Positions 1 through 64,000 of a DNA stretch of 64,000 bases are shown piece by piece. Origin of the DNA: a virus; the IMG/VR virus record IMGVR_UViG_3300038560_000007, positions 15,615 to 79,614 of that record, one strand, 5' to 3'. A program made the translations under genes and the position numbers. Positions within the stretch are counted from its first letter, which is position 1. Each line of letters opens with the position of its first letter. Below the pieces are notes generated by a model. That model saw nothing but the letters and a program-made list of their open reading frames with translations, was not told where the DNA came from and ran no database searches.

Positions 1-324
1 GTCCCTAGAGGGACAACGATCGATGCGATCGTCGCTAGGCCGACACTGTACTGCAAGTGCTCTTCAACCAAGAGGAAGCGGGGTCGGCAAAAGCCACTGG
101 ATGACTTCACACAAGTCAAGAAGTTCGGATGGTGGGTGCACGCGCTGTGCAATCGGCCTACGAAGTACGTAGTCGAGCACTGGCTCGAGAACCACATAGG
201 CGGATACAGAAACTTGCTATCCGACTTGAGGAAGCAGAGGGCAGGCACAGATGCAGATAAGGAGGACACAAATGAAGGACGCAGAGGTAGTTCCGCTGAA
301 GAAGAAGGTAAGCGAGTTCCCTGA
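1..324 (+). CDS. Hypothetical protein, probably 5'-truncated by the window edge
   Basis: Frame 1 is open from position 1 to TGA at 322-324, in line with the downstream + strand gene run. Confidence 0.4.
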   Translation, partial: VPRGTTIDAIVARPTLYCKCSSTKRKRGRQKPLDDFTQVKKFGWWVHALCNRPTKYVVEHWLENHIGGYRNLLSDLRKQRAGTDADKEDTNEGRRGSSAEEEGKRVP

Positions 325-448
325 GGACATGGACCCCGCTATTAAGCGGGCGATTCTGCACCAGCGTGAGCTCGCCGCCGAGATCGTTCGCGGCGTGGGG
401 CCTTTCCGACTCAAGACTAAGGCAAAGGCCAAAACGGAGGACAAATGA
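272..448 (+). CDS. Hypothetical protein
   Basis: GGAGG RBS before ATG 272; ATGA overlap with the next gene. Confidence 0.55.
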   Translation: MKDAEVVPLKKKVSEFPEDMDPAIKRAILHQRELAAEIVRGVGPFRLKTKAKAKTEDK

Positions 449-906
449 AGTGGCTAGACATTGTAGCCTGGATTGTGCTCGCTGTGGTCGGGGTCGTGAT
501 CCTCGGATGGATTCTAGGGCACATCCTAAGACGAGTGCACAGGAAGGTGCAGCGTCGAGAATACGAGAGCACTAGCGAGACCCAAACGCAGAGCAGGCAC
601 ATCATTGATGATGGCGTAGTCCGAGTTCTCCCCAAACCGACTGATGAGTGGACTGATGTCGGGCCCACCGAAGGCGGAGTCACACTCGGGTATGGCACCA
701 TCCGCGTAGGACTGGAAGGATGCGGCGGCGGCGGAGGCCAACTCCCTAGTCAGCCCTACCATATCACAGGCATACGCACCGAACGCGCTGAGCAGTCTGG
801 AGCTGGTGTTGACTGGCACCGCTACCACGGTGAGCCCTGCATCATCGGTGTCGACCCTGCGAACTGTCCCGGGTGTCATCCGGAGTGGAAGTATGACGAG
901 CTATGA
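445..906 (+). CDS. Membrane-anchored hypothetical protein
   Basis: N-terminal hydrophobic helix (IVAWIVLAVVGVVILGWILG) followed by basic residues; GGAGG RBS. Confidence 0.7.
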   Translation: MKWLDIVAWIVLAVVGVVILGWILGHILRRVHRKVQRREYESTSETQTQSRHIIDDGVVRVLPKPTDEWTDVGPTEGGVTLGYGTIRVGLEGCGGGGGQLPSQPYHITGIRTERAEQSGAGVDWHRYHGEPCIIGVDPANCPGCHPEWKYDEL

Positions 907-924
907 CCTACGTGAGGATCTGCA

Positions 925-1116
925 ATGGCAAAGGCAATCGACCAGCGTGCCGAGACGGAGTCGCGTCCAGCGATGGAGATCCATCTCGGTGAAGCATTCG
1001 GGCCTCTTGAAGAGCAGGCTGGCTGGCAGCTGAACACCGCCAGGCACTGCATCATCTGGATGAACGGTAAGCGGTGGGAAGGCACGCTGTTCGAGCACAC
1101 AGAGCGTGACCTATAA
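925..1116 (+). CDS. Hypothetical protein
   Basis: GAGG RBS; TAATG coupling to the next ORF. Confidence 0.55.
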   Translation: MAKAIDQRAETESRPAMEIHLGEAFGPLEEQAGWQLNTARHCIIWMNGKRWEGTLFEHTERDL

Positions 1117-1478
1117 TGGATCGAACGCTCTGGGATGAACTATACAAGGAAGCCGACGAACTTCTGAAGAACACAGCCATCGCCGAGGCTGCGGAGAGTC
1201 TTTCGACTGACCTAGTCTGGCAAAGCGAGTGCAGGACTCTAGCTAGGCAGTTCAGTCGAAAGGGGAGACGCCTCGCATCCAGGCTGGTCCCGTGCACGCA
1301 TTGTGGAGCCCTCCCGGTCGAGTACTGCCAGACCGAGACAGGCCTGGACCTCCGTTATGTACACGCCACGCGAGAAGCCAGGGCAGAACTCAAGGGTTTC
1401 CTACCGAAGATGTACGTTCACGTTCATGCCGAGAACAGGGAATACAAAGGAGCCGACGAGATCAATGGACAGTCTTGA
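1116..1478 (+). CDS. Zinc-finger-containing protein
   Basis: CTHC-x7-C ... VHATR motif typical of small actinophage Zn fingers. Confidence 0.6.
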   Translation: MDRTLWDELYKEADELLKNTAIAEAAESLSTDLVWQSECRTLARQFSRKGRRLASRLVPCTHCGALPVEYCQTETGLDLRYVHATREARAELKGFLPKMYVHVHAENREYKGADEINGQS

Positions 1479-1782
1479 GCCTCACGAGCTCGATGAAGCA
1501 GCCGAGGTCGCAAACGACACCGGGCACATGTCTGGGTGGGCAGCCCTCGCCCTTGAGTACTGCTCAAAGAACGGCTTTGAAGGGTTCAAGGCCTGGATGG
1601 AAGAGCCTCTAGGCGATGAGTCTCCGGAGCAGTATGCATACCGGATGGAGATCGCCGGGGGAATATACCGAGAGGGCCTAAGGGGCATCGCGATTCAATA
1701 TGCAAACCAGTCCCTCGCCATGCAGGTAACGCACCGCGAGCTACACGACCAGGCCAACAACATACGAAGGAGAATGTCGTGA
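1465..1782 (+). CDS. Hypothetical protein
   Basis: AGGAG upstream of ATG 1465; tiles between neighbours. Confidence 0.55.
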   Translation: MDSLEPHELDEAAEVANDTGHMSGWAALALEYCSKNGFEGFKAWMEEPLGDESPEQYAYRMEIAGGIYREGLRGIAIQYANQSLAMQVTHRELHDQANNIRRRMS

Positions 1783-1859
1783 CCGAAACGAGACAAGCGC
1801 CAGACTCACGCTACAGACCTGGAGATAATGAAGTACGCAGTTAGACATTGGAGTGAACT

Positions 1860-2243
1860 ATGACTCTCTACGCAGGTGGCCTGCGTAAGGACGAAGCTGG
1901 TCGAATAGTGTCGAACGTTCGCCAGCACGGCCAGAACATCGACGAGGTCGTCATCTGCCAGTCTCACACGATCTGGGACGTCCTGAACTTCCTGGGTAGT
2001 GAATACACAGACGTGATGCAGAAGTGGATTGCGGCTCACGCTCCGGAGAACAAAGTCATCCACGTCAAGTGGGCTGACGTTATCTTTGACGTCCCCTCTA
2101 GGACTAGAGGGGACAGGATGCATATCGTCACCAAGCAGGGTGACCGATGGTCCTGTACATGCGAAGGCTATGGCTACCGAGGAACCTGCTGGGCTATAGC
2201 TGCCTGTATGGAGGGCGTATACGAACCGAGGAAACCACTATGA
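1860..2243 (+). CDS. SWIM zinc-finger-like protein
   Basis: WSCTCEGYGYRGTCW resembles SWIM CxCx(n)CxH, with the His not conserved. Confidence 0.6.
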   Translation: MTLYAGGLRKDEAGRIVSNVRQHGQNIDEVVICQSHTIWDVLNFLGSEYTDVMQKWIAAHAPENKVIHVKWADVIFDVPSRTRGDRMHIVTKQGDRWSCTCEGYGYRGTCWAIAACMEGVYEPRKPL

Positions 2244-2692
2244 GGTCAGAATCCTTCCCCTGCATCATCTGCGGAGTGACACTACATCGCGCCTGGGATG
2301 AAGGTCTCGAGCAGCAGCCCGAAGATGGGATCATGTGTGAGACCGCAGGCAACTACGGCTCAACGGTATGGGACAGGACAAACGGAGAGCGTCTCGCTTT
2401 CAACATCTGTGACCCTTGTATGGTTAACGCCGGCATTCAGGGTCGCGTCATGACCTATCGTAAGTTCCGCGTGCTACTTATTGACAACGGTGGTCCCGCC
2501 CCCATCGTGATCGGTAGGGAATGGCTACGGGACAGGCCTTACGTTCCGTGGCATAACGGCCTGGAGAGCGATGACGAGAACGTCGTTCTTTCCCTAGATG
2601 AGGTGGAGCACCTGCCAGATCACTGTGAGCTACAGCATGACCTTACGGTCGAAGACATACGAATGATGATTCGAGGTGAAACCGATGAGTAG
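2240..2692 (+). CDS. Hypothetical Cys-containing protein
   Basis: ATGA overlap; CIIC ... GNYGS ... ICDPC motifs. Confidence 0.65.
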   Translation: MRSESFPCIICGVTLHRAWDEGLEQQPEDGIMCETAGNYGSTVWDRTNGERLAFNICDPCMVNAGIQGRVMTYRKFRVLLIDNGGPAPIVIGREWLRDRPYVPWHNGLESDDENVVLSLDEVEHLPDHCELQHDLTVEDIRMMIRGETDE

Positions 2693-3242
2693 AATGACTG
2701 AACTCACAGCTAGGATGCCCTGGGTAGAGCGACTCCAGCTACCAGTCGACTGCCAAGGGTTCATGTCCCATACGCCCTTGAAGGCCATCTATCGGATGGC
2801 CAACAACCCACCAGTCGGCCTAGATGCCTATCGGTGTAAGAAGCACGCGTACTGGAAGTTCACCTCAGTCTCGAACCGGCGAGGCCCTCGTATCCTATGC
2901 TGGGCCCACCTCTGGAGCGAGATGCGAGGCACCATAGAGGACTGGACCCGCCTCAAGAAGTGGATGCGAGCACATCGAGACCCAGTCGCCTCGATCGATA
3001 TGACAGCCTTTAACCGTGAACAGGCTGACATCGAGATCTGCATTCTCGCCTATGGCACCGTCAAAGGCTCCCGGGAGTTCTACATGCCTCGAGGTGAGAT
3101 GGCTACGGACGCCTTTGACCGGGAGCTAGACGAGGCCTGGAATAGACTGACCCCTAATCAGCAGGCTGCAATCCTCGATGGAAGGTTCAGCATGAAGGTC
3201 GGGACCTGGACCGACGCTATGACGGGGAAGGTTCTACCATAA
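2685..3242 (+). CDS. Hypothetical protein
   Basis: GAGG RBS; translationally coupled on both sides. Confidence 0.6.
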   Translation: MSRMTELTARMPWVERLQLPVDCQGFMSHTPLKAIYRMANNPPVGLDAYRCKKHAYWKFTSVSNRRGPRILCWAHLWSEMRGTIEDWTRLKKWMRAHRDPVASIDMTAFNREQADIEICILAYGTVKGSREFYMPRGEMATDAFDRELDEAWNRLTPNQQAAILDGRFSMKVGTWTDAMTGKVLP

Positions 3243-3493
3243 TGGAGGGGACTTTGCAACACAGTGCGAAGAGAGGTCGGCCAGCCCTGTATGACTGGGA
3301 CTACCTGATCGAGAGGTCCCTGAAGCACACGGAGGAGCATGACTTCGTTCAAGGCGAAAACTTCCTATGCACGCCAGACTCTTTCGCTTCCCTTGTCCGA
3401 AGGACCGCACGCGTTCGTCACCTAGACGCTGGCGTGAGCATCGATGGAGATCATGTATACTTCATCTTCCTCCCGGAAAGAAAAAGATCCTAG
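3242..3493 (+). CDS. Small putative DNA-binding protein (RGRP-x-Y-x-WD family, paralog of 55378 and 55613)
   Basis: RGRPALYDWD ... QGENF ... SF ... VYFIF aligns by eye with the two genes at 55.4-55.9 kb. Confidence 0.6.
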   Translation: MEGTLQHSAKRGRPALYDWDYLIERSLKHTEEHDFVQGENFLCTPDSFASLVRRTARVRHLDAGVSIDGDHVYFIFLPERKRS

Positions 3494-3501
3494 CGTAGGG
3501 G

Positions 3502-3535
3502 CCTAGCTTTCCACATGAGTCTCGCTATATAATAG
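3502..3535 (+). promoter_or_regulatory. Class I phage promoter (CCTWG-N19-TATATAATAG)
   Basis: CCTAG-19 nt-TATATAATAG; identical spacing at 5 intergenic sites. Confidence 0.85.
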
Positions 3536-3560
3536 ACTTATAATTGAATTTGATAAAGCT

Positions 3561-4082
3561 CCTGGCTCGGACGTTGGGCGTATGCCTGGCCCCCCGTAGG
3601 CATGCGTTTGTTCTGCGAGGGCGTTCGAGCCAGGTTAAGCAGGGTGGTGGGGAGTAGTGACCCCCGAGACGCCTTACACTGAGACGTCGAAGTTGCATGG
3701 GAGCGGGTTTGATGACCTCGCCATGAGAGCCACCCGTCGACGGGCTCCTGGGCTGAAAGCCCGTGACGTTGGAGAAGGCGACACGGTCAAGTACGACAGG
3801 AGCCCACCAAAGTGAGTGCCTGCGATCCTCGGCGTTCGGGAACGAGCATCCGGATGGGTGGAGGTAAGGGCAGGGCGGTGGGCCGCCAGAGAAACCGCCC
3901 TGGAGGGTTCGAGTGAGGATGATCCTCGCCACCAGGCACTCACCCAAGCGCTCGACCTAGCAAGTCACGTACCCCATGCGTGCGCCGCGCCCCCCGATCG
4001 CGGCTGGCTGACCTAGGTCGAGTGAGGCCCTGGCCGGGAGATATGCGAGCTTCCCACGCTATGCTACCTCTCCTGACCAGGG
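3561..4082 (+). ncRNA. Large structured non-coding RNA or array of six multibranched RNA domains (family unassigned)
   Basis: Six consecutive closing helices (3561-3634, 3642-3735, 3742-3805, 3812-3943, 3949-4024, 4028-4082), each with internal hairpins and many G-U pairs; lies directly after a promoter; no convincing ORF. Confidence 0.8.
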
Positions 4083-4106
4083 TACCTATATCTAGAGAGG
4101 ACGGAA

Positions 4107-4238
4107 ATGAAGATCGGTTGTTGGCCAAGCGTGGCACTGGGAGCTCTTGGAGGGCTCACAGTTCTCATGGGACTCAAGGTCTGGAAGACGATAAGGAGGT
4201 CGAAGGATGCCGACCGTCTTGTGCGCGGAGTGCGGTAA
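4107..4238 (+). CDS. 43-aa single-TM peptide (not in the ORF track)
   Basis: GAGAGG RBS; MKIGCWPSVALGALGGLTVLMGLKVWKTIRRSKDADRLVRGVR. Confidence 0.55.
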   Translation: MKIGCWPSVALGALGGLTVLMGLKVWKTIRRSKDADRLVRGVR

Positions 4239-4977
4239 GGCTGCGCCGTGCCCCGATGGACACTACGCAGTCGTAGACATCGCCGGGACGCAGATCGACT
4301 GGATCAAGAAGCTTCCGGAGACATCGTGGATTCCTGCCCTGAACTTGCTCAACGAACTGATCGGCATTGAGGCTAGCTATACGAACACGAACGAGAACGA
4401 CGTTCAGTTCGGCTACAGACCCTACCCGCTAGGCACGTTCGGCAGCCTACTCATGACTGCTCGCGCGAACGTCCAACAGGGCAACTGGGCAAGGCCGCGC
4501 TTCCTCGAGGTCGGATGTGGCCCTGGTACCAAGCTCGTTCTGGCCAACAAGGTCTTCGGCCTCGAAGTCTCTGGCTTCGACGTTGACGCGCAATACATCA
4601 AGGACGCTGCGGATCTCCTAGTCAGCCAGACACTCATAGACTTCCAGGTCAGGGTCGACGACGCAGAGGACTTCGACGACTATGGTCTGTTCGACATCGT
4701 CTTCCTGAATCGTCCACTGCGTGACTACGACCGCCAGCTCCAGCTGGAACAGCACGTCATGAGTCGAATGGGGAACGGGGCAGTCCTGATCCTCGCCAAC
4801 TCGCTGACGCACCCTCCATACTGGAAGTGCCTACAGCAAGCAGTCGCTTGCTCTGTCTACCAGAAGACCTGTCGCTGTTACGAAGCCGAGAGCTATCTGA
4901 CCTTTCCTGGAGACCAGGCTAACCTAGTGTCATGCAAGCTCTGTGGCCGAGTACTCTGGGCTACAGGACCCAGCTAG
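4207..4977 (+). CDS. Class I SAM-dependent methyltransferase with terminal Cys motifs
   Basis: Motif I FLEVGCGPG, GFDVD, DDAE, FDIVFLNRP; CxxC-type motifs at both ends; GGAGG RBS. Confidence 0.85.
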   Translation: MPTVLCAECGKAAPCPDGHYAVVDIAGTQIDWIKKLPETSWIPALNLLNELIGIEASYTNTNENDVQFGYRPYPLGTFGSLLMTARANVQQGNWARPRFLEVGCGPGTKLVLANKVFGLEVSGFDVDAQYIKDAADLLVSQTLIDFQVRVDDAEDFDDYGLFDIVFLNRPLRDYDRQLQLEQHVMSRMGNGAVLILANSLTHPPYWKCLQQAVACSVYQKTCRCYEAESYLTFPGDQANLVSCKLCGRVLWATGPS

Positions 4978-5002
4978 GTCTTGAAAAAATCCTCATTGGG
5001 GG

Positions 5003-5036
5003 CCTTGATTTTTGCTTGAAGCCCCCTATATAATAG
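5003..5036 (+). promoter_or_regulatory. Class I phage promoter
   Basis: CCTTG-N19-TATATAATAG (reads as TTGATT-N18-TATAAT). Confidence 0.85.
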
Positions 5037-5075
5037 TAGTAGAGGCAAACAATCCAGAGAGGGGCGACGTCTACA

Positions 5076-5561
5076 ATGGCGGGCGTTAAGGAAGCAGAGA
5101 AGAAGGTCGAAGAGAAGGCTGAAAAGGCCACCAAGCACAAGGTGCCCGAAGGTCACATCACTCCGGTCGAGGCTACTCATCGACTCAAGAAGGAGACCAA
5201 CCCGAAGACCGGGAAGCCCTACGCCGAGGACAAGCTGACCAGCCAGCAGGTCTACACACTACTCCGCACGTCGGAGAGCAACGGCATGCCGGTGAAGCAC
5301 TTCACCCCAGACGGCAAGTCTCACAAGACTCGTCAGGTCGATGGCGAGGGCAACCTCATCTCGCGTCCCGGATTCAACTGGGACGAGCTCGCTGCGTGGT
5401 GGGCCGATCGTCCGGCGCGTGGATCCAAGAAGGCCAAGGACGAGGAGAAGAGCGGCGGCGAGGCCTCTGACGAGGCGGACGGCGACGACTCCGAGGACGA
5501 GATCGACGAGGACGAGCTCGAGGACGACGGCGAAGAGGGCTCGCTCATCGAGGCCGAGTAG
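5076..5561 (+). CDS. Hypothetical protein with a basic body and a highly acidic C-terminal tail (possible DNA-binding protein)
   Basis: First gene after a promoter; K-rich N-terminus and D/E-rich tail. Confidence 0.75.
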   Translation: MAGVKEAEKKVEEKAEKATKHKVPEGHITPVEATHRLKKETNPKTGKPYAEDKLTSQQVYTLLRTSESNGMPVKHFTPDGKSHKTRQVDGEGNLISRPGFNWDELAAWWADRPARGSKKAKDEEKSGGEASDEADGDDSEDEIDEDELEDDGEEGSLIEAE

Positions 5562-5571
5562 TTCTCTGAAC

Positions 5572-5678
5572 GCCTGGCTCGGGCGACGTTACGAAGGACG
5601 AGAGCGGCATCCTAGGATACTGCCGGCTATGATAGAACCTCGTACCGATGTGTGGTCAGTGGAGGCTCCGAGCCAGGT
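5572..5678 (+). ncRNA. Structured RNA element sharing its closing helix with domain A of the 3.56 kb array
   Basis: GCCTGGCTCGGG/TCCGAGCCAGGT stem enclosing ACGAG/CTCGT and CGGCA/TGCCG helices; intergenic. Confidence 0.6.
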
Positions 5679-5712
5679 TTTGAGGGAATTACCGGAAAGG
5701 AGGTGAATTAGG

Positions 5713-6081
5713 ATGGTACCAAAGATCTACGAGCAGGCCTGCGTCACCTATGCCGCAATGCTTGAAAGGTCTGAGCCTGCGAAGGAGCCTGGAAGCCCTC
5801 CCGTGTACAGAGGGTACATTACGTACCTGGTTGAGGAGCTCGGCTTCGGCATCTCACACTACACTGTCATCATGCGTCGGCTTGTGGCAATGGGTTGTAT
5901 CAACCAGCTAGTAGCGGGCGGACGCGCTGTGCCCAGCGAGTGGGAGATGCTACACGAACCAACTCCGGCACTGTTCGCAGCGAACAGTGGCAGGAAGCAC
6001 AGCCGAATCGACGACCTGGAGAAGAGAGTCGCTCAGCTCGAGGAAGAGATGGAACGAGACCCGGAGGAGCAGGCTTCCTAG
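5713..6081 (+). CDS. Winged-helix-like DNA-binding protein with a C-terminal coiled coil
   Basis: AGGAGG RBS; LVEELGFGISHYTVIMRRLVAMGCI-wing pattern; IDDLEKRVAQLE. Confidence 0.65.
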   Translation: MVPKIYEQACVTYAAMLERSEPAKEPGSPPVYRGYITYLVEELGFGISHYTVIMRRLVAMGCINQLVAGGRAVPSEWEMLHEPTPALFAANSGRKHSRIDDLEKRVAQLEEEMERDPEEQAS

Positions 6082-6368
6082 TGGCTAGAACAAACGAAGA
6101 GTTGAAGGCATACGTCGGCTTCATGCTGGAATGCCCTCGCGAAGATGTCCTAGGCTTTGCTCTCGTTGTCGTCAAGACAGATAGTAACGTCGCTATCCTG
6201 TCTAATGGCAACAAATACCAAGTTTCAGACCTGTTGGAGAGTGCAAGAGATACCATCTTTAACATAACGGAGGAGGAATACCTCAGTGGCAAGCAAGGAC
6301 CAGAAGGGCCAGAATCCTTTCAATCCGAACTGGAACAGCACGTTCCTGAGACTCAACCAGAACTGTGA
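6081..6368 (+). CDS. Hypothetical protein
   Basis: GTG overlaps the previous TAG; GGAGG upstream. Confidence 0.55.
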   Translation: MARTNEELKAYVGFMLECPREDVLGFALVVVKTDSNVAILSNGNKYQVSDLLESARDTIFNITEEEYLSGKQGPEGPESFQSELEQHVPETQPEL

Positions 6369-6627
6369 GGACTGGAAGGTTCCGAGTGATCACCGAGGCG
6401 TAACCTTCGAGGAGTGGGTGGAAGGACTACCGCTTCAACTCAACCGCGAAGAGATTACGCTTGCTGAGTCAGCCTGGAGGGCTTCGATTACACATCACAC
6501 GGCAACGCTTCGTCGCATCGGCTGGATTGATCAGAAGGGTCGCGTCTGGCTAGAGGTTCCTTCCGCGAAGGACTTCGATGGCGGAAGCCTCACGCCTTTG
6601 CTAGTTGACGTTCGAGGCGATGACTAA
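6286..6627 (+). CDS. Hypothetical protein
   Basis: GGAGGAGG RBS before GTG; TAATG coupling. Confidence 0.55.
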   Translation: MASKDQKGQNPFNPNWNSTFLRLNQNCEDWKVPSDHRGVTFEEWVEGLPLQLNREEITLAESAWRASITHHTATLRRIGWIDQKGRVWLEVPSAKDFDGGSLTPLLVDVRGDD

Positions 6628-6833
6628 TGGCGAGACTACGGCTAGGCCGAAAGCTTAGCCAGACTGAAGGTTTGCAGACGCTTTATCTTCAGAATGGGGA
6701 AGAGCCTTCCGACGATGACCCTTGTGTAGGTGTAGTCATATCACCTGCTCTGGCAAGGTACATCGTGCGAGGGACCAATGATGATGGAGCGTTCCGGAGG
6801 CTGACAGAACTATGGAGGCTGACAGAACTATGA
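6627..6833 (+). CDS. Hypothetical protein
   Basis: Coupled to neighbours on both sides. Confidence 0.55.
   Translation: MARLRLGRKLSQTEGLQTLYLQNGEEPSDDDPCVGVVISPALARYIVRGTNDDGAFRRLTELWRLTEL
6796..6832 (+). repeat. Tandem 18-bp duplication of an RBS-plus-start unit
   Basis: GGAGGCTGACAGAACTAT x2 followed by G, creating ATGs at 6812 and 6830. Confidence 0.9.
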
Positions 6834-8230
6834 AGCCCTATCCGTTTCAGCAAGAGCTCATCGACTTTCTAGGCGACCCTGAGAAGAAGGGCCGTCTTAT
6901 CGGCGATGACATGGGCCTAGGTAAGACCCTCGAAGGCCTCGCCATCGACAAGAAGCTCCGTCAGCGCGTCAAGGGTCGCCGGAAGACTCTGATCATCGCA
7001 CCTCGACAAACACATGAGGAGCCGTGGGCTGAGACCATCCAGGAGTTCTTGGGTGCAAAGGCTTGCGTCATAGACCGAAAGAACCGAGCTCCGTTCCTCA
7101 GGGCGATTACGTCTAACGACGGTGAGTACGAGTACTTCGTTTGTCACTACGAAGCATTGCGTTTGATGCCACAGCTAAAGCAAGTCCCGTTGTTCCATCT
7201 GATCCTGGATGAGACTCACCGGATCAAGAACCGTAAGGCCCAAGTCACTCGCACTGTCAAGGGCTATAGCACGGTCTACAAGACTTCGATGTCAGGTACG
7301 CCTGCAGACGACAAGCCACAAGACCTCTGGTCGACGCTGAACTTCCTGTACCCGGGACGCTACCCTTCGTACAACCGATTCGTTCAAGAGTACTGCCTAA
7401 CCGAGCCACTCCAGATTCGGAGTCGCTTCGGAGGCATGATGACTGTGAACAAGGTTATCGGAGCGAACCCCAATACCGTGCCGAAGCTTCTGGAGGGCAT
7501 GAAGCCCTTCTACATGCGGAGGCTCAAGGAAGAAGTCCTCAGAGATCTCCCGGACAAGTATTATTCCCGGATCCTGGTCGATCTACCCTCGCCTCAGCGA
7601 AAGATCTACGACGATCTTCGCGAAGAGATGCTGGCCTGGATCGGAGAGCATGAGGACCAACCTCTTCAGGTCGCACTTGTCGTAACACAGCTCGTACGAC
7701 TCCAGCAGGCAGCTCTGGCTACACTAGAGTTCGACGAGAACGGTAAGGTTCGTCTGATCGAACCCTCAGCTAAGCTGGACTCTCTAGTCGAGGTTATACA
7801 GGACGAGAGTGTTCATCCCTTTGTCGTCTTCTCCCAGAGCAAGTCAATGATCAACCTAGCAGCCACTAGACTGGCTAAGGAAGGTCTACGCGTCGCTAAG
7901 TTCCATGGCGACGTGCGGGATGCTGATCGACTAGATGCCGTACGAGGCTTCAAGGCAGGTAAATACGACGTCTTCGCATCGACGATCGCTGCCGGCGGTG
8001 AAGGCATCGACCTGACTCGAGCCTGCACGGAGTTCTTCTTCGACCGTTCTTGGAGTCCATCCAAGAACAGGCAGGCGGAAGACCGCTGTCATCGAGTGAC
8101 ACAGAAGAATGCAGTTCAGGTTATCGATCTGGTCGCTAGAGACTCCGTCGACCAGCGCGTGCGTGAAACGAATATTCACAAGTGGACACAGCTCCGCACA
8201 ATTCTAGGAGACAGCAGACGTGGTAGATGA
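6830..8230 (+). CDS. SNF2-family (DEAD/DEAH-like) helicase
   Basis: GDDMGLGKT, LILDETHRIKN, SMSGTP, GGEGIDLT, QAEDRCHR motifs. Confidence 0.95.
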   Translation: MKPYPFQQELIDFLGDPEKKGRLIGDDMGLGKTLEGLAIDKKLRQRVKGRRKTLIIAPRQTHEEPWAETIQEFLGAKACVIDRKNRAPFLRAITSNDGEYEYFVCHYEALRLMPQLKQVPLFHLILDETHRIKNRKAQVTRTVKGYSTVYKTSMSGTPADDKPQDLWSTLNFLYPGRYPSYNRFVQEYCLTEPLQIRSRFGGMMTVNKVIGANPNTVPKLLEGMKPFYMRRLKEEVLRDLPDKYYSRILVDLPSPQRKIYDDLREEMLAWIGEHEDQPLQVALVVTQLVRLQQAALATLEFDENGKVRLIEPSAKLDSLVEVIQDESVHPFVVFSQSKSMINLAATRLAKEGLRVAKFHGDVRDADRLDAVRGFKAGKYDVFASTIAAGGEGIDLTRACTEFFFDRSWSPSKNRQAEDRCHRVTQKNAVQVIDLVARDSVDQRVRETNIHKWTQLRTILGDSRRGR

Positions 8231-8651
8231 CTCGAAGGCCGTCGAGCTTGGCGGAGACAGCAGCACCGGCGGGAAGATCGTCCCGCACGGAATACTTCCC
8301 GCACCTTTGAGCCTCCGCATGTACGACGCCGTGATCAAGCGCGCCGAAGCCCACAAAGGCCACCTAGGAGACCCGCTACATGGTCTCGACATCATTGGCT
8401 TTGACGTGACCTATGGACACGCTCACGTACCGCAGGGTCTCGTCGAAGGCTACTTCATGCAGATCACCGCACGAGGCCTCCTGCTCGGCCCACAGTACTA
8501 CGTCACATCGGTACACCCCCTAGGCAGGGCGATCCCATCGGATCAGGAGATCGACATGGGTCTCACTCTGTCAGCTCAAGTTCTCCACCAACAGAGGGAC
8601 CGACAGAGAGGATCAGGAAATGGCTCTGGGCCCGCTCAATCCTTCGGGTGA
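8220..8651 (+). CDS. Hypothetical protein
   Basis: AGGAG upstream; tiles the operon. Confidence 0.55.
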   Translation: MVDDSKAVELGGDSSTGGKIVPHGILPAPLSLRMYDAVIKRAEAHKGHLGDPLHGLDIIGFDVTYGHAHVPQGLVEGYFMQITARGLLLGPQYYVTSVHPLGRAIPSDQEIDMGLTLSAQVLHQQRDRQRGSGNGSGPAQSFG

Positions 8652-8967
8652 CCCTCCCGAGACCAAAGTCGTTGCTACAGCCAGCATGGGTGGTCTCATC
8701 GGGATCGTCCTACAGCTTCTGGCGACGTACTTCCCTCACCTGACGTTGCCTTCTCCAGCTACGGCGACACTGATCGCTACCGCCCTGGGGGGCCTCATCG
8801 GCTACCTCGCGCCACACACGGACCGGGCGTCCGAGATGATCAACTCGGCAATGGAACAGCTTCTGAAGAACTACATCGCCAAGGTAGTGCCTACGGGAAC
8901 TGTTCGAGAGCAGACTCTAGAGGGGCACCCTGACGGGCCGACGCGCCATGTTGACACTCAGGCCTAA
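8620..8967 (+). CDS. Holin-like two-TM membrane protein
   Basis: ETKV-TM1-TM2-GYLAPHTDR pattern seen in actinophage holin-like proteins. Confidence 0.55.
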   Translation: MALGPLNPSGDPPETKVVATASMGGLIGIVLQLLATYFPHLTLPSPATATLIATALGGLIGYLAPHTDRASEMINSAMEQLLKNYIAKVVPTGTVREQTLEGHPDGPTRHVDTQA

Positions 8968-8985
8968 AAGAATTTCTCGATGGGG

Positions 8986-9019
8986 CCTTGCGATCACCCT
9001 CGATGACGCTATATAATAG
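8986..9019 (+). promoter_or_regulatory. Class I phage promoter
   Basis: CCTTG-N19-TATATAATAG. Confidence 0.85.
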
Positions 9020-9046
9020 ATCTATAAGCGAAATAAGGAGGGCGCC

Positions 9047-9370
9047 GTGGGAGACTTCGTTGAAGAGATTAGGATCGCGAACGAGGCTGCAAAGCTTGTG
9101 CACGACAGGAATGAACTAGACAGAATGATGAAGCTCCACCCACGAGCTCGCGCAGTCCTGAGACGTACGGTCGAGTTCGAGTACGAACTAAACATCGCTG
9201 ACTATACGCACCTCACACTACCCGAGGCTGTCGAGAGGGAGCGGAAGATGCAGGTCTCGGCACTGTTTCGCTCAACCGACACGGAAGTCGTCGAGGACAA
9301 GCTAGAGATAGTCTGGGAACTGCCAGACGAAATGAACCGCTACCGTTCAGATCCAGAGGCAGCTCCATGA
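9047..9370 (+). CDS. Hypothetical protein
   Basis: AGGAGG RBS before GTG; first gene after a promoter. Confidence 0.65.
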   Translation: MGDFVEEIRIANEAAKLVHDRNELDRMMKLHPRARAVLRRTVEFEYELNIADYTHLTLPEAVERERKMQVSALFRSTDTEVVEDKLEIVWELPDEMNRYRSDPEAAP

Positions 9371-9600
9371 GCCTGCATTCATATAGGGTGTCACTCGAAC
9401 TCGCAGGGCAAGATCTGCCGTTCAGCGCCTTGATCATGGCGGCTATGAGAAAGGCTGACACAGAGAATCAGATTATCCTGAAGTATGCATACCCAGAGAT
9501 CTGGACCGAGCTAGAGGCACGGTACAACGCCCCAGGTGGCGCACTCGATGACGAGAGAAGAGAAAGTGACGACTATGGCGTCTGGCCAAGTTCCCGTTAG
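9367..9600 (+). CDS. Conserved-looking hypothetical protein
   Basis: ATGA overlap; FSALIMAAMRKADT...ELEARYNAPGG pattern recurrent in phages. Confidence 0.7.
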   Translation: MSLHSYRVSLELAGQDLPFSALIMAAMRKADTENQIILKYAYPEIWTELEARYNAPGGALDDERRESDDYGVWPSSR

Positions 9601-9904
9601 GGAACTAACCTTCTTCGACATGCTACTCACCGGCAAGTGGAGTCCTAGCTTCGTTCAGGACCAGCTTAGCCGAGCGATTATCACTGACGCTCCGCTGGTG
9701 ATGCCCATAGCTGAAGTCATCGAAGTCATCGATGAATCAGTTCCCGATGACCCTAAGAAGTGGGCCGAGTTCATCGAAGACACCGAGGCTGAACGGGAAG
9801 ACACAGACCTAACTCAGGTTATCTCCAACAAGCCACTCACTAGGCGACAGGAGAGAGCCGAGCGTAAGGCTACGAACAAGAGGAGGAGGAATTACGACCT
9901 ATGA
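9575..9904 (+). CDS. Hypothetical protein
   Basis: Tiles the operon; ATGA overlap downstream. Confidence 0.55.
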   Translation: MASGQVPVRELTFFDMLLTGKWSPSFVQDQLSRAIITDAPLVMPIAEVIEVIDESVPDDPKKWAEFIEDTEAEREDTDLTQVISNKPLTRRQERAERKATNKRRRNYDL

Positions 9905-10089
9905 CACCTGACATGTCATTCTACGTCAGCGCCGGAATTGACAAGCACAAGTGTCAGGCAGACGCTGAGGTGCGAGCCCGCAATGGAGAGGTCGTTGTCG
10001 TTCACGATCATCGCAAGGGCGGAGAGTGCCAAGGCAGCTGCTACATCTACGAAGGAAGCACTGCCAAGCCCTACGAGGAGGGCACATGA
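9901..10089 (+). CDS. Hypothetical protein
   Basis: GGAGGAGG RBS; HxH-x5-CxxxC motif. Confidence 0.55.
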   Translation: MTPDMSFYVSAGIDKHKCQADAEVRARNGEVVVVHDHRKGGECQGSCYIYEGSTAKPYEEGT

Positions 10090-10226
10090 CTAACGAGAAC
10101 AACCTGTTGCCTCAGGACGATGACATCGAAGAGAACGACGGAGACATCGAGGAGGACGAGGATGACGATGACTGGATCGACGACGAGGACTACTACGACG
10201 AGGACGACGATGGAGACGACGACTAA
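10086..10226 (+). CDS. 46-aa extremely acidic peptide
   Basis: GGAGG RBS; 28 of 46 residues are D/E, none K/R. Confidence 0.6.
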   Translation: MTNENNLLPQDDDIEENDGDIEEDEDDDDWIDDEDYYDEDDDGDDD

Positions 10227-10371
10227 GCAAGTCCCGTTCTGCACGCACAAGGACGACGACGGCGTCGAGGACTGCGGGGTTCGAATGATCAGGTTCCTGA
10301 ACCCGTTCCGCTTCGTCTGCCCACGCGGGCATGGCAATACGCATCGGCTCCTGCGCATTGTGGTTCGGTGA
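10210..10371 (+). CDS. Small putative Zn-binding protein
   Basis: C-x10-C ... CPRGH; stop overlaps the queE start. Confidence 0.45.
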   Translation: METTTKQVPFCTHKDDDGVEDCGVRMIRFLNPFRFVCPRGHGNTHRLLRIVVR

Positions 10372-11144
10372 TGTCAGACCTCTTGAACGTTAACGAAATC
10401 TTTGGCCCGACTATCCAGGGGGAAGGTCCGGCGACTGGAAGGCTGGCTGCCTTCGTTCGCCTGGCCAATTGCAACCTGACTTGTAAGTGGTGCGACACGC
10501 CATACACATGGGCCTTTACGTCCAACAAGGCAGGGCATCATCAGTCTGGGAAGCAGTACGACAAGGCTGAAGAGGTTCACTCTATGAACCCGCTCGAGAT
10601 CATGGAGCGCCTCCACGAGATCGTTCCGCCTCGGCAGAACCGATTTGGGTCGATCGGCAGGATCGGGACGCTCGTTGTCATCTCTGGAGGCGAGCCTCTT
10701 ATTCAGGCAGTCCCACTCCTGGCGCTAGCTAGGCTAATGTGGGCGCAAGGCTACACCGTCCACATTGAGACGGCAGGCACACGTTATCCAGGACAGCTAG
10801 CTAGCTTCGTCGACACGTTCGTCGTTTCTCCGAAGTTGGAGAACTCAGGCAACCTGATCGACAAGAGATTCAGGCCAGCCATCCTCCGAGAGTTTGCGAC
10901 GACGCTATCGAACCAGACCTGGTTCAAGTTCGTCGTAGAGGGAGTAGCCGACCTCAAAGAGGTCGACTACATCGTGAATGAATGCAACATCCGACGCGAC
11001 CGAGTAATGATCATGCCCGAAGGTACCAAGACGGACAAGATCATCGCGAAGGCCCAAGAGATCGTCGTGGACGTCCTGGGAAGGGGCTACGGTCTCACTC
11101 TACGAAACCATGTCTTTATCTGGGATGACGTGAGGGCACACTAG
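10371..11144 (+). CDS. queE: 7-carboxy-7-deazaguanine synthase (radical SAM)
   Basis: EIFGPTIQGEG, FVRLANCNLTCKWCDT, ISGGEPL, IETAG, VSPKL, MPEG, RNHV. Confidence 0.95.
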   Translation: MSDLLNVNEIFGPTIQGEGPATGRLAAFVRLANCNLTCKWCDTPYTWAFTSNKAGHHQSGKQYDKAEEVHSMNPLEIMERLHEIVPPRQNRFGSIGRIGTLVVISGGEPLIQAVPLLALARLMWAQGYTVHIETAGTRYPGQLASFVDTFVVSPKLENSGNLIDKRFRPAILREFATTLSNQTWFKFVVEGVADLKEVDYIVNECNIRRDRVMIMPEGTKTDKIIAKAQEIVVDVLGRGYGLTLRNHVFIWDDVRAH

Positions 11145-11161
11145 GCGGACTAGGAGATACC

Positions 11162-11479
11162 ATGCCCTTGTTTGGAAGGAGAGACCCGAAGGCTATCAAC
11201 GCCTCGGTCAACGATGGCGAGGTAATCGTACTCGTCACCACCTACAGTGAGTGGCACTGGCTGCCACGCGAGGGCAAGGTCCAACGGTGGATCCTTGACA
11301 CCGAACTAGGAACCTCCATCAAGATGAAGGGCGAGGATGCAATCCTGTTCTCGACCCACAACAACTTGGAGGGGGCTACTCAGATAGCAGCGAACCGAGA
11401 GTATCGCCTGCTTCTGGCAGCACTCAACCTCCGAGCTGCACAGCCGCACCACGTGGGGGGTGATGCACCTAAGGATTGA
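11162..11479 (+). CDS. Hypothetical protein
   Basis: AGGAG RBS. Confidence 0.6.
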   Translation: MPLFGRRDPKAINASVNDGEVIVLVTTYSEWHWLPREGKVQRWILDTELGTSIKMKGEDAILFSTHNNLEGATQIAANREYRLLLAALNLRAAQPHHVGGDAPKD

Positions 11480-11524
11480 CGCACGGCTGTACAGAACACG
11501 ACTACAAGTTTCCGAAAGGAAGAC

Positions 11525-12427
11525 ATGTCTAGGTTCATCAAGTTCGCAGCCACGGTGGCTGCGATCGGCGGTCTCACGGGCTATGGCCTGATGGCGGCTA
11601 GCTCGGCAGGCGCAGCTACGGCTCATGCGTCCCTGGCCAAGCCTCTCGTAGTGGAAGGCGCTCCGGCCGAGACGACCTACCTGGCCGGCTACGCCACGAT
11701 CAACGAAGGCGACAGCCACTTCTACGACTTCCGATCGAACATCAGCGTCCCGAGCCAGATGGCCTCCGGCGTTACGCCGGACTCTTTCGCAGCGGGTATC
11801 TCTCAGCAGGACCGAGAGAACGCGAGCGGCGAGACCGACTATACCACGGCGCTTGGCTGGGTCTGGGACGACACCTCGGGAGATGCGTGCGGAGCCAATA
11901 CCTACACGCTGGAATACGGCGATGGGGACAGCTACGCCTACGTTCCGCTGAACGGAAGCGATCTGCGGGTAGTCCTAGTGACCGACCCGGACACCGACCC
12001 GACTACCCAGGTGCCGATCTGCAACGCGAACCCGGTCGATACGTACCTGGAGCTGGAGTACGACGCCACCACGCATCACCTGCACTTCTATGAGGGCACC
12101 GCTTACAACAACAAGACTCTCATCGCAAGCTGCTACGTGCCAAGTGATGGACGCAGCTTCAACGTACTCGGCGTTGGTCTAGACACGGCTGTGGACGGTA
12201 CGAACGGTGCAGCGGCGCTGAACTCTGGCACCTTGGCATCCTTCGGCCGCGCTCGGTTCACCCTGAGCGATGGCAAGATCGGCAAGCTGCAGGCACTCAA
12301 CCTGGAGCAGTTCGACGGCACCGAGTTCGGTGGTGCTCCGTCAGTCTCCAACCCGGCTACGCTGACCACGAGTGGTCTCGTCACCGGCGGCATCAGCGCG
12401 ACTGGCTTCCACGTCGTCGCGCCGTAG
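11525..12427 (+). CDS. Secreted protein, possibly G1 glutamic-peptidase-like beta fold
   Basis: Sec signal peptide with AxA; YLAGYA...FRSNISVPS resembles the G1 N-terminus (NWAGYA...WTVP). Confidence 0.6.
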   Translation: MSRFIKFAATVAAIGGLTGYGLMAASSAGAATAHASLAKPLVVEGAPAETTYLAGYATINEGDSHFYDFRSNISVPSQMASGVTPDSFAAGISQQDRENASGETDYTTALGWVWDDTSGDACGANTYTLEYGDGDSYAYVPLNGSDLRVVLVTDPDTDPTTQVPICNANPVDTYLELEYDATTHHLHFYEGTAYNNKTLIASCYVPSDGRSFNVLGVGLDTAVDGTNGAAALNSGTLASFGRARFTLSDGKIGKLQALNLEQFDGTEFGGAPSVSNPATLTTSGLVTGGISATGFHVVAP

Positions 12428-12428
12428 T

Positions 12429-12490
12429 AGCTAGCGTTCCAGGGTCAAGCTGGAAGCGAGAGCCTCCAGCTTGGCTCTGGGATACTAGTT
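12429..12490 (+). terminator. Long hairpin after the secreted-protein gene (terminator or processing site)
   Basis: TTCCAGGGTCAAGCTGGA / TCCAGCTTGGCTCTGGGA with G-U pairs and a GAGA loop. Confidence 0.6.
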
Positions 12491-12582
12491 AACGGAAGTA
12501 CGACATCGCCCACCGAGGGGTGAAGACTGGTAGCCATCAACACAGAAACTAACGAGTACATATTCGAGAGGCAGACCCACTG

Positions 12583-12750
12583 ATGTCGCTGGTGACAGTC
12601 GAGATGGTCGAGGAGAGATCTTGCCCTGACTGCTGGAGTGGAACAAACGTGCCCTGCGTTCCGATTAGGAACGTAGCAGGCTCTAAGGAACTGTACGACC
12701 TCGACCGAATGTATCACGCAAGCAGGAGGTATGGGACAGGACAACGATGA
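12583..12750 (+). CDS. 55-aa zinc-finger protein (not in the ORF track)
   Basis: GAGAGG RBS; CPDC-x7-C ... YHASR, the same pattern as 1116..1478; ATGA overlap. Confidence 0.55.
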   Translation: MSLVTVEMVEERSCPDCWSGTNVPCVPIRNVAGSKELYDLDRMYHASRRYGTGQR

Positions 12751-12998
12751 GCATTGAGCAGGTAACAGGGCTGATGTTCATTGGTGTCGTGGTTCTCGCC
12801 GTTCTCTGGTACAGAATCCTCCTCAAGAAGTCGAACGTTCAACGGCTTGATAGGATCCCATACAACTACGCCATCTGCATATGTGGACGGCACTACATTC
12901 GAGGCTGTAACCACAGCCGCGGAGTAGTCTCCACGTGGGTAGATGTACGTACCGGATTGCATTATCACCCAGACGGAAGCCCGGTGGAGCATCGATAA
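12747..12998 (+). CDS. Small membrane protein with a Cys motif
   Basis: N-terminal TM; CICGRHY. Confidence 0.55.
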   Translation: MSIEQVTGLMFIGVVVLAVLWYRILLKKSNVQRLDRIPYNYAICICGRHYIRGCNHSRGVVSTWVDVRTGLHYHPDGSPVEHR

Positions 12999-13115
12999 TG
13001 TGGATAATACGAGGCCTAATAATTGACGCAGGTCTATTCAGCCTGATAGTAGCGGCCGGCACATATGGATGTGCCGGCCTTAAACATCTTCGAGAGAAGA
13101 GAAAGGAACGGAGAG

Positions 13116-13943
13116 ATGCTAAGGGAAAGGATCTTCAAGCTGCTGACTGCGATGTTGGCTATCATAGCCATGATCTTCACAGCGGGACAATCTAGCCCTG
13201 CACATGCGCAGACTCAAACGACCAAGCAACTAGTTCCGAGGGAACTTATGGTTCAAGGTAACGACTTGGCAAACCTGAACTCGCTGGGCACTGGTTATAC
13301 ATCAGACTTCACGTACATTACCTGCGGTGGTAACTCTGGCGTTTGCTCCCCCGGTGACATCAACTCCTATACTAGCGAGGCCGTGTTCGCCGCTGCCATA
13401 GCTGACGGCACGCAGCCGCCCGGGTCGACGGCGCTGCTGGACCTGGAACCGTGGGACCTGACCCCCGCCAGCGAGTCGGCGCACATCGAGTACTACGACA
13501 AGCTCGCAACTGAGGCAGCTATCGCGAATGGGATCAACCTAATCTTGAGCCCGGTCGATTACGTAGACGGCCTACCAGAGGCAGCCGAGGCTGAGGCAGC
13601 CTATGCAGGCGCGGGCACGATCATCGAGATTCAGTCACAGGGTCACGACGCTACTCCAACCAAGCTCTACGACTACGTCGACCCGATTGTCAAGGCTATT
13701 CGAGCTCAGAACAAGACCGTGCCAATCATGATTGGACTAGCTACGGACGCAGGAGGATGGAACGTCATCTCTGGCACTACGCTATACGATGACTACCTGA
13801 CAACCTACGGCCTAGCATCCGCATTCTGGCTAAACGCCGCTACATGGACAGACGTGAACGCTAAGCCCTGTGCAGCAACAGGCTGTCCAGTAGATGGCGA
13901 TGCCTTCCTCGACCTCTGGGTGACAGGAGCTACGTCGTCATGA
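13116..13943 (+). CDS. Secreted protein, possibly a glycoside-hydrolase-like TIM barrel
   Basis: Signal peptide ending PAHA; ALLDLEPW, IEIQSQ, IMIGLAT, AFWLN strand motifs. Confidence 0.6.
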   Translation: MLRERIFKLLTAMLAIIAMIFTAGQSSPAHAQTQTTKQLVPRELMVQGNDLANLNSLGTGYTSDFTYITCGGNSGVCSPGDINSYTSEAVFAAAIADGTQPPGSTALLDLEPWDLTPASESAHIEYYDKLATEAAIANGINLILSPVDYVDGLPEAAEAEAAYAGAGTIIEIQSQGHDATPTKLYDYVDPIVKAIRAQNKTVPIMIGLATDAGGWNVISGTTLYDDYLTTYGLASAFWLNAATWTDVNAKPCAATGCPVDGDAFLDLWVTGATSS

Positions 13944-13992
13944 GCAAGACCCAAACCTCAGCTCACTATCATATCTGGGCGGTGATGATACT

Positions 13993-14229
13993 ATGTCTGC
14001 TAGTCCTGATCGCAGTCCTGATAGCAATGAACTAGCAGAACACGAACTGCTTATCGTTCACTCACACAGAGAGGATGATGGCCGTTACATCGTAGAAGGA
14101 CGATGCCTCTGCGGTGAAGGGCCTTTCACCGGGATGTCTACAGTGAGCTTCCGCATCGCGCGCTCGCACGTTAGCCAGTCGCCCTACAAGAAGCACTTGG
14201 AAGCGCAGGTCAAGAAAGCTTCCTCGTAA
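13993..14229 (+). CDS. Hypothetical protein
   Basis: CLCG ... H motifs; ends just before a promoter. Confidence 0.5.
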   Translation: MSASPDRSPDSNELAEHELLIVHSHREDDGRYIVEGRCLCGEGPFTGMSTVSFRIARSHVSQSPYKKHLEAQVKKASS

Positions 14230-14233
14230 GGGT

Positions 14234-14267
14234 CCTAGCTTGACCTCGTGGAGTACATATATAATAG
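14234..14267 (+). promoter_or_regulatory. Class I phage promoter
   Basis: CCTAG-N19-TATATAATAG. Confidence 0.85.
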
Positions 14268-14296
14268 ATGTATAACAATGAGGAGGGCACCCGGTT

Positions 14297-15472
14297 TTGA
14301 TTGATCCTACCCAAATCCATGAAGTGCACGGAAGCGTGCTCAAGTCGTTTCAGGGCTGCCGCCTTCAGTACAAATGGAACTTCATCGACGGGTACACTCC
14401 GCCGACCGTCGCTGCTCCATTGGAGTTTGGCTCGGCATTCCACCGTGGGATGGAAGTCCTCTATAACCCAGACACCTGGGACCTCCCGCTATTGGAACTC
14501 TACCGTCTGGCTAAGGAAGAGTTCACTAACGTTTGCATGCACCAGTTGGAAGCCTTCCTCAATAGAGCCGCGCTGTATCAGCTAGACCACGAAGCTGAAG
14601 TTGACTACCTCAAGCGCATCGAGCTCGGATGCGGCATGCTCCGCAAGGTCGCTCGGACTATGGATCGTAAGAGCTTCAAGCCCGTTCTAACCGAGAAGGA
14701 GATCTTTGTCCCGATCAAGTATCCTACCACTGATCAACAGTTGCATTGTCGGTGCAACGATTGCTGGGATAAGTCCAGTAAAGCTGACCCTGATCTCATC
14801 CCTACCGAGTGGTCCGGTCTTCCAGTCTACTACGGACTACGTGTCGATGCCGTACTCGTGGACGAAGACGGAGGCTACTGGCTCGTCGACTGGAAAACCG
14901 CCAGTCAGCTCTTGAAGGATCAACTCATCCTCGAGCTCGACGGCCAGATCATCAACTACCTCTGGGCGCTCAAGCTCGCCTCAGGTCTAGACCTCCGAGG
15001 CTTCAAGTACGTCCAGATCCTAAAGGACTTCCCCCACAAGCCGAGGGAGCTAGTAAACGTCCGTCTCGGACGTAAGTTCAGCGTGGCCAAGAACGCTCGA
15101 ACAGATGCTGCCACGTTCTCTACCTATGTCAAGAAGCACGACAGCGATGCTTTTAAGGCTGGACTCTACGCCGAGCATATCGAATACCTTCGCAACTTCG
15201 GCCCCATGTTCATTAACTGGATGACAGTCTACAAGACCGACCAACAGCTCGAAGTCGTCGGTACAGACTTGGCCTATGCAGTTAAGGACTTGCTAGACTC
15301 TCCGGACATCTACGCTACTGGTGGTCGAATGGTTTGCCAGCGTTGCGTCTTCCAGGAACCTTGCCTCGAACGGCAATCAGGAGGTGATTTCCAAGACATC
15401 CTAGACTCGCAGTACGAGAAGCTCCCACCGTACTTCATAATCGAACGAGAGCGCAGGAAGGCGGACGCGTGA
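14297..15472 (+). CDS. Cas4/RecB-like PD-(D/E)xK exonuclease
   Basis: SFQGCR, FGSAFH, E...RVDAVL...LVDWKT, QIINY, C-terminal CxxC-x5-C. Confidence 0.9.
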   Translation: MIDPTQIHEVHGSVLKSFQGCRLQYKWNFIDGYTPPTVAAPLEFGSAFHRGMEVLYNPDTWDLPLLELYRLAKEEFTNVCMHQLEAFLNRAALYQLDHEAEVDYLKRIELGCGMLRKVARTMDRKSFKPVLTEKEIFVPIKYPTTDQQLHCRCNDCWDKSSKADPDLIPTEWSGLPVYYGLRVDAVLVDEDGGYWLVDWKTASQLLKDQLILELDGQIINYLWALKLASGLDLRGFKYVQILKDFPHKPRELVNVRLGRKFSVAKNARTDAATFSTYVKKHDSDAFKAGLYAEHIEYLRNFGPMFINWMTVYKTDQQLEVVGTDLAYAVKDLLDSPDIYATGGRMVCQRCVFQEPCLERQSGGDFQDILDSQYEKLPPYFIIERERRKADA

Positions 15473-15644
15473 ACGTTGCAATGTTCAGAGAGCAAGTCCA
15501 GAAGGCTCACGAAGAATTCGACGAGACGGTTGACGCGGCACGAGCTAGCTACCGGCAAAGGATGCGAGAGATCCACTCCGAATTTCTCGGAGAGCCTTAC
15601 CCTAATGACATAGCTGTCGATGAGCACCCCAAGAGGGCTCACTG

Positions 15645-16451
15645 ATGACTCTGGTTATTCCGGAAGCATTCGGAGGCATCCCACTCAAGCGCGTCGGAGA
15701 TCTCCAGCCCTACATCAAGGGTCTTCTCTATGGCAAGCCTGGAGCAGGCAAGACGTTCTTCTCTGCGCAAGCGTCTAAGGTCCCGGCCATGAGTCCTTGC
15801 CTAGTCATGACGCCAGATGCTACCGAAGCTGACACATTGCGCGAAGCGGCCCCAGATGCAGTCCATGCCAAGATCAACAACTTCGAAGAGTTCTGGGACA
15901 TCTACAGAGCCTGCGCAGTCGGTCTAGATGATCCTGACAAGATCCCGTTCAAGACGATCATCATGGATACAGGCACCGAAGCCCAGAAGATGAACATGCG
16001 TGACATCATGGCTAAGCTCATGATCACTGGTCGCCCTGGCGGTGGCGAGGTCAACATGGACGTGCCCAGCGTTCGCGAGTGGGGCCAGTCCAGCAGTGAG
16101 ATGCGTCGCATCCTCAGGTCCTTCCGAGACTTGCCTGTCAACTTCATAGTCAACTGCCACGAGCAGGAGAGTCGCGACAACCGCGGAGTGAACTGGTACA
16201 AGCCAGACCTCCCCGGCAAGCTCACCAACCAGGTTGCCGGCATGTTCTCCCTCGTGGGTTATGTCTACATCAATGCCAAGTATGAGAAGCAGGATGGTCG
16301 CAACGTCGTCGTAGACGAGAAGCGTTGCCTACTGACTGGCTTCGTAGACGGGTTTGTCACGAAGTCTAGAGCCGGCACTCTACCTAGGGTCATGGAGGAC
16401 CCACAAATGGCTACGCTGTACGAGCTCATAACCGGCAAGCCTGCCGCGTAG
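15645..16451 (+). CDS. AAA ATPase (AAA_24 / Sak4-like recombinase)
   Basis: YGKPGAGKT, TIIMDT, VNCHE, PDLPGK; flanked by a nuclease and SSB. Confidence 0.85.
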   Translation: MTLVIPEAFGGIPLKRVGDLQPYIKGLLYGKPGAGKTFFSAQASKVPAMSPCLVMTPDATEADTLREAAPDAVHAKINNFEEFWDIYRACAVGLDDPDKIPFKTIIMDTGTEAQKMNMRDIMAKLMITGRPGGGEVNMDVPSVREWGQSSSEMRRILRSFRDLPVNFIVNCHEQESRDNRGVNWYKPDLPGKLTNQVAGMFSLVGYVYINAKYEKQDGRNVVVDEKRCLLTGFVDGFVTKSRAGTLPRVMEDPQMATLYELITGKPAA

Positions 16452-16491
16452 CAAGACATCTCGTAAACGTACTCGAAACGGAGAAACGTAA

Positions 16492-17043
16492 ATGGGTTTC
16501 AAGGTCGATGTTAGCGAGCGGGAAGCGGCTGCTGGCGACAGGTCATCACTCCCGATCGGCAAGTTCCACATGGCGATCACGAACGTCGAGACGGGCACTC
16601 CAGCACAGGGAGACAACGTCGGCAGGCCGATGCTCATCTTCGAGTTCACTGTTCAGGACTCGGACCTTACCTCAGTTCAGCTCCCCGACGCGAGCGGTAG
16701 GCTCCAGCCGCCAAAGCAGACGAACGACTTCGTCAACCGGAAGGACTTCGTCAACGCGATGTGCTGGGAGGGTGCCCTGTACACCATCGTCAACATCCTC
16801 AAGGCGATGGGTAAGTACCAGGACTGCCTCGACAACCAGGGCAAGCTGGACATCCCGTCGGATCCAGAGTTCTACCTCGGCGAGCAGATGATCGTTCGTC
16901 GCGGCATCAACAAGAAGTCCCAGCAGGCGAACCCTGACAACCCGGACTACTGGGTCCAGGCTCAGGGCTTCTCGCCCGTCAAGGGAGCGGCGGCAGTGAG
17001 TGCTGGGGCGTCTAGCTCCGGCGAAGGGTCACTGCTTCCGTAG
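16492..17043 (+). CDS. Single-stranded DNA-binding protein (DUF669-like)
   Basis: LPIGKFHMAITNVE...PMLIFEFTV OB-like pattern; LLP C-terminus; synteny. Confidence 0.7.
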   Translation: MGFKVDVSEREAAAGDRSSLPIGKFHMAITNVETGTPAQGDNVGRPMLIFEFTVQDSDLTSVQLPDASGRLQPPKQTNDFVNRKDFVNAMCWEGALYTIVNILKAMGKYQDCLDNQGKLDIPSDPEFYLGEQMIVRRGINKKSQQANPDNPDYWVQAQGFSPVKGAAAVSAGASSSGEGSLLP

Positions 17044-17094
17044 CGAGGTCGGCGGCCAGATGATTTTGGATGCCCTCCTTGCATCTGGCCGCCT

Positions 17095-17165
17095 CGGGAG
17101 GTAGCTTAATGGCAGAGCAGGCAGAGGCGCCACCATGGATCCGGGTTCGAGTCCCGGCCTCCCAC
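17095..17165 (+). tRNA. tRNA-like element with intact acceptor, D and T arms but no pairable anticodon arm
   Basis: GGGAGG/CCTCCC acceptor, GCTT-AATGGCA-GAGC D arm, CCGGG-TTCGAGT-CCCGG T arm; GGCAG/ACCAT does not pair and there is no U33. Confidence 0.7.
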
Positions 17166-17291
17166 GCGTATACGATTTATGACTGCTATCTCGGCTGGAT
17201 AATTCAGTCGACGTACAATCGAAACCGAACACCGCCGTATAGGCCTGCAGATCCTATTCAGTGGCTATGGCTAACTAGGTGAAGGGACTAC

Positions 17292-17834
17292 ATGTACCGC
17301 ATATCAAAGAAGTTCGAGTTCAGTGCAGATCACGCACTCAAAGGACTTCCTCCGGAGCACCAGTGCTCTAGGTTCCATGGACATAACTACGTAGTTGACG
17401 TAGTGCTCGAGTCGGCCGTTCTAAATGAGGCCGACTTCGTTCGAGACTACGGTGAACTCAGTCCAATCAAGGATTGGATCAACAAGACGCTCGATCATCG
17501 CTGGCTTGGCTGGGGAATGATCGCTCGCCTAGAAGGTACGGAGCCATGTACGGAGCCATGTACGGAGTGCGAGAACGGCCCCTGGCACGTTAGCCAGATT
17601 ACTAAGCCTGTTCTTGATTTCAACCCGACGGCCGAGAACATGGCGAAGTTCATCTACACCTTCGCCTGTACGATTGCACCCGAAGTCTCCATGGTCGGAG
17701 TGAGTGAGACACCGAAGACGTGGGCCTGGTACACCCCAAACAACCTCACGCTCGACGTCTTAGAGCACGCGGTAGCTACGTTGCCTCAACCTCTCAGGAC
17801 CAGCTTCCGCGCCGCGCTTAGGGACAATACATGA
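17292..17834 (+). CDS. queD: 6-carboxy-5,6,7,8-tetrahydropterin synthase
   Basis: FEFSADH, CSRFHGHNY, DYGEL, LDHR, NPTAENMA, VSETPKTWA. Confidence 0.95.
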   Translation: MYRISKKFEFSADHALKGLPPEHQCSRFHGHNYVVDVVLESAVLNEADFVRDYGELSPIKDWINKTLDHRWLGWGMIARLEGTEPCTEPCTECENGPWHVSQITKPVLDFNPTAENMAKFIYTFACTIAPEVSMVGVSETPKTWAWYTPNNLTLDVLEHAVATLPQPLRTSFRAALRDNT

Positions 17835-18427
17835 CATCACCCTCCTGGTCTACATCGATGCCGCTTCTAGCAGATGCTTCTCCTGAAGAACTCATCCACG
17901 AGTTCCTGATGAAGACCTGCCCTGACATCTACAATCCTGACTCGGAGCATTTCAGGGACACTCCGAGACGCTTCACCAAGATGATTACGGAGCTCACTTC
18001 CTCGGAGGACTTCAAGTTCACTACCTTCGAGGCTTCGGCCAGTGAGATGGTAATCGTTCGCGCGATCAACTTCGTCAGTATGTGTGCACATCACATCGCG
18101 CCGTTCGTCGGGACCTGCCATGTCGGTTATATCCCTGCAGAGAAGGTCGCTGGCATTTCGAAGTTCTCCAGGCATGTCAGACAGTACGCACACACTCTGA
18201 CTAACCAGGAGGCGCTGACGACGAACATCGCAGACTCGCTCGATGATATCCTGGAGCCTCGCGGTGTCGCCGTCATCATGCAGGCAAGCCACTCGTGTAT
18301 GAGTACACGCGGGGCGCTGGCTCATGGATCCGATACGGTGACTAGCGCTATGCGAGGCGTGTTCATCGATCACACCAAGACGGCCAAGTCCGAGTTCATG
18401 GCTATCGTAGGTCCGAAGCTCCAATGA
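17831..18427 (+). CDS. folE: GTP cyclohydrolase I
   Basis: DTPRR, SMCAHHIAPF, GISKF, QEALT, HSCMSTRG, TSAMRG. Confidence 0.95.
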   Translation: MTSPSWSTSMPLLADASPEELIHEFLMKTCPDIYNPDSEHFRDTPRRFTKMITELTSSEDFKFTTFEASASEMVIVRAINFVSMCAHHIAPFVGTCHVGYIPAEKVAGISKFSRHVRQYAHTLTNQEALTTNIADSLDDILEPRGVAVIMQASHSCMSTRGALAHGSDTVTSAMRGVFIDHTKTAKSEFMAIVGPKLQ

Positions 18428-19029
18428 TCCCGACGGCAGGTTGGTGCATTAGACCACTGAGGAGGAGGAAGCGAGTGTCTGGGAACGAAAAGCCTGTCCC
18501 ATCAGGCTCTGCAGGCGCTATGGGCAGCGCGGGCGGCGGAGGCGGAGGCGGAGGCGGAGAGTACATCAGCGAGTTCGAGCGCGAGGACGGAGGCGGAGGC
18601 GTGTCGCCGGCGACGTTCATCGTCAGCGCGATGGAGGAAAAGGCAGAGAGAATGGCTGCTGCCTACGGTGGGGTAAGCATGGCGGAAGCGAACGCCGCCT
18701 TCACGGCAGCAGCACAGAAGCTTGAAGGCCATCGCCACTCACGGTGGATCATGTGTACGCCAAGCTGTCCAGGCTTCGAGAAGCTTCAGGAGGAGCTGAA
18801 GGCCTCCGTGCAGGGCGATGCGGTTAATCACCCTCCACACTACAACCAGCACCCGAGCGGCATCGAATGCATGACCGTCGTGGAGTGGTTCAACTTCTGT
18901 CGAGGCAACGCCATCAAGTACATCTGGCGAGCCGGCTCCAAGGGCGATGAGATCGAAGACCTAAAGAAGGCTCGATACTACCTCGACACAGAGATCGCAC
19001 GACTGGAGAAGAAGCGAGATGCCAAGTAG
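18424..19029 (+). CDS. DUF3310 protein (T7 gp1.7-like nucleotide kinase domain) with a low-complexity N-terminus; start uncertain
   Basis: DAVNHPPHY...GNAIKYIWRAGSK...EDLKKARYYL. Confidence 0.85.
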   Translation: MIPTAGWCIRPLRRRKRVSGNEKPVPSGSAGAMGSAGGGGGGGGGEYISEFEREDGGGGVSPATFIVSAMEEKAERMAAAYGGVSMAEANAAFTAAAQKLEGHRHSRWIMCTPSCPGFEKLQEELKASVQGDAVNHPPHYNQHPSGIECMTVVEWFNFCRGNAIKYIWRAGSKGDEIEDLKKARYYLDTEIARLEKKRDAK

Positions 19030-19360
19030 ACCTCCTGTAGCTACGCCGAAGAATGCACGATACTGGATTCACTGTATGCGTCTAGCTAAGTCCGAACAGC
19101 GCCTCGAGCGCATAGCACAGGCGCGCGAGCTCGACGGACAGGGACTACCAAGACGACTAATAGCCGAGAAGCTCGGCGTGTCTGAAGACACAATCCTCCG
19201 ATACCTCTGGCCTGGCTCAGAGAAGGGTTGTGATCACGGCAAGCGAACTTACCCAAGAGCAAAAGGGCAGTCGCGATACACAGGCCGTGAAGAGCCAACC
19301 GAGAGAGATGTAGCAACCGGCAGAGTTGACCCTGAATCACTGCTCTTGAAAGGGGCATGA
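19019..19360 (+). CDS. Helix-turn-helix protein
   Basis: GLPRRLIAEKLGVSEDTILRYL. Confidence 0.75.
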   Translation: MPSRPPVATPKNARYWIHCMRLAKSEQRLERIAQARELDGQGLPRRLIAEKLGVSEDTILRYLWPGSEKGCDHGKRTYPRAKGQSRYTGREEPTERDVATGRVDPESLLLKGA

Positions 19361-20154
19361 TGGAAATCGCCCTGATACCGCCCGTCAGCATGCTTGAGAA
19401 GACACTCGGGCGAAAGTTTCAGATGTTGATTCCACAGCCTCTAACGGATCCAACGGACTGGAACTTCTATCACACGATCGGCCATCGCGACGGATACTAC
19501 GTCATGATGGACAACGGGATGTTCGAGAAAACAGAAGTCGAACCGAAGGTCCTCGTATCGATGGCTCATCGATTCAACGTCCAGGAGATTGTCCTTCCTG
19601 ATGTCTGGTCAGAGCCATCCGCAACGACCGACGTCATTGCGGAATTCTTCCTCAAGGCAGGAGAGCCTCCGGAAGACTTCCACCCAGTGCTAGCCGCGGT
19701 AGCGCATGGGGGAACACTTCGCGATGCGCAGGCCTTCGTAGACTATATATCCAGGCTGCCTGCCATCGACGCGATTCACATTAGCCGCTCAGGAACGTAC
19801 GCGACGAAGAATTACAACTTCCGTATTGATCTCGCCGACTGGATCGATGAGGAGTACCCAGGACGCTTCGACATCCACTTCCTCGGCTTCGACGATACCT
19901 GGCATGGAGAGGTCTCCGTCGCAGCCGATATCGGCTGCGTCCGCAGCCTAGATACGGTAGCTCCGTTCACGGCAGCTTGGGCGAACATGAAGTTGTCACC
20001 CGCTGGACCACTACGAATACTACGCCCGGATGACTACTTCTTCCGTCGAGCAGAAGAGTTCCCAGACGCCCTCGTAGACCGCAACATCGCTTACCTCGAC
20101 TTCCTAGCGAAGGGAGAGATGCCAAGTGAGATCAGCCGAAACCTGGGGCAATGA
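19357..20154 (+). CDS. TGT-fold guanine transglycosylase, DpdA-like (subfamily unassigned)
   Basis: MMDNGMFE (cf. DSG), VLPDV, VAHG, IHFLG, RSLDT motifs in TGT order; sits in the queD-folE operon. Confidence 0.75.
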   Translation: MMEIALIPPVSMLEKTLGRKFQMLIPQPLTDPTDWNFYHTIGHRDGYYVMMDNGMFEKTEVEPKVLVSMAHRFNVQEIVLPDVWSEPSATTDVIAEFFLKAGEPPEDFHPVLAAVAHGGTLRDAQAFVDYISRLPAIDAIHISRSGTYATKNYNFRIDLADWIDEEYPGRFDIHFLGFDDTWHGEVSVAADIGCVRSLDTVAPFTAAWANMKLSPAGPLRILRPDDYFFRRAEEFPDALVDRNIAYLDFLAKGEMPSEISRNLGQ

Positions 20155-20395
20155 TTACTGGCCTTGGGCGCTCCTCGCAGTCGTCCTGATCATCATGATC
20201 CCTGAGACGATTGCACTCGCGACTAACGCCGCGAACACCCTATCCGACTGGGTCTGGCGAGTCCTTCACGTCAACCCAGGCGGAGGCGCCATCAGTGGAT
20301 GGACGTTCCTCCACTACGCGTTCTTCGTCCTCTGGGTCGGCCTATTCGTCTGGCTGACCTATCACTTCTTCTTCCGGGACATCACAGTTGTCTAG
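20126..20395 (+). CDS. Two-TM membrane protein
   Basis: YWPW-TM-E..AL...TLSDWVW-TM-HFFF. Confidence 0.65.
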   Translation: MRSAETWGNDYWPWALLAVVLIIMIPETIALATNAANTLSDWVWRVLHVNPGGGAISGWTFLHYAFFVLWVGLFVWLTYHFFFRDITVV

Positions 20396-20785
20396 ACTCA
20401 GAGCCTGGCTCCTCCGAAGGCTTACGCAGCCTGAGATAGGCGAGATCCGTAGGTTCCATGACATCGACTTCGAGTTGGTCGGTTACCAACTCGACTACAG
20501 CCTTTACTCTACGACTTCGCTTACGCTCCAGTACTGCCCAAGGATGTGGATCGAGGACATGGTGATCGGACATGAGGACGAGGTGTTTCATGACGGAACA
20601 GGATAGTAAACAACCGATAGATAGCCTGAAGCACTGCACTGGATTCTGGGGCTGGGACAGTTGGTTCCCGCTTATCTGGATCTACCACGCTCTCTTCGAC
20701 GGCACATGGCTCTGTAAATGCGAACACTCCAAGTGGTACAAGGAGAAGACGTTTTGAGTAGAGTCAAGACTATGGGAGCGATGAT

Positions 20786-23464
20786 TTGACTACTGAGGCC
20801 CTAGAAGTACATCTAGATCCCAAACGCCTCGCTGCTACCGCTCTAGGCGCAAACTGCGCTGGCTGTCCAATGAACGACAACCGAGAGTACGGCTGCGTTA
20901 GCTCAACAGGTCCGCAGAAGGCAGACATTGGCGTCGTAGGGCAGAACCCTGGCCAGCAGGAGATCAGGACTGGCAAGCCTTTCATGGGACCTTCGGGTCG
21001 ACTACTCGACCAAGTACTGAAGCACTACAATCTAGATCGTTCAAAGATGTTCATAACGAACGCCTGCCTTTGCGTACATCGGAACGAGAACATCACACCG
21101 CCAGCTGCTGCAGTCGCCGCATGCCGACCTAGACTCATTAACGAATTGCGAGGCCGAGATGTCAAGCAAGTCATCAACCTCGGAAAGGTCCCAGCTCAAG
21201 GACTCTTCGGAGTCAGAGATTCGATCACCTCACTTCGGGTGGGCTCATTCCGAGAGGTGTACGACCTGCCAGGCGTACAAGTCTATTCTACGTTCCACCC
21301 TGCAGCTTGTCTTCGTAGTTCCGGATTCTTCCCTAGCCTTGTTGCTGATTTTGGTAAGCTTGTCAATCCACCTCCACCTTGGCGGGAACCTCAGTTCGTG
21401 GTATGGGAAGATCCTCATACCGCTATACGAGGCATCCGAGAGATGGAGCGCAGACATATTGATGTCATCACTCTCGACCTCGAGTGGGCAACACCTTTCG
21501 ACAAGGACGTCTCTTTCGATCACCCTTACCGATACAAGCTCCTCTGTATCGGCATGGCATACGCAACAGATAAGGCAGTCATCATTGGCAAGACAGCAAG
21601 CCAGTCGATCGCGGTACTAGAGGTACTCCGGCAGTACCTGTCGACCTGCAAAAAGATCGTCTGCCAAAACGGGAAGTCGGACAAGCAGGGCGCGTACGCC
21701 AAGGGCTTCAACTTTGACTTCACCGATGACACCATGCTGTCGAACTACGTTATGGACGAAAGGCCAAGCATCCATGGACTCAAGGTTCAGCTGGAGGAGA
21801 AACTCGGATACCCTCGTTACGGGGATGAGATCAAGCAGTACCTCGGAAAAGGAAAGGCCAGGTCCTTTGCTAACATCCCCCTGGATATCCTGTATCGTTA
21901 CAACGCGTTCGACACGTGTGGAACTTTCGCTCTCGAGGAGCACAACGGAAAGCTACTGGCTAGCGACGACTGGGCCGAACCGATACGGCCTCGAGCTGAC
22001 GGTGAACGCTGGGGCCTTGTTCGTCTTCACAGCTTCCATGTCGAGACGGCCAACAACCTCGCATACGTTGAGCTCAACGGTTTTCCCGTTGACCTAGAAT
22101 GCAACGCCAAGCTGACTGAGAAGTACGACACGATCCTCGCCGGGCTCGAGCAGAACATGTTCGACGCGCTAGCAGGCGTTCGGGAGGATCCGAAGTTCAA
22201 TCCTAGATCCCCTCAACAGTTGAAGAAGATCTTTGCCGAGCTAGGTGTTCCGCTCCCTAAGGTTCGTCGACCTAACGGAACGATGTCGGAGACGACAGAC
22301 GCAGCGACGCTGAACGACCTGTATGACAAGTACAGATCGATGAAGCAGGTCACACTACAGGCACACATCCTCGACTCGGAAGATAACGCTCTCGGTCCCG
22401 AGGTGGCTGAAGTCGAAACGCGATCAGTCGAAGTACGATTTCTCGAAGCGCTACTGGCTTATCGCAAGGCGGCTAAGACGAACGGCACGTACGTTCGAGG
22501 ACTGAAAAAGCATGTCTGGAAAGGTCGCGTCTTCCCGACCGTAATGATCCACTCCACCGTCTCTGGGCGTACGAGCCAGAAGAAGCCATCGCTTCAGGTC
22601 ATCCCTCACGCCGACGAGATCAAGCGACAGTTCGTCGTGTCCGATTATCACCAGTGGAAGTATGGCTGGAAGCCTCATGAGGACTATCACCTGCTAGCCG
22701 AGTTCGACTTCAAGCAGATCGAACTGCGAGTCCTCACGTGGCTCGCGGAAGAGGATTACTTCCGAGACATCTTCGAAGATCCTAGTCGGGACTTGTTTAC
22801 GGAGCTAGCGGACGTCGTCCACCCTGAGCGTTCATCTAGGACGACAATGCATAAGAAGGACAGGCGTAACATCGTGAAGGCGTTTGTCTACGGACTCGCT
22901 TACGGTCGCGAGGCTGGATCGATCGCCGACGAGTTCAATATTCCTCTCCGGGAAGCCCAACGCATGCAGCGAGAGTTCTTCCAGGTCATTCCGAAGGTTG
23001 CAGCCTTCCGAGAGCAGGTCAAGTGGGCAGCTACGTCTCAGGACGACTTGGTAACTCCGTTCGGCAGGCGCAGACGATTCATGCTTGTTACCAGTGAGAA
23101 CAAGAAGGACATTCAGAATGAAGCACTGTCATTCTATCCGCAGTCGATCGCGAGTGACATTTGCATCCAGGCCTTTGATTGGTTGCGGCCTAAGCTCAAA
23201 GGCGTTGCGTGGTGTCGCAATCTTGTTCACGACGCCTTGTTCTGGGAATTTCGCGAAGCCGATCTCGAGTACGTTGCCAACACAGTCATCACCACTATGC
23301 GTGAATCAGCCCGACGGGTCATGGGAGACTACGTACGAATCGATGTAGATGCCGAAGTGGGGCGAACCTGGGGAGACCTAATTAGCCTGGAGGAGTGGAG
23401 AGAAGGAAAGCGACCTTACCCGACATCGATAGTAAAGTGGGAACCAAGTGAACGAGCCAGCTAG
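20786..23464 (+). CDS. polA: Family A DNA polymerase with an N-terminal family-4 UDG-like domain and a 3'-5' exonuclease
   Basis: UDG: CAGC, VGQNPG, PFMGPSG, TNACLC, FHPAA; Exo: LDLE, QNGKSD, YNAFD; Pol: DFKQIELR, RNIVKAFVYGLAYG, LVHD. Confidence 0.95.
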   Translation: MTTEALEVHLDPKRLAATALGANCAGCPMNDNREYGCVSSTGPQKADIGVVGQNPGQQEIRTGKPFMGPSGRLLDQVLKHYNLDRSKMFITNACLCVHRNENITPPAAAVAACRPRLINELRGRDVKQVINLGKVPAQGLFGVRDSITSLRVGSFREVYDLPGVQVYSTFHPAACLRSSGFFPSLVADFGKLVNPPPPWREPQFVVWEDPHTAIRGIREMERRHIDVITLDLEWATPFDKDVSFDHPYRYKLLCIGMAYATDKAVIIGKTASQSIAVLEVLRQYLSTCKKIVCQNGKSDKQGAYAKGFNFDFTDDTMLSNYVMDERPSIHGLKVQLEEKLGYPRYGDEIKQYLGKGKARSFANIPLDILYRYNAFDTCGTFALEEHNGKLLASDDWAEPIRPRADGERWGLVRLHSFHVETANNLAYVELNGFPVDLECNAKLTEKYDTILAGLEQNMFDALAGVREDPKFNPRSPQQLKKIFAELGVPLPKVRRPNGTMSETTDAATLNDLYDKYRSMKQVTLQAHILDSEDNALGPEVAEVETRSVEVRFLEALLAYRKAAKTNGTYVRGLKKHVWKGRVFPTVMIHSTVSGRTSQKKPSLQVIPHADEIKRQFVVSDYHQWKYGWKPHEDYHLLAEFDFKQIELRVLTWLAEEDYFRDIFEDPSRDLFTELADVVHPERSSRTTMHKKDRRNIVKAFVYGLAYGREAGSIADEFNIPLREAQRMQREFFQVIPKVAAFREQVKWAATSQDDLVTPFGRRRRFMLVTSENKKDIQNEALSFYPQSIASDICIQAFDWLRPKLKGVAWCRNLVHDALFWEFREADLEYVANTVITTMRESARRVMGDYVRIDVDAEVGRTWGDLISLEEWREGKRPYPTSIVKWEPSERAS

Positions 23465-23828
23465 GCGTACGGATCTTGCCCAAGGCTTCCTCGGCTCTGG
23501 CGAGGGAGGCTTCATGCGACCCGACTGGGTCATGTGCGGTGCTCCTCAGCCAGGAGGCGTAGGGGTCCGCCTCATAGCCAGCAAGAGCCTGTCCTTCGCC
23601 GAGCTTCGATACGAAGCGAGGTATCAAGACATCATTCTTGAGGACCCTCTTCCACATGATATAGGTCGTCGAATACTTACTTGGCAAGATCTCTCGCTAA
23701 CCGTTCACATGATGCCGATGAGAAACGGAGACGTCATCATCCTTGATGGACCTGACTATCCGACGGTAATAGAGGCACTGTTCAAGGAGTGGTCGCCCAC
23801 GCCGTCGAAGGCTATTGAAGGATCTTGA
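23448..23828 (+). CDS. Hypothetical protein
   Basis: Overlaps the polA end and tiles the operon. Confidence 0.55.
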   Translation: MNEPARRTDLAQGFLGSGEGGFMRPDWVMCGAPQPGGVGVRLIASKSLSFAELRYEARYQDIILEDPLPHDIGRRILTWQDLSLTVHMMPMRNGDVIILDGPDYPTVIEALFKEWSPTPSKAIEGS

Positions 23829-23959
23829 AACTCTAGCTCTAGCTGAGCATTGGAATTTGCTATGAAGATAGCGCTCAGCAGCGCTCTAACAAGGGAAAAC
23901 CATAGCTCGCGCGTGGATATGTAGAGCAAGATCCTTCCTTGTTTAAACTCAAGATCCTT
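23818..23959 (+). other. AT-richer structured intergenic element with alternative pairings
   Basis: AAGGATCTTG can pair with either of two CAAGATCCTT direct repeats (23927, 23950); internal GCTGAGC/GCTCAGC and AACAAGGGAA/TTCCTTGTT. Confidence 0.55.
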
Positions 23960-23991
23960 AGACATAATGCCGAGCAGAAAGAAAGAAAGAA

Positions 23992-24207
23992 ATGCCAATA
24001 GATCCAAAGGACGTCGACCTTCTTCCGTTTATTGAAAACCTTGAACCTAGTCAGTTCCCGAACAAGCTACAGGGCTGGCTGGAGGAGAACTATCCAGACA
24101 TCCAGGTCCTGCGTGTGATCGTCGATCCTGCCACGATGGGCAAAACGTATATCCACATCGAGGTCGGAGTGTGCCCTGAAGCCATAGAGAGGGCGATGCA
24201 AGAGTGA
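23992..24207 (+). CDS. Hypothetical protein
   Basis: GTGA overlap with the next gene. Confidence 0.5.
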   Translation: MPIDPKDVDLLPFIENLEPSQFPNKLQGWLEENYPDIQVLRVIVDPATMGKTYIHIEVGVCPEAIERAMQE

Positions 24208-24647
24208 AGCTACTGGCTATCGTTCCAGGGCCTGTTACAGGCTGGGCCACCTTCAACGACGATCACTTCGGAGCTTCAGGAGAGTACGGACCGAGAGAGC
24301 ACCACGGCGACACCTTCACGGCGATCACTATCTACGACCCTGATGTCGTCATATGTGAAAGCTATGGAGTCGAGAACTCCTGGGTCAAGCTCGAGTACAT
24401 CGGAGTAGTCAAGGCGGCAGCGATGCTGGCTGCCAAGAGACTTGTCCTTCAAGGGCTCGTAACCCAAGAGTGGGCTACCGACATCAAGCTGAAGCGTACA
24501 GGAGTGACGCACACCAACTGGTATCTAGTTCGCCAACAGGTCGCCGCCCAACGCCACATCCTGTACTACCTTGCGCACAATACATTCGTAGAAGATTCAA
24601 TCCGTCGAGCTGTCCTACGAAGCATTAAGCCGAAGCCCGGCTCGTAA
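24204..24647 (+). CDS. RuvC-like protein, apparently lacking catalytic aspartates
   Basis: LAIVPGPVTGWA (cf. AIDPG), DVVICESY, YIGVVK, QQVAAQRH (cf. HxxDAxRH). Confidence 0.65.
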   Translation: MKLLAIVPGPVTGWATFNDDHFGASGEYGPREHHGDTFTAITIYDPDVVICESYGVENSWVKLEYIGVVKAAAMLAAKRLVLQGLVTQEWATDIKLKRTGVTHTNWYLVRQQVAAQRHILYYLAHNTFVEDSIRRAVLRSIKPKPGS

Positions 24648-24707
24648 CGGACCCTCAAACAATTCGCTACGATGCAGCGGGCGGACGTCGCTTTACCGGG
24701 CTTCGGC
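24629..24707. terminator. Inverted repeat at the convergence of the early (+) and late (-) units
   Basis: GCCGAAGCCCGG ... CCGGGCTTCGGC 12-bp arms. Confidence 0.5.
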
Positions 24708-24710
24708 GCC

Positions 24711-25370
24711 CTACTGGTGGGCTTTGAGCAGCGCCACCAAATCCGTGAAGTCCGAATTGATCTGGTTGGCCTTCGCCAACGCCCGAGCCTGCCATGAAGC
24801 AGCAGGCGCGGCCGGAGGATACCAGCCAGGAAGGGTTACGCTGAGATCTACGTTCGCCTGCGCAAGAGTCAGGCTAGTTCCAGGCACGAGGGTAGTCGGA
24901 TTCTCAGTAGGACTTGCCCACTGAACCGCGACGACTTCGTTCCCGAGAGTGGCAACGGCCTGACTCTGATCCAGATCCCAGTTGGCAACCCAATAGCCAA
25001 CCTTGTGCATCTTGACGCCGGCGTCCTTGAGCTTCGCCTGGAGCGCAGCCAGGTTGCCCGCGGCGACGTAGATCGTTGAGTACTCACCACGCTTCTGCCT
25101 CTCGGGCACGCTCGTGACTGCGTCGGCATCAGTAGCCGCTCCAGTCTCGATGTCGAGTACCTGAGCTGTGCCAGCTGCGAAGGCGGCACCTCCTGCCGAC
25201 TGGTCGATCCTAATCCGCACCTTGTCTGGATACTTGTCGAAGTCGGTAGCTGTCCACGGAACGATTCCGCTACCGGTGACGTAGCCTGCGACCTTACCTA
25301 CTGTAAGGCTGGCTGGGACGCTAGCTACCGCTGCGCCTGTGAAGTCAGCCATCGTGTCGAATGACGCCAT
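24711..25370 (-). CDS. Endolysin, GH25/DUF1906-like muramidase (the ORF is open further upstream, to 25499)
   Basis: VAGYVTG, VLDIETG, TIYV, YWVANW, AVQW, VDLS motifs; last gene of the late operon. Confidence 0.7.
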   Translation of the reverse strand: MASFDTMADFTGAAVASVPASLTVGKVAGYVTGSGIVPWTATDFDKYPDKVRIRIDQSAGGAAFAAGTAQVLDIETGAATDADAVTSVPERQKRGEYSTIYVAAGNLAALQAKLKDAGVKMHKVGYWVANWDLDQSQAVATLGNEVVAVQWASPTENPTTLVPGTSLTLAQANVDLSVTLPGWYPPAAPAASWQARALAKANQINSDFTDLVALLKAHQ

Positions 25371-25482
25371 GTAGTCCGCCTTCTTCCTGAGACGCTCTAG
25401 CCACGCCTCGTCGCTCTCTTTCACTCGGTAACGTGAATCACCGAACGTTTCCACGAACTGGTGCCAGAGCCATCGGACGACC

Positions 25483-26010
25483 TTACTTGATCTTCGCATC
25501 GATGGCGTTCAGCTTCTCGATGATGGTCTTGATACCTCCATCGGTGTTCTCATCTAGCCAGTCCTTGACTTGTTCAAGATCCTGGAACTGCTTAGCCTGA
25601 CGTGCATCAGCGGCCACTGCAGCGATGTTGCCCTGCACCATGATCGCAGGCATCAGCACCAGCTCCAGCCAGGTCGACAAGACCAGCGTAGCGAGCAGCT
25701 CGAAGCCGAACGTGGTGATGAAGCCAAACTTGCCGATATAGCCACCTGCGTACAGACAGGACGGGGCTACGAGAGCCGCTAGCAAGGTGAACAGCCAGAA
25801 GGCATTCATCGAGCCAACTCGCTTGGTAATCCAGATCGCGCAGCGCTTGTTGAAGCTCGTCCACCAGCCGTCTTCCGGGAGTGGCTTCAGATGATCGATC
25901 GTACGCGCGTGGACTGCAAACGTGTGACCACCCACATGAGCATAACCAAAGTGCGGTCGATGTGGATGCCCTTTGGGAAGCTCCGGGACTACTGAGTCCT
26001 GTGCAGTCAT
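25483..26010 (-). CDS. Membrane protein (DUF1003-like) in the lysis cassette
   Basis: FNKRCAIWITKRVGSM, two TMs, LELVLMPAIMVQGN. Confidence 0.7.
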   Translation of the reverse strand: MTAQDSVVPELPKGHPHRPHFGYAHVGGHTFAVHARTIDHLKPLPEDGWWTSFNKRCAIWITKRVGSMNAFWLFTLLAALVAPSCLYAGGYIGKFGFITTFGFELLATLVLSTWLELVLMPAIMVQGNIAAVAADARQAKQFQDLEQVKDWLDENTDGGIKTIIEKLNAIDAKIK

Positions 26011-26036
26011 ACTGTCCGCCTTTCGTATTTTCTAAC

Positions 26037-26228
26037 TTATGGAACCTCGCGAACGGATATCAACGCTACTGGCCCATGACCATTAGACGCCTCCATCCAC
26101 AGCACGTTCTCTACCGAGAGCGCCTTGTTGGCCCCTTCGAGGAGAACCTGCTCACCCTTTCGTGGTGTCGCCGAGAGAATCACCTCTTTGCGCTGACCAT
26201 TCGGGAACAGGAGAATCACAAGCGTCAC
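26037..26228 (-). CDS. Hypothetical protein
   Basis: GGAGG RBS; PRKGEQV motif. Confidence 0.55.
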   Translation of the reverse strand: MTLVILLFPNGQRKEVILSATPRKGEQVLLEGANKALSVENVLWMEASNGHGPVALISVREVP

Positions 26229-26845
26229 CCGTCCTCCCTCGCGCTGAGGCGGTCATATACGTCCTTGGCAGCTAGAGAACTACCGCCAGCGCCGGCATCG
26301 CTGACAACCCGCTGAGCCGCCTCTGCACGGTCAGCGAGAGCCGCCTTCAGTTCATTAATCTTAGTCTGCGTGGCATCAATAGCGCCTAGCGACTCTTCGG
26401 ATGGAGGCCGACCAGCGGCCCCGTTGAGCGCCACTACCTCTCGCATCATGGCTAGTTCACGAACAGTGGCATCCAGCTCAGACTGCATCGCCGTAGTCAT
26501 ATTCGAGTTTACCAGTGCATGAATAACGTCAAGCTTACTGTTAGTCTTAGCATTAGCCACCACTAGCGTGTCGGCAACTACCTTCTGCGACGCTATCAGG
26601 TCAACAGCAGCTTCTGCAGCCTTAGAGGCCACCTGTGTCTGTGACGCAGTCAAGGACACGGCGGCTTCTGCGGCCTTATGAGCAACTTCCTTCGCCGCAG
26701 CTACTGCAATCTTATTGTCACTCCTGATCTTGCGAATCTGGAACGTCCCAGCTATGACGCCGAACGCGACCCCGAACACCGTAGCTACGCTAGCGATAGA
26801 AGTAATGATACTGGGGATGGATGCCGGTGCTGCCGCAATGAACAT
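26225..26845 (-). CDS. Membrane-anchored coiled-coil protein
   Basis: N-terminal TM; KLDVIHALVNSNMT; GGAGG RBS. Confidence 0.7.
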   Translation of the reverse strand: MFIAAAPASIPSIITSIASVATVFGVAFGVIAGTFQIRKIRSDNKIAVAAAKEVAHKAAEAAVSLTASQTQVASKAAEAAVDLIASQKVVADTLVVANAKTNSKLDVIHALVNSNMTTAMQSELDATVRELAMMREVVALNGAAGRPPSEESLGAIDATQTKINELKAALADRAEAAQRVVSDAGAGGSSLAAKDVYDRLSAREDG

Positions 26846-26910
26846 ATAGTTACCTCCCTTCCCTCCTTAGTACAAGTCGCGCTATCAATGATCAAGTTCG
26901 CCTCCTAGCA

Positions 26911-29667
26911 CTAAGTTGCCACGACCGGGAACAACATCATCATCGCTCCCGCTTCAATAGAATAGTTATCCGCAGAAGCTGACGTATTAGCCTGAAGAGA
27001 CAAAGTCCCTGAGGCTGTAAAGATCGCCCTTAGCCATATGTCTAGTACCTGATAGTGACTACCCATCACCGGACCAGCTATGGGGCCCAGAGCATTGATC
27101 TGATAACCTCCCCAGCTAGATGAACTACTGTTCACTGACCAGCTTGCGTCCAGGTCGGCCTGACTAAAGGTAGGGCCAATGAACTGGAATCTAGGAGTAC
27201 CTGCTGTTGCTTCAGCATAGACTAGGCGAGCATGACAGATATAGGAACCTATGCCTACAGGCAAAGACAGACTAGGTCCCGAGCCCGGGCTTATGGTCTG
27301 ATAAGAAGTGTTAACAACCGTAATGCCTACGCCGGTAGTCGTGAATACGGATAGGTGCCCTGTATCATAGGTGTTACCGTCCGCACCCGAAACATAGTTG
27401 AGAATACCCTCGTTGGCGAACAGTGCAGCCCAGTCCGCCAAAGACTCAGGAGCCGTTGAGTTAGCTAGCCCAAAGCCCGGACCAGGAAAAGCCTGGCCCG
27501 TAGCAGGGTCCGTGCCGGCGTAAGCCGACAGGCTAGCCAGCAGGTTCGTACTGGCTGTAGTCACATACGTAATCTTAATCTGTCCAGTAGCTCCGACCTG
27601 AGTATTACCTCCCCCAGTTGCAGACCCTCCAGCGCCGCCCCCCGGGCCCATGGAAGGACTCTTACCTTGTTCGCTGGAGCTATAGTTACCTCCATGACCT
27701 CCCGGACCGCCTCCGTAGACCGCCGGACCTCCAGCACCGCCAGCGTTACCGGTAACGCTAATACCGCCATTACCTCCTGATAGAGGCCCGCCGGAGCTTC
27801 CGCCTCCGCCGCCGCCATTGCCAGTAGCTGTACCGCCTCCAGCTCCCGGGTTGGCGATCGTATTGGTACTACCGCTACCCCCGTTGCCTGGTGGAGCTGT
27901 ACCCAACCCTCCATGCGCAGTAACCGTAACAGACGTGCCTACGAACGTCGTGGTGTTACCATTAGTAGCATCAGCGCCACCAGAACCAACAACGTAAGCA
28001 CAAGTCCCACTAGGAGTAACTGCTAGGTTGGGCTCGCAGGCGTACTCGCCCCCGCCGCCTCCGCCTGAGCCAGACGGCGCGTGCCCACCCGAGCCGCCGC
28101 CCCAGCACTCAGATTGGACGGCATTAGCAACACCCGTAGGCGAAGTCACAGAGGCTGGAACTGCCCAGTTACCCGAGCCGCTCGAGATCACCTGCTGCAC
28201 CGTCGTAGTATCCCCATAGAGCAAGAACGGTCCAGGATCAAGAGTCAGGGTGTTCCCATTGAATGCAGACCCGTAGATAGCTCCGACGTTCACGTACAAG
28301 CCTTGAGGGTACGAATTGCTATAGGAGTCAGAGCCACTCGCACCCGATATGGCACAGATCAAGTTACCGGTAGTGGGTATACCGTTGTAGATAAGGATCT
28401 CGCCGTTAGTACCATAAGCGAGAAACTGTGCGCCCTCAATCAGAGTACCGTTAACGATGCCTGCGACAATGATGCCTGCTGCGATCTGGATCGCAGTAAT
28501 AGTACCTGCCTGAATGAGCTGACCCGGGACTTGAGGCAGAACTAGAATTGCCTCACCATAGATAGTATCACCTATGGTTCCTGGAGCCATCACTGCACAA
28601 GCCTGCGTTGCAGTCGTCGCCGGAGAAGCCTGAACGGTAGTAACCTGTGTCCACGTATTAGGAGTCACGGTAAATGACTGTGTGCTATTGGACACTACCC
28701 CGCCTGAGGCATTGAGCCAGGAGAAACCCAGGACAGCTGTTGCGTCCGTAGAATACACCCATGCAGTAACAAGGTATTGCGTACTAGCCGTAATAGGGAA
28801 TGGCTGAACGCTTTCCTCCATGTAGCCACCGGAGCCTGTTAGAGAAAAAGCCCCGGCGTAGCCATAGGGAGATCCTGCAGGAGGAGTTGCCGTAACTACA
28901 AAGTTCCCGTTAGTTCCAGTCCAACCTACGCCGCTGCCTCCTGCGAAATACGGATTGGAGTTAAGAACGCCAATGTTCCCAATCAAAGAGGCTGCAAGAG
29001 CACCAGTCAATAGTTCCGTAGGAACAGAGCCAGACCCGTTGTTATTAAGTGTCCAACCCAAGCCTATGTTACCTGGAGCATTAACTTGGACGTTATCAAC
29101 GTAGAGCGCATACCCTGCCGGCGTAGTCTCATTATCATTAACCGAGACGATACAGTAGGACGTGTTATTAGGCACAGCCAGCGCATTGAGCTGGAGTGTA
29201 GTCTCACCCTGCGCAGCCATAGCTAGACCCGTAGTGGGATAGCTATCCAACAGGACGCTACTAGAGTTATAGAACGCAATAGTAAGTGTAACTTGACCTA
29301 GAACCTGAGGCGCGTAAACGTCCGCCTGAACATTTATCTGTGTAACACTGCTAACAGGAACCGTAAGCTCAGGAGAACTAGCCCCCATATTTGAGCCACC
29401 AGTACTGATTATCTCCAGAGAGTAACTACCTTCGGTAGCCCAAGCAACCGAAGAAGATAGAGTCGCTACGGATCCTACCCAACTATCCGTTGAGTTCTCA
29501 AACGACCAGTTAATAAGCGAAGGCAGACTACTAAGGCTAGCTCGGTTTAGAACGCCCCCTATTTCAGTCGGGTTGTTAACTATATTCTCAATCCGCTTGA
29601 GGCGCTTGTTCAGACTATTGATAGTCGCAACGAGACGATCTTGAGCCCGTACTGGATGCCCGGTCAT
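26911..29667 (-). CDS. Minor tail protein with carbohydrate-binding-like and glycine-rich domains
   Basis: N-terminal coiled coil, NWSFE/NPYF CBM-like modules, WGGGSGG...GGGGGGEY Gly-rich domain. Confidence 0.8.
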   Translation of the reverse strand: MTGHPVRAQDRLVATINSLNKRLKRIENIVNNPTEIGGVLNRASLSSLPSLINWSFENSTDSWVGSVATLSSSVAWATEGSYSLEIISTGGSNMGASSPELTVPVSSVTQINVQADVYAPQVLGQVTLTIAFYNSSSVLLDSYPTTGLAMAAQGETTLQLNALAVPNNTSYCIVSVNDNETTPAGYALYVDNVQVNAPGNIGLGWTLNNNGSGSVPTELLTGALAASLIGNIGVLNSNPYFAGGSGVGWTGTNGNFVVTATPPAGSPYGYAGAFSLTGSGGYMEESVQPFPITASTQYLVTAWVYSTDATAVLGFSWLNASGGVVSNSTQSFTVTPNTWTQVTTVQASPATTATQACAVMAPGTIGDTIYGEAILVLPQVPGQLIQAGTITAIQIAAGIIVAGIVNGTLIEGAQFLAYGTNGEILIYNGIPTTGNLICAISGASGSDSYSNSYPQGLYVNVGAIYGSAFNGNTLTLDPGPFLLYGDTTTVQQVISSGSGNWAVPASVTSPTGVANAVQSECWGGGSGGHAPSGSGGGGGGEYACEPNLAVTPSGTCAYVVGSGGADATNGNTTTFVGTSVTVTAHGGLGTAPPGNGGSGSTNTIANPGAGGGTATGNGGGGGGSSGGPLSGGNGGISVTGNAGGAGGPAVYGGGPGGHGGNYSSSEQGKSPSMGPGGGAGGSATGGGNTQVGATGQIKITYVTTASTNLLASLSAYAGTDPATGQAFPGPGFGLANSTAPESLADWAALFANEGILNYVSGADGNTYDTGHLSVFTTTGVGITVVNTSYQTISPGSGPSLSLPVGIGSYICHARLVYAEATAGTPRFQFIGPTFSQADLDASWSVNSSSSSWGGYQINALGPIAGPVMGSHYQVLDIWLRAIFTASGTLSLQANTSASADNYSIEAGAMMMLFPVVAT

Positions 29668-30962
29668 GGTGTAGGCCCAATCTGCAGACCGCCTAGAGTA
29701 AACTGAGTCTGCTCAGCTTGTTCCCCCGTAGGAAACGTTAGTGTCCAAGAGGTAATACGAAGCAACTCAGCTATTCCTGGTACGCCATTAGCTCCAGCAG
29801 GATGAAGCGGTGAGGTCGCTATACAGTATACCTCATCGCCCAGCTGAGTGTCCTTAATCTGCACGGGGGCTTGAGGCCCCAACGTAAAGATAGGTTGCAA
29901 TGACTTATTCACCGCTGTTGTATACAAAAGCTCTTTAGCATAGCCGTTAATCTGAGTCTGAGAAGTAACAGTGCCATAGAACGAAGATGTAGCCTCCAAC
30001 AAGGGCCAACCGGCGCTCAACTCACTACTGGCCAGAGCTACAGCGACATACGTCTTGGGATTAGTTCCTCCACCCTGACCCGTTACAGTCATACTATTAG
30101 CTGGACTCGTAGGAATCCACTGCCAGGCGTAGTCCACCATTCCCTGGCCGGGGAAGACAAATTGAAGACCCGTATTCTGATACAACCTACCCATCTGAGG
30201 TAGACCGAGCTGCACCTGGGTATACAAAGACCCAGCAGGCGTAATAGCCGGTGTGAGAGCGAACTCAAGGCCGTACGCGTTAACAAGATCATTCCAGTTG
30301 TCATAGATCGACTGATAACCCGCTTCCTCCGTAATGGAGGCAATGACGCCGGAGTACTCAACAGTATCCACGATACCTGAAGTGTTAGCATACTGCCCTG
30401 ACCCTGCGATCTGGCCATTCGGGCTCTTGCTCAAGGCGTACTGAAGTTCATCCCGGAAGATCTCGAATACGTCCAGGTTAGTATATGTCAACACCTTAGA
30501 CGTTACACGACACTGGAACATCTGCTCCATAGAGGCAGCCTGAATAGGAAGTTGGCCGTCCATGATCGAGTCAGGAGACCAAGCAGTAATCGGGCCGTTA
30601 AAGATCGGCTGGCCATTCTGCAAGATCCAGAGTACAGACTTCCAAGGAATGCAAGCGTTGACCCAAGTCTGCACAATGCTGGAACTAGTAACGGGATCTA
30701 TCCCAACCTCTAGCATCTGCGCATCCGCAGTTTTCAAAGCCAAATACCCTTGGAACTGTCCAACGTTATTAATCTGCCTAGTTGCAGTCTGTCCAATCAT
30801 AGGGAGATTATCCGCGAGGACTGCACCGGTCAGGATATTCGTCGTAATGAACTGATACTCGTTAGCCTCCGGAGCGCCTGCAGCCGGAGATACCAGGGCA
30901 TGCGCCATCTGCAAGGAATACGCAGCCAGCGCACCGCCCACAGGCTCCATGGACATCGTCAT
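29664..30962 (-). CDS. Minor tail protein (baseplate hub / Tal-like)
   Basis: Position after Dit; LWILQNGQPIFNGPI and GWPLLE patterns. Confidence 0.75.
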   Translation of the reverse strand: MTMSMEPVGGALAAYSLQMAHALVSPAAGAPEANEYQFITTNILTGAVLADNLPMIGQTATRQINNVGQFQGYLALKTADAQMLEVGIDPVTSSSIVQTWVNACIPWKSVLWILQNGQPIFNGPITAWSPDSIMDGQLPIQAASMEQMFQCRVTSKVLTYTNLDVFEIFRDELQYALSKSPNGQIAGSGQYANTSGIVDTVEYSGVIASITEEAGYQSIYDNWNDLVNAYGLEFALTPAITPAGSLYTQVQLGLPQMGRLYQNTGLQFVFPGQGMVDYAWQWIPTSPANSMTVTGQGGGTNPKTYVAVALASSELSAGWPLLEATSSFYGTVTSQTQINGYAKELLYTTAVNKSLQPIFTLGPQAPVQIKDTQLGDEVYCIATSPLHPAGANGVPGIAELLRITSWTLTFPTGEQAEQTQFTLGGLQIGPTP

Positions 30963-32026
30963 AGCGACGCCTGTGAAACGAAGAGGTCGATCGGGTAGCT
31001 AGAAGCCCCACCGAGCGTAACCGTGTTACCGGCCGACATGTACAGAGGCTGTCCACGGAACTGAATCGTGTGACTGCCAGCCGCAGGAGTTGTACCCTTG
31101 GCCGAGCTAGTCTGATAGAGCACTACCGAGTTGCCACACCTGTAGTTCGTACCATCGATCTTGGTAGTCGTACTGTAGTACGCACCCTGCTGAACCAGAG
31201 TCGAGTCGATGTAGATGCGTTGGTTGATCGCGAACGGGTTATTGGCAGACCACATGTCCATCGCCTGTGCGATGATCAGCAAGTCTACGCCGCCAGGGCT
31301 AGTGATAGTACAAGACAGGAACGTCGTCTCGCTGCCATACGTCGCGGTCAGGTTAGTAGTCGAGATTGTCTCAGCCGCTGGGAAGGAGTAGACGTGAAGT
31401 GGCCCAGCACCGCTGGGACCTAGAGCAAACAGGCGACTATTCACGACGTCATAGCCGAGCTGTCCAGTTGCACCAGCCGGCAGACTAGCCATGTTCGGAC
31501 AGACTAGAACACCGCCGGGAGCTATAGCGAAGAACCGCTCGTCAGTAATGTTCGTCTGCAGGATACTAGAGACGCCAGAGCCTACCGCGATCTGAGCCAG
31601 AACAAGTGAGTTGTTCGGAGCCGTAGGTGCAACACCCGGGTTCCCAGCTGTGCCCTCGACATAAAGCAACTGAGCATACGACGAACTACTACCCAGGTCA
31701 TCCACGTTGATACAGATCAAGTCGATTCGCGTGTTAGGCGAACCCGGTGCAGTCGCAACGGTCAATGTCTGCAACGAAGGACTCGTAGGACGATAAGCAC
31801 CCTGAGTCGCACCCGAGTTACTCGGAATGACTGCCGACCCAGGATTGACAGTGATGTTCATGCCGCTAGAGGCAAGCACCTGAAGAGGGTTGCTAATGCT
31901 TTGCAGGACGCCTCCTACCGACCCGCCCAGATACGTACTAGCAGCGATATCTAGACGACCGATGGTATCGTTCCACGTAGACCCCGCAAGGTATCCGCAG
32001 TAGCCTAGGTTGATCGAAGTAGCCAA
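30959..32026 (-). CDS. Minor tail protein
   Basis: NTRIDLI...LAQIAV...NITDER pattern. Confidence 0.75.
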   Translation of the reverse strand: MATSINLGYCGYLAGSTWNDTIGRLDIAASTYLGGSVGGVLQSISNPLQVLASSGMNITVNPGSAVIPSNSGATQGAYRPTSPSLQTLTVATAPGSPNTRIDLICINVDDLGSSSSYAQLLYVEGTAGNPGVAPTAPNNSLVLAQIAVGSGVSSILQTNITDERFFAIAPGGVLVCPNMASLPAGATGQLGYDVVNSRLFALGPSGAGPLHVYSFPAAETISTTNLTATYGSETTFLSCTITSPGGVDLLIIAQAMDMWSANNPFAINQRIYIDSTLVQQGAYYSTTTKIDGTNYRCGNSVVLYQTSSAKGTTPAAGSHTIQFRGQPLYMSAGNTVTLGGASSYPIDLFVSQASL

Positions 32027-32035
32027 GGCATTCTC

Positions 32036-32926
32036 CTATATCCAAGCATCTCGGTGCTGAATGATCATGAGTCCCTGATCGCCTGAGAGGTGATTACCTG
32101 TCAGCAACTGGACGGAATTAATACCTGGAGGCAGCGACCACCAGGACGAGGTGATGTCAGCAGGTACGTAGGCTCCGTTGTGCCAGGCCATCTTAGCATC
32201 AAAGTCAGCGATCAGCTGATCACCGCTGTTCAATGTTACAGTGCTCCAGGTCACCTGCTGACCCGTGTTTACCAGCTTAAGACCGGGAGCATGCATGGGG
32301 CCTACCACTTGAATGATCGGGCGCGTCTCGAAATTACCCGCATTCGTATTACCTGTAGCAGGCTGTACAACTCCAGCAGGAAAGATCAGTGGAATGGTAA
32401 AGGGGATCGTGCTATAGTTCGGCGAGATAAGTGAAGCCGATGGCCATTGCTTCAGAACCGTAGAGTATTTACGGGGATCCGGCGCAATCAAGACAACCGC
32501 GAAGACGACCTCGTTTAGGTTGTCATACTGCTCCACGATCTGACCTGAGCGCCTTACCGCCATCTGCTTCGGGATAGGCTCATTATACTGAAGCATAGCC
32601 AGGTCATTAACCGGAATGACCTGCTGTAGAATCGATCGAGACAGATCACGAATAGCCCACGTAGGGCTACTCGCTCGAAGCGACAGGGTCAAAGCTCTCG
32701 GGGCGTACCACTGGCCTGTAGCCCAGCCACCAGTGTCAGCCCCTCGCTGAAGAACCGCACCAGCAACGTCGGGACTATCCCACCCCTGAATGCCTTGCCA
32801 GATCCAGTCAATGCCATTCGCGTCAGGACCCGTACCAATGCTAACTACGAGAGGCGAGGTCATATAGGGCGCCTGGTAGCTAATCGAGCCTGACCAAAAC
32901 CCTGCGTCCGTACTCATGACGCTCAT
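32036..32926 (-). CDS. Distal tail protein (Dit)
   Basis: Follows TMP; GWDSP, APDPRKY, NAGN, WWSLPPG, RDAW. Confidence 0.8.
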
Positions 32927-35900
32927 GGAGCCACCCCTAGCGCTAGAACCAGGTCCATCCTCATCTGAGCCCTCTGCTGCGGCGAAGGATACTGCGGACC
33001 GTAGTAGTTCATGTTGATCATAGGCCCGCCAGGATTGGCCCCGCCTCGCATGGGCCCTCCAGGGATAATCGTCGCGCCCTGATCACCGGCCATGGCAAAC
33101 TCAGGACCGTTCTCGCCTACGATGCCTATCTGACCTGGCGGAATATATCCACCGGCGGCATAGCCTACATACGGACGCCCCTGTTCGACGGCGATGACAC
33201 CTGGCACGTTCCAGACGCTACCGTACCTAGCCTTGATATAGTTAATGGCTGCGGCAGCGTTAGCTACTGGATCATAAATGTTCCAGCTAGTGCCCGCCTG
33301 ATGATAAGCATCGAACGTGGTCATGATGGTCTGCATTAGACCTCGCGAAGGATCGCCCGCTGCAGCGTTCGAGTCCGTCAGGTTGATCGCGTTCGGGTTA
33401 TCACCAGACTCGTGAGAGGCGATGATCTCCAGACCGCTAAGCCAGGAGGACGAAGTCTTAGTATCCTTCAGAGCGGTCATGAGCCAAGCTACAGTCTGCG
33501 CTGTGGTCGCAACACCACCCTTGCCTGGTGTACCGGCCATCATCTGCTGGGCCATAGCTGCCAAGGCATTCGCCGAAGCATTCAGCGTGTCCTGGTACTC
33601 CGTATCCGCCCAAGACCCTAGACCTGTAATACTGTCACTGTTATAGCTACCTACGACGCCGCCATCCTGATATCCGGGAACGCCCATCTTCTTGAAGAGC
33701 GGAGCTAGCTTCTGACTAGTCTCCTTGGACACGACGGTCTCACCAGGCTCTGCCAGAAGCGGGAATATGTCCCCGCCGCCGTAGCCTGGGATCCTCATGC
33801 CTTCTCTAGCTGTCGACTGTGAGCCTCCGGGCGCGACGAGCTTACCCAGCGAAGTCTGATAACTCCACTGCCCAGTAGCACTAATGTGAATCGCTAGCTG
33901 CTTTTCCAGAGGCAACCTAGACAGGGCCTGACCGTACTTTTCCGTCTTCGAAGTAGCGATAACCGCAGCCTCGCTATCATCGCCCAATGATCGAGCATAC
34001 GTTTCAGCGATCGTGTTCGCCTGCTTGTTATTCCCCGTCACGTTCGTCAAGAGCTGAACTAGGTTCTGATAGTCCTGCCTAGTAATGTTAGACTGCGCAC
34101 CGTTCTTCTGAAGCGAGTTCGTGTAGTTCTCAGTCGCTTGCTGAACGTTATCAACCTTCAGCTTGGCCGCGTCCATCTGAGCGATGATGTCCTGCGCCAT
34201 GACGTTACCCAAGTTCTGAGCAACCTGAGCCATGTTGCCCATCTTCTGAGTCGTCGAATCGATGATCTCCTGAAGATTCTTCGTCGCGTCGTGAGTATTA
34301 CCCAACCACTTTGTTAGGGTCGTAAGGTTATCGGTAGTCGGTCCACCGGCCTGCTGAGCCAGGGCATCCAGCTCCGTGATCGCCGTCTTGTTAGTTCCCA
34401 CAAACGGGATCATCTCAGCGACCATGTCCTTGATAGCCTTTGTAAACTGACCGCCACTCAGTTCGCCTTCAGAGCCTGCCTCACGCAGCCAGTCGATTAG
34501 CTGCGGAGCAGAACTTCCGATTATCTGGTCCAAGTTCTGCCAAGCCTGTGCGCCCGTTGACCCTGCAGTATTTAGAGACTCTGCAAACTTCTTCGTACTT
34601 AGGCTCATACCGGTCATAGACTCAGAAAACGAGAACTTCGAAGTGTCTGTAATGTTCGTTAGGTTAGTCAGTCCCTGAGTAAAGGAACCTAGGTTACTAG
34701 TGCCACCAGTAATAGACTGCATCCAAGCATCCCAGGCCTGATTTAGCTCAGATACCTTCGTAGCCTGCTCACCCGCCTGGATAGCTAGCGCAGTCATGTC
34801 CCTACCGACTATGCCTGCAGGCTGGCCCATGGCCTGATACCCTGCAACTAGGTCAGCAATCTTCAGCCGGTTAATGTCGGCAGCTTCACTCGTTCCGGTA
34901 ATACCGTCTGCCAAGTGAACGTTTGCCATCTGGGCCAAAGCGAGCGCACCGATATAAGAGGTGCCATACGTCTTTTCCAAGAAGGCAATGCCGCCGCCCA
35001 CGCGAGCCGTAGTCTGTAGCAGATCCTTCTGCTCGGTATTAAGATCCGAAACCCTCTGCGTAACGATGCCCGCAACCTCGCCATAGCCTCGCATAGGCGT
35101 AGTGTCATACATACTGTTTAGGCTCTTCTGCGACTCCTGTGCATAGTCCATCTGCTGATCGAGCTGCTCAAAGGACTTAGCCAGCTTATCGATAACGTCA
35201 AAGTTAGAAGTAGACTGAATCGCCGCGTTGAGGCTCGATATCCATTCTTCCGTTGCAGTCTTCGCGGTCATGATCTTGTATGCGAGGAACCCAAACGCTG
35301 CAGCGCCAATGACAACTACGGAGGCCAACCCAGGACCCATACTGTTTGCGGCGTCACCTATCTCAACACCGGCCTTACCGATAGCGCCGCCAGCCTTATC
35401 AGCAGCTCCTCCTACTTCCCCGAAGCTGCCCACCATCGCGCCGATTCGCAGCATAAACGAGCCGATGATAGATCCAGCCGTACCTAGGATAGTCGAGAAG
35501 TACTCTCCAAACTTCGCGAGCAGCGGAATTCCCTCACCCAGTACCATCCCGCTAATGGCAGCGCCCATACGAGCAAACAGAGTAATGAATAGACCACCCC
35601 AACGATAGAACTCTTCGATGACAATGATAGCCATAACAAGAGGCTTGGGCAGCTCGGAGAACCACTTAATGAGTTCTATAACACCATCAACCATAGCCAA
35701 CAAGACATGAACTAGTCCAGGCATATCGGCAGCGAGATGTACAATCGCATCACCGAGGTTACCGAAGATCCGAGCGATCTCGACCGCGTCTTCTGTCATG
35801 CCCCCGAGCAGACCCTTAGCCAGGCCCGCACCACCAGCAGACAGATCATATTGAACCTTCGCCAAGAAGGTGTCAAAGATGCCTATAATCTTGAGACCTT

Positions 35901-36666
35901 CAGCAGCCAAGTCTACGGTGTGCATCCTGGCGACTTCGATCGCGGCACCCATAGCCTGATACACCATTGGGTTAGCCATGTTCTGAGCCCGTTGTAGCTC
36001 ATTCCCAATGCCCAGAGCCTCACCCAACGTCTTATGAAACATGTTAGTAGTGGCTTCAGATGCAGTCCACAGAGACGTCATGTGCTGAGCAGCCATCTGA
36101 ACGCCCTGCGCAGCATCAGCCGCTGCACCACCTAGAGCGACTGCCGCCGGGACTACGACTGCAGCCAGCTCCGCACCTGCAGCAAGGATCCAGTGCAGCC
36201 ACTGAGCCCAGTTCTTTGTCCAGCCTCCGCCGCCAGCACCGAGGATGAAGTTGATCCCGCCCAGCTCTGCAGCAACGTCCCGAATCTTCTCAAAAGATTC
36301 CGCCGTGGCGCGCGCACTAGCATCCAGGAGCATGACATCCGTAATGGCTGTACTAATGCCATCCAGATTAACCTGGATGTTGAATTCCTTCTGAAGGACC
36401 TCGATCATTCCCATGATCTCAAGCCACTCAGCGTCGAACTCGGCCTTGTTAATGCCAACGTTAATAGAACGGTCGTGAAGGGCTGCTAGCCTGGCATTGA
36501 TTACAGCAATAGTCGCATCGAGCTTTTGCTGGTCGATCGACACGCCAACCGCACGGTCCTTGATCTCTGCCAGCTTGGCCTCTACAACACCTATCTGCTC
36601 ATCAAGCCGTGCTTGGTCGATCTCGACGTCGACATAAGCACTAGCAATCCTAAAACCGTCTGGCAC
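32923..36666 (-). CDS. Tape measure protein with a C-terminal lytic transglycosylase domain
   Basis: 1247 aa, Ala-rich and helical; IASAYVDV start; [11 protein letters not shown]...SRGLMQ...[18 protein letters not shown]; VGENGPE. Confidence 0.92.
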
Positions 36667-37085
36667 TAGGTCATCTCCGCAATCTCAAACAACCCAACAT
36701 CCTGACCGATAGCGGGAGCGGGGCGATACATCGCTGCCAACTGCTCGCGTGTCAAGGGAGGCACATCCGCCGATGGAGCCGACGAGGCTCTCGGATCCGA
36801 CTGCTGAGGAGCCTGAGCCTCGGGAGCCTCCTGCTGTCGAGCCGTCTCGACGTCTCCGGGAATAGCCGAGGCGAAGACTGCGCCGTTGTAAGACACCAGC
36901 CTATGCGCCAGGAGGAAGAACGTCGGCCCATCAAGTTCATTGGCATCCCTTATCCCATGCAGAGCACTCAGATCACTAGCAATGTCCCCTAGGTAGTTGA
37001 TGGTCCAGAGGATCTGCGCTGCGCGCTGCTTCCATTCTGGCCCGTTCTCGAACTCCCGTTGGAGCTCCTCTTCCGTTCTTTTGGG
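36666..37085 (-). CDS. Tail assembly chaperone, -1 frameshift extension (gpGT-like)
   Basis: The -1 frame after CCCAAAA is open ([10 protein letters not shown]...[20 protein letters not shown]...RLVSYNGAV) up to the TMP start. Confidence 0.75.
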
Positions 37086-37429
37086 CCTGTAGAGATGGCA
37101 ACTGCACGACTCATCACGTCGTCGAAGTCTTTCTGAGTCAACTTGTCGTACGTCATGAGCGCCCTGTAACCCTCGTTACCTAGCAGGCTGTTGAGAAGGA
37201 AGTAGTTCGCCTCAGCTTCACCCTTCGTATGCAAGAGGTAGAGGTATCGAAGCCCGACGTTCGGCGCCGGCTTGGCAGGTACCGTGTATTCCTTATCATC
37301 GATGTAGAACAACGGCATGCGCTTCGATGCCCCAACCTCTGCATCACTCCTAAGCCTAACCGCCGGAACAATTTGTCCGACGACCGAGCCTTCGATCGTG
37401 TCTTCGCTAGTGTCCGCCATTGAAGACAC
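36989..37429 (-). CDS. Tail assembly chaperone (gpG-like)
   Basis: Between tail tube and TMP; LFYIDDKEYTVP; ends GPKE at the slippery site. Confidence 0.8.
   Translation of the reverse strand: MSSMADTSEDTIEGSVVGQIVPAVRLRSDAEVGASKRMPLFYIDDKEYTVPAKPAPNVGLRYLYLLHTKGEAEANYFLLNSLLGNEGYRALMTYDKLTQKDFDDVMSRAVAISTGPKERKRSSNGSSRTGQNGSSAQRRSSGPSTT
37079..37085 (-). promoter_or_regulatory. Programmed -1 frameshift heptamer C CCA AAA
   Basis: XXXYYYZ in the correct phase (GGC CCA AAA GAA). Confidence 0.75.
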
Positions 37430-37433
37430 CTCC

Positions 37434-38027
37434 TTACGCGGTCTGGTCTTGGATATGGAAGGGGGCGATCGTCGACGACACGTAGTATGCCGTAAACGTA
37501 CAGTCCCAGGTAACCTGATTGGTCAGGTCGTACTTCGCGCTCGCCTTCAGATCGTCAAGCACCTTCCGAACGATGATCCGACGGCGTGCCTGGAGGCCCG
37601 TAGCAAGCGTAGGCGCCCAGCCATCGATGATGAGCCCGATGTACGTCGGCTGCGTAGCTGACGTGGTAGTAATCGGGTCCAGGGTGGTAACTCCCGACAG
37701 CGGGTTCTGGATCGCGACCTGGTTCATCGCTAGCCACAGGTTCTGCATCGTGGCTTCCAGAAGGTTCGCCATCACCTGGATCGTCCTACCAGAGAGGCGA
37801 GCCCCGATGGGGTCGATGTTCTGATCGGCCTTGATCTGAGTATACGTATGCGCTACGCTCAGCGACACGCCTCCCGTAGTAGCACCCAGATCGGTCCAGT
37901 TGGCGTTTCCGGTGACCCACGGAGGCTGCGTAACAGCTGCGTTGGTGTCCGGAGGCTCCGCAGAGCCAAACGCGTTCCAGTACAGGACTGCTGGTCCCTG
38001 GACCACGTTATTCGGGTTGACTGGCAT
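37434..38027 (-). CDS. Major tail (tube) protein
   Basis: NVVQGPA, WTDLGATTGGV, LLEATMQNL; position. Confidence 0.85.
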   Translation of the reverse strand: MPVNPNNVVQGPAVLYWNAFGSAEPPDTNAAVTQPPWVTGNANWTDLGATTGGVSLSVAHTYTQIKADQNIDPIGARLSGRTIQVMANLLEATMQNLWLAMNQVAIQNPLSGVTTLDPITTTSATQPTYIGLIIDGWAPTLATGLQARRRIIVRKVLDDLKASAKYDLTNQVTWDCTFTAYYVSSTIAPFHIQDQTA

Positions 38028-38040
38028 TTCTCACCTCCTA

Positions 38041-38421
38041 TTAGTAGACGCCGGACGCCTGAAGAACGACGCAGAGAACGTTGGTGACGGAGCTGAAGTC
38101 AACCGCGACCTGGCTCGTCCCCGCCTGGTCAAGCGCGGAGTGGAAGGGCCCAAGAAGTGACAGAGTCGAGACCGTCAGAGGCCCAACCGAGAAGGCCGTG
38201 GCGGCTAGCCCGAAGAGCGTAGCGCCGATGTTGACCGTCAGGGTAGAGGCTGTCGTGCCCAGCTGAACTAGCAAGAACGTCTGGCCGGGAACGTTGGTGA
38301 ACTGAACACCATTACCAGCACCCGTGCCGCCCGGTGCAACGCCTGCGGTAGCGAGCGTGTTCAGGTTAGCTGCCGTTGAGTCTGCCGTCAACAGTGTTGG
38401 CGTGAGAATGGTCCTAGCCAT
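38041..38421 (-). CDS. Small virion protein (paralog of 38421..38786)
   Basis: FTNVPGQT...LGPFHSAL...SGVY shared with its neighbour. Confidence 0.7.
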   Translation of the reverse strand: MARTILTPTLLTADSTAANLNTLATAGVAPGGTGAGNGVQFTNVPGQTFLLVQLGTTASTLTVNIGATLFGLAATAFSVGPLTVSTLSLLGPFHSALDQAGTSQVAVDFSSVTNVLCVVLQASGVY

Positions 38422-38786
38422 TAGTACACCCCCGACAGCTGAAGACAGGCCATGCTAGCGACTAGCCCAGCCGACGTAATGACCTGAACGACGTTACTGG
38501 CCCCCGGTAGCTCTAGCGCCGAGTGGAACGGGCCGAGAACGTAGATGGTCGACAGAGTCAGCGTCAGCGCCGTATAGGACGCAAAAGCCTGCCCGAAGAT
38601 AGTCGATCCGACTGTAGTCTGAACGGTCCCACCCGTGCCGCCAACCGAGATAAGCAGGATGGTCTGACCAGGGAAGTTCGGGAACGCAACCGTGTTGCCG
38701 CCTGTAATCACAGTCAGCCCGGTGGTCACGTTGTTCGCTACCGAGTCAGCCCCGCACAGCTGAGCCGTCAGAGTCTGAGTTGCCAT
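38421..38786 (-). CDS. Small virion protein (paralog of 38041..38421)
   Basis: FPNFPGQT...LGPFHSAL...SGVY. Confidence 0.7.
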   Translation of the reverse strand: MATQTLTAQLCGADSVANNVTTGLTVITGGNTVAFPNFPGQTILLISVGGTGGTVQTTVGSTIFGQAFASYTALTLTLSTIYVLGPFHSALELPGASNVVQVITSAGLVASMACLQLSGVY

Positions 38787-38789
38787 TCG

Positions 38790-38999
38790 TCACCTCCTCT
38801 TCCTTCTCTTTGAAGCTCCGCCGAAGTTCTTAGCGAAGTTCGCCTGCCTCCGGGTGGAAGCAGGATACCGACCCTTCGGGGCTCGCAGGACCTTGCTGGC
38901 GTAAGCTTGAACGCCCATCCCAGCGGCCTTGGCCTTCTTGGTAAAAGCCCCCTTCTTGGACGGCTTGATCCTAATCGGCCGCCGCTTCCTTGCCGCCAT
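38790..38999 (-). CDS. Very basic 69-aa protein (candidate DNA-condensing core protein)
   Basis: No D/E; K/R-rich; IKPSKKGAFT...RQANFAKN; GGAGG RBS. Confidence 0.65.
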   Translation of the reverse strand: MAARKRRPIRIKPSKKGAFTKKAKAAGMGVQAYASKVLRAPKGRYPASTRRQANFAKNFGGASKRRKRR

Positions 39000-39351
39000 C
39001 AGTCGGCACGCCTCCCTTCACCTCTACTCGTACCGGTCCCGGAACGGTAACATCTACCGGCGGCGGCTCGACCTTCGACTCCCCTCCCCCTGCGTACGTA
39101 GCTCGAGTCACCTCAGGAGTCACTACCTCACGCGGCTCCCCCAGCTTGCCTTCGGAGTCTCCGTCCTCGTCGTACAGGATCTCCTCGATCTCGCCGCGCT
39201 CTACCATCCCGTCGATGTCGTCGATATCAACGAGACGCGGCACGTCGCTGCCAACGACCTTCACCATGTTGCTGACTGGTTTGCCGTTAGACTGTCGCTT
39301 GATGTCCTTTTCAGTCAGTGGCACGTTCGCCTCCTTAGTTGGAAATGACAA
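38971..39351 (-). CDS. Hypothetical acidic protein
   Basis: Tiles the late operon. Confidence 0.55.
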   Translation of the reverse strand: MSFPTKEANVPLTEKDIKRQSNGKPVSNMVKVVGSDVPRLVDIDDIDGMVERGEIEEILYDEDGDSEGKLGEPREVVTPEVTRATYAGGGESKVEPPPVDVTVPGPVRVEVKGGVPTDGGKEAAAD

Positions 39352-39847
39352 GGTTAACTTCCTTCCAAGTCACTCCCATGTCGAATTGGTAAACCGCGTA
39401 CTCTCGAGGATCACCATAGATCCTCCTAGGCTCCGTATGCATCACGGTCTCCAGGACTACAGCAGGGTTATAATCTAGGCCGTTCGCCTGAATAGTCAGA
39501 GCACGCCCGAACACTCCCAAGCCTCTACTATACATCGCGATACGAATTATCTCCGCCATGTTGTTAGCCGCGAACCAGGGAGGCTTAGTCGACGTCAGCT
39601 TTAGAGCCCAGCACTTTACTTCCATGACAGGCATAGCCAGGGGAGCCTGTCCAACAGGCTTAGGCGTACCCCCCACCACGCGACAGGTAATGAACTGACT
39701 GATACCGCCGACCGCCGGCCACTGTTCCTGTGGAGGGGCCTGAGTCGCCACCATGTTCGACGTGAAACCCGAGCCAGGGATCGAAGAGAGCCAAGCGCAA
39801 GTCACTAGCTCAGAGTTCGGATGGTAGGTCAATGGTCGAACCTCCAA
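39335..39847 (-). CDS. Tail terminator
   Basis: Position; VVGG, EVKCWA, EPRRIYGD...Y.FD. Confidence 0.7.
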   Translation of the reverse strand: MEVRPLTYHPNSELVTCAWLSSIPGSGFTSNMVATQAPPQEQWPAVGGISQFITCRVVGGTPKPVGQAPLAMPVMEVKCWALKLTSTKPPWFAANNMAEIIRIAMYSRGLGVFGRALTIQANGLDYNPAVVLETVMHTEPRRIYGDPREYAVYQFDMGVTWKEVNLVISN

Positions 39848-40257
39848 TGAAGATGAAACTCTTCATACGTAAAGAGGTTCGGATAGGAAATGCCGGGATG
39901 CGACACCGCAGTATTCATCGTCGCCGGAGGATCAGGAACCATCGGCGTACGATACTTATACAGGGCCGGTCGGAGGAAGGGCTCCTCTAGAACGACCTCA
40001 GGCCCTACGTTACCTGTACTTGGGTGAAACACTCGATGGCCTAGCTCAACCCATGCGGAGTAGGGAGCTGGCGAAATGATGTAGAGAGTGTCACCGTCAA
40101 CACTATGATGAATAAGGGCGGCCATGACCCCCGTGCGCTTCGGTGCATAACGCTTAGCGTCTTCCACAATGAGCGGCCCAAGCCGATCATCAAGAAAGAC
40201 GCTGCCGGCCAGCTCAATTTGAGCAACCGCGCCTGCATCTATTACCACACGCGCCAC
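39829..40257 (-). CDS. HK97 gp10-like tail completion protein
   Basis: AKRYAPKRTG, YSAWVELG, PFLRPAL. Confidence 0.8.
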   Translation of the reverse strand: MARVVIDAGAVAQIELAGSVFLDDRLGPLIVEDAKRYAPKRTGVMAALIHHSVDGDTLYIISPAPYSAWVELGHRVFHPSTGNVGPEVVLEEPFLRPALYKYRTPMVPDPPATMNTAVSHPGISYPNLFTYEEFHLHWRFDH

Positions 40258-40305
40258 GGACCGTCCTCTACGTTAGGTCCTAATGCCCGCTGAACGTCTC
40301 TACGA

Positions 40306-40683
40306 CTAAGCGGGCTGTGTAGTTGTAATACGCCTCAGAGTCACCTGCATGTCCTGAACGATGCCACCTACATTCCCCAGCTGCGTCACCATATAGACAG
40401 GATAGGTAATGTTAGTGCCCTCGTCCAGTACTTGATCGTTTATAGTCAAGTCTGTATTACCTGGAAGGATAAGAGTGATAGCCCTCACGATCGCCGGCAT
40501 CTCCGTCGAAGGCGGATACGCTGTAGTACCCATGATCAACGGGCGCAGAGCACTCATACCAGGCGAGCTAAGGAAGGCTGGCACTCCGCTAGCGATGACT
40601 ACAGGCTGATCCTCGATGTCGCCAAACGAATCGAAACCGGTCCCTCTCAGGATCGATATCGTCGTGTTGGCCATCACATACAA
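40306..40683 (-). CDS. Head-to-tail stopper
   Basis: ILRG..DSFGD, DLTINDQV; position. Confidence 0.7.
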   Translation of the reverse strand: MYVMANTTISILRGTGFDSFGDIEDQPVVIASGVPAFLSSPGMSALRPLIMGTTAYPPSTEMPAIVRAITLILPGNTDLTINDQVLDEGTNITYPVYMVTQLGNVGGIVQDMQVTLRRITTTQPA

Positions 40684-40688
40684 ATAGT

Positions 40689-40729
40689 CCTCCTATCTAC
40701 TATTATAGTATGATTCATCCTGCGAAGGC
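40689..40729 (-). promoter_or_regulatory. Class II (late) promoter GCCTTC-N16-TATAATAG-N-AGATAGGAGG
   Basis: Same register and flanks as 55249..55289. Confidence 0.75.
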
Positions 40730-40753
40730 CACGGATGTAAGGTAAGTGTCCTC

Positions 40754-43700
40754 TTAATCTATGTTCAGTACCCCCGCATACATAGCGGGAAGCTCTCCCG
40801 TACCAGTAGAGTTAACCTGCACCCAGGCATAGTACGTCCCCGCGGTCAGGCCTGTATTCGGAATGAGCGCCAGGTACGGAGGCTGAACAGAGTTCGTCCC
40901 CCATGTTCCTCCAATCCACTGCCCCGAAGTAGGCTCACCTGTCACGTCAGGAGACCCCATCCCTGGAGGCGGCGTAGTCAGGAACGCACCCTTCACAGGG
41001 AGAGATGAAAGGACTACACCTAGAGGCCCCCACACGTTGATGGCGATGTTCTGTTGTGATACCAAAAAGACCGACGCTGTTGATGTCATAAGCTTAGCCT
41101 CCCAAATTCCGCTCGTTAGCTCGGCTGTCCATGTACAAGGCACGATTCTCGCCTCCCAAAGCGACGCCTGGATTATCGACACCCAGGGTGTTCCCTCAAG
41201 CTCTGTAGTCGACGTGACCACCGCAGTAGCCGAAAGATACCCCATGCCTGTCAAAAGGGCTGTCGATGCTATGTTCGATGTGACTAGGGCCTGTGACGTA
41301 AGGTTACCTACACCAGTTAGCGTCGTCCCACTAAGGAAGTTCACGACAGGTTGAGCCGTTAGAGTGCCCAACCCAACTAGAGTAGCCGCCCCGGGCAGAC
41401 CTGTAATGCTCTGCGAAGTCAACGAGCCTATACCCGACATAGTCAACGCACCGAGGAAGTTCACTACAGGCTGAGTCGTCAGAGCCCCTATACCTGAAGT
41501 CACGCCCGCCGTAAGGAAGTTCACGATAGGCTGCGTGGTAAGCGTACCGGCACCGCTCAACACCGCAACCGAAAGGAAGTTAGCTAGCGCCTGAGAAGTC
41601 AAAGATCCTGTTCCGGTAAGGACTGATGCGTCTAGGAAGTTCACTACAGGCTGCGACGTAAGAGTGCCCGTGCCCGATACCGAAGCTGTTGCCGAGAAGG
41701 AACCGCTAACCGACGCATTGGCTGTAAGCGAGCCTATACCAGATAGCAACGCCGTCTCTAGGAAGTTCACAACAGGCTGAGACGTTAGCGCACCGAGACC
41801 TGACATGGATGAAGTCATCAGGAAGTTGACTACAACCTGTGACGTCAAAGACCCTGCGCCACTTATGCTCGCTGCGGTTAGGAAGTTCACAACAGGCTGA
41901 GACGTTAGCGTCCCCAGACCTACAAGGGCCGCCGCCTGATACATATTGACACTCGGCTGAGCTGTCAAGGTACCTAGGCCAGACATCGAAGACGCACCGA
42001 GGAAGTTAACTACCGGCTGTGAGGTAAGCGTTCCAATGCCTGAGAACGATGCTGCATCCTTGAAGTTCACTACCGGCTGGGACGTAAGCGACCCTAGTCC
42101 ACTAAGAGCCGCGTTGCCAAAGAGGTTAACGACCGGCTGAGCCGTTAGCGTACCAGCCCCAGTCATCGAAGAACTCTCGAAGAAGTTCACGACAGGCTGC
42201 GACGTAAGCGACCCTATGCCAGTCAGCGCCGCGTTGCCAAAGAAGTTCACGATAGGTTGTGAAGTAAGAGAACCGGTTCCGGATATTGTCCCTGCCGAAA
42301 CAAAGTTCACTACGGGCTGAGTAGTCAGCGTACCTGAACCGTTCAGCGAAGCGGTAGCGTTAAACGAACCACTAGTAGACACCGTAGCGCTCAGAGATCC
42401 TGTACCTACCAAGGACGCAGTCTCTAGGAAGTTCACCACAGGCTGACTGGTCAGACCCCCCATGCCAGACAGGGACGCAGCCTCAATGAAGTTAGCGACT
42501 GGCTGCGACGTCAGAGTTCCCGAACCGCTTAGACTGGCATTACCGAAGAAGTTAACAACAGGCTGAGCAATCAACAAGCCGGAACCGCTCAAAGACGCTG
42601 TCGAAGCAAAGTTGATGACAGGCTGAGCAGTAAGCAGCCCACTGCCAGAGAGAGACGCTACCTCTAGGAAGTTCACCACAGGCTGAGCCGTTAGAGACCC
42701 GCTGCCAGACAGAATCACACTAACCTGAGCATACGCCTTCAACGAGCCCGTACCAGACAGAGCAGCAGCACCTAGGAAGTTCATTACAGGCTGAGCCGTT
42801 AGAGACCCTGCCCCGCTGAGTGACGCCGTCTCAAGGAAGTTGACTACCGGCTGTGACGTTAGCAAACCGGAACCACTAATACTAGCCGCGGTAAGGAAGT
42901 TGACTACCGGCTGAGACGTCAACAACCCAGAGCCACTAAGCGCTACAGCAGTTAGGAAGTTTATGACTGGCTGCGCAGTAAGGGAACCAACGCCCGATAG
43001 TGCAGCCGCGCCTTCTACACCCACAGTCCACAACGCTGTAAGCGATCCAGAGCCTGACAGCGAAGAAGTCTCTATGAAGCTAACGACAGGCTGAGATGTC
43101 AGACCTCCTGAGCCACTAAGGCTCGACGCCTCTAGGAAGTTAACGACAGGCTGAGACATCAAGACGCCAGAGCCAGACAGCGACGCAGCATCCTCAAGAT
43201 TGACTACAGGCTGTGCGCTAAGAGAGCCTGACCCTGATAGCGAGGCAGTCTCTACGAAGTTAACGACCGGCTGATCCGTTAGAGCACCCGCACCGCTGAG
43301 GCTTGACGCCTCAACCTCGTTGACGACCGGCTGAGACGTAAGAGAACCTGAGCCCGAGATCGCCGCTGCGCCTAGGAAGTTTACGACCGGCTGCGCAGTA
43401 AGCTGTCCGCTACCACTAATAGACGCGCCTGAAGGGAAGCCTACAGTCGTCGGAGGAGCAACAGCTTGGAACTTGGTCGGAGTCGGCTCCCACTGCTTCC
43501 GAACCTTATGAAGACCCGAGAGGACTGGAGGTCCCGCGACAGGACCCGCCGCAGCCTTGAACGCGAACAGGCCGGTAGCGCTATAGTTCGTCGTGCCGAA
43601 CGTCACTGAGTACGACGTCGCAGCATTAGACGTAGCGGTCTGGTACGAGGTAATGCCCCAGATCTCACTGCCGGTATAACAGGTCTGATTAGCCTCATTC

Positions 43701-44326
43701 GTCCAGCCCGATGCCGGGCCGTTCAGCGCTGTCGTGAAGTAGCCGAGACTCAGACCAATCAGGAAGTCAGTTGAGGTAGCAAACGTCCCAGTCGTGCCCG
43801 ACGTCTCCGGCGAGGTGCCAGTGCTTGAGCTATACCCGGTCGCCTTACTCGCGCTGTCGTAGCTACCTGTAGCCAGCAGACCGTTGACCTCATAGACCCA
43901 ACACTCGGAGTAGACCGTGCCGGTCGAGAAGGTGACCGTGAAGGTTGTCTGGCCTCCAGACATGGAGTCTTTGGACAGCGTACCGATGTAGGCAACCAGG
44001 CCGCCGGCTGCCTCGGTGAAGCCATTGTTAGTCAGCGAGGTCGAACCGCAGGTCGCTGAGACCGTAGTACTACTAGTCGACGTCTGGTAGATAACCGCGA
44101 TGATGATCGAATTACCGGCTTTAACTGCTGGGATAGTGCCAGACAGGGTCAGCCCAGCTGTCGTGCCGTTGGTCAACGGAGTGAGGTTGATCAGTGTCGG
44201 CCCAGCACCACCACCCTGGAGCCAAATTGGCATTCCGTTTTTACGATAACCAATAAGGTCACCGAACGTGGGCTTGCGGAATGGGTCAGCCAGAGTACGT
44301 CGGGCCGGCTCCAGGTCAACCGTCAC
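40754..44326 (-). CDS. Large repetitive fibre-like virion protein (20-aa repeats)
   Basis: More than 30 repeats of consensus QPVVNFLxAASLSGSGSLT[AS]; located between head and neck genes. Confidence 0.85.
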   Translation of the reverse strand: MTVDLEPARRTLADPFRKPTFGDLIGYRKNGMPIWLQGGGAGPTLINLTPLTNGTTAGLTLSGTIPAVKAGNSIIIAVIYQTSTSSTTVSATCGSTSLTNNGFTEAAGGLVAYIGTLSKDSMSGGQTTFTVTFSTGTVYSECWVYEVNGLLATGSYDSASKATGYSSSTGTSPETSGTTGTFATSTDFLIGLSLGYFTTALNGPASGWTNEANQTCYTGSEIWGITSYQTATSNAATSYSVTFGTTNYSATGLFAFKAAAGPVAGPPVLSGLHKVRKQWEPTPTKFQAVAPPTTVGFPSGASISGSGQLTAQPVVNFLGAAAISGSGSLTSQPVVNEVEASSLSGAGALTDQPVVNFVETASLSGSGSLSAQPVVNLEDAASLSGSGVLMSQPVVNFLEASSLSGSGGLTSQPVVSFIETSSLSGSGSLTALWTVGVEGAAALSGVGSLTAQPVINFLTAVALSGSGLLTSQPVVNFLTAASISGSGLLTSQPVVNFLETASLSGAGSLTAQPVMNFLGAAALSGTGSLKAYAQVSVILSGSGSLTAQPVVNFLEVASLSGSGLLTAQPVINFASTASLSGSGLLIAQPVVNFFGNASLSGSGTLTSQPVANFIEAASLSGMGGLTSQPVVNFLETASLVGTGSLSATVSTSGSFNATASLNGSGTLTTQPVVNFVSAGTISGTGSLTSQPIVNFFGNAALTGIGSLTSQPVVNFFESSSMTGAGTLTAQPVVNLFGNAALSGLGSLTSQPVVNFKDAASFSGIGTLTSQPVVNFLGASSMSGLGTLTAQPSVNMYQAAALVGLGTLTSQPVVNFLTAASISGAGSLTSQVVVNFLMTSSMSGLGALTSQPVVNFLETALLSGIGSLTANASVSGSFSATASVSGTGTLTSQPVVNFLDASVLTGTGSLTSQALANFLSVAVLSGAGTLTTQPIVNFLTAGVTSGIGALTTQPVVNFLGALTMSGIGSLTSQSITGLPGAATLVGLGTLTAQPVVNFLSGTTLTGVGNLTSQALVTSNIASTALLTGMGYLSATAVVTSTTELEGTPWVSIIQASLWEARIVPCTWTAELTSGIWEAKLMTSTASVFLVSQQNIAINVWGPLGVVLSSLPVKGAFLTTPPPGMGSPDVTGEPTSGQWIGGTWGTNSVQPPYLALIPNTGLTAGTYYAWVQVNSTGTGELPAMYAGVLNID
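41200..43430 (-). repeat. 60-bp-period coding repeat (boundaries approximate)
   Basis: Recurrent AGGAAGTT...ACAGGCTG/ACCGGCTG every 60 nt on the + strand. Confidence 0.85.
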
Positions 44327-44346
44327 GCCTGCCTCCTGTCAGGCGG

Positions 44347-44925
44347 TTAGTTCTCTGCGTAGATCTTGAACTTGTTCAGGTAAAAAGCGGTAGGTGCCGT
44401 GTTGAACAACGACCACAGCTCAAAGTAGTACGGAGTTGTAGGAACCAGCACCACGGCCGTTGCCACTCCAGCCACATTCAAGCCGCCCATGGTGAAGACC
44501 GTCTGAGTCGCAGTCGACAGGTAAACGCCGTATGCGATAGTTCCATCTGCTATCCAGCCAGAGGTAGCTGCCCCGACAGTCACACATGCCATGTCGACGT
44601 CTAGCTCAAACACACCAGTAGTCTGCGCACCGCTCGCGACTGCCGCTGCGCCCGAGGCCGCAACCACAACCTCACTAGACTGAGACCCGGCTGTAACGTC
44701 AGCCCCTAGCGTGAGCGTATTGGTATAAGCTCCAGCGACATCGAAGGTGCCACTGCCATGAAACCGCAGTGACTTACCCAGCATGCGATCTTGCGACCAG
44801 AGGCTCGCCAGCGTAACGGGCTCCGCTGCAGCTGCCGAAATCATCGAAACCGCAGCCGTGGTCTTATTCGGACCGATCCCAGGCATGGAGTAAATGAGCT
44901 CCATGTTCGACCAGATGCTGGTCAT
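44347..44925 (-). CDS. Virion accessory protein
   Basis: Beta-rich A/T/G/V composition in the structural operon. Confidence 0.65.
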   Translation of the reverse strand: MTSIWSNMELIYSMPGIGPNKTTAAVSMISAAAAEPVTLASLWSQDRMLGKSLRFHGSGTFDVAGAYTNTLTLGADVTAGSQSSEVVVAASGAAAVASGAQTTGVFELDVDMACVTVGAATSGWIADGTIAYGVYLSTATQTVFTMGGLNVAGVATAVVLVPTTPYYFELWSLFNTAPTAFYLNKFKIYAEN

Positions 44926-44929
44926 GCCG

Positions 44930-45739
44930 TCACCAGGTCGAGGCGTTAGCAGTAATGGACGCGGCCGCGAAGGTAATCGTGTCCGTGTTGGTAACGGCGT
45001 TAGCTATGATCGCTGTCGTCAACGCCCCCCACAGGATCCGAACGGCTGTAGAGGCTCCGTCGTAGACTTCGAGACCGGCCACGCCCAGTGACCACGTACC
45101 GGTCGCAGTCCACTGAACCTGGTTCGAGTTCGACGTCGACCCGGACGCACCTGCGCCGAACGCGTTGGCGCCCATGGACGAGCCGCCGGTTGCGTTCAGG
45201 CCACTCGTGTACCCAGGAGATGTAGCCGCTACGTTCTCAGTACCCGTGGCAGTCTCAGTACCGGTCGTAGACATCAGGTGAAGACGTAGAGGTGGAGTGA
45301 TCGTCAGCGTCGTACCACCCGTACCTGGAGTCCACGTAGCCGTCGTAGAGGCGTGCAGAAGGTTCGACAGTAGTGTGTTGACTAGCGTCTGGTCCGTCAT
45401 GCCGGCTGCAGCCATCATCAGGCGATAGACAGCGAATGCCTTCAGGAACAGGAGCTGCGTACCGATGAGGCCCAACGGCTTCTTAGGCACGACCCCCGAT
45501 CGTGGCATGTTAGCGAACGACCAGTCGAGGCTATAACCGCTCTCGGGGTCATTCACGCAGTCGGGCCCGTGGTCATGCCGGAACTTAGTCCGATCATAGA
45601 CTCCGTACATTCCCGTATCAGGGACGTACTTAACTGCAGGATGCCCCGGACCTACGAGGTCATAGGTCCCGCACTCATGGCACGTCATCAGCCAGCCGTT
45701 CTGAAAGGCTGCGGGCGGTGAAGCTACAGGGGTCGTCAC
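44930..45739 (-). CDS. Virion accessory (fibre-associated) protein with an N-terminal Cys/His extension
   Basis: C-terminal SNS..QW...VYDG...LWGAL...DTITFAA pattern; N-terminal CHEC. Confidence 0.65.
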   Translation of the reverse strand: MTTPVASPPAAFQNGWLMTCHECGTYDLVGPGHPAVKYVPDTGMYGVYDRTKFRHDHGPDCVNDPESGYSLDWSFANMPRSGVVPKKPLGLIGTQLLFLKAFAVYRLMMAAAGMTDQTLVNTLLSNLLHASTTATWTPGTGGTTLTITPPLRLHLMSTTGTETATGTENVAATSPGYTSGLNATGGSSMGANAFGAGASGSTSNSNQVQWTATGTWSLGVAGLEVYDGASTAVRILWGALTTAIIANAVTNTDTITFAAASITANASTW

Positions 45740-46032
45740 GTACTCACCTCTTCTTGGCCTATAATTCGCACTCTAGGAGCGACGCCAGTCTTCTTCTTTA
45801 CGGCTGAAGTCACTAGAGACTGAACAGCTTCAATGATGCCTTGATAGTCATCTGCATAGTTGAACGGAACTAGGACGCTCCCGCTCACGCCTGTTTTATT
45901 ACTCGGACTCACAATTACATAACAGGCATTAATCCAAACACCCGTGTAGACTACGCCCTCCTCGGGAGCGTCCATAGAACCTGGATGGCCCTGAACGCTC
46001 CCGAGGGTGACGTATGCAATCGAAGCTGCCAT
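45736..46032 (-). CDS. Hypothetical protein
   Basis: TGATG coupling at 46032; GTGA overlap downstream. Confidence 0.55.
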   Translation of the reverse strand: MAASIAYVTLGSVQGHPGSMDAPEEGVVYTGVWINACYVIVSPSNKTGVSGSVLVPFNYADDYQGIIEAVQSLVTSAVKKKTGVAPRVRIIGQEEVST

Positions 46033-46190
46033 CAGAACCAATGACTCCGACCACCGACTGCGTGATGTCCTACCGTGCCGACGAGCAGCAGGATGAGACC
46101 GATGACACAGATAATGATGCCGGCTGTAACGAGGATACCGATACCGGCAACAAAGCCGATAATCAGCAGGATTAGACCGAGGATGATCAT
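46032..46190 (-). CDS. Small hydrophobic membrane protein (DUF6131-like)
   Basis: MIILGLILLIIG...GHHAVGGRSHWF, an actinobacterial-type small membrane protein. Confidence 0.7.
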   Translation of the reverse strand: MIILGLILLIIGFVAGIGILVTAGIIICVIGLILLLVGTVGHHAVGGRSHWF

Positions 46191-46192
46191 GC

Positions 46193-46369
46193 TCAGACAC
46201 CGGCTCCATGACGCCATGGGTACCAGCCCCACGTCAAGTGCAGACACAGGAACGCTGCGCCTGCGAACGCGAAGTCGATCGCGTACTTCGCGTCGTGCCC
46301 AACTCCCTTGGTGATGATGAACATGATCAGCGCGATCAGGAAACACACGAACGCGATGAGACCGAACAT
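46193..46369 (-). CDS. 58-aa two-TM membrane protein (not in the ORF track)
   Basis: AGGAGG RBS; MFGLIAFVCFLIALIMF...FAGAAFLCLHLTWGWYPWR. Confidence 0.6.
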   Translation of the reverse strand: MFGLIAFVCFLIALIMFIITKGVGHDAKYAIDFAFAGAAFLCLHLTWGWYPWRHGAGV

Positions 46370-46381
46370 TTTCGCCTCCTA

Positions 46382-46891
46382 CTAATAATCAGGCCCCGAC
46401 GGGAATCCGAAGCCTCCACCAATCGGAGACCATGGGAAGATCCACTCGCCGAAGTTGACTGAGTTCGCCGTGTACAAGTCTTCGAACGGACTACGTACAT
46501 GCAGCGCACGGCTACGGAGCCACGAGACTCGACCCAAGGCCTTCTTAGCCAAAGGGCCAACGGACAACGCATTCGCCTCGACAGGCAAAGGCTCACGCGT
46601 TGTCGGGATCCGCTTAACGTCTAGACGTGTCATGAGATCAGGCTGCTGAGTCATCCAGACCGTCTGGTAACACACAGCCAGCATCATGTAGTACATGTCT
46701 GCTCCACCAACGTTCTGCCACCAGTTAAAGGTAGTAATCTCATCAGTGGAAGGATCAGTCCAGGAGAAAGAATACGGTCTCCCGGAGAACAGGTCGATGA
46801 CGTAGCCGGCGATGGTCACTTGCTGATCTGTAACTGTTACTCCGGTGTACTGCAAAACCTGCTCCGAAGTTGCCCAGGTCGTCTGTGTCAT
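46382..46891 (-). CDS. Head-to-tail adaptor
   Basis: WAT..V..YTG, LAVCYQTVWM, PLAKKAL..SW; position. Confidence 0.75.
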   Translation of the reverse strand: MTQTTWATSEQVLQYTGVTVTDQQVTIAGYVIDLFSGRPYSFSWTDPSTDEITTFNWWQNVGGADMYYMMLAVCYQTVWMTQQPDLMTRLDVKRIPTTREPLPVEANALSVGPLAKKALGRVSWLRSRALHVRSPFEDLYTANSVNFGEWIFPWSPIGGGFGFPSGPDY

Positions 46892-46908
46892 CGCCGGCTA
46901 CCTCTCCC

Positions 46909-47328
46909 CTACTGCCTCTCCGCTGCGGAGGGAATCTCCGCCTGCGGCAGAGCGGCCTTGGCACGATCGAGGAAGCTAGGACTAGGATCCTTAGCCTTCT
47001 CGGCCTCTTCAGCCTCCTGAGCCTTGGTAGTCCCTACAGCCTCACCCGGCGTGACTGACACCGTCGTTGGATAGGACTCACCCTTGTGAACGAGACCAGC
47101 CTCAGCCTCGTCCTCCTCTTCCTCATCATCCTCAGTGACGGTGTCTGGATGTGCCAGAGCCAAGTCCTCATCACTAAGAGGGTTCCCAGTAACATGGTCA
47201 CCCTCGAAGTAGACCGGCTGAGCCGTCCCCGCGCCTTCGGAGCGCAGAACCTTACTGAGAAGACGGAACATCTTCTTCTCAGCAGCCTCGGATGTAGCGT
47301 GCCCCTCGGCACGCAAACTCCATGGCAT
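46909..47328 (-). CDS. Hypothetical acidic protein
   Basis: AGGAGG RBS; late operon. Confidence 0.6.
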   Translation of the reverse strand: MPWSLRAEGHATSEAAEKKMFRLLSKVLRSEGAGTAQPVYFEGDHVTGNPLSDEDLALAHPDTVTEDDEEEEDEAEAGLVHKGESYPTTVSVTPGEAVGTTKAQEAEEAEKAKDPSPSFLDRAKAALPQAEIPSAAERQ

Positions 47329-47338
47329 CGATACCTCC

Positions 47339-48148
47339 TTACAGAGCCGTGACGCAGTGGTTGGCGGTGAAGGTTGCAGACCCCGGCGTGCCGCTCACGA
47401 TCGCGATCACGTAATACGGGGCCTTGACAGCAACCTCCTTGATGGCGACGTACGCGCCTGCGGCCGAGGTCACGTACGAATCCACAGGGTCTCCCCCGAA
47501 GAACGGAAGAGGGTTCGTAGACACGTTGTACGGAAGCCCCGTAAGGCTCCAGTAGATCTCGAATACCGGAGTCGTGAACGTATCAGCTGTCACGTTCAGC
47601 ATGATCGCCAACCGAGAGACAGGCATGGGAGCCTGCTCACTCGGGACCGTTGGCACTGCCGTGATCGCTGAATACGTAGTCGTCGTAGCCTGCGCGAAGA
47701 CCGCCGCCAGGGTCGTTGAAGCGACTGCCCCGAAGACGGGAACGCCTCCGACTGCAGAGCTAGCACCCAGAACGAACCCGTCCGGAGTACCAGAGGCTGC
47801 ATAACCTGAAGGCATCGCCTGCGCGGTGAACGTGTACGCACCTGTCGTCCACGTCAGTCGGTAGTACGGAGCCTTACAGGTAACAGTCTTGATGACTTGA
47901 CCGAGACCGTTCGTGAGCGCTGTGATGTTGACGAATGTGTCCTTCGGATCGGCGGAGTAGAAGTTCACTCCGTCGAAGGACCACTGCACTTCGAACGTAA
48001 GCGTACCGCTCGTGTAGGCAGTGACGTTGACGAGGACAGAGAACGTCGAGGAACCGTAAGGCGCCTCGAGAGCCGCTGTCGCACCTGAAGCCGAGACGAC
48101 CGTCGACGGGACGATCGTATCGGCCCAGGCATTGCTTACTCCTGGCAC
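47339..48148 (-). CDS. Capsid accessory/decoration-like protein (paralog of 48157..48939)
   Basis: Two internal beta-sandwich repeats (FEVQWS...DP.D...KAPYY). Confidence 0.7.
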   Translation of the reverse strand: MPGVSNAWADTIVPSTVVSASGATAALEAPYGSSTFSVLVNVTAYTSGTLTFEVQWSFDGVNFYSADPKDTFVNITALTNGLGQVIKTVTCKAPYYRLTWTTGAYTFTAQAMPSGYAASGTPDGFVLGASSAVGGVPVFGAVASTTLAAVFAQATTTTYSAITAVPTVPSEQAPMPVSRLAIMLNVTADTFTTPVFEIYWSLTGLPYNVSTNPLPFFGGDPVDSYVTSAAGAYVAIKEVAVKAPYYVIAIVSGTPGSATFTANHCVTAL

Positions 48149-48156
48149 GAACCCTC

Positions 48157-48939
48157 CTAGAAAGCCGTAGGAATGGCGTCGACAGTGAACGTTGCCGTCC
48201 CCGGCGTCCCGACAGTCATAGCAACGACGAAGAACGGTGCCTTTACGGCCAGTTCCTTGATCGCCGTAAACGCGCCGGCCTGACTGGCAAAGATGTCCGT
48301 TGGGTCAGCATGCAGGATATTACCTACACCTCCAACGCCGGTTGGTACCCACAGAACCTCGAATTGTGGCGAGGCAGTCCAGGTGTCGGCTGTGGCGTTC
48401 AACTTGAGCGCCAAACGCCCTGCCTGAGGACCTCCGTTCGGAATCATCGGGACGGCGGTGATAGCTGAATACGTAGTCGGCGTAGCAGGGTTGAACGCGG
48501 CTGCCAGCGTAGTCGATCCGATCAGACCGACAGTCGCTGGACCCATCGCCCCGGCGCCCAGCTCATATCCATACGGACTCGGAGTAGAGCCCCACTCCGA
48601 GTTCGTAACGGCACCATCCTGAATGGTGTGCGTATACGCGCCAGTTGTCCAGGTAACCCTGTAGAACGGGGCCTTAACCTGTACGACCTTGATGACACCA
48701 GGGTTCACGGCCGTAATGTTGGCAAACGTGTCCTTGGGATCCGCACTGAAGAAGTTCACGCCGTCGTTCGACCACTGAACCTCATAGGTAATCGTCCCGC
48801 TCGTGTAAGCAGTAACAGCTGGTGTAATCACCATCTGGCACGCACCCCACGGAGGGGTCTGAGCACCCGAGTTTCCAGCAGCCGACACGACTACCGACGG
48901 AGTAACAGTACGGAGGGCCGAGAGCCTAACTCCAGGCAT
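48157..48939 (-). CDS. Capsid accessory/decoration-like protein (paralog of 47339..48148)
   Basis: Directly after MCP; YEVQWSNDGVNFFSADPKDTF...KAPFY. Confidence 0.7.
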   Translation of the reverse strand: MPGVRLSALRTVTPSVVVSAAGNSGAQTPPWGACQMVITPAVTAYTSGTITYEVQWSNDGVNFFSADPKDTFANITAVNPGVIKVVQVKAPFYRVTWTTGAYTHTIQDGAVTNSEWGSTPSPYGYELGAGAMGPATVGLIGSTTLAAAFNPATPTTYSAITAVPMIPNGGPQAGRLALKLNATADTWTASPQFEVLWVPTGVGGVGNILHADPTDIFASQAGAFTAIKELAVKAPFFVVAMTVGTPGTATFTVDAIPTAF

Positions 48940-48974
48940 AATTCCTCCTCTTCTGGAACTCTAGCCCGACCGGA

Positions 48975-49997
48975 CTACTGAGTCCCCTCGATCATGCCGA
49001 AGGCGGCTTCCTGACCCATCGAGAACGCGCGACGCATGCGGCCACGAAGGATCGTGGTGTCAGTGCCGGAGTACATGGGCGGAACGATCTGGAACTCAGG
49101 AGTGGCAGCGGGGTTATTCGGGTTGGTGGTCCGCTTGCCAGCCAGGAGGTACAGCCGGTTACAGAAGAACATCAGGCGGTTGCCTGCGGTACCGGTCGGG
49201 CAGGAAGCAGAAGCGCCCGAGTAACCGTTGGCCGGAAGAGCCGAAGTCGGAGCGGCGGTGACAACAGCACCCAGGCTCCAGAACACTGGGATACGGAAGA
49301 GCAAGTCAGGGGTTGCACCCTGGCCGCCGCCCGGGAATCCAGCGCTCGACTCGTTGAAGATCGGACGGTTCTGAGAGTCCAGGATCGTACGGAACGCGTT
49401 CCGGAAGAACGGGTGCGCGACGCAGATCATATCCTCCTCGTTGAAGTAGTCACCCTGTTCCACGAAGCTCAGCGCCGTGGAGATCTGAGTGTAAGTCGGA
49501 ATACCCTTCGTACCTGCGCCGGTCACGATCAGGTTGGCGCCAGCGATGTAGCCGGTGTTCGCGTCCGAGTTGGTCAGGCCATACCAGACCGACGTGGTGC
49601 TGGCGTTGCTAGCTCCCGGAGCTGCAGTGACACCAATCGAAGCATTGTCGTAGACCTTGGCCAGAGCCGTCCCGATGGCGTTCGACTTGCTGTTGATGAT
49701 GTCCGCCAGAGAGTCCATGATGTCCTCTTCAGCGATGTCGATCTCAGTGCCCCACTTGCCAGCGGTGAGAAGCACTGCGTTGTTCAGACCGAGGTCACCC
49801 TGACCTGCGGCAAGGTAGGTAGCACCCTTCTGCACCAGGGCCGCCGTCACGCCACCGTCACGCGAGATGTACCGCGAAGCGGAAGTCATGAAGACGTTCT
49901 GGCCGTAGGCCTCGATAGCACTGTGCTGCGTGACCTTCTGAATAACCTGGGCCCCGTATTCGACCGGAATCCAGTTGGTGAACGTGGCCTGAGTCAC
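48975..49997 (-). CDS. Major capsid protein (HK97 fold)
   Basis: WIPVEY..VIQ, LTAGKW....IAEEDIMDS, ILDSQNRPIF, RGRMRRAF. Confidence 0.9.
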   Translation of the reverse strand: MTQATFTNWIPVEYGAQVIQKVTQHSAIEAYGQNVFMTSASRYISRDGGVTAALVQKGATYLAAGQGDLGLNNAVLLTAGKWGTEIDIAEEDIMDSLADIINSKSNAIGTALAKVYDNASIGVTAAPGASNASTTSVWYGLTNSDANTGYIAGANLIVTGAGTKGIPTYTQISTALSFVEQGDYFNEEDMICVAHPFFRNAFRTILDSQNRPIFNESSAGFPGGGQGATPDLLFRIPVFWSLGAVVTAAPTSALPANGYSGASASCPTGTAGNRLMFFCNRLYLLAGKRTTNPNNPAATPEFQIVPPMYSGTDTTILRGRMRRAFSMGQEAAFGMIEGTQ

Positions 49998-50037
49998 GTT
50001 CCGCCTCCTTCATCTAGGGCCCAGACCGGCTGAGCCA

Positions 50038-50886
50038 CTACCTCATTGACACTCCCGGCCCCGATGTACCACCCAGGACCTGGTCTGCCAAAATCTCATT
50101 CCAAGGCTTCGGCTTGCCGCCGCCGCCCTGGTCTTGCTTCCTACCATCCCGTGAACCTGAACCGCCATTGGCGTTCCCAGCCGGGACTCTTCCGCTCGCA
50201 GTAGGCACCTGAAACAGGTTCGGGAACTCCGTCTTGAGAGTCTCGATCTGCTCCGTAAGGCCTACGGCTTCACCATCATCATCGATCTCGATCTTGTCCA
50301 GGTCAAGGAGACCTACCAACCGGGCTGTCGGCCCTTGGACGTTAGCGGCTCGGAGCTCCGCAGCCGCTAGAGCTCGCACCAGAGGACCCTTGACCTTCGT
50401 CTCGGTCTCCGCTGCAGCGCTCTCCTTCGCCTCCAGGATAGCCCGCTCTTCAGCGGACACACTCTTCCGACGCTCCTCAGCCAGAGCCTTGTCAGCAGCC
50501 TTTCGAGCCGTTCGTTCGGCAGCTAGCGCCTTACGAAGATTCTCTAGCCCGTCGCCCTTTCCTGGTTCCTGTCCCGTGCCCTGCTGACCGCTGCCAGCGT
50601 CCGAGGATGAGTCATCCACGCTCGAGGACGACGATGACCCCTCTGACGAACCGGTCGTGGAACCGGCGGCGTCAGTCCCTCCAGATGAGCTTCCGCCTTC
50701 CCCGTCAGCGGTCGAGGCTTCGCCCTCTTCGGTGACTGAGCCGACCCCGTCCCCGCTGGTCCCTCCTGATGCTCCAGGAGACGTTGAAGACCCATTAGAT
50801 CCGGCACTCAAAACACCTCCCTCTCCCTCGTAGACGGGCCGACCTTGGAAGTACCCGATCGGAGTTCGCTCGTCAGTCACTGACAT
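50038..50886 (-). CDS. Scaffolding protein
   Basis: Low-complexity N-terminus, LRKALAAER coiled coil, IETLKTEFPNLF; between portal and MCP. Confidence 0.85.
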   Translation of the reverse strand: MSVTDERTPIGYFQGRPVYEGEGGVLSAGSNGSSTSPGASGGTSGDGVGSVTEEGEASTADGEGGSSSGGTDAAGSTTGSSEGSSSSSSVDDSSSDAGSGQQGTGQEPGKGDGLENLRKALAAERTARKAADKALAEERRKSVSAEERAILEAKESAAAETETKVKGPLVRALAAAELRAANVQGPTARLVGLLDLDKIEIDDDGEAVGLTEQIETLKTEFPNLFQVPTASGRVPAGNANGGSGSRDGRKQDQGGGGKPKPWNEILADQVLGGTSGPGVSMR

Positions 50887-50917
50887 CTCGTCACCTTACC
50901 TAGTCTCGGCATCTCGC

Positions 50918-52468
50918 CTACCCTATTTCTTCCGAAGTTCCCAGGTCAGACTGCTTGCCAGCGGCCGTCTCGAACGTTGGCTTTTGCTGTCCCGCCGTAG
51001 GAAGCACGACGCCCCAAGCGTCGAGCTGCTCCGGTGTATACCCCTGCTCCTCCAACAGCTGACGAGCAGGCACCCCCAGCTCCAACTTAATCTGCTGGCC
51101 CTGCAACGTAGCCAAGTCATTAACTGTGGCCGCAGGAACCCAGTTGACGTGAACTGGGGTAGTCTCTGGAAGACCTCGAACCTTCAGAACGAACCTGAAG
51201 AGGTCTCGCCAAGTCGCGCCAAACGACAGCTGACGCTTGCGAACCTTCTTTGCAAACGGAGCCTCAATCACTCGAAGGCTCTCGCCAGACACGTTCGACA
51301 CGATCGGGTCTAGGAAGTGCATGGGAGTCTCAGTCACAACCGCCATGGCATGAATGTAGTCCATGAAGGGGCCGAGAAAAGACTTCGGGTCCGCTGCATC
51401 AAACTGCCCATACTGCTTGACACCCTTCATAAACCAGAGCGAAGCAGGATCGGCAGTGAGCTGAGACCGCGGATCAACGCCGGTGTCGAGCGTAGCACCG
51501 GTATCAATCGAGAAGGCATAGTCACCTTCATCACCGAACGCTGCCTCGGAGGTGTCAAACCCGTCCTGAAGGATCGCCCAGCGCTGCGGGAAGGCATTAT
51601 AGTCCACGCTAGCCATGTGGCTAATGACCAGTTTGTGAATAGCATCCTGCGGGCCGAACGCGTCCACGTGCTCGGGACGCCCAAACGGAAGCCCATTTCG
51701 GAAGTGGAAGACTGGAATCTCACCGAACGGGTTCAGCATCGGCCACTGCCCGTCATCCTCAGGATCCAAACGCATCACCCAACGAGGCTTTTGACCGCTC
51801 GTAGGGTTCTCATTCGGAGCCATCATATACTTCTCGATGCGATCCGCGTAGTACAGATTCGCCATCGAGTAGCCAGTAGCAGCGTCCTCCCACTTCTTAA
51901 TCGCGTACCGCATGACGTGCTCGTCTTCGTCATCGTAGAAGACACGCATGATGCGCGGTGAAACATAAAAGATGTCAACGGTCTCGACGTCAGGACTGTC
52001 TGGGTCCTGTTCTCCGTTAGGCCAGACAAAGACATACGCGTCACCGAACTTACACGCATTCGCCATTATGTCTGGAGCATACAAATCGAGCTGGTTGAAG
52101 TGCCAGGACTCACGGATTACATCAAGGGCCGCTTGGTCTGGGGAGGAGATCCCGGCAATCTCCAGGCGCTCTGCCACGGCGTCAACGGGAAGCTTTGCGA
52201 AGTTGAAGTTGAAGATGACTCCGGTTGCGCCCATTGCGATGCGAAGGCGGAGAGAAGCGAAGAACTCAGGCTGCGTACCGAAATAATAAGCCGCCGCCTT
52301 CGCGTAGTCGAGCTGTGCCTGTCCAAGTTCCGTCACTCCGTTCTGCAAGTCCGCGCCCAGGACGTTATCAGGTACCGGGCGCTCAACGGGAATAGCCATG
52401 CCCAGGAACTGATTCCCAGGCATCATTGCCCCTGCCTGGCTCCCGGTCATCCCGGTCGGCATGTTCAT
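50918..52468 (-). CDS. Portal protein (SPP1 gp6-like)
   Basis: NFAKLPVDAVAERL, FGDAYVFVW, NPFGEIPVFHF, FPQRW, SGESLR. Confidence 0.92.
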   Translation of the reverse strand: MNMPTGMTGSQAGAMMPGNQFLGMAIPVERPVPDNVLGADLQNGVTELGQAQLDYAKAAAYYFGTQPEFFASLRLRIAMGATGVIFNFNFAKLPVDAVAERLEIAGISSPDQAALDVIRESWHFNQLDLYAPDIMANACKFGDAYVFVWPNGEQDPDSPDVETVDIFYVSPRIMRVFYDDEDEHVMRYAIKKWEDAATGYSMANLYYADRIEKYMMAPNENPTSGQKPRWVMRLDPEDDGQWPMLNPFGEIPVFHFRNGLPFGRPEHVDAFGPQDAIHKLVISHMASVDYNAFPQRWAILQDGFDTSEAAFGDEGDYAFSIDTGATLDTGVDPRSQLTADPASLWFMKGVKQYGQFDAADPKSFLGPFMDYIHAMAVVTETPMHFLDPIVSNVSGESLRVIEAPFAKKVRKRQLSFGATWRDLFRFVLKVRGLPETTPVHVNWVPAATVNDLATLQGQQIKLELGVPARQLLEEQGYTPEQLDAWGVVLPTAGQQKPTFETAAGKQSDLGTSEEIG

Positions 52469-52602
52469 GCAGAGCTACCCATCGTCACGAAGCGGTTCTT
52501 GACGTCAAACACGATCCCACAACCATTACAGATCCACCAAACACACCCCGGAGACCAGCAATGCTTCTTCCGAGTATTCTTCATACACCGAGGACACTTC
52601 AC

Positions 52603-54273
52603 TCAGTCACCACCACTTACCAACAGATGCAGCGGGGTCCGCTGAGCGTACGAATACGTCCCACCACTCGTTCGAGGCTTCTGACGAGTAATGAACTTAC
52701 GAACTCCGATCTCAACAGCGTCGATCATGTCATTGTCGCCTTCGCGATACGCACACATCTCTTGCTGAAGCCTCACCAGCTGATGATGGTGATAAACTTT
52801 GCCACGCTGGTAGTAATTCAGAAGACGCGTGAAGCGAAGCTCCTTGGGAAGCTCAGACCAGGTTAGCTCAACTCGAACTGGGATGTCATGGAACACTTCC
52901 GCCCAAGTATCTCCACCCTGGTTAGATTCAACTCGCACTAGACCGATCTCTGGGAACTGATCCAGATACCAGAGAACCGTCTCGCGCATCTTCTTTGGAG
53001 GCTGCCTAATCACGGTTGCGAACTTGACAACCGCAACCTTACGCTCCACGTTGAAGCCAACGATCGCTAGACCCGTATTATGCGAAGAGTCCTTGCTAGT
53101 CACAGCAGGGTCAATGCTAAGAACGTCGAACGCTGTCTCCAGCTCTTCGAAGAGGAAGTCATCATCAGTCCAGTAATCACCCTGTGCATTGACAGGCTGA
53201 TTCAGGAACTCCTTCTTGTAGTCCTGCTTGTCCTCGTGTGACTTCAGATACGCGAGTGTCCACTTAGCAGGCCAACAAGACCTTTCCGTACCATCCTCAT
53301 TCAGGATAATCGGAGGGTAATAATGAACGACGATCTCCTGGTCTTGAATCCAATCAGGAGTATCCTCAGTCGGGTGAAGAACAGACTCAACCAACTGATG
53401 CATGACCGATCCCGGAGCCGTGACAGTTCCAACGATGACCACACGCGCGAACTCGTTCAGGTGAAAAACCGTCTCAAGCATCCACCTCAGGCGGAACACC
53501 ATCACGCTTGGCGAATACTTCTCTTCACCAGGCTCGATGTCGTCGAGGATGATCAAGTCCGGGCGACGCTTACCTGACTTCAAACCACGCGCCGCGGTCC
53601 CAGAACCCTTAGCCATCATGATGAAGTCGTTTGCCTGTTCAATCTTGTCAACCCGAGCGGATACCGTCTTCTTGGCTAGCGAACCTCCCGTACGCCTAAC
53701 CTTCGGCATGCACAGTTCGGGGAAGTCCTGAATCAGCAACTCGTTAGTGTCGAACTCTCCACGGATGGTTGCTAGGTGGTTCTTGGCCTGATCCGCGGAG
53801 TCAGAGAACGCAACAATGAACTTGATATGACCATGAGCTGCAGCCCAGATCGGCAGGAGACAAAAGAGCCAGGTTGACTTACCCATGCCTCGCGGAGTCA
53901 CCCAACAAGACCTGTACTGCCTGGGCCTGGTTGACTTCCTCTTCCACTCCTTCGCAGCTTCGATCACCTGGCGGTGGAAGTCAGCAAACGAAAGCCGCTC
54001 CTGAGTCTCCGCCGAGTGCAAGTGATGAACCAGGTAAACCAAGGCGAAGAGAAGCGGGTCATCCTTAGTAAGTCGAACACGCTCAGCGGGATCATCGGAA
54101 GCGAGAGCATCCCTGTCCAGCCCGGCCAGGTAACGCTTAAACCAGGCCGGGCCGGAAGGGCTGTCGATCAGCCTGAGCAGAACCGTCGGGTACTCGAGCT
54201 CCGGGGCGTCTACCTCGACAGCATCGGGCTCGAAGTCGTAATAGCTCTGGCTGAGTCGCTCCACACGGTCCAC
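52603..54273 (-). CDS. terL: Terminase large subunit
   Basis: PRGMGKST Walker A, RPDLIILDDIE Walker B, IVGT, EFLNQP, SIDPA, NDMIDA. Confidence 0.93.
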   Translation of the reverse strand: MDRVERLSQSYYDFEPDAVEVDAPELEYPTVLLRLIDSPSGPAWFKRYLAGLDRDALASDDPAERVRLTKDDPLLFALVYLVHHLHSAETQERLSFADFHRQVIEAAKEWKRKSTRPRQYRSCWVTPRGMGKSTWLFCLLPIWAAAHGHIKFIVAFSDSADQAKNHLATIRGEFDTNELLIQDFPELCMPKVRRTGGSLAKKTVSARVDKIEQANDFIMMAKGSGTAARGLKSGKRRPDLIILDDIEPGEEKYSPSVMVFRLRWMLETVFHLNEFARVVIVGTVTAPGSVMHQLVESVLHPTEDTPDWIQDQEIVVHYYPPIILNEDGTERSCWPAKWTLAYLKSHEDKQDYKKEFLNQPVNAQGDYWTDDDFLFEELETAFDVLSIDPAVTSKDSSHNTGLAIVGFNVERKVAVVKFATVIRQPPKKMRETVLWYLDQFPEIGLVRVESNQGGDTWAEVFHDIPVRVELTWSELPKELRFTRLLNYYQRGKVYHHHQLVRLQQEMCAYREGDNDMIDAVEIGVRKFITRQKPRTSGGTYSYAQRTPLHLLVSGGD

Positions 54274-54276
54274 TAA

Positions 54277-54540
54277 CTACGCCATCCCCCCGAGATAGGG
54301 AGGCTGAGGCTCCGGCGAAACGTTTCCCATGGAAGGATTGTTCGCGCCAAAGACATCCGCGGCCCGCGGAGCAACCTGAGGAGGCATGACCGCGCTCAGG
54401 GACCTATAGTCTCCCAGACCATCGGTGCATCCAACCTGGTTATACGGACCGCTACCGTCATACTCAGACAGAGGGAAGGACTGTCGATCAGTCTCGGACT
54501 GAGGACCTACCCCATATGCCTGAGCGTCGGCGTCTGCCAC
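54277..54540 (-). CDS. Small late protein, shared N-terminal motif family, member 4
   Basis: MADADAQAYGVGPQSETDRQSFPLSEYDG. Confidence 0.7.
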   Translation of the reverse strand: MADADAQAYGVGPQSETDRQSFPLSEYDGSGPYNQVGCTDGLGDYRSLSAVMPPQVAPRAADVFGANNPSMGNVSPEPQPPYLGGMA

Positions 54541-54545
54541 GGTAG

Positions 54546-54800
54546 TTACCTACCGCTGTAGTAGGGCTGGGCACCGCCGCCGTAGTAGGGCGAACCCTGG
54601 GACTTGTTCAGCGGCGCGTACGAGCCGATGTCATCGGTGTCGTTGTCGCCGTCGGGCGCAGACTCCACACCGCGCCGGAGACCCGTGCCGAAGGCTGCGT
54701 CGTCGACGTAGTCGGGGTCGTAGTTGGCGATCTGACCTGACTGTGCGTTCTGCTCCGAGCCGGGGCCAATGTAGTGCTGGCTCGCCTGAGCATCGGTCAT
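54546..54800 (-). CDS. Small late protein, shared N-terminal motif family, member 3 (acidic)
   Basis: MTDAQASQHYIGPGSEQNAQSGQIANYDP; AGGAGGAG RBS. Confidence 0.75.
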   Translation of the reverse strand: MTDAQASQHYIGPGSEQNAQSGQIANYDPDYVDDAAFGTGLRRGVESAPDGDNDTDDIGSYAPLNKSQGSPYYGGGAQPYYSGR

Positions 54801-55018
54801 CTGCTTCTCCTCCTTATACTGGTAACTGCCCGAGTGCCTCTCGACGTTCGGCCAGCGCCTACGCCCATCGACAGGCTCTTTCCGGAAGTCCGCCTCTGGG
54901 AGTTAACTCGATGAGTAGGTAGCCCACCCTTCGGAGTATAGGTCGAAATGCTGCCGCTCCTCTTCGCACTCTCGGACCTAGGCCCGTACCAGTGCTTCTT
55001 GACCTGCTTGAGAGTCAT
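54797..55018 (-). CDS. Small late protein, shared N-terminal motif family, member 2 (basic)
   Basis: MTLKQVKKHWYGPRSESAKRSGSISTYTP; ATGA overlaps. Confidence 0.7.
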   Translation of the reverse strand: MTLKQVKKHWYGPRSESAKRSGSISTYTPKGGLPTHRVNSQRRTSGKSLSMGVGAGRTSRGTRAVTSIRRRSR

Positions 55019-55215
55019 CGGCGTGTCACCTGCCTCTGAGGACCGAGACCCCGCTCAAGAGCATCAGCTTGGTACATGCCATCCTCTTCAGCCTGAATGT
55101 CCCGGAGGACAGCGGGCATGGTCCTCTTGCCGTCGTAGTCGTCGATCGATCCAGAACACCGGGCGGTCTCAGATCCACTGTCGAAGTACCACTGCCTGGC
55201 CTGATCATCGCTCAA
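55015..55215 (-). CDS. Small late protein, shared N-terminal motif family, member 1
   Basis: TTG start 8 nt after GGAGG gives MSDDQARQWYFDSGSETARCSGSIDDYDG. Confidence 0.65.
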   Translation of the reverse strand: MSDDQARQWYFDSGSETARCSGSIDDYDGKRTMPAVLRDIQAEEDGMYQADALERGLGPQRQVTRR

Positions 55216-55248
55216 TTGGTGCACCTCCATTCACCATGAGCTAGCGGG

Positions 55249-55289
55249 CCTCCTATCTCCTATTATAGCGCACGTCATAGGGGGAAGGC
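55249..55289 (-). promoter_or_regulatory. Class II (late) promoter heading the structural operon
   Basis: GCCTTC-N16-TATAATAG-G-AGATAGGAGG on the - strand. Confidence 0.75.
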
Positions 55290-55321
55290 TCTTATAATTC
55301 AATGGGAAATTATTGAACTCC

Positions 55322-55355
55322 ACTTGATAACCAAAGGAGGTATGCTCTATAATTA
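55322..55355 (+). promoter_or_regulatory. Degenerate class I promoter, divergent from the late promoter
   Basis: ACTTG-N19-TCTATAATTA in an AT-rich divergence region. Confidence 0.65.
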
Positions 55356-55377
55356 AATATACAGTGAGAGGAGACAA

Positions 55378-55644
55378 ATGGCTGAGAGAACAGGACTCGA
55401 GGCACCTAGGAGGCGAACGTTCTACCCCTGGGATGACTGGACTGATGGAACTACGTGGAAGGCCTACGAAGGAAAGGACTTCACTACGACTCCACAGAAC
55501 TTCCAAACCGTGCTTCATCTGAAGGCGAGATCTATGCCTGAGATGGCCCGAGTAATCACGGGGTCACCCGAAAAGGGTATAGTCGAATTCAGGTTCATCA
55601 AGAAGGAAGACGATGCCTCTGAGAGGGAGACCTCCGAAGTATGA
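55378..55644 (+). CDS. Small putative DNA-binding protein (YPWD family)
   Basis: RRRTFYPWDDWTDG..W...EGKDF; GAGGAG RBS. Confidence 0.7.
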   Translation: MAERTGLEAPRRRTFYPWDDWTDGTTWKAYEGKDFTTTPQNFQTVLHLKARSMPEMARVITGSPEKGIVEFRFIKKEDDASERETSEV

Positions 55645-55891
55645 ATGGGATCTCCTCCTCGAGTTCGACAGCACCCCTTGTGGGCTAACCACTCCGTGCA
55701 ACGGAGTCCACGCGGGAGTATGGGAGCTCAGACAGGGCGAGGACTTCCCTAGCACGATGAAGATTCAGAGCCTACAGGCGGCAATGCACGCTAAGGCGAA
55801 ATTCCTAGGCATACAGTGCCACACCAGAAAACAAAAGACGGGCCTGCAAGTCCAATTCTTCTGTACTGAGGAGAGCTGTGCCAGAGTATAA
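55613..55891 (+). CDS. Small putative DNA-binding protein (YPWD family)
   Basis: RGRPPKYEWD...WELRQGEDF. Confidence 0.7.
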   Translation: MPLRGRPPKYEWDLLLEFDSTPCGLTTPCNGVHAGVWELRQGEDFPSTMKIQSLQAAMHAKAKFLGIQCHTRKQKTGLQVQFFCTEESCARV

Positions 55892-56303
55892 GCCAGTGAG
55901 CAACGCAGAGTGGGACTGGCTCGAGGGTCGATTCGTCGCACTCGAGCGCATGCCAGGCATGCGAGAGATCTTCGACCGGTCCCTTCCGGGCTCACCGTAC
56001 ACTGCGGACGAGCGACGCGCATACAGACGAGAGATCTTCGAGGCCATACGCACTATGGTCTCACCACTCGAAGCGTTCCCTAACCCGTACTTCGAGCTAA
56101 CCTGGGTTCGCGCCGTAGCCGCGAATCCGAGCCTCCTGAACGACGTTACAGTCAACAGATCTCTCCTCTGGAACGCCTTCTTCAGGCCCGAGGAGCCGCC
56201 TGGCTTTCGAGAGCAGCAGATCGAACGGTGGAAGCACGTTGCCGGGGGTGAAACGGGCCTTCCGATCGTGACCGACACCGACCTCGAAGAAGCTGCAGAA
56301 TGA
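55878..56303 (+). CDS. Hypothetical protein
   Basis: GAGGAG RBS; ATGA overlap with the next gene. Confidence 0.6.
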   Translation: MPEYKPVSNAEWDWLEGRFVALERMPGMREIFDRSLPGSPYTADERRAYRREIFEAIRTMVSPLEAFPNPYFELTWVRAVAANPSLLNDVTVNRSLLWNAFFRPEEPPGFREQQIERWKHVAGGETGLPIVTDTDLEEAAE

Positions 56304-57577
56304 TGCAGCGCATCGAAGGCATGACAGACACACGTCCAGGCCCGAGACCCGGTGAGCACAAGACCAAGCCATCGCTCAAGCCCTTCGTAGCCGTAGACGT
56401 CAACCAGAACCCCTGGTCTATGCCAAGGGAATACCAAGGGACTATCCCAGTTACGTACGGCAACATCTTCATCCTCGCACAGGCCCTCACGCGAGGAATG
56501 AGTCCAGATACTAAATACATCGCCACCGAACAGCGAAGGCTCACACGCTTCCCAGACGGTAGAGCATTCAAGATAGAGCTCCGCATCAAGGAAGGCACAG
56601 CCTTCGGTGGCAAGATCTGGATTCGAGACAGCAAGGGTCGCTCGACTATCATTCAAGATGTCAAGGGCCTATTCCAGGTCAACTGGCCTGCTCTTAAGAG
56701 ACTCTACAACGCGAACGACCTCGCTCAGGTCATGGAGCATACGAGGTCCTCACTGGCAGAGGTCAACCTTAGAGCAGACCAACAGGACTGGTACCGTTGC
56801 TCCAGCATCACTGGTGAACTATGGCGTCGCCTACAGGTCAACCTAGGAGACGTCCCATGCGTAAGGGTGAATAGAGATGAACCAGGTAACCTACAAGGTT
56901 ACAACGTCTTTGGGCACACAGATCAACCCGTCTACTTTTACGACATCCACAGCGCTTACCTTTCAGTCATGGCCCAGTTTCCCGCCCTGGAGCCTTTCAC
57001 CGACTACCTCTGGTCCGCACGCCAAGAACTGGACCAATCTCAAGATCCTGCCGCTTTTGTCTTGAAGCTAGCGGCCGTAGTCATACCTGGGAAGTTTACC
57101 AGTGCGCTACCGGGTAACAAGTTCTACAGGCCCATCCTCGGCCAATACATCCGACAGTCGATCAACGACCGGCTTCGTGCAGCCATGAACCTGATCGATG
57201 GATACTACAACCGGTACCGATGGTGTGTAGATGGCTTCATAGCCAGTCAGGATATCAGTAGGCACCTCGACGTTGGCGACGGCCTTGGCCAGTGGAAGCC
57301 AGTCGACGTCCATTCCAGACTGACCATCGCCCGAACTAACGTCTGGTGGACAGACAAGGGCCACAAGGACAACGGCTATACCGTCAGGGAACAGCAAGTC
57401 CTAGACGATCCTACCGAGATCCACACATCACGCACGGTCTTCGACTGGTCTACACTGTCGGAGCGAACAGAACCTGTAACCTTGTATCAGAATCACTACG
57501 AAGAGCAGTGTCGAGCATGCCGAGACGGTGGAGGAATGCATCTCCATGATACTCTACCCCGAGGAATCGTACTATGA
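56300..57577 (+). CDS. Degenerate, compact family B DNA polymerase-like protein
   Basis: Motif A YDIHSAYLSVM, motif B LKLAAVVIPGKF, motif C RWCVDGF, then GDGLGQWK, in PolB order. Confidence 0.7.
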   Translation: MMQRIEGMTDTRPGPRPGEHKTKPSLKPFVAVDVNQNPWSMPREYQGTIPVTYGNIFILAQALTRGMSPDTKYIATEQRRLTRFPDGRAFKIELRIKEGTAFGGKIWIRDSKGRSTIIQDVKGLFQVNWPALKRLYNANDLAQVMEHTRSSLAEVNLRADQQDWYRCSSITGELWRRLQVNLGDVPCVRVNRDEPGNLQGYNVFGHTDQPVYFYDIHSAYLSVMAQFPALEPFTDYLWSARQELDQSQDPAAFVLKLAAVVIPGKFTSALPGNKFYRPILGQYIRQSINDRLRAAMNLIDGYYNRYRWCVDGFIASQDISRHLDVGDGLGQWKPVDVHSRLTIARTNVWWTDKGHKDNGYTVREQQVLDDPTEIHTSRTVFDWSTLSERTEPVTLYQNHYEEQCRACRDGGGMHLHDTLPRGIVL

Positions 57578-57780
57578 TCGCATTCGAAGGGCACATCACA
57601 TCGATCGAGTATGAAGACGACGGGATGATTCGAGCCATCATCGCGCACGACCCTCGAGGCATACCTTGTCGAATAGAGATCGACAGGCCTCCTGAACGGA
57701 TGATCACCCCGATATACGGCCAAACTTCTCTCATGCTAACCCATCAAACGATGCAACCGCCTATCAGAGTTCACCTATGA
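57574..57780 (+). CDS. Hypothetical protein
   Basis: ATGA overlaps on both sides. Confidence 0.55.
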   Translation: MIAFEGHITSIEYEDDGMIRAIIAHDPRGIPCRIEIDRPPERMITPIYGQTSLMLTHQTMQPPIRVHL

Positions 57781-58511
57781 TTGATTTCTACACCAACGAA
57801 ACAGTACACAACATCCCTCCTCAGGACTACCTAATCAATCTGATCCTGCCGGAGGGCGTTTCACTGCTATCCGCACACCCCAAGAAGGGCAAATCCATCC
57901 TAGCCCTAGACTGGGGGCTATCCCTTAGTGCAGGCCTCAACTGGATGGGGCACCAGTGTAGGCAAGTCCCGGTACTTTACGTCCTATCCGAGGCGCGTAG
58001 CACACTAACCAAGCGCGTCCCAGCATGGCAAACTCGACACGGGAAGCTATCCCACGAGCTAACCTACGCATGTGGTGCCACGAATCTGTGCGACTACAAC
58101 ACAGTCATAGCAGATCTATCACCACATATCCCAGATGAAGGCATGATTATCTGGGATACCATGTCGCGAAACATGGTCGGAGGCGACGAAAACGACTTCC
58201 GAACCATGGGAGCCGCCATCAGAACATGCGATCGGCTCTACGAAAACCATGGAACCAGCTCCCTCCTAGTGCACCACTCCACTAAGGAACATCAAATCAC
58301 AGCTGGAGGAGCAAAAGTAACCGGCAGCTGGTACCGAGGACACAGCAGTTTGCTCGGCGCAATCGACATGGGCATGACTATTGACGAGGACGAACTCGTC
58401 TGTAAGGCGGCCAGGCACGACGAAGAGTTCGACCCTATTGCCCTTCAGCGCACCGTTATCGGCGGTGGCGTCATACTAGACTGGCACTCGACAAAGGCAG
58501 GATACAGATGA
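57777..58511 (+). CDS. RepA/AAA_25-type (RecA-fold) helicase domain without a primase domain
   Basis: SAHPKKGKS, VLYVLSE, IIWDT, GDEN, LVHH..K, RGHSSL. Confidence 0.85.
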   Translation: MIDFYTNETVHNIPPQDYLINLILPEGVSLLSAHPKKGKSILALDWGLSLSAGLNWMGHQCRQVPVLYVLSEARSTLTKRVPAWQTRHGKLSHELTYACGATNLCDYNTVIADLSPHIPDEGMIIWDTMSRNMVGGDENDFRTMGAAIRTCDRLYENHGTSSLLVHHSTKEHQITAGGAKVTGSWYRGHSSLLGAIDMGMTIDEDELVCKAARHDEEFDPIALQRTVIGGGVILDWHSTKAGYR

Positions 58512-58696
58512 CCTACAAAAACACCGTTTCAGTACAAGTGCTAATATCCTCCCCACCAGAGGTCGACGAAACGCTACGCAGGGTCGATAAGGAACACATG
58601 TCGTTTCAGGTTATCGACGAGCGAGACAATCGAACTGCAGCCTGGATTGTGCCTGACGCGCTCATGCGGGCCCTAGCCCCTGGGATGTATCAATAA
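58508..58696 (+). CDS. Hypothetical protein
   Basis: ATGA overlap. Confidence 0.5.
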   Translation: MTYKNTVSVQVLISSPPEVDETLRRVDKEHMSFQVIDERDNRTAAWIVPDALMRALAPGMYQ

Positions 58697-58722
58697 AAAG
58701 CCATAAAAACTTCTGATAAGCC

Positions 58723-58756
58723 CCTTGCAATCCACCCAGGGCTCCCTATATAATAG
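58723..58756 (+). promoter_or_regulatory. Class I phage promoter
   Basis: CCTTG-N19-TATATAATAG. Confidence 0.85.
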
Positions 58757-58783
58757 ATGTATACGCTCGCGACAAGGAGTTCC

Positions 58784-59032
58784 ATGCGTCCGCACAAGGT
58801 TGATTATCGACCTATGCTGACTCTGGCAGCCGAGACGAACACGCCGCAGACGGCCAAGAACGTCAAGCTCGATGACATGCAACTGTTGACCAGGCGTCTT
58901 CGCAACCAAGCTCGTAGCCTCGGCCTGGAGATTCACATCAGTACCGACAGGCAAAGCAGGTCGGTAACAGTCAAGTGCTCGAAGGCCTCAGATGAACATC
59001 GACGAGTACCTCCGTCAAGTCGAGGAGGATGA
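58784..59032 (+). CDS. Hypothetical protein
   Basis: AAGGAG RBS before ATG 58784; first gene after a promoter. Confidence 0.6.
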   Translation: MRPHKVDYRPMLTLAAETNTPQTAKNVKLDDMQLLTRRLRNQARSLGLEIHISTDRQSRSVTVKCSKASDEHRRVPPSSRGG

Positions 59033-59270
59033 ACGAGGTGACCAGGAATGGATGCGCCCCGTTCAGTACGCCAAGCATCGAGGACTGTATCCTCAACAGA
59101 TCTACGCCTGGATGCGCAAGGGGATCATCGAGTGGAAGATCTGCGACTGCGGCGCTAAGGTCATTCGCGTCGCGGACGTAGACGAACTACTCCGAAGTAA
59201 GGGCAAGCTACAGCCCGAAGACGACTCTGGCGAAAACGAGGACGACGATGCCGAGTGTGAAGGGAGCTGA
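58992..59270 (+). CDS. Excisionase/MerR-like HTH protein
   Basis: MRPVQYAKHRGLYPQQIYAWMRKG...IRVADVDELL. Confidence 0.7.
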   Translation: MNIDEYLRQVEEDERGDQEWMRPVQYAKHRGLYPQQIYAWMRKGIIEWKICDCGAKVIRVADVDELLRSKGKLQPEDDSGENEDDDAECEGS

Positions 59271-59490
59271 TTGGGCTGACTACTTCAACTGGCAGATCTC
59301 TCAGCGGGAACGTCCGCTGCCCAAGACTCACGGCCTTTGGTGTCGTCAGTGCAGGCATTCACATCCATACAACGGATCCAGCAAGCTCGACGTCAAGTTC
59401 GAGAAGCGAGGAGATCACTGGGTCATCATGTGGCTCTGTCCCCGAACCGGCGAACAAGTCGGAGAAGGTATCCCAGAAAGGCAAACATGA
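59248..59490 (+). CDS. Zn-ribbon-like hypothetical protein
   Basis: WCRQC ... WLCPRTG. Confidence 0.55.
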   Translation: MPSVKGADWADYFNWQISQRERPLPKTHGLWCRQCRHSHPYNGSSKLDVKFEKRGDHWVIMWLCPRTGEQVGEGIPERQT

Positions 59491-59759
59491 GTCTGTTTAA
59501 GCACAACCACGAGCCAAAGCACGACTACTACGAAATTGCCATCTATACACCCTCGGATGGTATAGCAGGCCTCTACGGAGGCGTAATCCCCAAGACGATA
59601 GTCCTGCTCAAGTGCCGCAAGACGGGCACCCTCGACACAGTAGTCCTGCCGGGTAAGTGGACACTCGAACAAGTCCGAGGACACGCAGAACTCGACGCGA
59701 TCCAGAAGATCGAATCTGATCTAAACCTCCCTCACGTGGACCCTGCCTACTATGAGTGA
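59487..59759 (+). CDS. Hypothetical protein
   Basis: ATGA overlap; LPGKWTLEQVRG. Confidence 0.55.
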   Translation: MSLFKHNHEPKHDYYEIAIYTPSDGIAGLYGGVIPKTIVLLKCRKTGTLDTVVLPGKWTLEQVRGHAELDAIQKIESDLNLPHVDPAYYE

Positions 59760-60078
59760 CCTGACGGCCCACGCACTCGTTCACTTCGGCGATGAACTAT
59801 TCCCCCGCTTGGACAAGATCATCAACGCGTTCGGGATGGGTCAGAATGAGGAAGAGCCTCCCGAGATCGATCCGTTTCTTGACGATATACTCGCCATCCT
59901 AAAGCAAGGCATGCACGTCCAACTAGGAACAACGGTTGAAGGCGAGTTCTACATTCGCACGCTGTACTACGAAGGCCACCCAGCACAAATGCAACAGGGC
60001 GACCTACTTAAGATCGTCAGCCGCGTCCGTAAGACAGTGGCTCCAGCCCCTGCCGATACGCCGAAAGGAACCGAGTAG
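59752..60078 (+). CDS. Hypothetical protein
   Basis: Tiles the operon. Confidence 0.55.
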   Translation: MSDLTAHALVHFGDELFPRLDKIINAFGMGQNEEEPPEIDPFLDDILAILKQGMHVQLGTTVEGEFYIRTLYYEGHPAQMQQGDLLKIVSRVRKTVAPAPADTPKGTE

Positions 60079-60118
60079 AACCGACCGGTGGGGGAACCTA
60101 CAAACCAAAGGCAGGTTC

Positions 60119-60748
60119 ATGGCACGTCACAAGAAGCGCGCAAGCATCATCGCTGGTCGGATGATCGCAATCGGGTGCACGCTCCTCGCATCCGCGTCCA
60201 TCACCACTCTGGTCTACAGCGCAACAGCGTCCGCGAGCCCAGCGGCTCCAGCCAAGACGGAAGCAGCACTCACGTTCACCGTCTCGAATCAGGAAGTCAA
60301 GGCCTTCCAGATTCAAGCCCGACAGAAGAACATGTCCGCGTACGTCCTATCCCTTCAGGAGCAGGCCGCTGCCGCCCGGAGAAAGGCACGCGAGGAAGCA
60401 GCTGCTAGGGCAGCGGCAGCGCTAGCGGCAGCACCTCCCCCAACTCCGACCGCGACCTACCAGGCGCCTCCTCCAGCCGTAGGTGACTACAGCTACGCAG
60501 GGCTAGAGCAGATCTGGGAGGCTAACGGCGGATCGGCAGCCACAGCGAACGTAGCCGCGTGCATCGCGACCCACGAGTCGGGTGGAAACCCGGGCGCCAT
60601 CAGCCCGACCGACGACTACGGCCTGTGGCAGATTCACGACAACCCAGCAGCACTCAACCCGAACACATCGGCAGCTATCGCGGTAGCAATGTCGAGCGAT
60701 GGCACCAACTGGTCCCCCTGGACTACTGCGAGCGACTGCGGCGTATAA
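60119..60748 (+). CDS. Secreted lytic transglycosylase (SLT/Rpf-like)
   Basis: Signal peptide, Ala/Pro linker, CIATHESGGNPGA...DYGLWQI...NWSPWTT. Confidence 0.85.
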   Translation: MARHKKRASIIAGRMIAIGCTLLASASITTLVYSATASASPAAPAKTEAALTFTVSNQEVKAFQIQARQKNMSAYVLSLQEQAAAARRKAREEAAARAAAALAAAPPPTPTATYQAPPPAVGDYSYAGLEQIWEANGGSAATANVAACIATHESGGNPGAISPTDDYGLWQIHDNPAALNPNTSAAIAVAMSSDGTNWSPWTTASDCGV

Positions 60749-60769
60749 CCACTATGAAGGCGGACAAGA

Positions 60770-61078
60770 ATGCCAACCAAGCAAGAAGAAAACCTGAAGT
60801 CACAGCCCATGGCGCCCGACGAAGAGAAGGATAGCCCTTTCCAGACAACGGTCCCTGCAGAAGACTACTTGAAGGCGGCAGAACAAGTCCTCAAGCTTGA
60901 AACTCGCTGGGCAGCCTTCAACGAGCGTCTCTGGGAAGATATCATGGGCTTCCTAGGCACCGCTTACAAGGACGCACGAGCACGAGACGCAGCGGGAGTT
61001 CAACAGAAGGCTCTCACTGCCTTGAACCTGGCATGCGTAGCGGCTCTCATAGACCAGATCAACGCAACAACGAAGTAA
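60770..61078 (+). CDS. Hypothetical protein
   Basis: Tiles the operon. Confidence 0.55.
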   Translation: MPTKQEENLKSQPMAPDEEKDSPFQTTVPAEDYLKAAEQVLKLETRWAAFNERLWEDIMGFLGTAYKDARARDAAGVQQKALTALNLACVAALIDQINATTK

Positions 61079-61090
61079 CAGAGAGGAACC

Positions 61091-61273
61091 ATGCCCAGGA
61101 AAACGCACTCTGGCAAGGCGAGGAAGCGCACGCCCCCGCACGTAACACACCAGTGTTGCAGCAGTACAGGTGAATGCCTATGCGCAGACCGCCGCAACTG
61201 TGGCTGCCAAGGGTGCGTTTGCAACGGCGATCCGAATACTAGACCGAAGTCCAAGCGTCCAACCGATGACTAA
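61091..61273 (+). CDS. Cys-rich, metallothionein-like small protein
   Basis: CC-x5-CxC-x5-CxC-x2-CxC; GAGG RBS. Confidence 0.5.
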   Translation: MPRKTHSGKARKRTPPHVTHQCCSSTGECLCADRRNCGCQGCVCNGDPNTRPKSKRPTDD

Positions 61274-61290
61274 CCAACGAAGGGCAGCGA

Positions 61291-62031
61291 ATGATCAAGT
61301 GTGATGGCGTAGCCATCGTCTCAGGAGGGCTCGACAGCGTCACGATGGCGCACTACCTCGTCAAGGCCTGGGAGAGAAAGCCTCATCTTATCTCGTTCGA
61401 CTACGGACAGCGCCACATCAAGGAGCTGGACTTCGCAGAGGAATGCGCCGATGAGCTCAGCCTGCCATGGAGCATGATCGACCTCTCCAGTCTGACGCAC
61501 CTGATCTCCAGTTCAGCGTTGACCTTCGGACAGGATGTCCCAGAAGGGCACTACGCCGAGGACAACATGGCGCTGACCGTCGTCCCTAACCGCAACATGA
61601 TGATGCTTTCGATCGCGGCTGCTATCGCCGTTAGCAACGAGTACACCTACATCGCGGCCGGGATGCACGCAGGCGACCACGCCCAGTACCCTGACTGTCG
61701 TCCACAGTTCATCGGCAGCATCCAACAGACACTCAAGTACGCCAACGAGGGCTTCACCGTCAGAGACAGCGGCCTAGTCATCGACACCCCCTGGATCGCC
61801 GCCACCAAGAGCGACATCGCTCGCCACGCGTTCGAGATGGAAGTTCCGCTCGAAAAAACCTGGTCCTGCTATAAGGGTAACGAGAAGCACTGCGGTCGAT
61901 GCGGCACCTGCGTCGAACGCCTCGAGGCCATCGCCTCAGTCACGATCGCTCCCGAAGGCTGGGACAAGACCGAGTATGAGGACTCAGAGTACTGGAAAAC
62001 CGCCGTCACAGAGTTCCAGGAGGCAAAGTAA
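61291..62031 (+). CDS. queC: 7-cyano-7-deazaguanine synthase
   Basis: SGGLDS, FDYGQRH, VPNRN, YPDCRP, TWSCY...HCGRCGTC. Confidence 0.95.
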   Translation: MIKCDGVAIVSGGLDSVTMAHYLVKAWERKPHLISFDYGQRHIKELDFAEECADELSLPWSMIDLSSLTHLISSSALTFGQDVPEGHYAEDNMALTVVPNRNMMMLSIAAAIAVSNEYTYIAAGMHAGDHAQYPDCRPQFIGSIQQTLKYANEGFTVRDSGLVIDTPWIAATKSDIARHAFEMEVPLEKTWSCYKGNEKHCGRCGTCVERLEAIASVTIAPEGWDKTEYEDSEYWKTAVTEFQEAK

Positions 62032-62033
62032 TC

Positions 62034-62273
62034 ATGGCGAACGAGAACAAGTACGGCAGGATCACGACCGAGAAGGGCAGCATCCCAGAAGACGAACCAG
62101 TCTTTCTTCTCCGCGCCCAGGACGTCTGCGCCGTTCCGACGATGGAGGCCTACGTCAACGAGTGCGAAATGCGCGGGAGCCCTCAGAGTCACCTCGACGG
62201 CATCGACGAAGCCATCGCCCGATTCGAGGCGTGGCAACGAGACCATTCTGTGCACACACCCACCAGTAGTTAA
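62034..62273 (+). CDS. Conserved hypothetical protein
   Basis: IPEDEPVFLLRAQD...Y pattern; GGAGG RBS. Confidence 0.7.
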   Translation: MANENKYGRITTEKGSIPEDEPVFLLRAQDVCAVPTMEAYVNECEMRGSPQSHLDGIDEAIARFEAWQRDHSVHTPTSS

Positions 62274-62288
62274 TCAAGGAGGTACCCA

Positions 62289-62675
62289 ACGGGAGAGATC
62301 CAAGCACACATCGCCGCAATCGAGGACTGGTACGACGGATTCAGTATCCGGCAGTCGCTCGCCAACATTCAGATCCAGCTCGACAAGGTACTAGCGAACC
62401 AGGAGAAGATCTTGAGTAACCAGGCAGAAGAGATCCAGCTTGCACAGGAGCTAGAGACGCAGATCGGCCTCATCAACACCGGCGTGACCACGCTCGGCAC
62501 AGAGATCGCCGCTCTCCAGGCGCAGGCCGAGAACGGGCAGCCGCTGGAATTCAGCGGAGTCAACCAGGCCCTCAGCGACCTGACCAACTCGGCAGCCGGC
62601 GTTACTGCAGCAGCAGCCGCAGCGGCTCCGACGACTCCAGCTGCTCCGGCAAACCCAGGAACTCCAACCACCTAG
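62289..62675 (+). CDS. Coiled-coil hypothetical protein; possible ACG start (TTG alternative at 62412)
   Basis: AGGAGG 6 nt before ACG; 41 open codons in frame with the 62412 ORF. Confidence 0.55.
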   Translation, partial: TGEIQAHIAAIEDWYDGFSIRQSLANIQIQLDKVLANQEKILSNQAEEIQLAQELETQIGLINTGVTTLGTEIAALQAQAENGQPLEFSGVNQALSDLTNSAAGVTAAAAAAAPTTPAAPANPGTPTT

Positions 62676-62679
62676 GAAC

Positions 62680-62822
62680 CTAGGGGCGGCCGACGCTCAG
62701 GGAAGAGCAGGATGTCGTAGCCAACCGACAGGGACTGAAGAGCCTACGCACCATAGGGCCTAGTACGTGCCCAGAGGGTTTAGACGCAGACAGAGCGTGG
62801 TCCCGCCTGCCGCCGCCCCTAG
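62680..62822 (+). ncRNA. Structured intergenic RNA element
   Basis: CTAGGGGCGGC/GCCGCCCCTAG 11-bp closing stem; inner GGGAC/GTCCC junction with CCTA/TAGG, GCCC/GGGT and CGC/GCG hairpins. Confidence 0.55.
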
Positions 62823-62844
62823 CCTCACCCGACGAAGGAGAACC

Positions 62845-63381
62845 ATGAGGAAGATTCTGCTAGCACTGGCAGCCAGCGCCGCACTCGTGCTGTCAGGCGC
62901 AGGGATGGCAAGTGCCGCACCTGCGCACCAGACAGCCCCCGTGCACCAGACAGCCCGTGCAGAGACAGCTACGCACATGACGGCACTACCGTGGTGCGAC
63001 GAGAACGTCGAGTGCCTGAACGACGAGGGCAACGGCCTCAACGTCGCTGTCCAGCCATCCGGTGACGGCTTCACCAACTACACCACCGCCTCGACTAGCT
63101 CGTGGGACGGCTATACCACTTACGAGTACAAGGGGTCAGACGGACTCTGCCTAGGCTGGAACGGTGTCCACACGGTGCACCAGTCGTTCGTCAAGGCATC
63201 AACCTGTCTCGAGGGCAACGACCAGTATTTCACCATGATCAACGGCTTCTGGCAGAACGTAGGCGCGTCGATAGGCACCGGCTCCGCCTACATCGTAGAT
63301 TCCGACTACGCCGAGGGTGAAGCAGAGATCGACGTCAAGACAGCGGGCAGCCCGAACAGCCACGAAGAGTGGATCAGGTGA
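62845..63381 (+). CDS. Secreted protein, ricin-B-lectin-like
   Basis: AAGGAG RBS; signal peptide ending ASA; ECLND, GLCL, C...DQYF, EEW. Confidence 0.6.
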   Translation: MRKILLALAASAALVLSGAGMASAAPAHQTAPVHQTARAETATHMTALPWCDENVECLNDEGNGLNVAVQPSGDGFTNYTTASTSSWDGYTTYEYKGSDGLCLGWNGVHTVHQSFVKASTCLEGNDQYFTMINGFWQNVGASIGTGSAYIVDSDYAEGEAEIDVKTAGSPNSHEEWIR

Positions 63382-63926
63382 AACACTGGAGGCTAGCGGT
63401 TCTCGGCGCAGCCGTGCTAGTTCCACTCAGCGCAGCCGTCCCAGCACAGGCGGCATTCCACCCAGCTGCCGCGCACGCCTCGGCACTAGCAGCCCGTCCG
63501 GCAGTCGCGAACGCGGTTGCCAACGTCGGCTTCAGCGAGCCTCGGATCTTCGTGGTCTCCCGGCCGGTTCCGGATAAGGACCTGCTGGTATACTCCATGA
63601 AAGTCGAGGTCTCAACCAGGCCGCTCGATTTCCACACCACCATCGAGATGTTCAAGTGGCCTGCAGTCGGATCACCGTACAAGTACCAGCACACTGGAGT
63701 CTTCAACATTACGGACCTCCCGGCAGCTGGCAGCAGCAGGATCTGGCAGTTGCGGAACACCTGCTCTACGGGTCGCTTCTTCATCGAACTGACGATCAGT
63801 GGCACAAGCTCATCAGGAAAGTACCAGCATGAAGTGGAGTTCTACCCCGAAGGCACCAAGTCAGGAAAGACCGACGCAGCCATTCGGCCTACTCGCAAGC
63901 AGAGCCACCTAATCAAGGCCTGCTAA
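63378..63926 (+). CDS. Secreted hypothetical protein
   Basis: GTGA overlap; signal peptide ending AQA. Confidence 0.65.
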   Translation: MKHWRLAVLGAAVLVPLSAAVPAQAAFHPAAAHASALAARPAVANAVANVGFSEPRIFVVSRPVPDKDLLVYSMKVEVSTRPLDFHTTIEMFKWPAVGSPYKYQHTGVFNITDLPAAGSSRIWQLRNTCSTGRFFIELTISGTSSSGKYQHEVEFYPEGTKSGKTDAAIRPTRKQSHLIKAC

Positions 63927-63930
63927 CCAC

Positions 63931-63970
63931 AGGAAGCCGCCCTGCACTTCGGTGCAGGGCGGTTTTCTTC
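63931..63970 (+). terminator. Intrinsic terminator
   Basis: GCCGCCCTGCAC-TTCG-GTGCAGGGCGGT followed by TTTCTTC. Confidence 0.9.
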
Positions 63971-64000
63971 TGCCGTCGCTTCCTCCATTCCCTAGCGAGT

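What the first reader, a model, noticed from the sequence alone, without database searches (positions are those of the whole stretch)
3561..4082. Promoter-driven array of six different multibranched RNA domains (candidate new large ncRNA or polycistronic RNA system)
Seen: about 25 nt after a class I promoter, roughly 520 nt with no credible ORF fold into six abutting domains separated by 3-7 nt linkers. A (3561-3634): 15-bp CCTGGCTCGGACGTT/GGCGTTCGAGCCAGG plus a 13-bp inner helix. B (3642-3735): GGGTGGT/GCCACCC cloverleaf with 3 hairpins. C (3742-3805): GGGCTCCTG/CAGGAGCCC followed by ACCA. D (3812-3943): GTGAGTGCCTG/CAGGCACTCAC followed by CCA, a 4-way junction. E (3949-4024): CGCTCGACCTAG/CTAGGTCGAGTG. 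F (4028-4082): CCCTGGCCGGGAG/CTCCTGACCAGGG. Non-Watson-Crick positions are mostly G-U on the + strand, which points to selection on RNA rather than DNA. Hairpins in A and E both carry GCCCCCCG, and C and D end like tRNA acceptor stems. Known: phages carry large structured ncRNAs (GOLLD, ROOL, Y RNAs) and RNA decoys, but I do not recognise this as any of them. Inference: either one large RNA or a precursor cut into several small decoy/aptamer RNAs, possibly for counter-defence.
Basis: partly seen in the sequence, partly recalled or inferred. Interest (0 to 1): 0.92.

Follow-up and report, generated by a model that had tools for sequence, protein, structure and literature searches.

The report
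Phage array of six folded RNAs
A gene-free 520-base stretch behind a phage promoter most likely encodes six separately folding small RNAs, and related soil phages carry similar, fast-changing RNA arrays that match no catalogued RNA family and have no known job.

Summary
Window 3561-4082 has no credible ORF. It lies about 20 nt after the likely start site of a five-copy sigma-70-like promoter family. It folds into six stem-closed modules (closing-pair probabilities 0.76-1.0, all but one at least 0.9). Long stems are about 20 times denser here than in the rest of the genome, and the + strand folds better (z -3.4 against -1.2). Rfam 15 and ARAGORN find nothing.

I found no homologue of any of the six modules, so their own covariation is untested. 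The architecture, however, is shared across the clade. Distant relatives (35-48% protein identity) carry abutting module arrays of 0.3-1 kb between early genes. In orthologous array pairs, 37 varying base pairs keep pairing and 2 break it.

Array stems share an orientation-specific CCUG...CAGG motif. Modules A and F use a CCUGG/CCAGG "handle" that also sits at gene boundaries in this genome and in relatives. The CCA after C and D belongs to a clade-wide linker (YCAAAC/CCAAG).

Best reading: a polycistronic non-coding RNA array, probably cut into small RNAs. A decoy role is only a guess. The host is probably an actinobacterium. Unchecked notes from this scan describe similar phage RNA arrays on other DNA.

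The parts
3498..3535 (+). Promoter of the five-copy family (GGGGCCTAGC...CTATATAATAG). The -10 TATAAT is at 3528-3533 and the likely start site is near 3540.
   Evidence: Family D8 has copies at 3498, 4999, 8982, 14230 and 58719. The same block precedes the homologous acidic-protein gene in L012 and L013. This is consensus-level evidence; no transcript data exist.
3561..3634 (+). Module A: a handle hairpin. A 15-bp lower stem (CCUGGCUCGGACGUU/GGCGUUCGAGCCAGG) is followed by a 10-nt one-sided internal loop and a 13-bp upper stem with a C6 loop.
   Evidence: z -4.95, against -3.11 on the - strand. It has 7 G-U pairs and no A-C. The handle recurs at window 5573-5677, at genome 14413-14514, and in L012 and L013.
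3642..3735 (+). Module B: a cloverleaf-shaped four-way junction closed by 7 bp (GGGUGGU/GCCACCC).
   Evidence: z -2.25, weak. Closing-pair probability is 0.76-0.96. It has no T-loop motif and gives no tRNA hit.
3742..3809 (+). Module C: a 64-nt junction with three inner hairpins in the MFE fold, closed by GGGCUCCUG/CAGGAGCCC and followed by ACCA.
   Evidence: z -3.94. The same 9-bp stem sequence lies inside the L005 hairpin at 7847-7891. No exact-stem orthologue exists in IMG/VR.
3812..3946 (+). Module D: a 132-nt multibranched domain closed by 11 bp (GUGAGUGCCUG/CAGGCACUCAC) and followed by CCA. It has a GGAA tetraloop, and GGAGGUAAG is left unpaired.
   Evidence: The single-sequence model R1 finds only a weak match to the four-way-junction module L002:5394-5510 (19.5 bits, E 0.2). 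No exact-stem orthologue exists in IMG/VR.
3949..4024 (+). Module E: a three-way junction closed by 12 bp. Its second hairpin carries a C6 loop related to the one in A.
   Evidence: z -4.26. One search shows the 19-nt direct repeat shared with A.
4028..4082 (+). Module F: a variant handle hairpin (CCCUGGCCGGGAG/CUCCUGACCAGGG). It is the last module before the ribosome-binding site.
   Evidence: z -4.99. One search shows the first 5 bp, CCUGG/CCAGG, shared with 8 other handle elements.
4107..4977 (+). Downstream genes of the same putative transcription unit: a 43-aa hydrophobic ORF (4107-4238) and a SAM-dependent methyltransferase (4207-4977). The next promoter is at 4999.
   Evidence: No U-tract terminator follows F. 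In relatives the methyltransferase has no array upstream.
5573..5677 (+). A solitary handle element lying between the stop codon of the acidic-protein gene and the next ribosome-binding site. It is positionally equivalent to the first module of the L012 and L013 arrays.

Best explanation
The stretch is a real non-coding transcription unit. A strong host-type promoter drives a roughly 540-nt leader made of six RNA modules that fold independently. It is this phage's version of a feature shared by its clade of uncultivated peat and soil phages, whose host is probably an actinobacterium. These phages carry tandem arrays of stem-closed RNA modules between early and middle genes.

Shown: the fold, its modularity, its excess over chance, the absence of coding signal, the + strand bias, the recurrence of the handle and of the CCUG...CAGG stem motif, and structure-preserving evolution of the equivalent arrays in relatives.

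Inferred, about 50% likely: the precursor is cut at the module boundaries. The two CCUGG/CCAGG handle hairpins, A and F, resemble T7-type RNase III sites. The same handle stands alone between cistrons elsewhere in this genome. I read A and F as double-strand processing or insulating sites that free the array from the downstream mRNA. The A-rich linkers after C and D (ACCAAA, CCAAG) resemble the RNase E, RNase P and exonuclease trimming sites of polycistronic tRNA precursors. Cutting there would yield stable small RNAs of 60-135 nt, two of them ending in CCA.

Guess, about 20% likely: these RNAs act in trans by occupying a host protein. Candidates are a factor that recognises tRNA ends or a defence factor. 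Alternatively the C6 loops of A and E pair with G-rich RNA targets.
For: Fold and modularity.
Density of long stems: 5 observed against 0.28 expected.
No coding signal and no protein homologues.
Strand bias.
Promoter family.
Handle: recurs at three intergenic, + oriented sites in this genome and at the syntenic site in L012 and L013. The first 5 bp are invariant and the distal pairs covary across 9 elements from 6 phages.
Relatives: they carry abutting arrays with very low z-scores. L029 scores -8.2, L002 -5.9 and L005 -10.2.
Covariation: in 12 orthologous module pairs, 15 compensatory and 22 one-sided compatible changes stand against 2 disruptive ones. Unpaired sites are 37% substituted.
Stem motif: CCUG lies in the 5' arm of 15 of 33 array stems against 18 of 300 stems elsewhere, with only 2 of 33 in the reverse orientation.
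Linkers: CCA or NCCA follows 8 of 35 closing stems, where about 1.2 are expected. The D-E linker CCAAG|CG is identical to one in L028.
Wider context: the genome also has four sub-threshold type II hammerhead hits between early genes, so processing between cistrons seems to be a theme.
Literature: RNase E cuts 1-3 nt after the encoded CCA and RNase P makes the 5' ends in polycistronic tRNA precursors (PMC2190699). RNase P also cuts the phage M3 and C4 RNAs and 4.5S RNA (PMC11143913).
Against: No homologue of any of the six modules was found by blastn, nhmmer, three covariance models or exact-stem scans. Their own helices therefore have no covariation support.
Modules B and D on their own are only weakly better than shuffles.
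Fixed 120-nt windows in the region are not outliers against the genome background, which has mean z -0.67 and sd 1.3.
Several modules also fold on the - strand (z -1.6 to -3.65). The L028 and L029 arrays show no strand bias at all.
The promoter is known only by consensus.
No nuclease or RNA-binding partner was seen in about 30 ORFs scanned with Pfam.
The covariation counts use RNAalifold structures, which favour compatible pairs.
The relatives' arrays contain tRNA-like modules with T-loops; this array has none.
Confidence: 0.6

Rival explanations
1. It is a cis-acting structured 5' leader of the small-peptide and methyltransferase operon. The modules stay attached to the mRNA and set its stability, translation or transcription elongation. 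No separate small RNAs are made.
For: No terminator lies between F and the ribosome-binding site at about 4094, so the array and the two ORFs form one unit. F ends 11 nt before the ribosome-binding site. Solitary handle hairpins sit just before ribosome-binding sites elsewhere. In relatives too the arrays end directly at a ribosome-binding site.
Against: 520 nt in six multibranched modules is far more than a stabiliser or translational switch needs. The methyltransferase is conserved in relatives without any array upstream. Array content is replaced wholesale between relatives while the downstream gene stays. That pattern does not suggest a regulator tuned to its gene.
Confidence: 0.18
2. It is a single large RNA with a tertiary architecture, like GOLLD, ROOL or OLE, and acts as one particle.
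For: Its size and multi-domain shape fit. A GNRA tetraloop occurs in D, and the two related C6 loops in A and E could make long-range contacts. The handles A and F bracket the whole unit.
Against: No covariance-model match to any large RNA family was found, even at E up to 10. The modules close independently, with almost no predicted cross-domain pairing. Relatives gain, lose and swap modules, which a single integrated fold would not tolerate.
Confidence: 0.1
3. The stems act as DNA. They could be small palindromic mobile elements with terminal inverted repeats, single-strand DNA hairpins, or a replication or packaging signal.
For: The conserved closing arms look like terminal inverted repeats around variable interiors. 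CCTGG and CCAGG are themselves palindromic CCWGG sites. The L028 and L029 arrays fold equally well on both strands. G-T wobble pairs are also tolerated in single-strand DNA.
Against: All elements lie in the transcribed orientation in intergenic positions. The CCUG/CAGG motif is orientation-specific, 15 against 2. The + strand has the G-U excess. The relatives' arrays include tRNA-like modules with T-loop motifs, which make sense only as RNA. There are no iterons and no AT-rich stretch. The site is far from the terminase gene.
Confidence: 0.06
4. It is decayed sequence, such as a remnant of lost genes or of an old array, whose stems persist by chance or by G+C richness and have no present function.
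For: No homologue of the modules was found. The relative L012 has small ORFs at the equivalent place. Window-based z-scores are unremarkable.
Against: Five long stems where 0.28 are expected. The arrangement is exact, with abutting modules and 3-7-nt linkers. The handle, stem motif and linker motif are shared with arrays that are under purifying selection in relatives. A dedicated strong promoter sits in front, in a compact phage genome.
Confidence: 0.06

Closest known systems
Intercistronic RNase III processing hairpins of T7-like phages (R0.3 to R18.5). This comparison rests on my own knowledge and was not tested here.
   Same: They are promoter-proximal or intercistronic hairpins of 50-75 nt, with two stems separated by an internal loop. 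They recur as a family along the early and middle transcripts. Module A and the solitary handle elements have this shape and this placement.
   Different: There is no sequence relation. Here the hairpins share a CCUGG/CCAGG base. They can enclose multibranched interiors and occur in tandem arrays with no genes between them. Cleavage has not been shown.
Polycistronic tRNA precursors and phage tRNA islands, including the stable non-tRNA RNAs of the T4 tRNA cluster, together with non-tRNA RNase P substrates of phages (P1/P7 C4 RNA, phi80 M3 RNA; PMC2190699, PMC11143913)
   Same: They are promoter-driven strings of small folded RNAs separated by a few nucleotides. CCA followed by A-rich spacers comes after some stems. 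Relatives place true tRNA-like modules with T-loops in the same arrays.
   Different: None of the six modules is called a tRNA by ARAGORN or by Rfam, even at E up to 10. None has an anticodon arm or a T-loop. The CCA is part of a longer linker motif.
Bacterial and phage Y RNAs (YrlA) bound by Rsr/Ro60
   Same: A protein-binding closing stem carries a variable, tRNA-like module.
   Different: There is no Rfam match. No TROVE/Rsr gene was seen among the ORFs scanned, and only part of the genome was scanned. In the relatives the tRNA-like module sits beside the handle stem and not inside it.
GOLLD, ROOL and other large ornate phage or prophage RNAs
   Same: They are large, multi-domain, phage-borne RNAs of unknown function, often found beside tRNA genes.
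   Different: There is no covariance-model match. The modules here are independent and are swapped between relatives.
6C small RNA of Actinobacteria. This comparison rests on my own knowledge.
   Same: It has two hairpins whose loops carry six or more cytosines, as in modules A and E. The host of this phage is probably an actinobacterium.
   Different: Rfam gives no 6C match in the region at E up to 10. The two hairpins lie 400 nt apart, in different modules.
Candidate structured RNAs predicted from IMG/VR (PMC10690425)
   Same: They come from the same data source and are the same kind of object.
   Different: I did not check whether this locus is in that list. The paper was only located, and its supplement was not read.

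Membership tests
tRNA (Rfam RF00005) or tRNA-like structure | A cloverleaf with a 7-bp acceptor stem, D and T arms with conserved loops, and an anticodon arm, detectable by ARAGORN or by the covariance model. | tested here: not met
   ARAGORN finds 0 genes in the window. No tRNA match at E up to 10 in 3400-4250. B and C have a cloverleaf outline but no T-loop motif.
Any Rfam 15 family, including GOLLD, ROOL, OLE, raiA, HEARO, YrlA, 6C, 6S, self-cleaving ribozymes and riboswitches | A covariance-model score at or above the gathering threshold. | tested here: not met
   There are 0 hits at gathering threshold in the window. In the region only three chance-level hits appear, at E 1.2-4.8.
Clade-specific intercistronic RNA-module arrays (defined in this report) | Abutting stem-closed modules with linkers of about 0-9 nt, on the coding strand, lying between early or middle genes or between a promoter and a gene. 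| tested here: met
   for the window. for L002, L005, L012, L013 and L026-L029.
Clade-specific intercistronic RNA-module arrays (defined in this report) | The 5'-CCUG...CAGG-3' motif in closing stems, and CCUGG/CCAGG handle hairpins at array or gene boundaries. | tested here: met
   A, C, D and F carry the motif. Enrichment is 15 of 33 against 18 of 300.
Clade-specific intercistronic RNA-module arrays (defined in this report) | Helices kept through compensatory change between orthologues. | tested here: inconclusive
   This is met for the relatives' arrays, with 37 preserving changes against 2 disruptive. No orthologue of the six window modules was found. Only the handle of A covaries with its paralogues.
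Clade-specific intercistronic RNA-module arrays (defined in this report) | At least one anticodon-less tRNA-like module with a GGUUCGAnUCC T-loop. | tested here: not met
   Such modules are present in L012, L013, L026, L028 and L029, and in this genome at 17094-17162. None lies inside 3561-4082.
T7-type RNase III processing sites | A hairpin of about two helical turns with an internal loop, in a leader or intercistronic position. | tested here: met
   Module A has 15 bp, a one-sided 10-nt loop and 13 bp. The solitary handles lie between a stop codon and a ribosome-binding site.
T7-type RNase III processing sites | Cleavage by RNase III. | not testable with these tools
   This needs an in vitro or in vivo cleavage assay.
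Y RNA / YrlA with Rsr | An Rsr/TROVE protein gene in the genome, and a YrlA-type fold. | tested here: inconclusive
   No YrlA match. No TROVE domain in about 30 ORFs scanned. The rest of the genome and the host were not scanned.
MITE- or REP-like palindromic DNA elements | Copies in both orientations, symmetric Watson-Crick arms, and insertion independent of transcription. | tested here: not met
   All copies are + oriented and intergenic. Motif orientation is 15 against 2. The G-U excess is on the + strand.
CRISPR array or RNA anti-CRISPR (repeat mimic) | Direct repeats of 25-40 nt with spacers. | tested here: not met
   The region holds only one 19-nt and one 10-nt two-copy direct repeat.

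The most novel reading that the evidence does not exclude
The array and its counterparts in related phages form a new class of phage RNA island. Under this reading a dedicated factor, either host RNase III or an unidentified phage protein, recognises the CCUG:CAGG handle. It releases a fast-evolving set of small RNAs, some ending in CCA. These RNAs mimic tRNA acceptor arms, or display C-rich seed loops, to titrate host defence or RNA-processing proteins. That would make it an RNA counterpart of protein anti-defence islands, in phages that also punctuate their early operon with hammerhead ribozymes.
Probability: 0.15. Interest if true: 0.85.

Novelty: new variant of a known kind. Interest (0 to 1): 0.66.

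Why it matters
Phage-encoded structured RNAs are far less charted than phage proteins. Here about 0.7% of a compact genome, and more than 1 kb in some relatives, is spent on promoter-driven RNA modules. These modules keep their helices but swap content between relatives, a pattern usually linked with host-virus conflict.

The shared handle (CCUGG/CCAGG), stem motif (CCUG...CAGG) and linker (YCAAAC/CCAAG) give concrete, testable processing signals. They also offer a search key for finding more such arrays.

Together with the hammerhead candidates in the early region, this phage group could serve as a model for RNA-level punctuation of phage operons. If the small RNAs prove to be decoys for tRNA-directed or RNA-directed host systems, that would add an RNA-based counter-defence strategy.

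Tried and rejected
Search for the region itself. blastn against 50,697 phage records found no match. blastn and nhmmer against 23 related loci hit only the promoter.

Covariance models. Single-sequence models of D, B+C and E+F were run over 424 kb of relatives. Nothing was significant. The best hit was L002:5394-5510 at 19.5 bits and E 0.2.

Exact-stem scans of IMG/VR. The A handle gave 10 hits, most of which look like chance matches inside coding sequence. L040, a 16-bp intergenic stem, is uncertain, and none shares sequence with the window. D gave 0 hits and C with ACC gave 0.

Anchor proteins. The methyltransferase has no relative above 50% identity. The single-sequence scan of viral contigs failed. 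Alignment-based scans gave L012-L025. The 188-aa upstream ORF gave nothing.

Sequencing runs. No RNA holder was listed. Contigs laid from four DNA runs (peat and soil) were short pieces identical to the window, with none covering 3552-4035 and no variants in the array. This gives no information on expression or covariation.

Other ideas rejected:
- A tmRNA-like tag: no suitable short ORF in the region.
- Hammerhead or other ribozymes inside the array: none.
- A replication origin: no iterons or AT-rich tract.
- G6 targets for the C6 loops within the phage: only two G6 runs, both inside genes.

The sliding 120-nt z-score scan covered only the first 28 kb of the genome and was noisy. The literature search for phage arrays of tRNA-like and hammerhead RNAs found nothing specific.

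Full report
SETTING. The window is bases 15615-79614 of a 79.6-kb IMG/VR virus record with an estimated completeness of 90%. It was recovered from peat metagenomes. Genes in window 1-23.5 kb all run on the + strand. The phage encodes an SNF2 helicase, a family A DNA polymerase with a UDG-like N-terminus, terminase, portal and head proteins. It also encodes 7-deazaguanine pathway enzymes, a PD-(D/E)XK nuclease and an Lsr2-domain protein. The terminase is closest to those of Microbacterium and Streptomyces phages, at 40-44% identity. I therefore infer an actinobacterial host. No cultured relative exists.

THE OBSERVATION. In the partition function of the whole putative transcript (3536-4110), the closing pairs have probability 0.76-1.0, all but one at least 0.9. 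The only gap is the bulged column in F's split stem. Only 6.5% of expected pairs lie outside the six domains.

The + strand folds at -245 kcal/mol (z -3.36, 0 of 100 shuffles as good). The - strand folds at -221.5 kcal/mol (z -1.18). Per-domain z-scores on the + strand are -4.95, -2.25, -3.94, -2.38, -4.26 and -4.99, and most are weaker on the - strand.

A test that does not depend on chosen boundaries is to count Watson-Crick stems of at least 9 bp with a span of 30-145 nt. The genome has 42 of these, and 5 lie in these 522 nt where 0.28 are expected. The Poisson probability is about 1e-5.

Base composition predicts equal numbers of G-T and A-C mismatches. The observed counts are 23 G-U pairs in the + strand fold against 13 in the - strand fold. 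In the closing stems plus A's inner helix the counts are 10 against 1. That set of helices was chosen after the fact.

A caution applies. In a fixed 120-nt sliding scan the region is not an outlier, because the genome background itself has a mean z of -0.67.

NOT CODING. Every ORF inside the region has a negative or near-zero codon-usage score, whereas trained genes average +0.20. None has a credible Pfam or PHROGs match. One 66-aa ORF gave only a chance-level Pfam hit, at E 0.008 and 16 bits against a cut-off of 27. The longest ORF (140 aa, - strand) has no relative in the protein database. It is not even recorded there as a called gene, unlike the neighbouring methyltransferase.

PROMOTER. 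A 38-nt block, GGGGCCTwGC...CTATATAATAG, occurs five times in the window, each time ahead of + strand genes. The same block precedes the homologous acidic-protein gene in relatives L012 and L013. At this locus the -10 lies at 3528-3533, so module A begins about 20 nt after the likely start site. No U-tract terminator follows module F. The array, a 43-aa hydrophobic ORF and a SAM methyltransferase therefore form one putative transcription unit that ends at the next promoter, at 4999.

KNOWN FAMILIES. Rfam 15 gives nothing at gathering thresholds in the window. In the region it gives only three chance-level hits at E above 1. ARAGORN finds no tRNA or tmRNA.

THE HANDLE. The closing helix of A (CCUGGCUCGG.../...CGAGCCAGG) recurs at window 5573-5677 and at genome 14413-14514. 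Both copies lie between a stop codon and the next ribosome-binding site. The lead came from earlier notes of this scan, and I checked it here. F is a variant (CCCUGGCC.../...GACCAGGG).

The same handle opens the arrays of L012 and L013, directly after the homologue of the acidic-protein gene. That position is syntenic with 5573-5677. Related CCUGGG handles close the arrays of L027, L028 and L029. Across nine elements from six phages the first five pairs (CCUGG/CCAGG) never change. The pairs beyond them change while staying paired.

ARRAYS IN RELATIVES. The closest available relatives share only 35-48% protein identity. Many of them nonetheless carry abutting stem-closed modules on the coding strand between early genes:
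- L002 has four modules at 5328-5643 (z -5.9).
- L005 has three.
- L012 and L013 have four.
- L026 and L027 have five or six.
- L028 and L029 have about fifteen modules over about 1 kb (z -8.2).

Several contain anticodon-less tRNA-like modules with canonical T-loops, which only ARAGORN or sub-threshold Rfam scores pick up. This genome has one such module at 17094-17162.

In twelve orthologous module pairs (L028 with L029, and L012 with L013), 254 predicted pairs include 15 compensatory changes and 22 one-sided compatible changes, against 2 disruptive ones. Unpaired sites are 37% substituted. RNAalifold favours compatible pairs, so this overstates the case somewhat, but the direction is clear. 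Content turns over fast. L002 and L005 have different modules in front of the same downstream gene.

SHARED SIGNATURES. CCUG lies in the 5' arm, paired with CAGG, in 15 of 33 long array stems against 18 of 300 stems elsewhere (Fisher p 1e-8). Counting L028/L029 orthologues once gives p 2e-6. The reverse orientation occurs only twice. In the window, A, C, D and F carry the motif.

CCA or NCCA follows 8 of 35 closing stems, where about 1.2 are expected. It is part of a longer A-rich linker of the form YCAAAC or CCAAG. The D-E linker, CCAAG followed by CG, is identical to a linker in L028. They are a linker signature of the clade and not proof of tRNA mimicry.

The hairpins with C6 loops in A and E are 79% identical over 19 nt.

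WHAT COULD NOT BE SHOWN. No homologue of modules B to F was found by sequence search, by three single-sequence covariance models or by exact-stem scans of IMG/VR. The only hints are two:
- A 19.5-bit match of D to the four-way-junction module of L002.
- The identity of C's 9-bp stem with part of a hairpin in L005.

About 30 ORFs scanned with Pfam show no RNA-processing or RNA-binding partner.

INTERPRETATION. I am fairly confident (about 0.8) that this is a genuine structured non-coding RNA array of a clade-wide kind.

Processing into units is an inference (about 0.5). It rests on four things:
- The handle stands at gene boundaries.
- Module A resembles the two-stem RNase III sites of T7, a comparison from my own knowledge.
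- The CCA-plus-A-rich linkers match the way polycistronic tRNA precursors are cut by RNase E, RNase P and exonucleases (PMC2190699), and the way RNase P cuts phage hairpin RNAs (PMC11143913).
- Four sub-threshold type II hammerhead hits lie between early genes of the same genome. This suggests that cutting between cistrons matters to this phage.

A trans-acting decoy or seed function is a guess (about 0.2). It is prompted by the rapid turnover of modules and by the C-rich loops.

The rivals are a purely cis-acting leader, one large integrated RNA, DNA-level palindromes and neutral decay. They are listed with their evidence in the rival explanations.

NOVELTY. No catalogued family matches, and I found no description in the searched literature. 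I did not check whether the locus is in the IMG/VR candidate list of PMC10690425. Earlier unchecked notes of this scan describe comparable strings of small folded RNAs in other phages, so the general kind is not new. The handle, stem motif and linker signatures, and the lack of any tRNA-like module in this array, make it a new variant.

Noticed in passing
L011 (own genome, before the window) 3654-3710, 6010-6066, 6324-6383, 7583-7642, + strand: Four sub-threshold matches to the type II hammerhead ribozyme (26.9-35.9 bits against a gathering score of 37; E 3e-4 to 0.08).
   Followed up: partly
window 5573-5677 and L011 14413-14514: Solitary CCUGGCU...AGYCAGG handle elements with unrelated interiors. 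Each lies between a stop codon and the next ribosome-binding site, with shared flanks CUGAAC and UUUUGAGG.
   Followed up: yes
window 17051-17162: A 12-bp hairpin is followed by an anticodon-less tRNA-like module (acceptor GGGAGGU/GCCUCCC, a canonical D arm, and the T arm CCGGGUUCGAGUCCCGG). ARAGORN and Rfam do not call it.
   Followed up: partly
L029 6447-7450 and L028 6399-7240: About 1 kb of some fifteen abutting RNA modules follows the acidic-protein gene. It includes four or five hairpins sharing the base ACGUCCUG...CAGGAC, a tRNA-like module, and a 102-nt module with a CCUGGG handle. Folding z is about -8.
   Followed up: partly
L026 6438-6518: ARAGORN calls a tRNA with anticodon UUA (it would read the UAA stop) as the first module of that phage's RNA array. 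Its anticodon stem is abnormally long and Rfam does not call it.
   Followed up: no
window 40754-44326 (- strand ORF, 1190 aa): The ORF contains more than twenty diverged 60-nt (20-aa) tandem repeats.
   Followed up: no
L011 8023-8565, 9516-10070, 6400-7572: These ORFs carry an Lsr2 dimerisation domain, a HIT domain and DUF3631. The Lsr2 domain points to an actinobacterial host.
   Followed up: no
window 10368-11144, 17292-18427, 20786-23464: A radical-SAM protein that may be QueE, a PTPS/QueD family protein and GTP cyclohydrolase I (7-deazaguanine pathway genes), and a family A DNA polymerase fused to a UDG-superfamily domain.
   Followed up: no
window 12428-12486: A near-perfect hairpin of about 20 bp lies directly after the stop codon of the 300-aa ORF. 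It gave the strongest 120-nt folding z-score (-8) in the part of the genome scanned.
   Followed up: no

Follow-up and report, generated by a model that had tools for sequence, protein, structure and literature searches.

The hairpin at positions 5573-5677 of the window, hereafter E3, is tentatively explained as a punctuation element of an early phage transcript, at which the message would be processed or its end protected and whose base would be read by a protein (probability of about 45%). The window is the whole stretch of DNA analysed (64 000 nucleotides), i.e. bases 15615-79614 of a 79.6-kb phage record from IMG/VR estimated to be 90% complete. DNA-identical sequence was present in peat metagenomes from two studies, and the element was without variants when the second peat study was compared. 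The + strand early region corresponds to the first 22 kb of the genome. It is characterized by ten near-identical sigma-70-type promoters around CTATATAATAG (Table 1), which have in common a cassette of ~45 nt with CCTTGC or CCTAGC as the -35 box and CTATATAATAG as the -10 box. Several of these promoters have a short GC inverted repeat around the -35 box (e.g. GGGGGC…GCCCCC at window 4998-5026), reminiscent of the PeSL cassettes of T4-type phages.

Two copies of the stem lie in the window. A common closing stem CCTGGCTCGG…CGAGCCAGG had been reported in an earlier note on this DNA and was recovered at 3561-3634 (E2) and 5573-5677 (E3), the earlier coordinates being right to within one base. The 5′ arm CCTGGCTCGG (3561-3570 in E2, 5573-5582 in E3) faces TCGAGCCAGG at 3625-3634 in E2 and CCGAGCCAGG at 5668-5677 in E3. 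The first base of the E2 3′ arm is a T, which gives a G·U pair, and TT follows directly after both copies. Searching the genome and its relatives for the stem added three more. The copy E1 lies outside the window, 1.1 kb upstream of it (G000 14413-14514), with the arms CCTGGCTAGAACG and CGTTCTAGTCAGG; its flanks, CTGAAC and TTTTGAGG, are those of E3, and TTTTGAGG is not conserved in E2 or in the two relatives. The relatives were obtained through the 161-aa acidic protein encoded upstream of E3, which has six homologues in JGI metagenomes (P0002-P0007, contigs up to 37.6 kb). An alignment of these homologues was used to retrieve the contigs L006 and L007, in which the orthologous acidic-protein genes also have the stem behind them (L006 1007-1119, CCTGGCTCGG…CCGAGCCAGG; L007 2810-2864, CCTGGCTCGG…CCGAGCCGGG). 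Five copies are thus known, from three genomes of one lineage.

Both closing helices of the window are present in minimum-free-energy folds, and also in the fold of the whole 555-nt leader region. The stability of the helices is high (-27 to -45 kcal/mol). No other hairpin family with a common stem of at least 9 nt occurs in the 79.6-kb genome, and none of 60 dinucleotide-preserving shuffles gave one; the constant handle proposed in the earlier note is therefore real. A look-alike at window 6545-6663 (TCTGGCTAG…CTTAGCCAGA, potential 9-bp stem) was rejected: it spans a gene junction within coding sequence and is absent from the minimum-free-energy fold. It resembles a variant of E1 in which the first pair is changed on both sides. 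The CCWGG sites in the arms are unremarkable, the 303 such sites genome-wide being close to expectation. The 10-mer CCTGGCTCGG is also one base off CCTGGCTCAG, the 3′ end of the universal 16S primer 27F (16S positions 18-27), and the arms of E1, E2 and L006 presumably continue to resemble 16S with a one-base deletion. This resemblance is probably coincidental, given the many conserved rRNA positions that can be matched.

The helix was examined pair by pair over the five copies. Uninterrupted pairing extends over 14 bp in E1, over 15 bp in E2 (with a further 13 in its inner hairpin) and over 10-11 bp in E3, L006 and L007, and the helix has no bulge. The seven non-Watson-Crick pairs within these uninterrupted stretches are without exception G·U or U·G when read on the + strand; the opposite strand would have A·C or C·A mismatches in their place. 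Positions 1-7 are invariant except for two wobble pairs, so that the closing helix of 10-15 bp has an invariant 7-bp base, CCUGGCU paired to AGYCRGG. Double compensatory changes are found at two positions further in: at position 8, E1 has A-U where the other four copies have C-G, and position 10 is A-U in E1, G·U in E2 and G-C in E3, L006 and L007. E1 has diverged throughout positions 8-13 and keeps the 7-bp base. The spacing between the arms varies from 35 to 93 nt, which would be tolerable for a helix and would not be for a dimeric DNA site. Wobble pairs confined to the + strand, covariation and variable spacing together indicate that the stem is an RNA helix of the sense transcript and not a DNA site.

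Pairing alone does not account for the conservation of the arms. Between E3 and its counterpart in L006, all 20 arm bases are identical, as against 42% identity at four-fold sites of the acidic-protein gene (P about 3e-8). Between L006 and L007, 19 of 20 arm bases are identical, as against 57% at the four-fold sites of the same gene (P about 2e-4). Identity of the arms where neutral sites are saturated argues that the stem is under purifying selection on its sequence as well as on its pairing.

The sequence enclosed by the stem behaves differently. The interiors of E2 and E3 have no 6-mer in common, as expected from the earlier description of them as unrelated, and no motif or conserved nucleotide is common to the interiors of E1, E2, E3, L006 and L007. 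L006 and L007 align at 85-90% identity as far as the last base of the 5′ arm and then once more immediately past the 3′ arm; between the arms the two are unalignable and differ by 58 nt in length (93 vs 35 nt). Compared with shuffles, the interior folds gave z-scores of -1.3 (E1), -2.2 (E2; -2.16), +0.78 (E3), -0.6 (L006) and -0.3 (L007), and structure above chance was found only in E2, as a perfect 13-bp inner hairpin. The helices ACGAG/CTCGT and CGGCA/TGCCG pointed out in the E3 interior by the earlier note do occur in the fold, but at chance level, as 159 of 200 shuffles folded at least as well. With no motif, no alignment and no excess structure except in E2, the interior looks like an unconstrained spacer and not like cargo. 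On these grounds the idea of a modular RNA family with different cargo finds no support, and its dispersal through the early region comes down to three copies within 6.9 kb.

Table 1. Features of the E2 and E3 loci and of the early region. Positions are those of the window unless another sequence is named.
Feature	Position	Strand	Remarks
Ten early promoters	G000 161, 4109, 4804, 11295, 14085; window 3526, 5027, 9010, 14258, 58747	+	
CTATATAATAG -10 box before E2	3525-3535	+	Inferred transcript start ~20 nt before E2
E2 5′ arm	3561-3575	+	15 nt; first 9 pairs Watson-Crick, position 10 G·U
E2 inner hairpin	3576-3609	+	13 bp; fold, z = -2.16
E2 3′ arm	3620-3634	+	
Chain of closed structured RNA domains after E2	3642-4085	+	7-nt linker; no credible ORF
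Promoter of the E3 transcript	5005-5036	+	Strong, sigma-70-type, early; TTGATT-18-TATAAT inside CTATATAATAG box
Upstream gene	5076-5561	+	161-aa protein with acidic tail; stop 11 nt before E3
CTGAAC flank	5566-5571	+	Common to E1 and E3 only; both read CTGAAC-N-CCTGGCT
E3 5′ arm, CCTGGCTCGG	5573-5582	+	10 Watson-Crick pairs with 5668-5677; G·U at position 11
E3 interior	5583-5667	+	85 nt, apparently unconstrained spacer (z-score, no common motif, unrelated orthologous interiors)
E3 3′ arm, CCGAGCCAGG	5668-5677	+	
TTTTGAGG flank	5678-5685	+	E1 and E3 only; runs into the RBS of gene 5713-6081
Downstream gene	5713-6081	+	122 aa; orthologous to L006 1388-1759 (42% identity)
Hammerhead type II matches	L005 (G000) 3654-3710, 6010-6066, 6324-6383, 7583-7642		Between early genes, shortly 5′ of start codons

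The stem also keeps a fixed position. Four copies begin shortly past the end of the gene that comes first after a strong promoter (E1 14 nt, E3 11 nt, L006 4 nt and L007 4 nt from the stop codon), at 0.3-0.55 kb 3′ of the promoter. E2 alone is promoter-adjacent: its transcript, inferred to start ~20 nt earlier, contains no ORF over about 560 nt. Three of the ten promoters of the genome have an E copy. Behind E1 and E3 come UUUUGAGG and an RBS. The product of the gene before E3 is rich in Lys at its N-terminus and has an acidic tail with a conserved L-x-EAE at its end; its core is weakly winged-helix/PadR-like (AF2 model with pLDDT 68.6; Foldseek E >= 0.17), and no Pfam family was found for it. 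Since the acidic gene, the stem and the 122-aa gene are orthologous, the locus is syntenic in the three genomes. The gene after E1 (L005 14536-15273) encodes a winged-helix DNA-binding protein according to Pfam (LexA/MarR/IclR-type HTH matches). The gene after E3 is similar to it by eye, the two being without detectable paralogy.

Three of the five copies border a chain of structured RNA. Behind E2, the ORF-less ~555 nt that follow a strong promoter (window 3541-4095) fold with z = -4.89 into abutting closed domains. The first of these is E2 itself and the second is a three-hairpin cloverleaf closed by 7 bp, which was not called by ARAGORN. In L006 and L007, a tRNA-like cloverleaf with a GGTTCGACTCC T-arm lies 4-5 nt past the stem and is followed by two further closed domains with compensatory changes between the contigs. 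The L006 cloverleaf is tRNA-Ala(agc)-like, and the anticodon loop of the L007 cloverleaf is degenerate. This second chain (L006 1124-1390, L007 2870-3140) is non-homologous to that of E2 and has no Rfam match. In every case the 5′ border of the chain is an E copy. The chain stands behind E2 in G000 and behind the E3-equivalent in L006 and L007, which points to rearrangements next to E copies. The hammerhead type II model gave four early intergenic matches (26.9-35.9 bits, E = 3e-4 to 0.08), all below its gathering score. These sub-threshold matches suggest that the cutting of transcripts is a theme of this phage.

Relatives, families and partners of the element were searched for. Rfam gave no match at gathering score in the window and nothing in L006 or L007; at E <= 10, window 3400-5800 gave three weak unrelated matches, among which there was no Y RNA-type family and no ribozyme. 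A self-cleaving ribozyme was rejected on account of this last result and of the lack of conserved interior nucleotides. ARAGORN called no tRNA, either in the window or within the first 16 kb. No relatives were obtained by single-protein searches of viral contigs with four queries, no DNA match in the phage collection and no match of the acidic-protein alignment to genome contigs. The helicase alignment search retrieved only phages that were 19-25% identical, none with an E-like stem. The flank-specific pattern CTGAAC-N-CCTGGCT…CAGGTTTTGAGG had no match in viral contigs. By these searches, the element matches no described family.

The stem pattern alone matched 76 loci in viral contigs, all of them in unrelated coding sequence that is mostly high in GC. 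None was a relative by tblastn and they were set aside as unrelated chance matches. At least 120 loci in genome contigs were likewise unrelated to the phage. A 96-nt class among the latter proved to be a conserved protein-coding segment, W-L-G…P-S-Q-G. This segment, …(D)PWLG…(32 codons)…PSQG with a fixed length of 96 nt, was seen in L086, L089, L092 and ~30 other genome-contig loci from many bacterial phyla. In a Thermoanaerobaculia MAG, the 10-mer is internal to the 50-nt arm of a palindromic repeat of 135-150 bp that has no relation to the phage element. That repeat was seen in at least 26 copies (G001, e.g. L204 1380-1700), with imperfect 50-nt inverted arms and a variable centre of 20-35 nt, and it looks like a REP/MITE-type family. 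No RNase III, dsRBD, RtcB or TROVE domain is encoded by the phage; for TROVE, there was no match at E <= 0.1 in the 79.6-kb record, and control genomes were positive. Any partner of the stem would accordingly come from the host or belong to a protein family that is not recognised.

In the reading that we favour, a strong host-type promoter is followed by a first gene, and the helix would form 4-14 nt past the stop codon of that gene or, in E2, ~20 nt behind the start of a non-coding transcript. It would separate a gene from a U-rich linker and an RBS-led gene in E1 and E3, and the upstream RNA from a chain of tRNA-like or structured domains in E2, L006 and L007. A cut in the transcript, at the helix or next to it, would follow. 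Within the helix it could be made by a host endonuclease that is specific for double strands, of the RNase III type; alternatively, an RNase E-type enzyme could cleave the UUUU linker, or RNase P could act at the tRNA-like domain that lies 4-5 nt further on. The remaining helix would cap the 3′ end of the upstream mRNA against exonucleases, and the downstream RNA would receive a defined, insulated start. The invariant helix base would be recognised by a protein, and this would account for the conservation of its sequence over and above its pairing. Only the closing helix would be functional, the interior acting as a spacer. Two observations of position suggest punctuation: the stem occupies the niche of the hammerhead matches (between genes, before a start codon), and it precedes a probable RNase P substrate. 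The protein-binding or processing stem supposed by the earlier note fits the strand, the conservation and the presence in both relatives.

Cleavage of this kind has precedents. RNase III sites are recorded in T7 early mRNA, where single-strand cuts leave 3′ hairpins that stabilise the mRNA (PMC3867540), and in the early mRNA of SP82, the latter through the mention of Panganiban & Whiteley 1983 in PMC4838370. An ideal RNase III substrate has 22 bp, about two turns, of mostly regular helix (PMC3867540). Only E2, with 15 + 13 bp, reaches this length; E3, L006 and L007 have half of it. Other points also weigh against punctuation. The recognition of RNase III is degenerate, so that 20 invariant bases would not follow from it alone; the sequence of a perfect A-form helix is not easily read by a protein; and end protection alone requires neither a conserved sequence nor a long interior. 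Moreover, E2 has no upstream mRNA to protect.

The E units could instead be excised as small RNAs, the helix of which would tether or sponge a protein of the host or of the phage (Ro60/Rsr-like, a defence sensor or a nuclease that binds dsRNA), with an interior that is either irrelevant or a loose effector module. A helix conserved in sequence around a free interior would suit such RNAs, strong early promoters drive their transcription, and in L006 and L007 RNase P acting at the adjacent tRNA-like domain would free the 3′ end. Y RNAs are moreover 80-130 nt long, carry the Ro60 site in a long stem and are encoded by some phages (PMC4201824). This reading is nevertheless unlikely, and the analogy with the Ro60-binding stem of Y RNAs drawn in the earlier note did not hold: the phage has no TROVE (Ro60) gene, GNCGAAN0-1G is absent from all five elements with their 15-nt flanks, the helix is unbulged and encloses no tRNA-like T/D arms, and there is no Rfam match even at E <= 10. 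The stop codon that adjoins four of the five copies suggests that the element acts on the mRNA in cis, and no mechanism is evident for a 5′ cut. We also hold it doubtful that the hairpin is purely structural (an exonuclease barrier, an insulator or a ribosome-release spacer without a reader), its uniformity being kept by recombination between copies or with co-infecting relatives. All arms would then have to remain mutually complementary, in the manner of the conserved linkers of T4-type PeSL cassettes. The rearrangements next to E copies are in favour of this, as are the very stable helices and the promoters, which are themselves repeated ~45-nt cassettes, some with GC stems at the -35 box as in PeSLs (PMC2839356). 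However, 10-13 nt are very short for homologous exchange, and concerted evolution within a genome cannot act on the identity seen between genomes with saturated neutral sites. The divergence of E1 at positions 8-13 with the 7-bp base kept looks like a site that is read and not like homogenisation.

The remaining readings concern transcription or the DNA itself. It is highly unlikely that the stem is a processive antitermination site like lambda nut or HK022 put, in which the nascent-RNA helix would recruit a factor or act on RNA polymerase and allow read-through of terminators. E2 would then mirror nutL, and E1, E3, L006 and L007 would mirror nutR; the same sequence at several operons is typical of such sites. 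However, nut and put need conserved loops and a fixed geometry and here the loop is free, only three of the ten promoters have an E copy, no N- or Q-like protein was identified and no downstream terminators were recognised. As an attenuator or partial intrinsic terminator, the stem would limit read-through past the first gene. A GC-rich helix followed by UUUU, as in E1 and E3, has this appearance, and PeSL stem-loops function as terminators (PMC2839356). But UUUU follows the stem in these two copies only (UU in E2 and L007, U in L006), the conserved structured RNA after E2, L006 and L007 must be transcribed, the terminator scan made no call at the E3 site, and the conservation of sequence would be left unexplained, which makes attenuation very improbable. 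There is scarcely more to be said for an inverted repeat acting at the DNA level, be it a recombination site, the terminal repeats of a mobile element that has decayed, or an operator to which the neighbouring winged-helix proteins would bind. In its favour, sequence is conserved in the two arms alike, and winged-helix genes adjoin E1 and probably E3. Yet the spacing ranges over 35-93 bp, the seven imperfections are G·U on the sense strand only, and the orthologous position is kept in three genomes despite diverged interiors, unlike that of a MITE. Furthermore, the sole palindromic family with the 10-mer, that of the Thermoanaerobaculia MAG, is unrelated and has it inside a longer arm.

Conservation of a helix to the letter around a free loop points to a reader of the base of the RNA helix. 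If the stem does bind a specific protein, a new RNA-protein pair would be added to soil phage-host biology, and finding such a partner or a discrete small RNA would raise the importance of the element. Should the E units, against our expectation, be abundant early small RNAs with the helix as a specific handle (a Y-RNA-like tether, or a decoy for a dsRNA-binding nuclease or a defence sensor), they would form a previously undescribed phage RNA-protein system beside transcripts punctuated by hammerhead and tRNA-like elements. The phage appears to use three kinds of RNA punctuation, i.e. hammerhead ribozymes, tRNA-like domains and the stem, and would thus offer a compact natural system for studying how phages partition polycistronic RNA. 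Orthogonal parts for insulation or processing might also be derived from the stem.

Several known systems share traits with the element. In lambda, nutL lies just behind its promoter and nutR behind the first gene; E is similarly a hairpin that follows one early promoter directly and, at another, comes after the first gene. The boxB hairpin of lambda has 15 nt and its loop is the recognition element, unlike E, in which the loop is free and the base of the stem conserved. Enterobacterial REPs are, like E, stable extragenic palindromes just past a stop codon. They reportedly protect upstream mRNA from 3′ exonucleases and, at <=~15 nt from the stop, affect translation termination (Newbury et al. 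1987; Liang, Rudd & Deutscher 2015). REPs are compact palindromes of 35-40 nt present in hundreds of copies and spread by a RAYT transposase, unlike the three E copies per genome, with their large non-palindromic interior and no transposase. With no common interior in its three copies, E is not a repeat of the REP/MITE type. The T4-type PeSLs offer a repeated regulatory sequence, a plastic early region with sigma-70-like promoters and intergenic stem-loops, and gene shuffling, all as seen here (PMC2839356). The PeSL stem-loop is short (GGGG…CCCC), lies in or beside the promoter and is a terminator (PMC2839356). E is separate from the promoter and behind the first gene, and its 10-bp stem, which is conserved even where genomes have diverged, encloses a long free interior; at 0.3-0.55 kb from their promoters, E1, E3, L006 and L007 do not form a cassette of stem-loop and promoter within ~100 bp.

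The element also resembles Y RNA/YrlA in its length of 55-113 nt and in a conserved stem formed by the ends with a variable remainder, and some phages encode Y RNAs (PMC4201824). These RNAs are recognised by a Ro60/Rsr (TROVE) gene that lies on their own strand at no more than ~4 kb from them and by GNCGAAN0-1G near the 5′ end (PMC4201824). E differs from them in having no nearby Ro60 gene, no such motif, no bulge and no covariance-model match; E3 has no tRNA-like fold inside, and the tRNA-like domain of L006 and L007 comes after the stem and not within it. Closest in kind are the RNase III sites of T7 (R0.3-R1.3) and of the Bacillus phage SP82: there too, several related intergenic hairpins follow strong host-type early promoters, and the upstream message is stabilised by the 3′ hairpin that remains after cleavage (PMC3867540; SP82 via PMC4838370). 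E2 has the shape of a classical RNase III site, with 15 bp, a 10-nt one-sided loop and 13 bp. The E copies and the T7 and SP82 sites have no sequence relation, and in E the conserved part is the base of the helix, the upper part being free. Early transcripts that are cut and stabilised at hairpins are known from T7 and SP82, and few such elements have been defined outside model phages. The element belongs with the hairpins that lie between genes in early phage transcripts, a kind with a familiar function. Its anatomy is unusual, with an invariant base and a free interior of 35-93 nt.

Follow-up and report, generated by a model that had tools for sequence, protein, structure and literature searches.

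Nearly all known primases belong to either the DnaG or the AEP family, and the exceptions are piPolB and CcPol-MP. These two enzymes demonstrate that ordinary polymerase folds can become primases, and they have practical applications such as the amplification of DNA without primers. Specifically, piPolB primes de novo, and its motif C contains only one Asp (PMC5695915; PMC7544198); it is impaired when the Arg of its KTRG motif is lost, and it also has translesion activity (PMC5695915). CcPol-MP of SCCmec, an experimentally shown primase, combines a truncated A-family polymerase with a small partner and sits in the operon of a helicase, in the position that a primase takes in related elements (PMC10061031). 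In phi29, contact with the terminal protein is made by the TPR1 subdomain (PMC5695915).

Here we analyze a viral DNA stretch of 64,000 nucleotides (positions 15,615 to 79,614 of IMG/VR virus record IMGVR_UViG_3300038560_000007; hereafter the window), in which the gene of a compact family-B DNA polymerase (PolB) is flanked by the genes of a conserved small partner and a stand-alone AAA_25 helicase. All features described below lie on the + strand and are given in window positions. Of the readings weighed, the best, to be taken tentatively, is that the compact PolB module may act as a primase derived from a polymerase, as piPolB and CcPol-MP are.

Structure and motifs of the compact PolB

The open reading frame at 56300–57577 is a real gene and encodes a compacted family-B polymerase of 425 aa, on the evidence of its fold, motifs, profile and dN/dS. 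The gene is under strong constraint (dN/dS 0.02–0.03), and its Pfam match to DNA_pol_B_2 is weak by itself (E 0.13). In an AlphaFold model (pLDDT 80.9), the protein displays the palm, fingers and thumb of a family-B core together with an N-terminal domain of exonuclease fold, and a Foldseek search of the PDB with this model returned family-B polymerases only (Pol II, 8e-6), which settles the question of the palm fold raised by the first-pass annotation. Over its whole length the model can be superposed on phi29 DNA polymerase, its best match among solved structures (Z 13.6, rmsd 4.8, 329 residues), with residues 26–397 of the model against 5–575 of phi29. The best fold match is the PolB of Rhodococcus phage Toil (E 1e-12, TMq 0.60).

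The polymerase motifs had been proposed from the sequence as YDIHSAY (A), KLAAVVIPGKF (B) and CVDG (C); all three stand at the positions claimed, including D215 and D311, and are not chance look-alikes. Motif A, YFYDIHSAYLSVM (56933–56971), contains the metal ligand D215 and Y220, the latter at the position of the phi29 steric-gate Tyr. D215 does not vary in a divergent alignment of 18 sequences (23–58% identity), while A219 and Y220 show no variation in close homologues and reach 90% conservation or more in the wider alignment, where the exceptions are divergent members. Motif B (KLAAVVIPGKF, 57065–57097, K256 to F266) retains K256 and G264, but the Asn, Ser and Tyr of the canonical KxxxNSxYG are replaced. 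Motif C (RWCVDGF, 57218–57238) has the form CVDG, in which the first Asp of the canonical DTDS is gone and D311 is the single Asp. K256, G264 and D311 likewise do not vary in the 18-sequence alignment, whose members go down to 23% identity. The xDG form of motif C is common to piPolB (TTDG) and the actinobacterial tectiviral PolBs (TDG) and is not diagnostic.

Downstream of motif C, the primer-terminus region (57335–57376) carries N347-x-W349 where KxY would stand and, after it, K356-D-N-G359. The latter occupies the position of 'KTRG' in Toil and 'KCAG' in phi29, in a part where the alignment is uncertain and where residues 345–358 are modeled with low confidence. At the C-terminus, a putative zinc site, H399-x4-C404-x2-C407-x8-H416 (57494–57547), is invariant among close homologues; in the divergent 18-sequence alignment C407 is invariant and H416 at least 90% conserved. 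This H..C..C..H pattern may bind a metal, and strings resembling it are present in the PolBs of Toil and MuffinTheCat.

The N-terminal part of the protein had been described as having no clear exonuclease acidic motifs. The acidic motifs are indeed gone, but the N-terminal ~190 residues are a shortened, degenerate domain rather than a missing one: structural alignment to phi29 and the motif columns place a remnant of the exonuclease domain at approximately residues 26–190 (56375–56869). The ExoI motif DxE has become D-V-N and is variable among members, ExoII no longer has its YD, and the segment with ExoIII has been deleted, whereas D120, the counterpart of the Asp in phi29 'IYDS', is invariant. 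Judging from these motifs, the exonuclease domain is a dead remnant. All compact PolBs show a clean gap where phi29, Bam35, PRD1, Toil and the full-length relatives P0036-38 have the TPR1 block, and the motif columns of the alignment likewise contain no insertion of the phi29 TPR2 type. The very short inter-motif spacing remarked on before is therefore real, and it arises because the TPR1 insertion and the ExoIII segment have been cleanly deleted.

Clade and nearest relatives

Approximately 40 compact PolB proteins are known, all of them metagenomic. The 24 that were analyzed group as a single deep clade with an SH-aLRT of 100, in a tree that gives no firm order among the outgroups. Among full-length proteins, those closest to them are the protein-primed PolBs that actinobacterial tectiviruses encode; the match to Toil (hhalign 99.8%, E 1.3e-29) covers residues 42–361 of the compact PolB and 44–492 of Toil. 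piPolB matches at 68% (E 5e-5), in the motif B–C region only. A nearest kinship with piPolB is accordingly not upheld by the profiles, the tectiviral protein-primed PolBs being closer (E 1e-29 versus 5e-5).

Neither the locus (megablast) nor the protein (tblastn) matched any of 50,697 phage records, and the full-length relative P0036 had no match among plasmids. Profile scans with two alignments of the family found no member in genome contigs, and scans of viral contigs with three family profiles and with P0019 and P0021 found none either. The profile search returned no longer fused form (857 aa or more), which is weak evidence. Against PDB sequences the family profile gave a single chance match only, and NCBIfam had no match for 10 proteins. 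In an incomplete literature search we found no published account of a shortened PolB or a PolB-like primase, and PMC12926913 contained nothing relevant.

Gene context was available for 13 loci, with the divergent subfamilies P0019, P0021, P0024-31, P0033 and P0035 outside this set. The loci with genomic context all come from one related lineage of soil actinophages, whose terminases are 60–80% identical; for this reason the gene linkage of the compact PolB is partly inherited, and these loci give no statistical case for mutual exclusivity with primases.

Partner protein and AAA_25 helicase

A conserved third component had been overlooked in the first reading, namely the 141-aa protein encoded directly upstream (55878–56303), whose stop codon overlaps the PolB start in an ATGA. 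A homologue occupies this position in 13/13 related loci, and the gene has a dN/dS of 0.05–0.07. The AF2 model (pLDDT 84.5) is all-alpha, with an acidic C-terminal tail. The PDB contained no fold match (best Foldseek E 1.9; best wide VIA Z 3.6), the Atlas yielded nothing usable, and neither Pfam nor PHROG had a match. The partner, all-alpha and with a fold that matches no known one, is new here and is conserved beside the compact PolB. S39 is its sole invariant hydroxyl residue. The partner was also compared with the terminal proteins of phi29, PRD1 and Bam35 and with the neighbor ORFs of tectiviruses; no similarity emerged, since no hmmsearch E fell below 0.29 and no hhalign probability exceeded 0.3%, and the idea of a terminal-protein homologue was dropped on this comparison.

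The helicase (57777–58511) has 244 aa. As the first-pass annotation had it, this is a RepA-like AAA_25 protein without a prim-pol domain: the Pfam match is strong (AAA_25, 1.5e-26), and only the helicase part of the PHROG 906 'DNA polymerase/primase' profile is covered (C-terminal positions 509–717 of 872). Cultured actinophages also have helicases annotated just as RepA-like or DNA helicase.

ATGA linkage of the PolB to the helicase through a small ORF had likewise been proposed. The start/stop overlaps are real, at 56300, 57574, 57777 and 58508, and all junctions of the partner-PolB-helicase module are translationally coupled by ATGA, including that of the upstream gene at 55878–56303. The small ORF itself (68 aa, 57574–57780) is not conserved: it is absent from loci L003 and L005, where the helicase gene starts 4 nt after the PolB stop, and other small ORFs take its place in L006–L008. 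Its candidacy as a conserved linker was rejected on these grounds.

In every locus that reaches far enough, an AAA_25 helicase is located within ~2 kb of the compact PolB. It lies downstream in subgroup 1 (L003–L008) and upstream, with ~310 aa, in subgroup 2 (L010–L016), which indicates that the linkage of PolB and helicase survived a rearrangement of gene order. The helicases of the two subgroups are barely alike (tblastn E 0.003–0.01).

Replication genes and primase search

The presumed main replicase of the phage is a UDG-PolA fusion of 892 aa (20786–23464; Pfam DNA_pol_A 2.5e-53, UDG 2e-22). PolA is present in 4/4 related near-complete genomes, and all four also encode a short DUF3631 protein. 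In the window's own phage, this second helicase-like protein, of the DUF3631/RepAM type, is without the Toprim domain present in its longer relatives.

That no DnaG or AEP primase is recognizable holds across the full record of 79.6 kb. A six-frame search with Pfam profiles for Prim-Pol, DnaG Zn-ribbon, Toprim_2, Toprim_3, Toprim_4, D5_N, DNA_primase_S and DUF3854 found no primase family, with positive controls, in a record that is only ~90% complete and for which IMG/VR reports no end repeats; divergent primases may fall below the sensitivity of such HMMs. By eye, the ORFs of at least 200 aa that still lack an assignment resemble antisense artefacts, secreted or membrane proteins, or a DpdA-like protein. 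Six related records, four of them near-complete (83–95%), contained no Prim-Pol, Toprim_2 or Toprim_3, and DnaG Zn-ribbon gave one sub-threshold match among them (E 0.01, 12 bits). Five near-complete genomes in all combine PolA with no recognizable primase.

The genomes of this lineage of PolA-encoding actinophages are ~77–87 kb in size. By terminase, the closest cultured relative is Streptomyces phage KimJongPhill (Zukovirus, 44% identity), which has in common with the phage an SNF2 helicase, an exonuclease, a RecA-like protein and the UDG-PolA replication genes; the compact PolB is absent from it. Its gp70, an 802-aa protein annotated 'DNA primase/helicase', carries an AAA_25 domain, and its N-terminal ~400 residues look AEP-like by eye, a domain that Pfam did not detect. 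The DUF3631 protein was considered as a counterpart of the C-terminal half of gp70 and rejected, the two sharing no similarity and gp70 being of the AAA_25 type.

Proposed function and alternatives

Because of its fold, its kept catalytic residues and purifying selection, we read the compact PolB as an active polymerase, which would be exonuclease-less and belong to the protein-primed/primer-independent branch of family B. Its ancestor may have been a PolB of the actinobacterial tectivirus kind, and in the descent the exonuclease domain would have lost its catalytic residues and its ExoIII segment, and the TPR1 insertion, which contacts the terminal protein, would have gone. In the proposed mechanism, the compact PolB, the 141-aa partner and the adjacent AAA_25 helicase would constitute the phage's priming module. 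The helicase would unwind or load on DNA, the compact PolB, aided by the partner, would make short DNA primers de novo, and the UDG-PolA replicase would extend these primers. In favour of the module stand the conserved three-gene linkage, the lack of a recognizable primase in the records searched, the annotated primase/helicase that the closest cultured relative has instead, and the precedents of piPolB and CcPol-MP. Both the physical association of the three proteins and the de novo priming are steps that we infer. In its specific form, the proposal is that a two-subunit primase, comprised of the compact exonuclease-dead PolB and the all-alpha partner, works with the AAA_25 helicase and replaces DnaG/AEP; this form is possible and is to be taken more cautiously still than the general one.

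Several points speak against such a priming module. The profile is nearer to protein-primed PolBs, and the KH-X8-KTRG of piPolB is not retained. Primers could be supplied by host DnaG, transcription or recombination. The single phage lineage behind the linkage, the slight resemblance between the helicases of the two subgroups, the plain RepA-like helicases annotated in cultured actinophages and the incompleteness of the record also count against it. Additionally, the partner is all-alpha, unlike the MP protein, which is an OB-fold SSB.

The alternative that survives best, although we consider it rather unlikely, is a primer-dependent accessory polymerase tied to the helicase and engaged in translesion, gap-filling, strand-displacement or recombination-dependent synthesis, with primers from host DnaG, transcripts or recombination intermediates. 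Lost proofreading and the loss of the motif B Asn and Tyr would be expected of a low-fidelity polymerase, and piPolB itself performs translesion synthesis; the phage moreover has genes for recombination, among them AAA_24 and a Cas4-like nuclease, and the RepAM-type DUF3631 initiator, which may recruit host functions. However, an accessory polymerase leaves unexplained the strict three-gene linkage with the helicase and a dedicated partner, as well as the fact that the helicase of this lineage is without the primase domain of the closest cultured relative's helicase, and the absence of TPR2-type elements speaks against processive strand displacement.

Protein-primed initiation appears improbable. 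Here the partner would be a much-reduced terminal protein that provides the hydroxyl, within a terminal protein-PolB cassette captured from a tectivirus-like element. The gene order fits, since the terminal-protein gene lies directly upstream of the PolB gene in phi29, PRD1 and Bam35, and a small ORF abuts the PolB in Toil, MuffinTheCat and WheeHeim, as the partner gene does here. The closest relatives of the compact PolB are protein-primed, and S39 of the partner, as its only invariant hydroxyl residue, would be the candidate priming site. Against these points, the TPR1 that contacts the terminal protein in phi29 is deleted, the partner is unlike any tectiviral or phi29 terminal protein or neighbor ORF (E at least 0.29; at most 0.3%), and the large terminase of the phage is of a type that packages concatemers.

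Even less credit can be given to a non-replicative nucleotidyltransferase acting on 7-deazaguanine nucleotides, or serving counter-defence through untemplated or decoy DNA. FolE, QueD, QueE and QueC are all encoded by the phage, and the altered motif B could conceivably change the nucleotide pocket. The 7-deazaguanine modifications known in phage DNA, however, are inserted by DpdA after replication, and the site of the gene, beside a helicase at the head of an early operon, suggests a role in replication. The link to modified nucleotides put forward in the first-pass annotation found no support in this analysis, and no result hinted at a resemblance to Tap.

A non-catalytic scaffold of the helicase complex, as in herpesviral UL8, is hardly credible: UL8-type proteins are among the weak BFVD fold matches, and degeneration affects motif B as well as the exonuclease domain. 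Inactivated polymerases, however, normally lose the residues that this family keeps: the Lys of motif B and both metal-binding Asp do not vary, and the Tyr at the steric gate is conserved above 90%, across a deep clade with a dN/dS of ~0.02.

If the priming reading is true, the compact PolB would be the third independent replicative-polymerase fold turned primase, after piPolB and CcPol-MP, and the first such primase in the replisome of a tailed phage in which PolA takes over. It would then reveal the minimal changes by which a PolB comes to start chains (TPR1 loss, altered motif B and KxY), and would illustrate both the capture of a tectivirus-type replication gene by a tailed phage and a division of labour between two polymerase families in one replisome. 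With 425 aa, naturally exonuclease-free and accompanied by an obligate small partner and a helicase, the compact PolB makes the primase idea directly testable. If it is not a primase, it still represents an undescribed, deeply branching PolB clade with a conserved cofactor lacking any known fold match.

Comparison with known systems

The best profile match of the compact PolB is to the tectiviral PolBs (Toil, Streptomyces phage WheeHeim and Microbacterium phage MuffinTheCat) together with P0036–P0039. Both the compact and the tectiviral PolBs have a motif C of the form xDG, an 'xDVxxFF' string, LGxW and the H..C..C..H C-terminus. The tectiviral PolBs and P0036–P0039 are 550–740 aa long and contain ExoI DGEG, ExoII YD, ExoIII, an insertion in the TPR1 region and a canonical KxxxNSxYG, none of which is left in the compact PolBs; these form their own clade in the tree. 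The carriers differ as well: the compact PolBs sit in tailed PolA phages, the tectiviral PolBs in tectiviruses of ~15–18 kb.

phi29 DNA polymerase provides the structural counterparts of the catalytic residues, its D249, K383, D458 and Y254 corresponding to D215, K256, D311 and Y220 of the compact PolB. It differs in its active exonuclease, in having TPR1, TPR2 and a terminal protein, and in its length of 572 aa, and the identity between the two is ~11–13%.

Herpesviral UL8 is an inactivated PolB of the helicase-primase complex that has lost its catalytic residues. The likeness consists in a PolB-derived protein attached to a helicase-primase machine; the difference is that the compact PolB family keeps the catalytic residues that UL8 lost.

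In primase/AAA_25 fusions such as KimJongPhill gp70 and PHROG 906, the same slot is filled by one polypeptide, while here the helicase stands alone beside a PolB-derived protein. Between the KimJongPhill helicase and the helicase of this locus, BLAST detects no similarity.

As for piPolB, it shares with the compact PolB its family, the single Asp of motif C (TTDG versus V/TDG), the absence of a canonical KxY and its encoding by mobile elements. It is distinguished by its size (~1000 aa in two representatives), an active exonuclease, TPR1 and TPR2, and KH-X8-KTRG, of which the compact PolB keeps only K..G, with no KH and no Arg.

CcPol-MP, or PolA-SSB, of SCCmec and other Bacillota elements resembles the module in that a truncated polymerase, a partner and a helicase stand in the place of a primase. 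Its catalytic domain, however, is of the A family, and MP is an OB-fold SSB where the partner here is all-alpha. The likeness between the compact PolB module and CcPol-MP would therefore be, at most, one of architecture only, reached by convergence.

Fold and motifs of the compact PolB

The 425-aa protein encoded at 56300–57577 (+) of the window matches sequence profiles weakly (Pfam DNA_pol_B_2, E = 0.13; a PHROG DNA polymerase family, E = 4e-4). We modeled its structure from 16 homologues (pLDDT 80.9, pTM 0.76). Foldseek matched the model to family-B polymerases only, and the top match in VIA-align was phi29 DNA polymerase (Z 13.6, rmsd 4.8, 329 residues), the alignment spanning model residues 26–397 and phi29 residues 5–575. 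A viral structure library placed two phage PolBs at the top, that of Rhodococcus phage Toil (E 1e-12, TMq 0.60) and that of Streptomyces phage WheeHeim. The PolB assignment made in the first-pass annotation is borne out by these fold searches despite the weak profiles, and the model settles the predicted identity of the protein, hereafter compact PolB, as a family-B polymerase.

Motifs were aligned with those of phi29, Bam35, PRD1, three actinobacterial tectiviral PolBs, four full-length metagenomic relatives and three piPolBs. Specifically, motif A retains DxxSAY, with D215 and, at the phi29 steric-gate Tyr position, Y220; motif B retains K256 and G264 but has lost Asn, Ser and Tyr; motif C retains its second Asp (D311) and has lost the first; the LGxW motif is kept. 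The entire TPR1 insertion is absent, and the ExoI Glu, the ExoII YD and the whole ExoIII segment are lost or degenerate, in line with the initial impression that clear exonuclease motifs are missing. KxY now reads N-x-W, with Lys and Tyr lost, in a KxY/KTRG region where the alignment is uncertain and model confidence low (residues 345–358). A C-terminal H-x4-C-x2-C-x8-H is conserved, and looks inherited rather than new because similar strings occur in the PolBs of Toil and MuffinTheCat. Residues D120, G205, D215, K256, G264, D311, G330 and C407 are invariant in 18 members at 23–58% identity, and close pairs give dN/dS of 0.02–0.03. Judged from sequence, a decayed gene would not look like this; the pattern is that of a putatively active enzyme that lacks proofreading.

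Family size and origin

Only ~40 members, all metagenomic, turned up when 1.8 and 5.8 billion proteins were searched exhaustively with HMMER, and none was found in cultured phages. No member has a Pfam domain on record, and the source-name table calls them 'hypothetical protein' and nothing further. A tree of the 24 full-length members analysed groups them as a single clade (SH-aLRT 100) whose internal branches are long. In profile–profile comparison, actinobacterial tectiviral-type PolBs scored 99.8% (E 1.3e-29), piPolB 68% (E 5e-5), and phi29, Bam35 and PRD1 20%. On these scores, the family derives from the protein-primed/primer-independent PolB branch, nearest to the actinobacterial tectivirus polymerases. 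The latter have a single-Asp motif C in common with piPolB, reading TDG or TDA in Toil (1534–3324 of its locus), MuffinTheCat (1357–3408) and WheeHeim (779–2824), and Toil has a literal KTRG. Microbacterium phage tectiviral PolB genes are annotated 'DNA primase/polymerase'.

Gene coupling and the conserved partner

The compact PolB locus is the first in a plus-strand block, divergent from the terminase gene. ORF and junction checks confirmed the ATGA overlaps joining compact PolB, a 68-aa ORF (57574–57780, +) and a 244-aa AAA_25 (RepA-like) helicase without a primase domain (57777–58511, +). The coupling reaches one more gene upstream, encoding a 141-aa partner protein (55878–56303, +), and one more downstream, a 62-aa ORF (58508–58696, +) ATGA-coupled to the helicase stop; with this junction at 58508, five successive genes are therefore translationally coupled. 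Two adjoining small ORFs upstream of the module, of 88 aa (55378–55644, +) and 92 aa (55613–55891, +), have no family match and seem by eye to have a W..W/E...G.DF....LH.KA pattern in common; the 92-aa ORF is kept in subgroup 1 loci L003, L005 and L006 and subgroup 2 locus L014.

Across 13 related loci, all of one phage lineage, the polymerase gene is directly preceded by the gene of a partner homologue in every case (13/13). Selection on the partner is purifying (dN/dS 0.05–0.07). Its confident model (pLDDT 84.5) shows an all-alpha domain and an acidic tail, and no structural relative was found in the PDB. In subgroup 1 (49–66% identity), the AAA_25 helicase lies downstream of compact PolB with 0–4 small ORFs between, while in subgroup 2 (27–37% identity, 77–87-kb phages) an AAA_25 helicase of ~310 aa is encoded upstream of the partner gene. 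Of the proposed link to the helicase through a small ORF, the helicase linkage stands, but the 68-aa ORF is not conserved among related loci.

Replication genes and the search for a primase

The source record comprises 79,614 bp at ~90% completeness (IMG/VR), and the window covers its bases 15615–79614. Its plus-strand replication genes encode an SNF2 helicase, a Cas4-like nuclease, an AAA_24 ATPase and an 892-aa UDG-PolA fusion (window 20786–23464, +) with a UDG-superfamily domain at the N-terminus of PolA, a fusion also seen in gp80 of Streptomyces phage KimJongPhill. Upstream of the window, a 390-aa DUF3631 protein (6400–7569 of the record; genome 6400–7572) combines a P-loop (GKT) with a RepAM-type initiator module; its presence and that of Lsr2 point to an actinobacterial host. 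Structural relatives of 718–905 aa (Atlas) carry an N-terminal Toprim_3, Toprim_4 or DUF3854 that the 390-aa protein lacks. It counts as a second replication ATPase that is missing its usual primase domain, and all four near-complete related records encode it, in short form, together with PolA.

The earlier statement that no DnaG or AEP primase is recognisable in the window now extends to the whole 79.6-kb record, where a six-frame search detected none. Prim-Pol, Toprim_2 and Toprim_3 were undetectable in six related records, of which four are near-complete, and there the DnaG Zn-ribbon gave a single sub-threshold match. To judge by eye, none of the other large unassigned ORFs resembles a primase-type enzyme. 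Two long minus-strand ORFs upstream of the window (genome 5068–6150 and 10388–11215) have Ser-rich, low-complexity translations and are probably not genes.

By terminase, the nearest cultured phage is Zukovirus KimJongPhill, which has the same replication gene set and no compact PolB. Where our phage has a separate AAA_25 helicase and compact PolB, KimJongPhill encodes gp70 (7988–10396 of its locus), which is 802 aa long, is annotated 'DNA primase/helicase' and carries an AAA_25 domain. The N-terminal ~400 residues of gp70 have no Pfam match at E up to 0.001; by eye they seem AEP-like, with strings FGDADEG and LPGTRNHK.

Proposed role and comparison with known systems

The best-supported mechanism, which we hold tentatively, is a polymerase-derived primosome in which helicase, compact PolB and partner would supply DNA primers to PolA. 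Against this primosome stand the absence of the KH-X8-KTRG motif from the aligned family, context evidence from one phage lineage only, and the possibility that the host supplies priming. Compact PolB may instead be a primer-dependent accessory or translesion polymerase, a somewhat unlikely but serious rival. The family is also nearer to protein-primed PolBs than to piPolB, which again counts against the primosome; that compact PolB is itself protein-primed, with the partner a relic of a terminal protein, is improbable. The phage encodes the 7-deazaguanine-type genes FolE, QueD, QueE and QueC, and a handler of modified nucleotides, as first suggested, or a counter-defence enzyme is more doubtful still. 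QueC (window 61291–62031, +; Pfam QueC 3.1e-56) lies at the far right genome end, apart from the folE-queD-queE cluster (10368–18427). A UL8-like scaffold is the least probable role.

The PolB fold and family, and the idea of a PolB that primes, were already known. In the sources searched, we found no described compact PolB clade without TPR1 and exonuclease activity and with partner and helicase linkage; such a clade, with an obligate novel partner and in tailed PolA phages, is what would be new here. Two precedents support the preferred primosome: piPolB, a PolB with a single-Asp motif C, primes de novo, and CcPol-MP, an experimentally shown primase, pairs a truncated PolA with a small partner and is encoded within a helicase operon, at the position of its relatives' primase.
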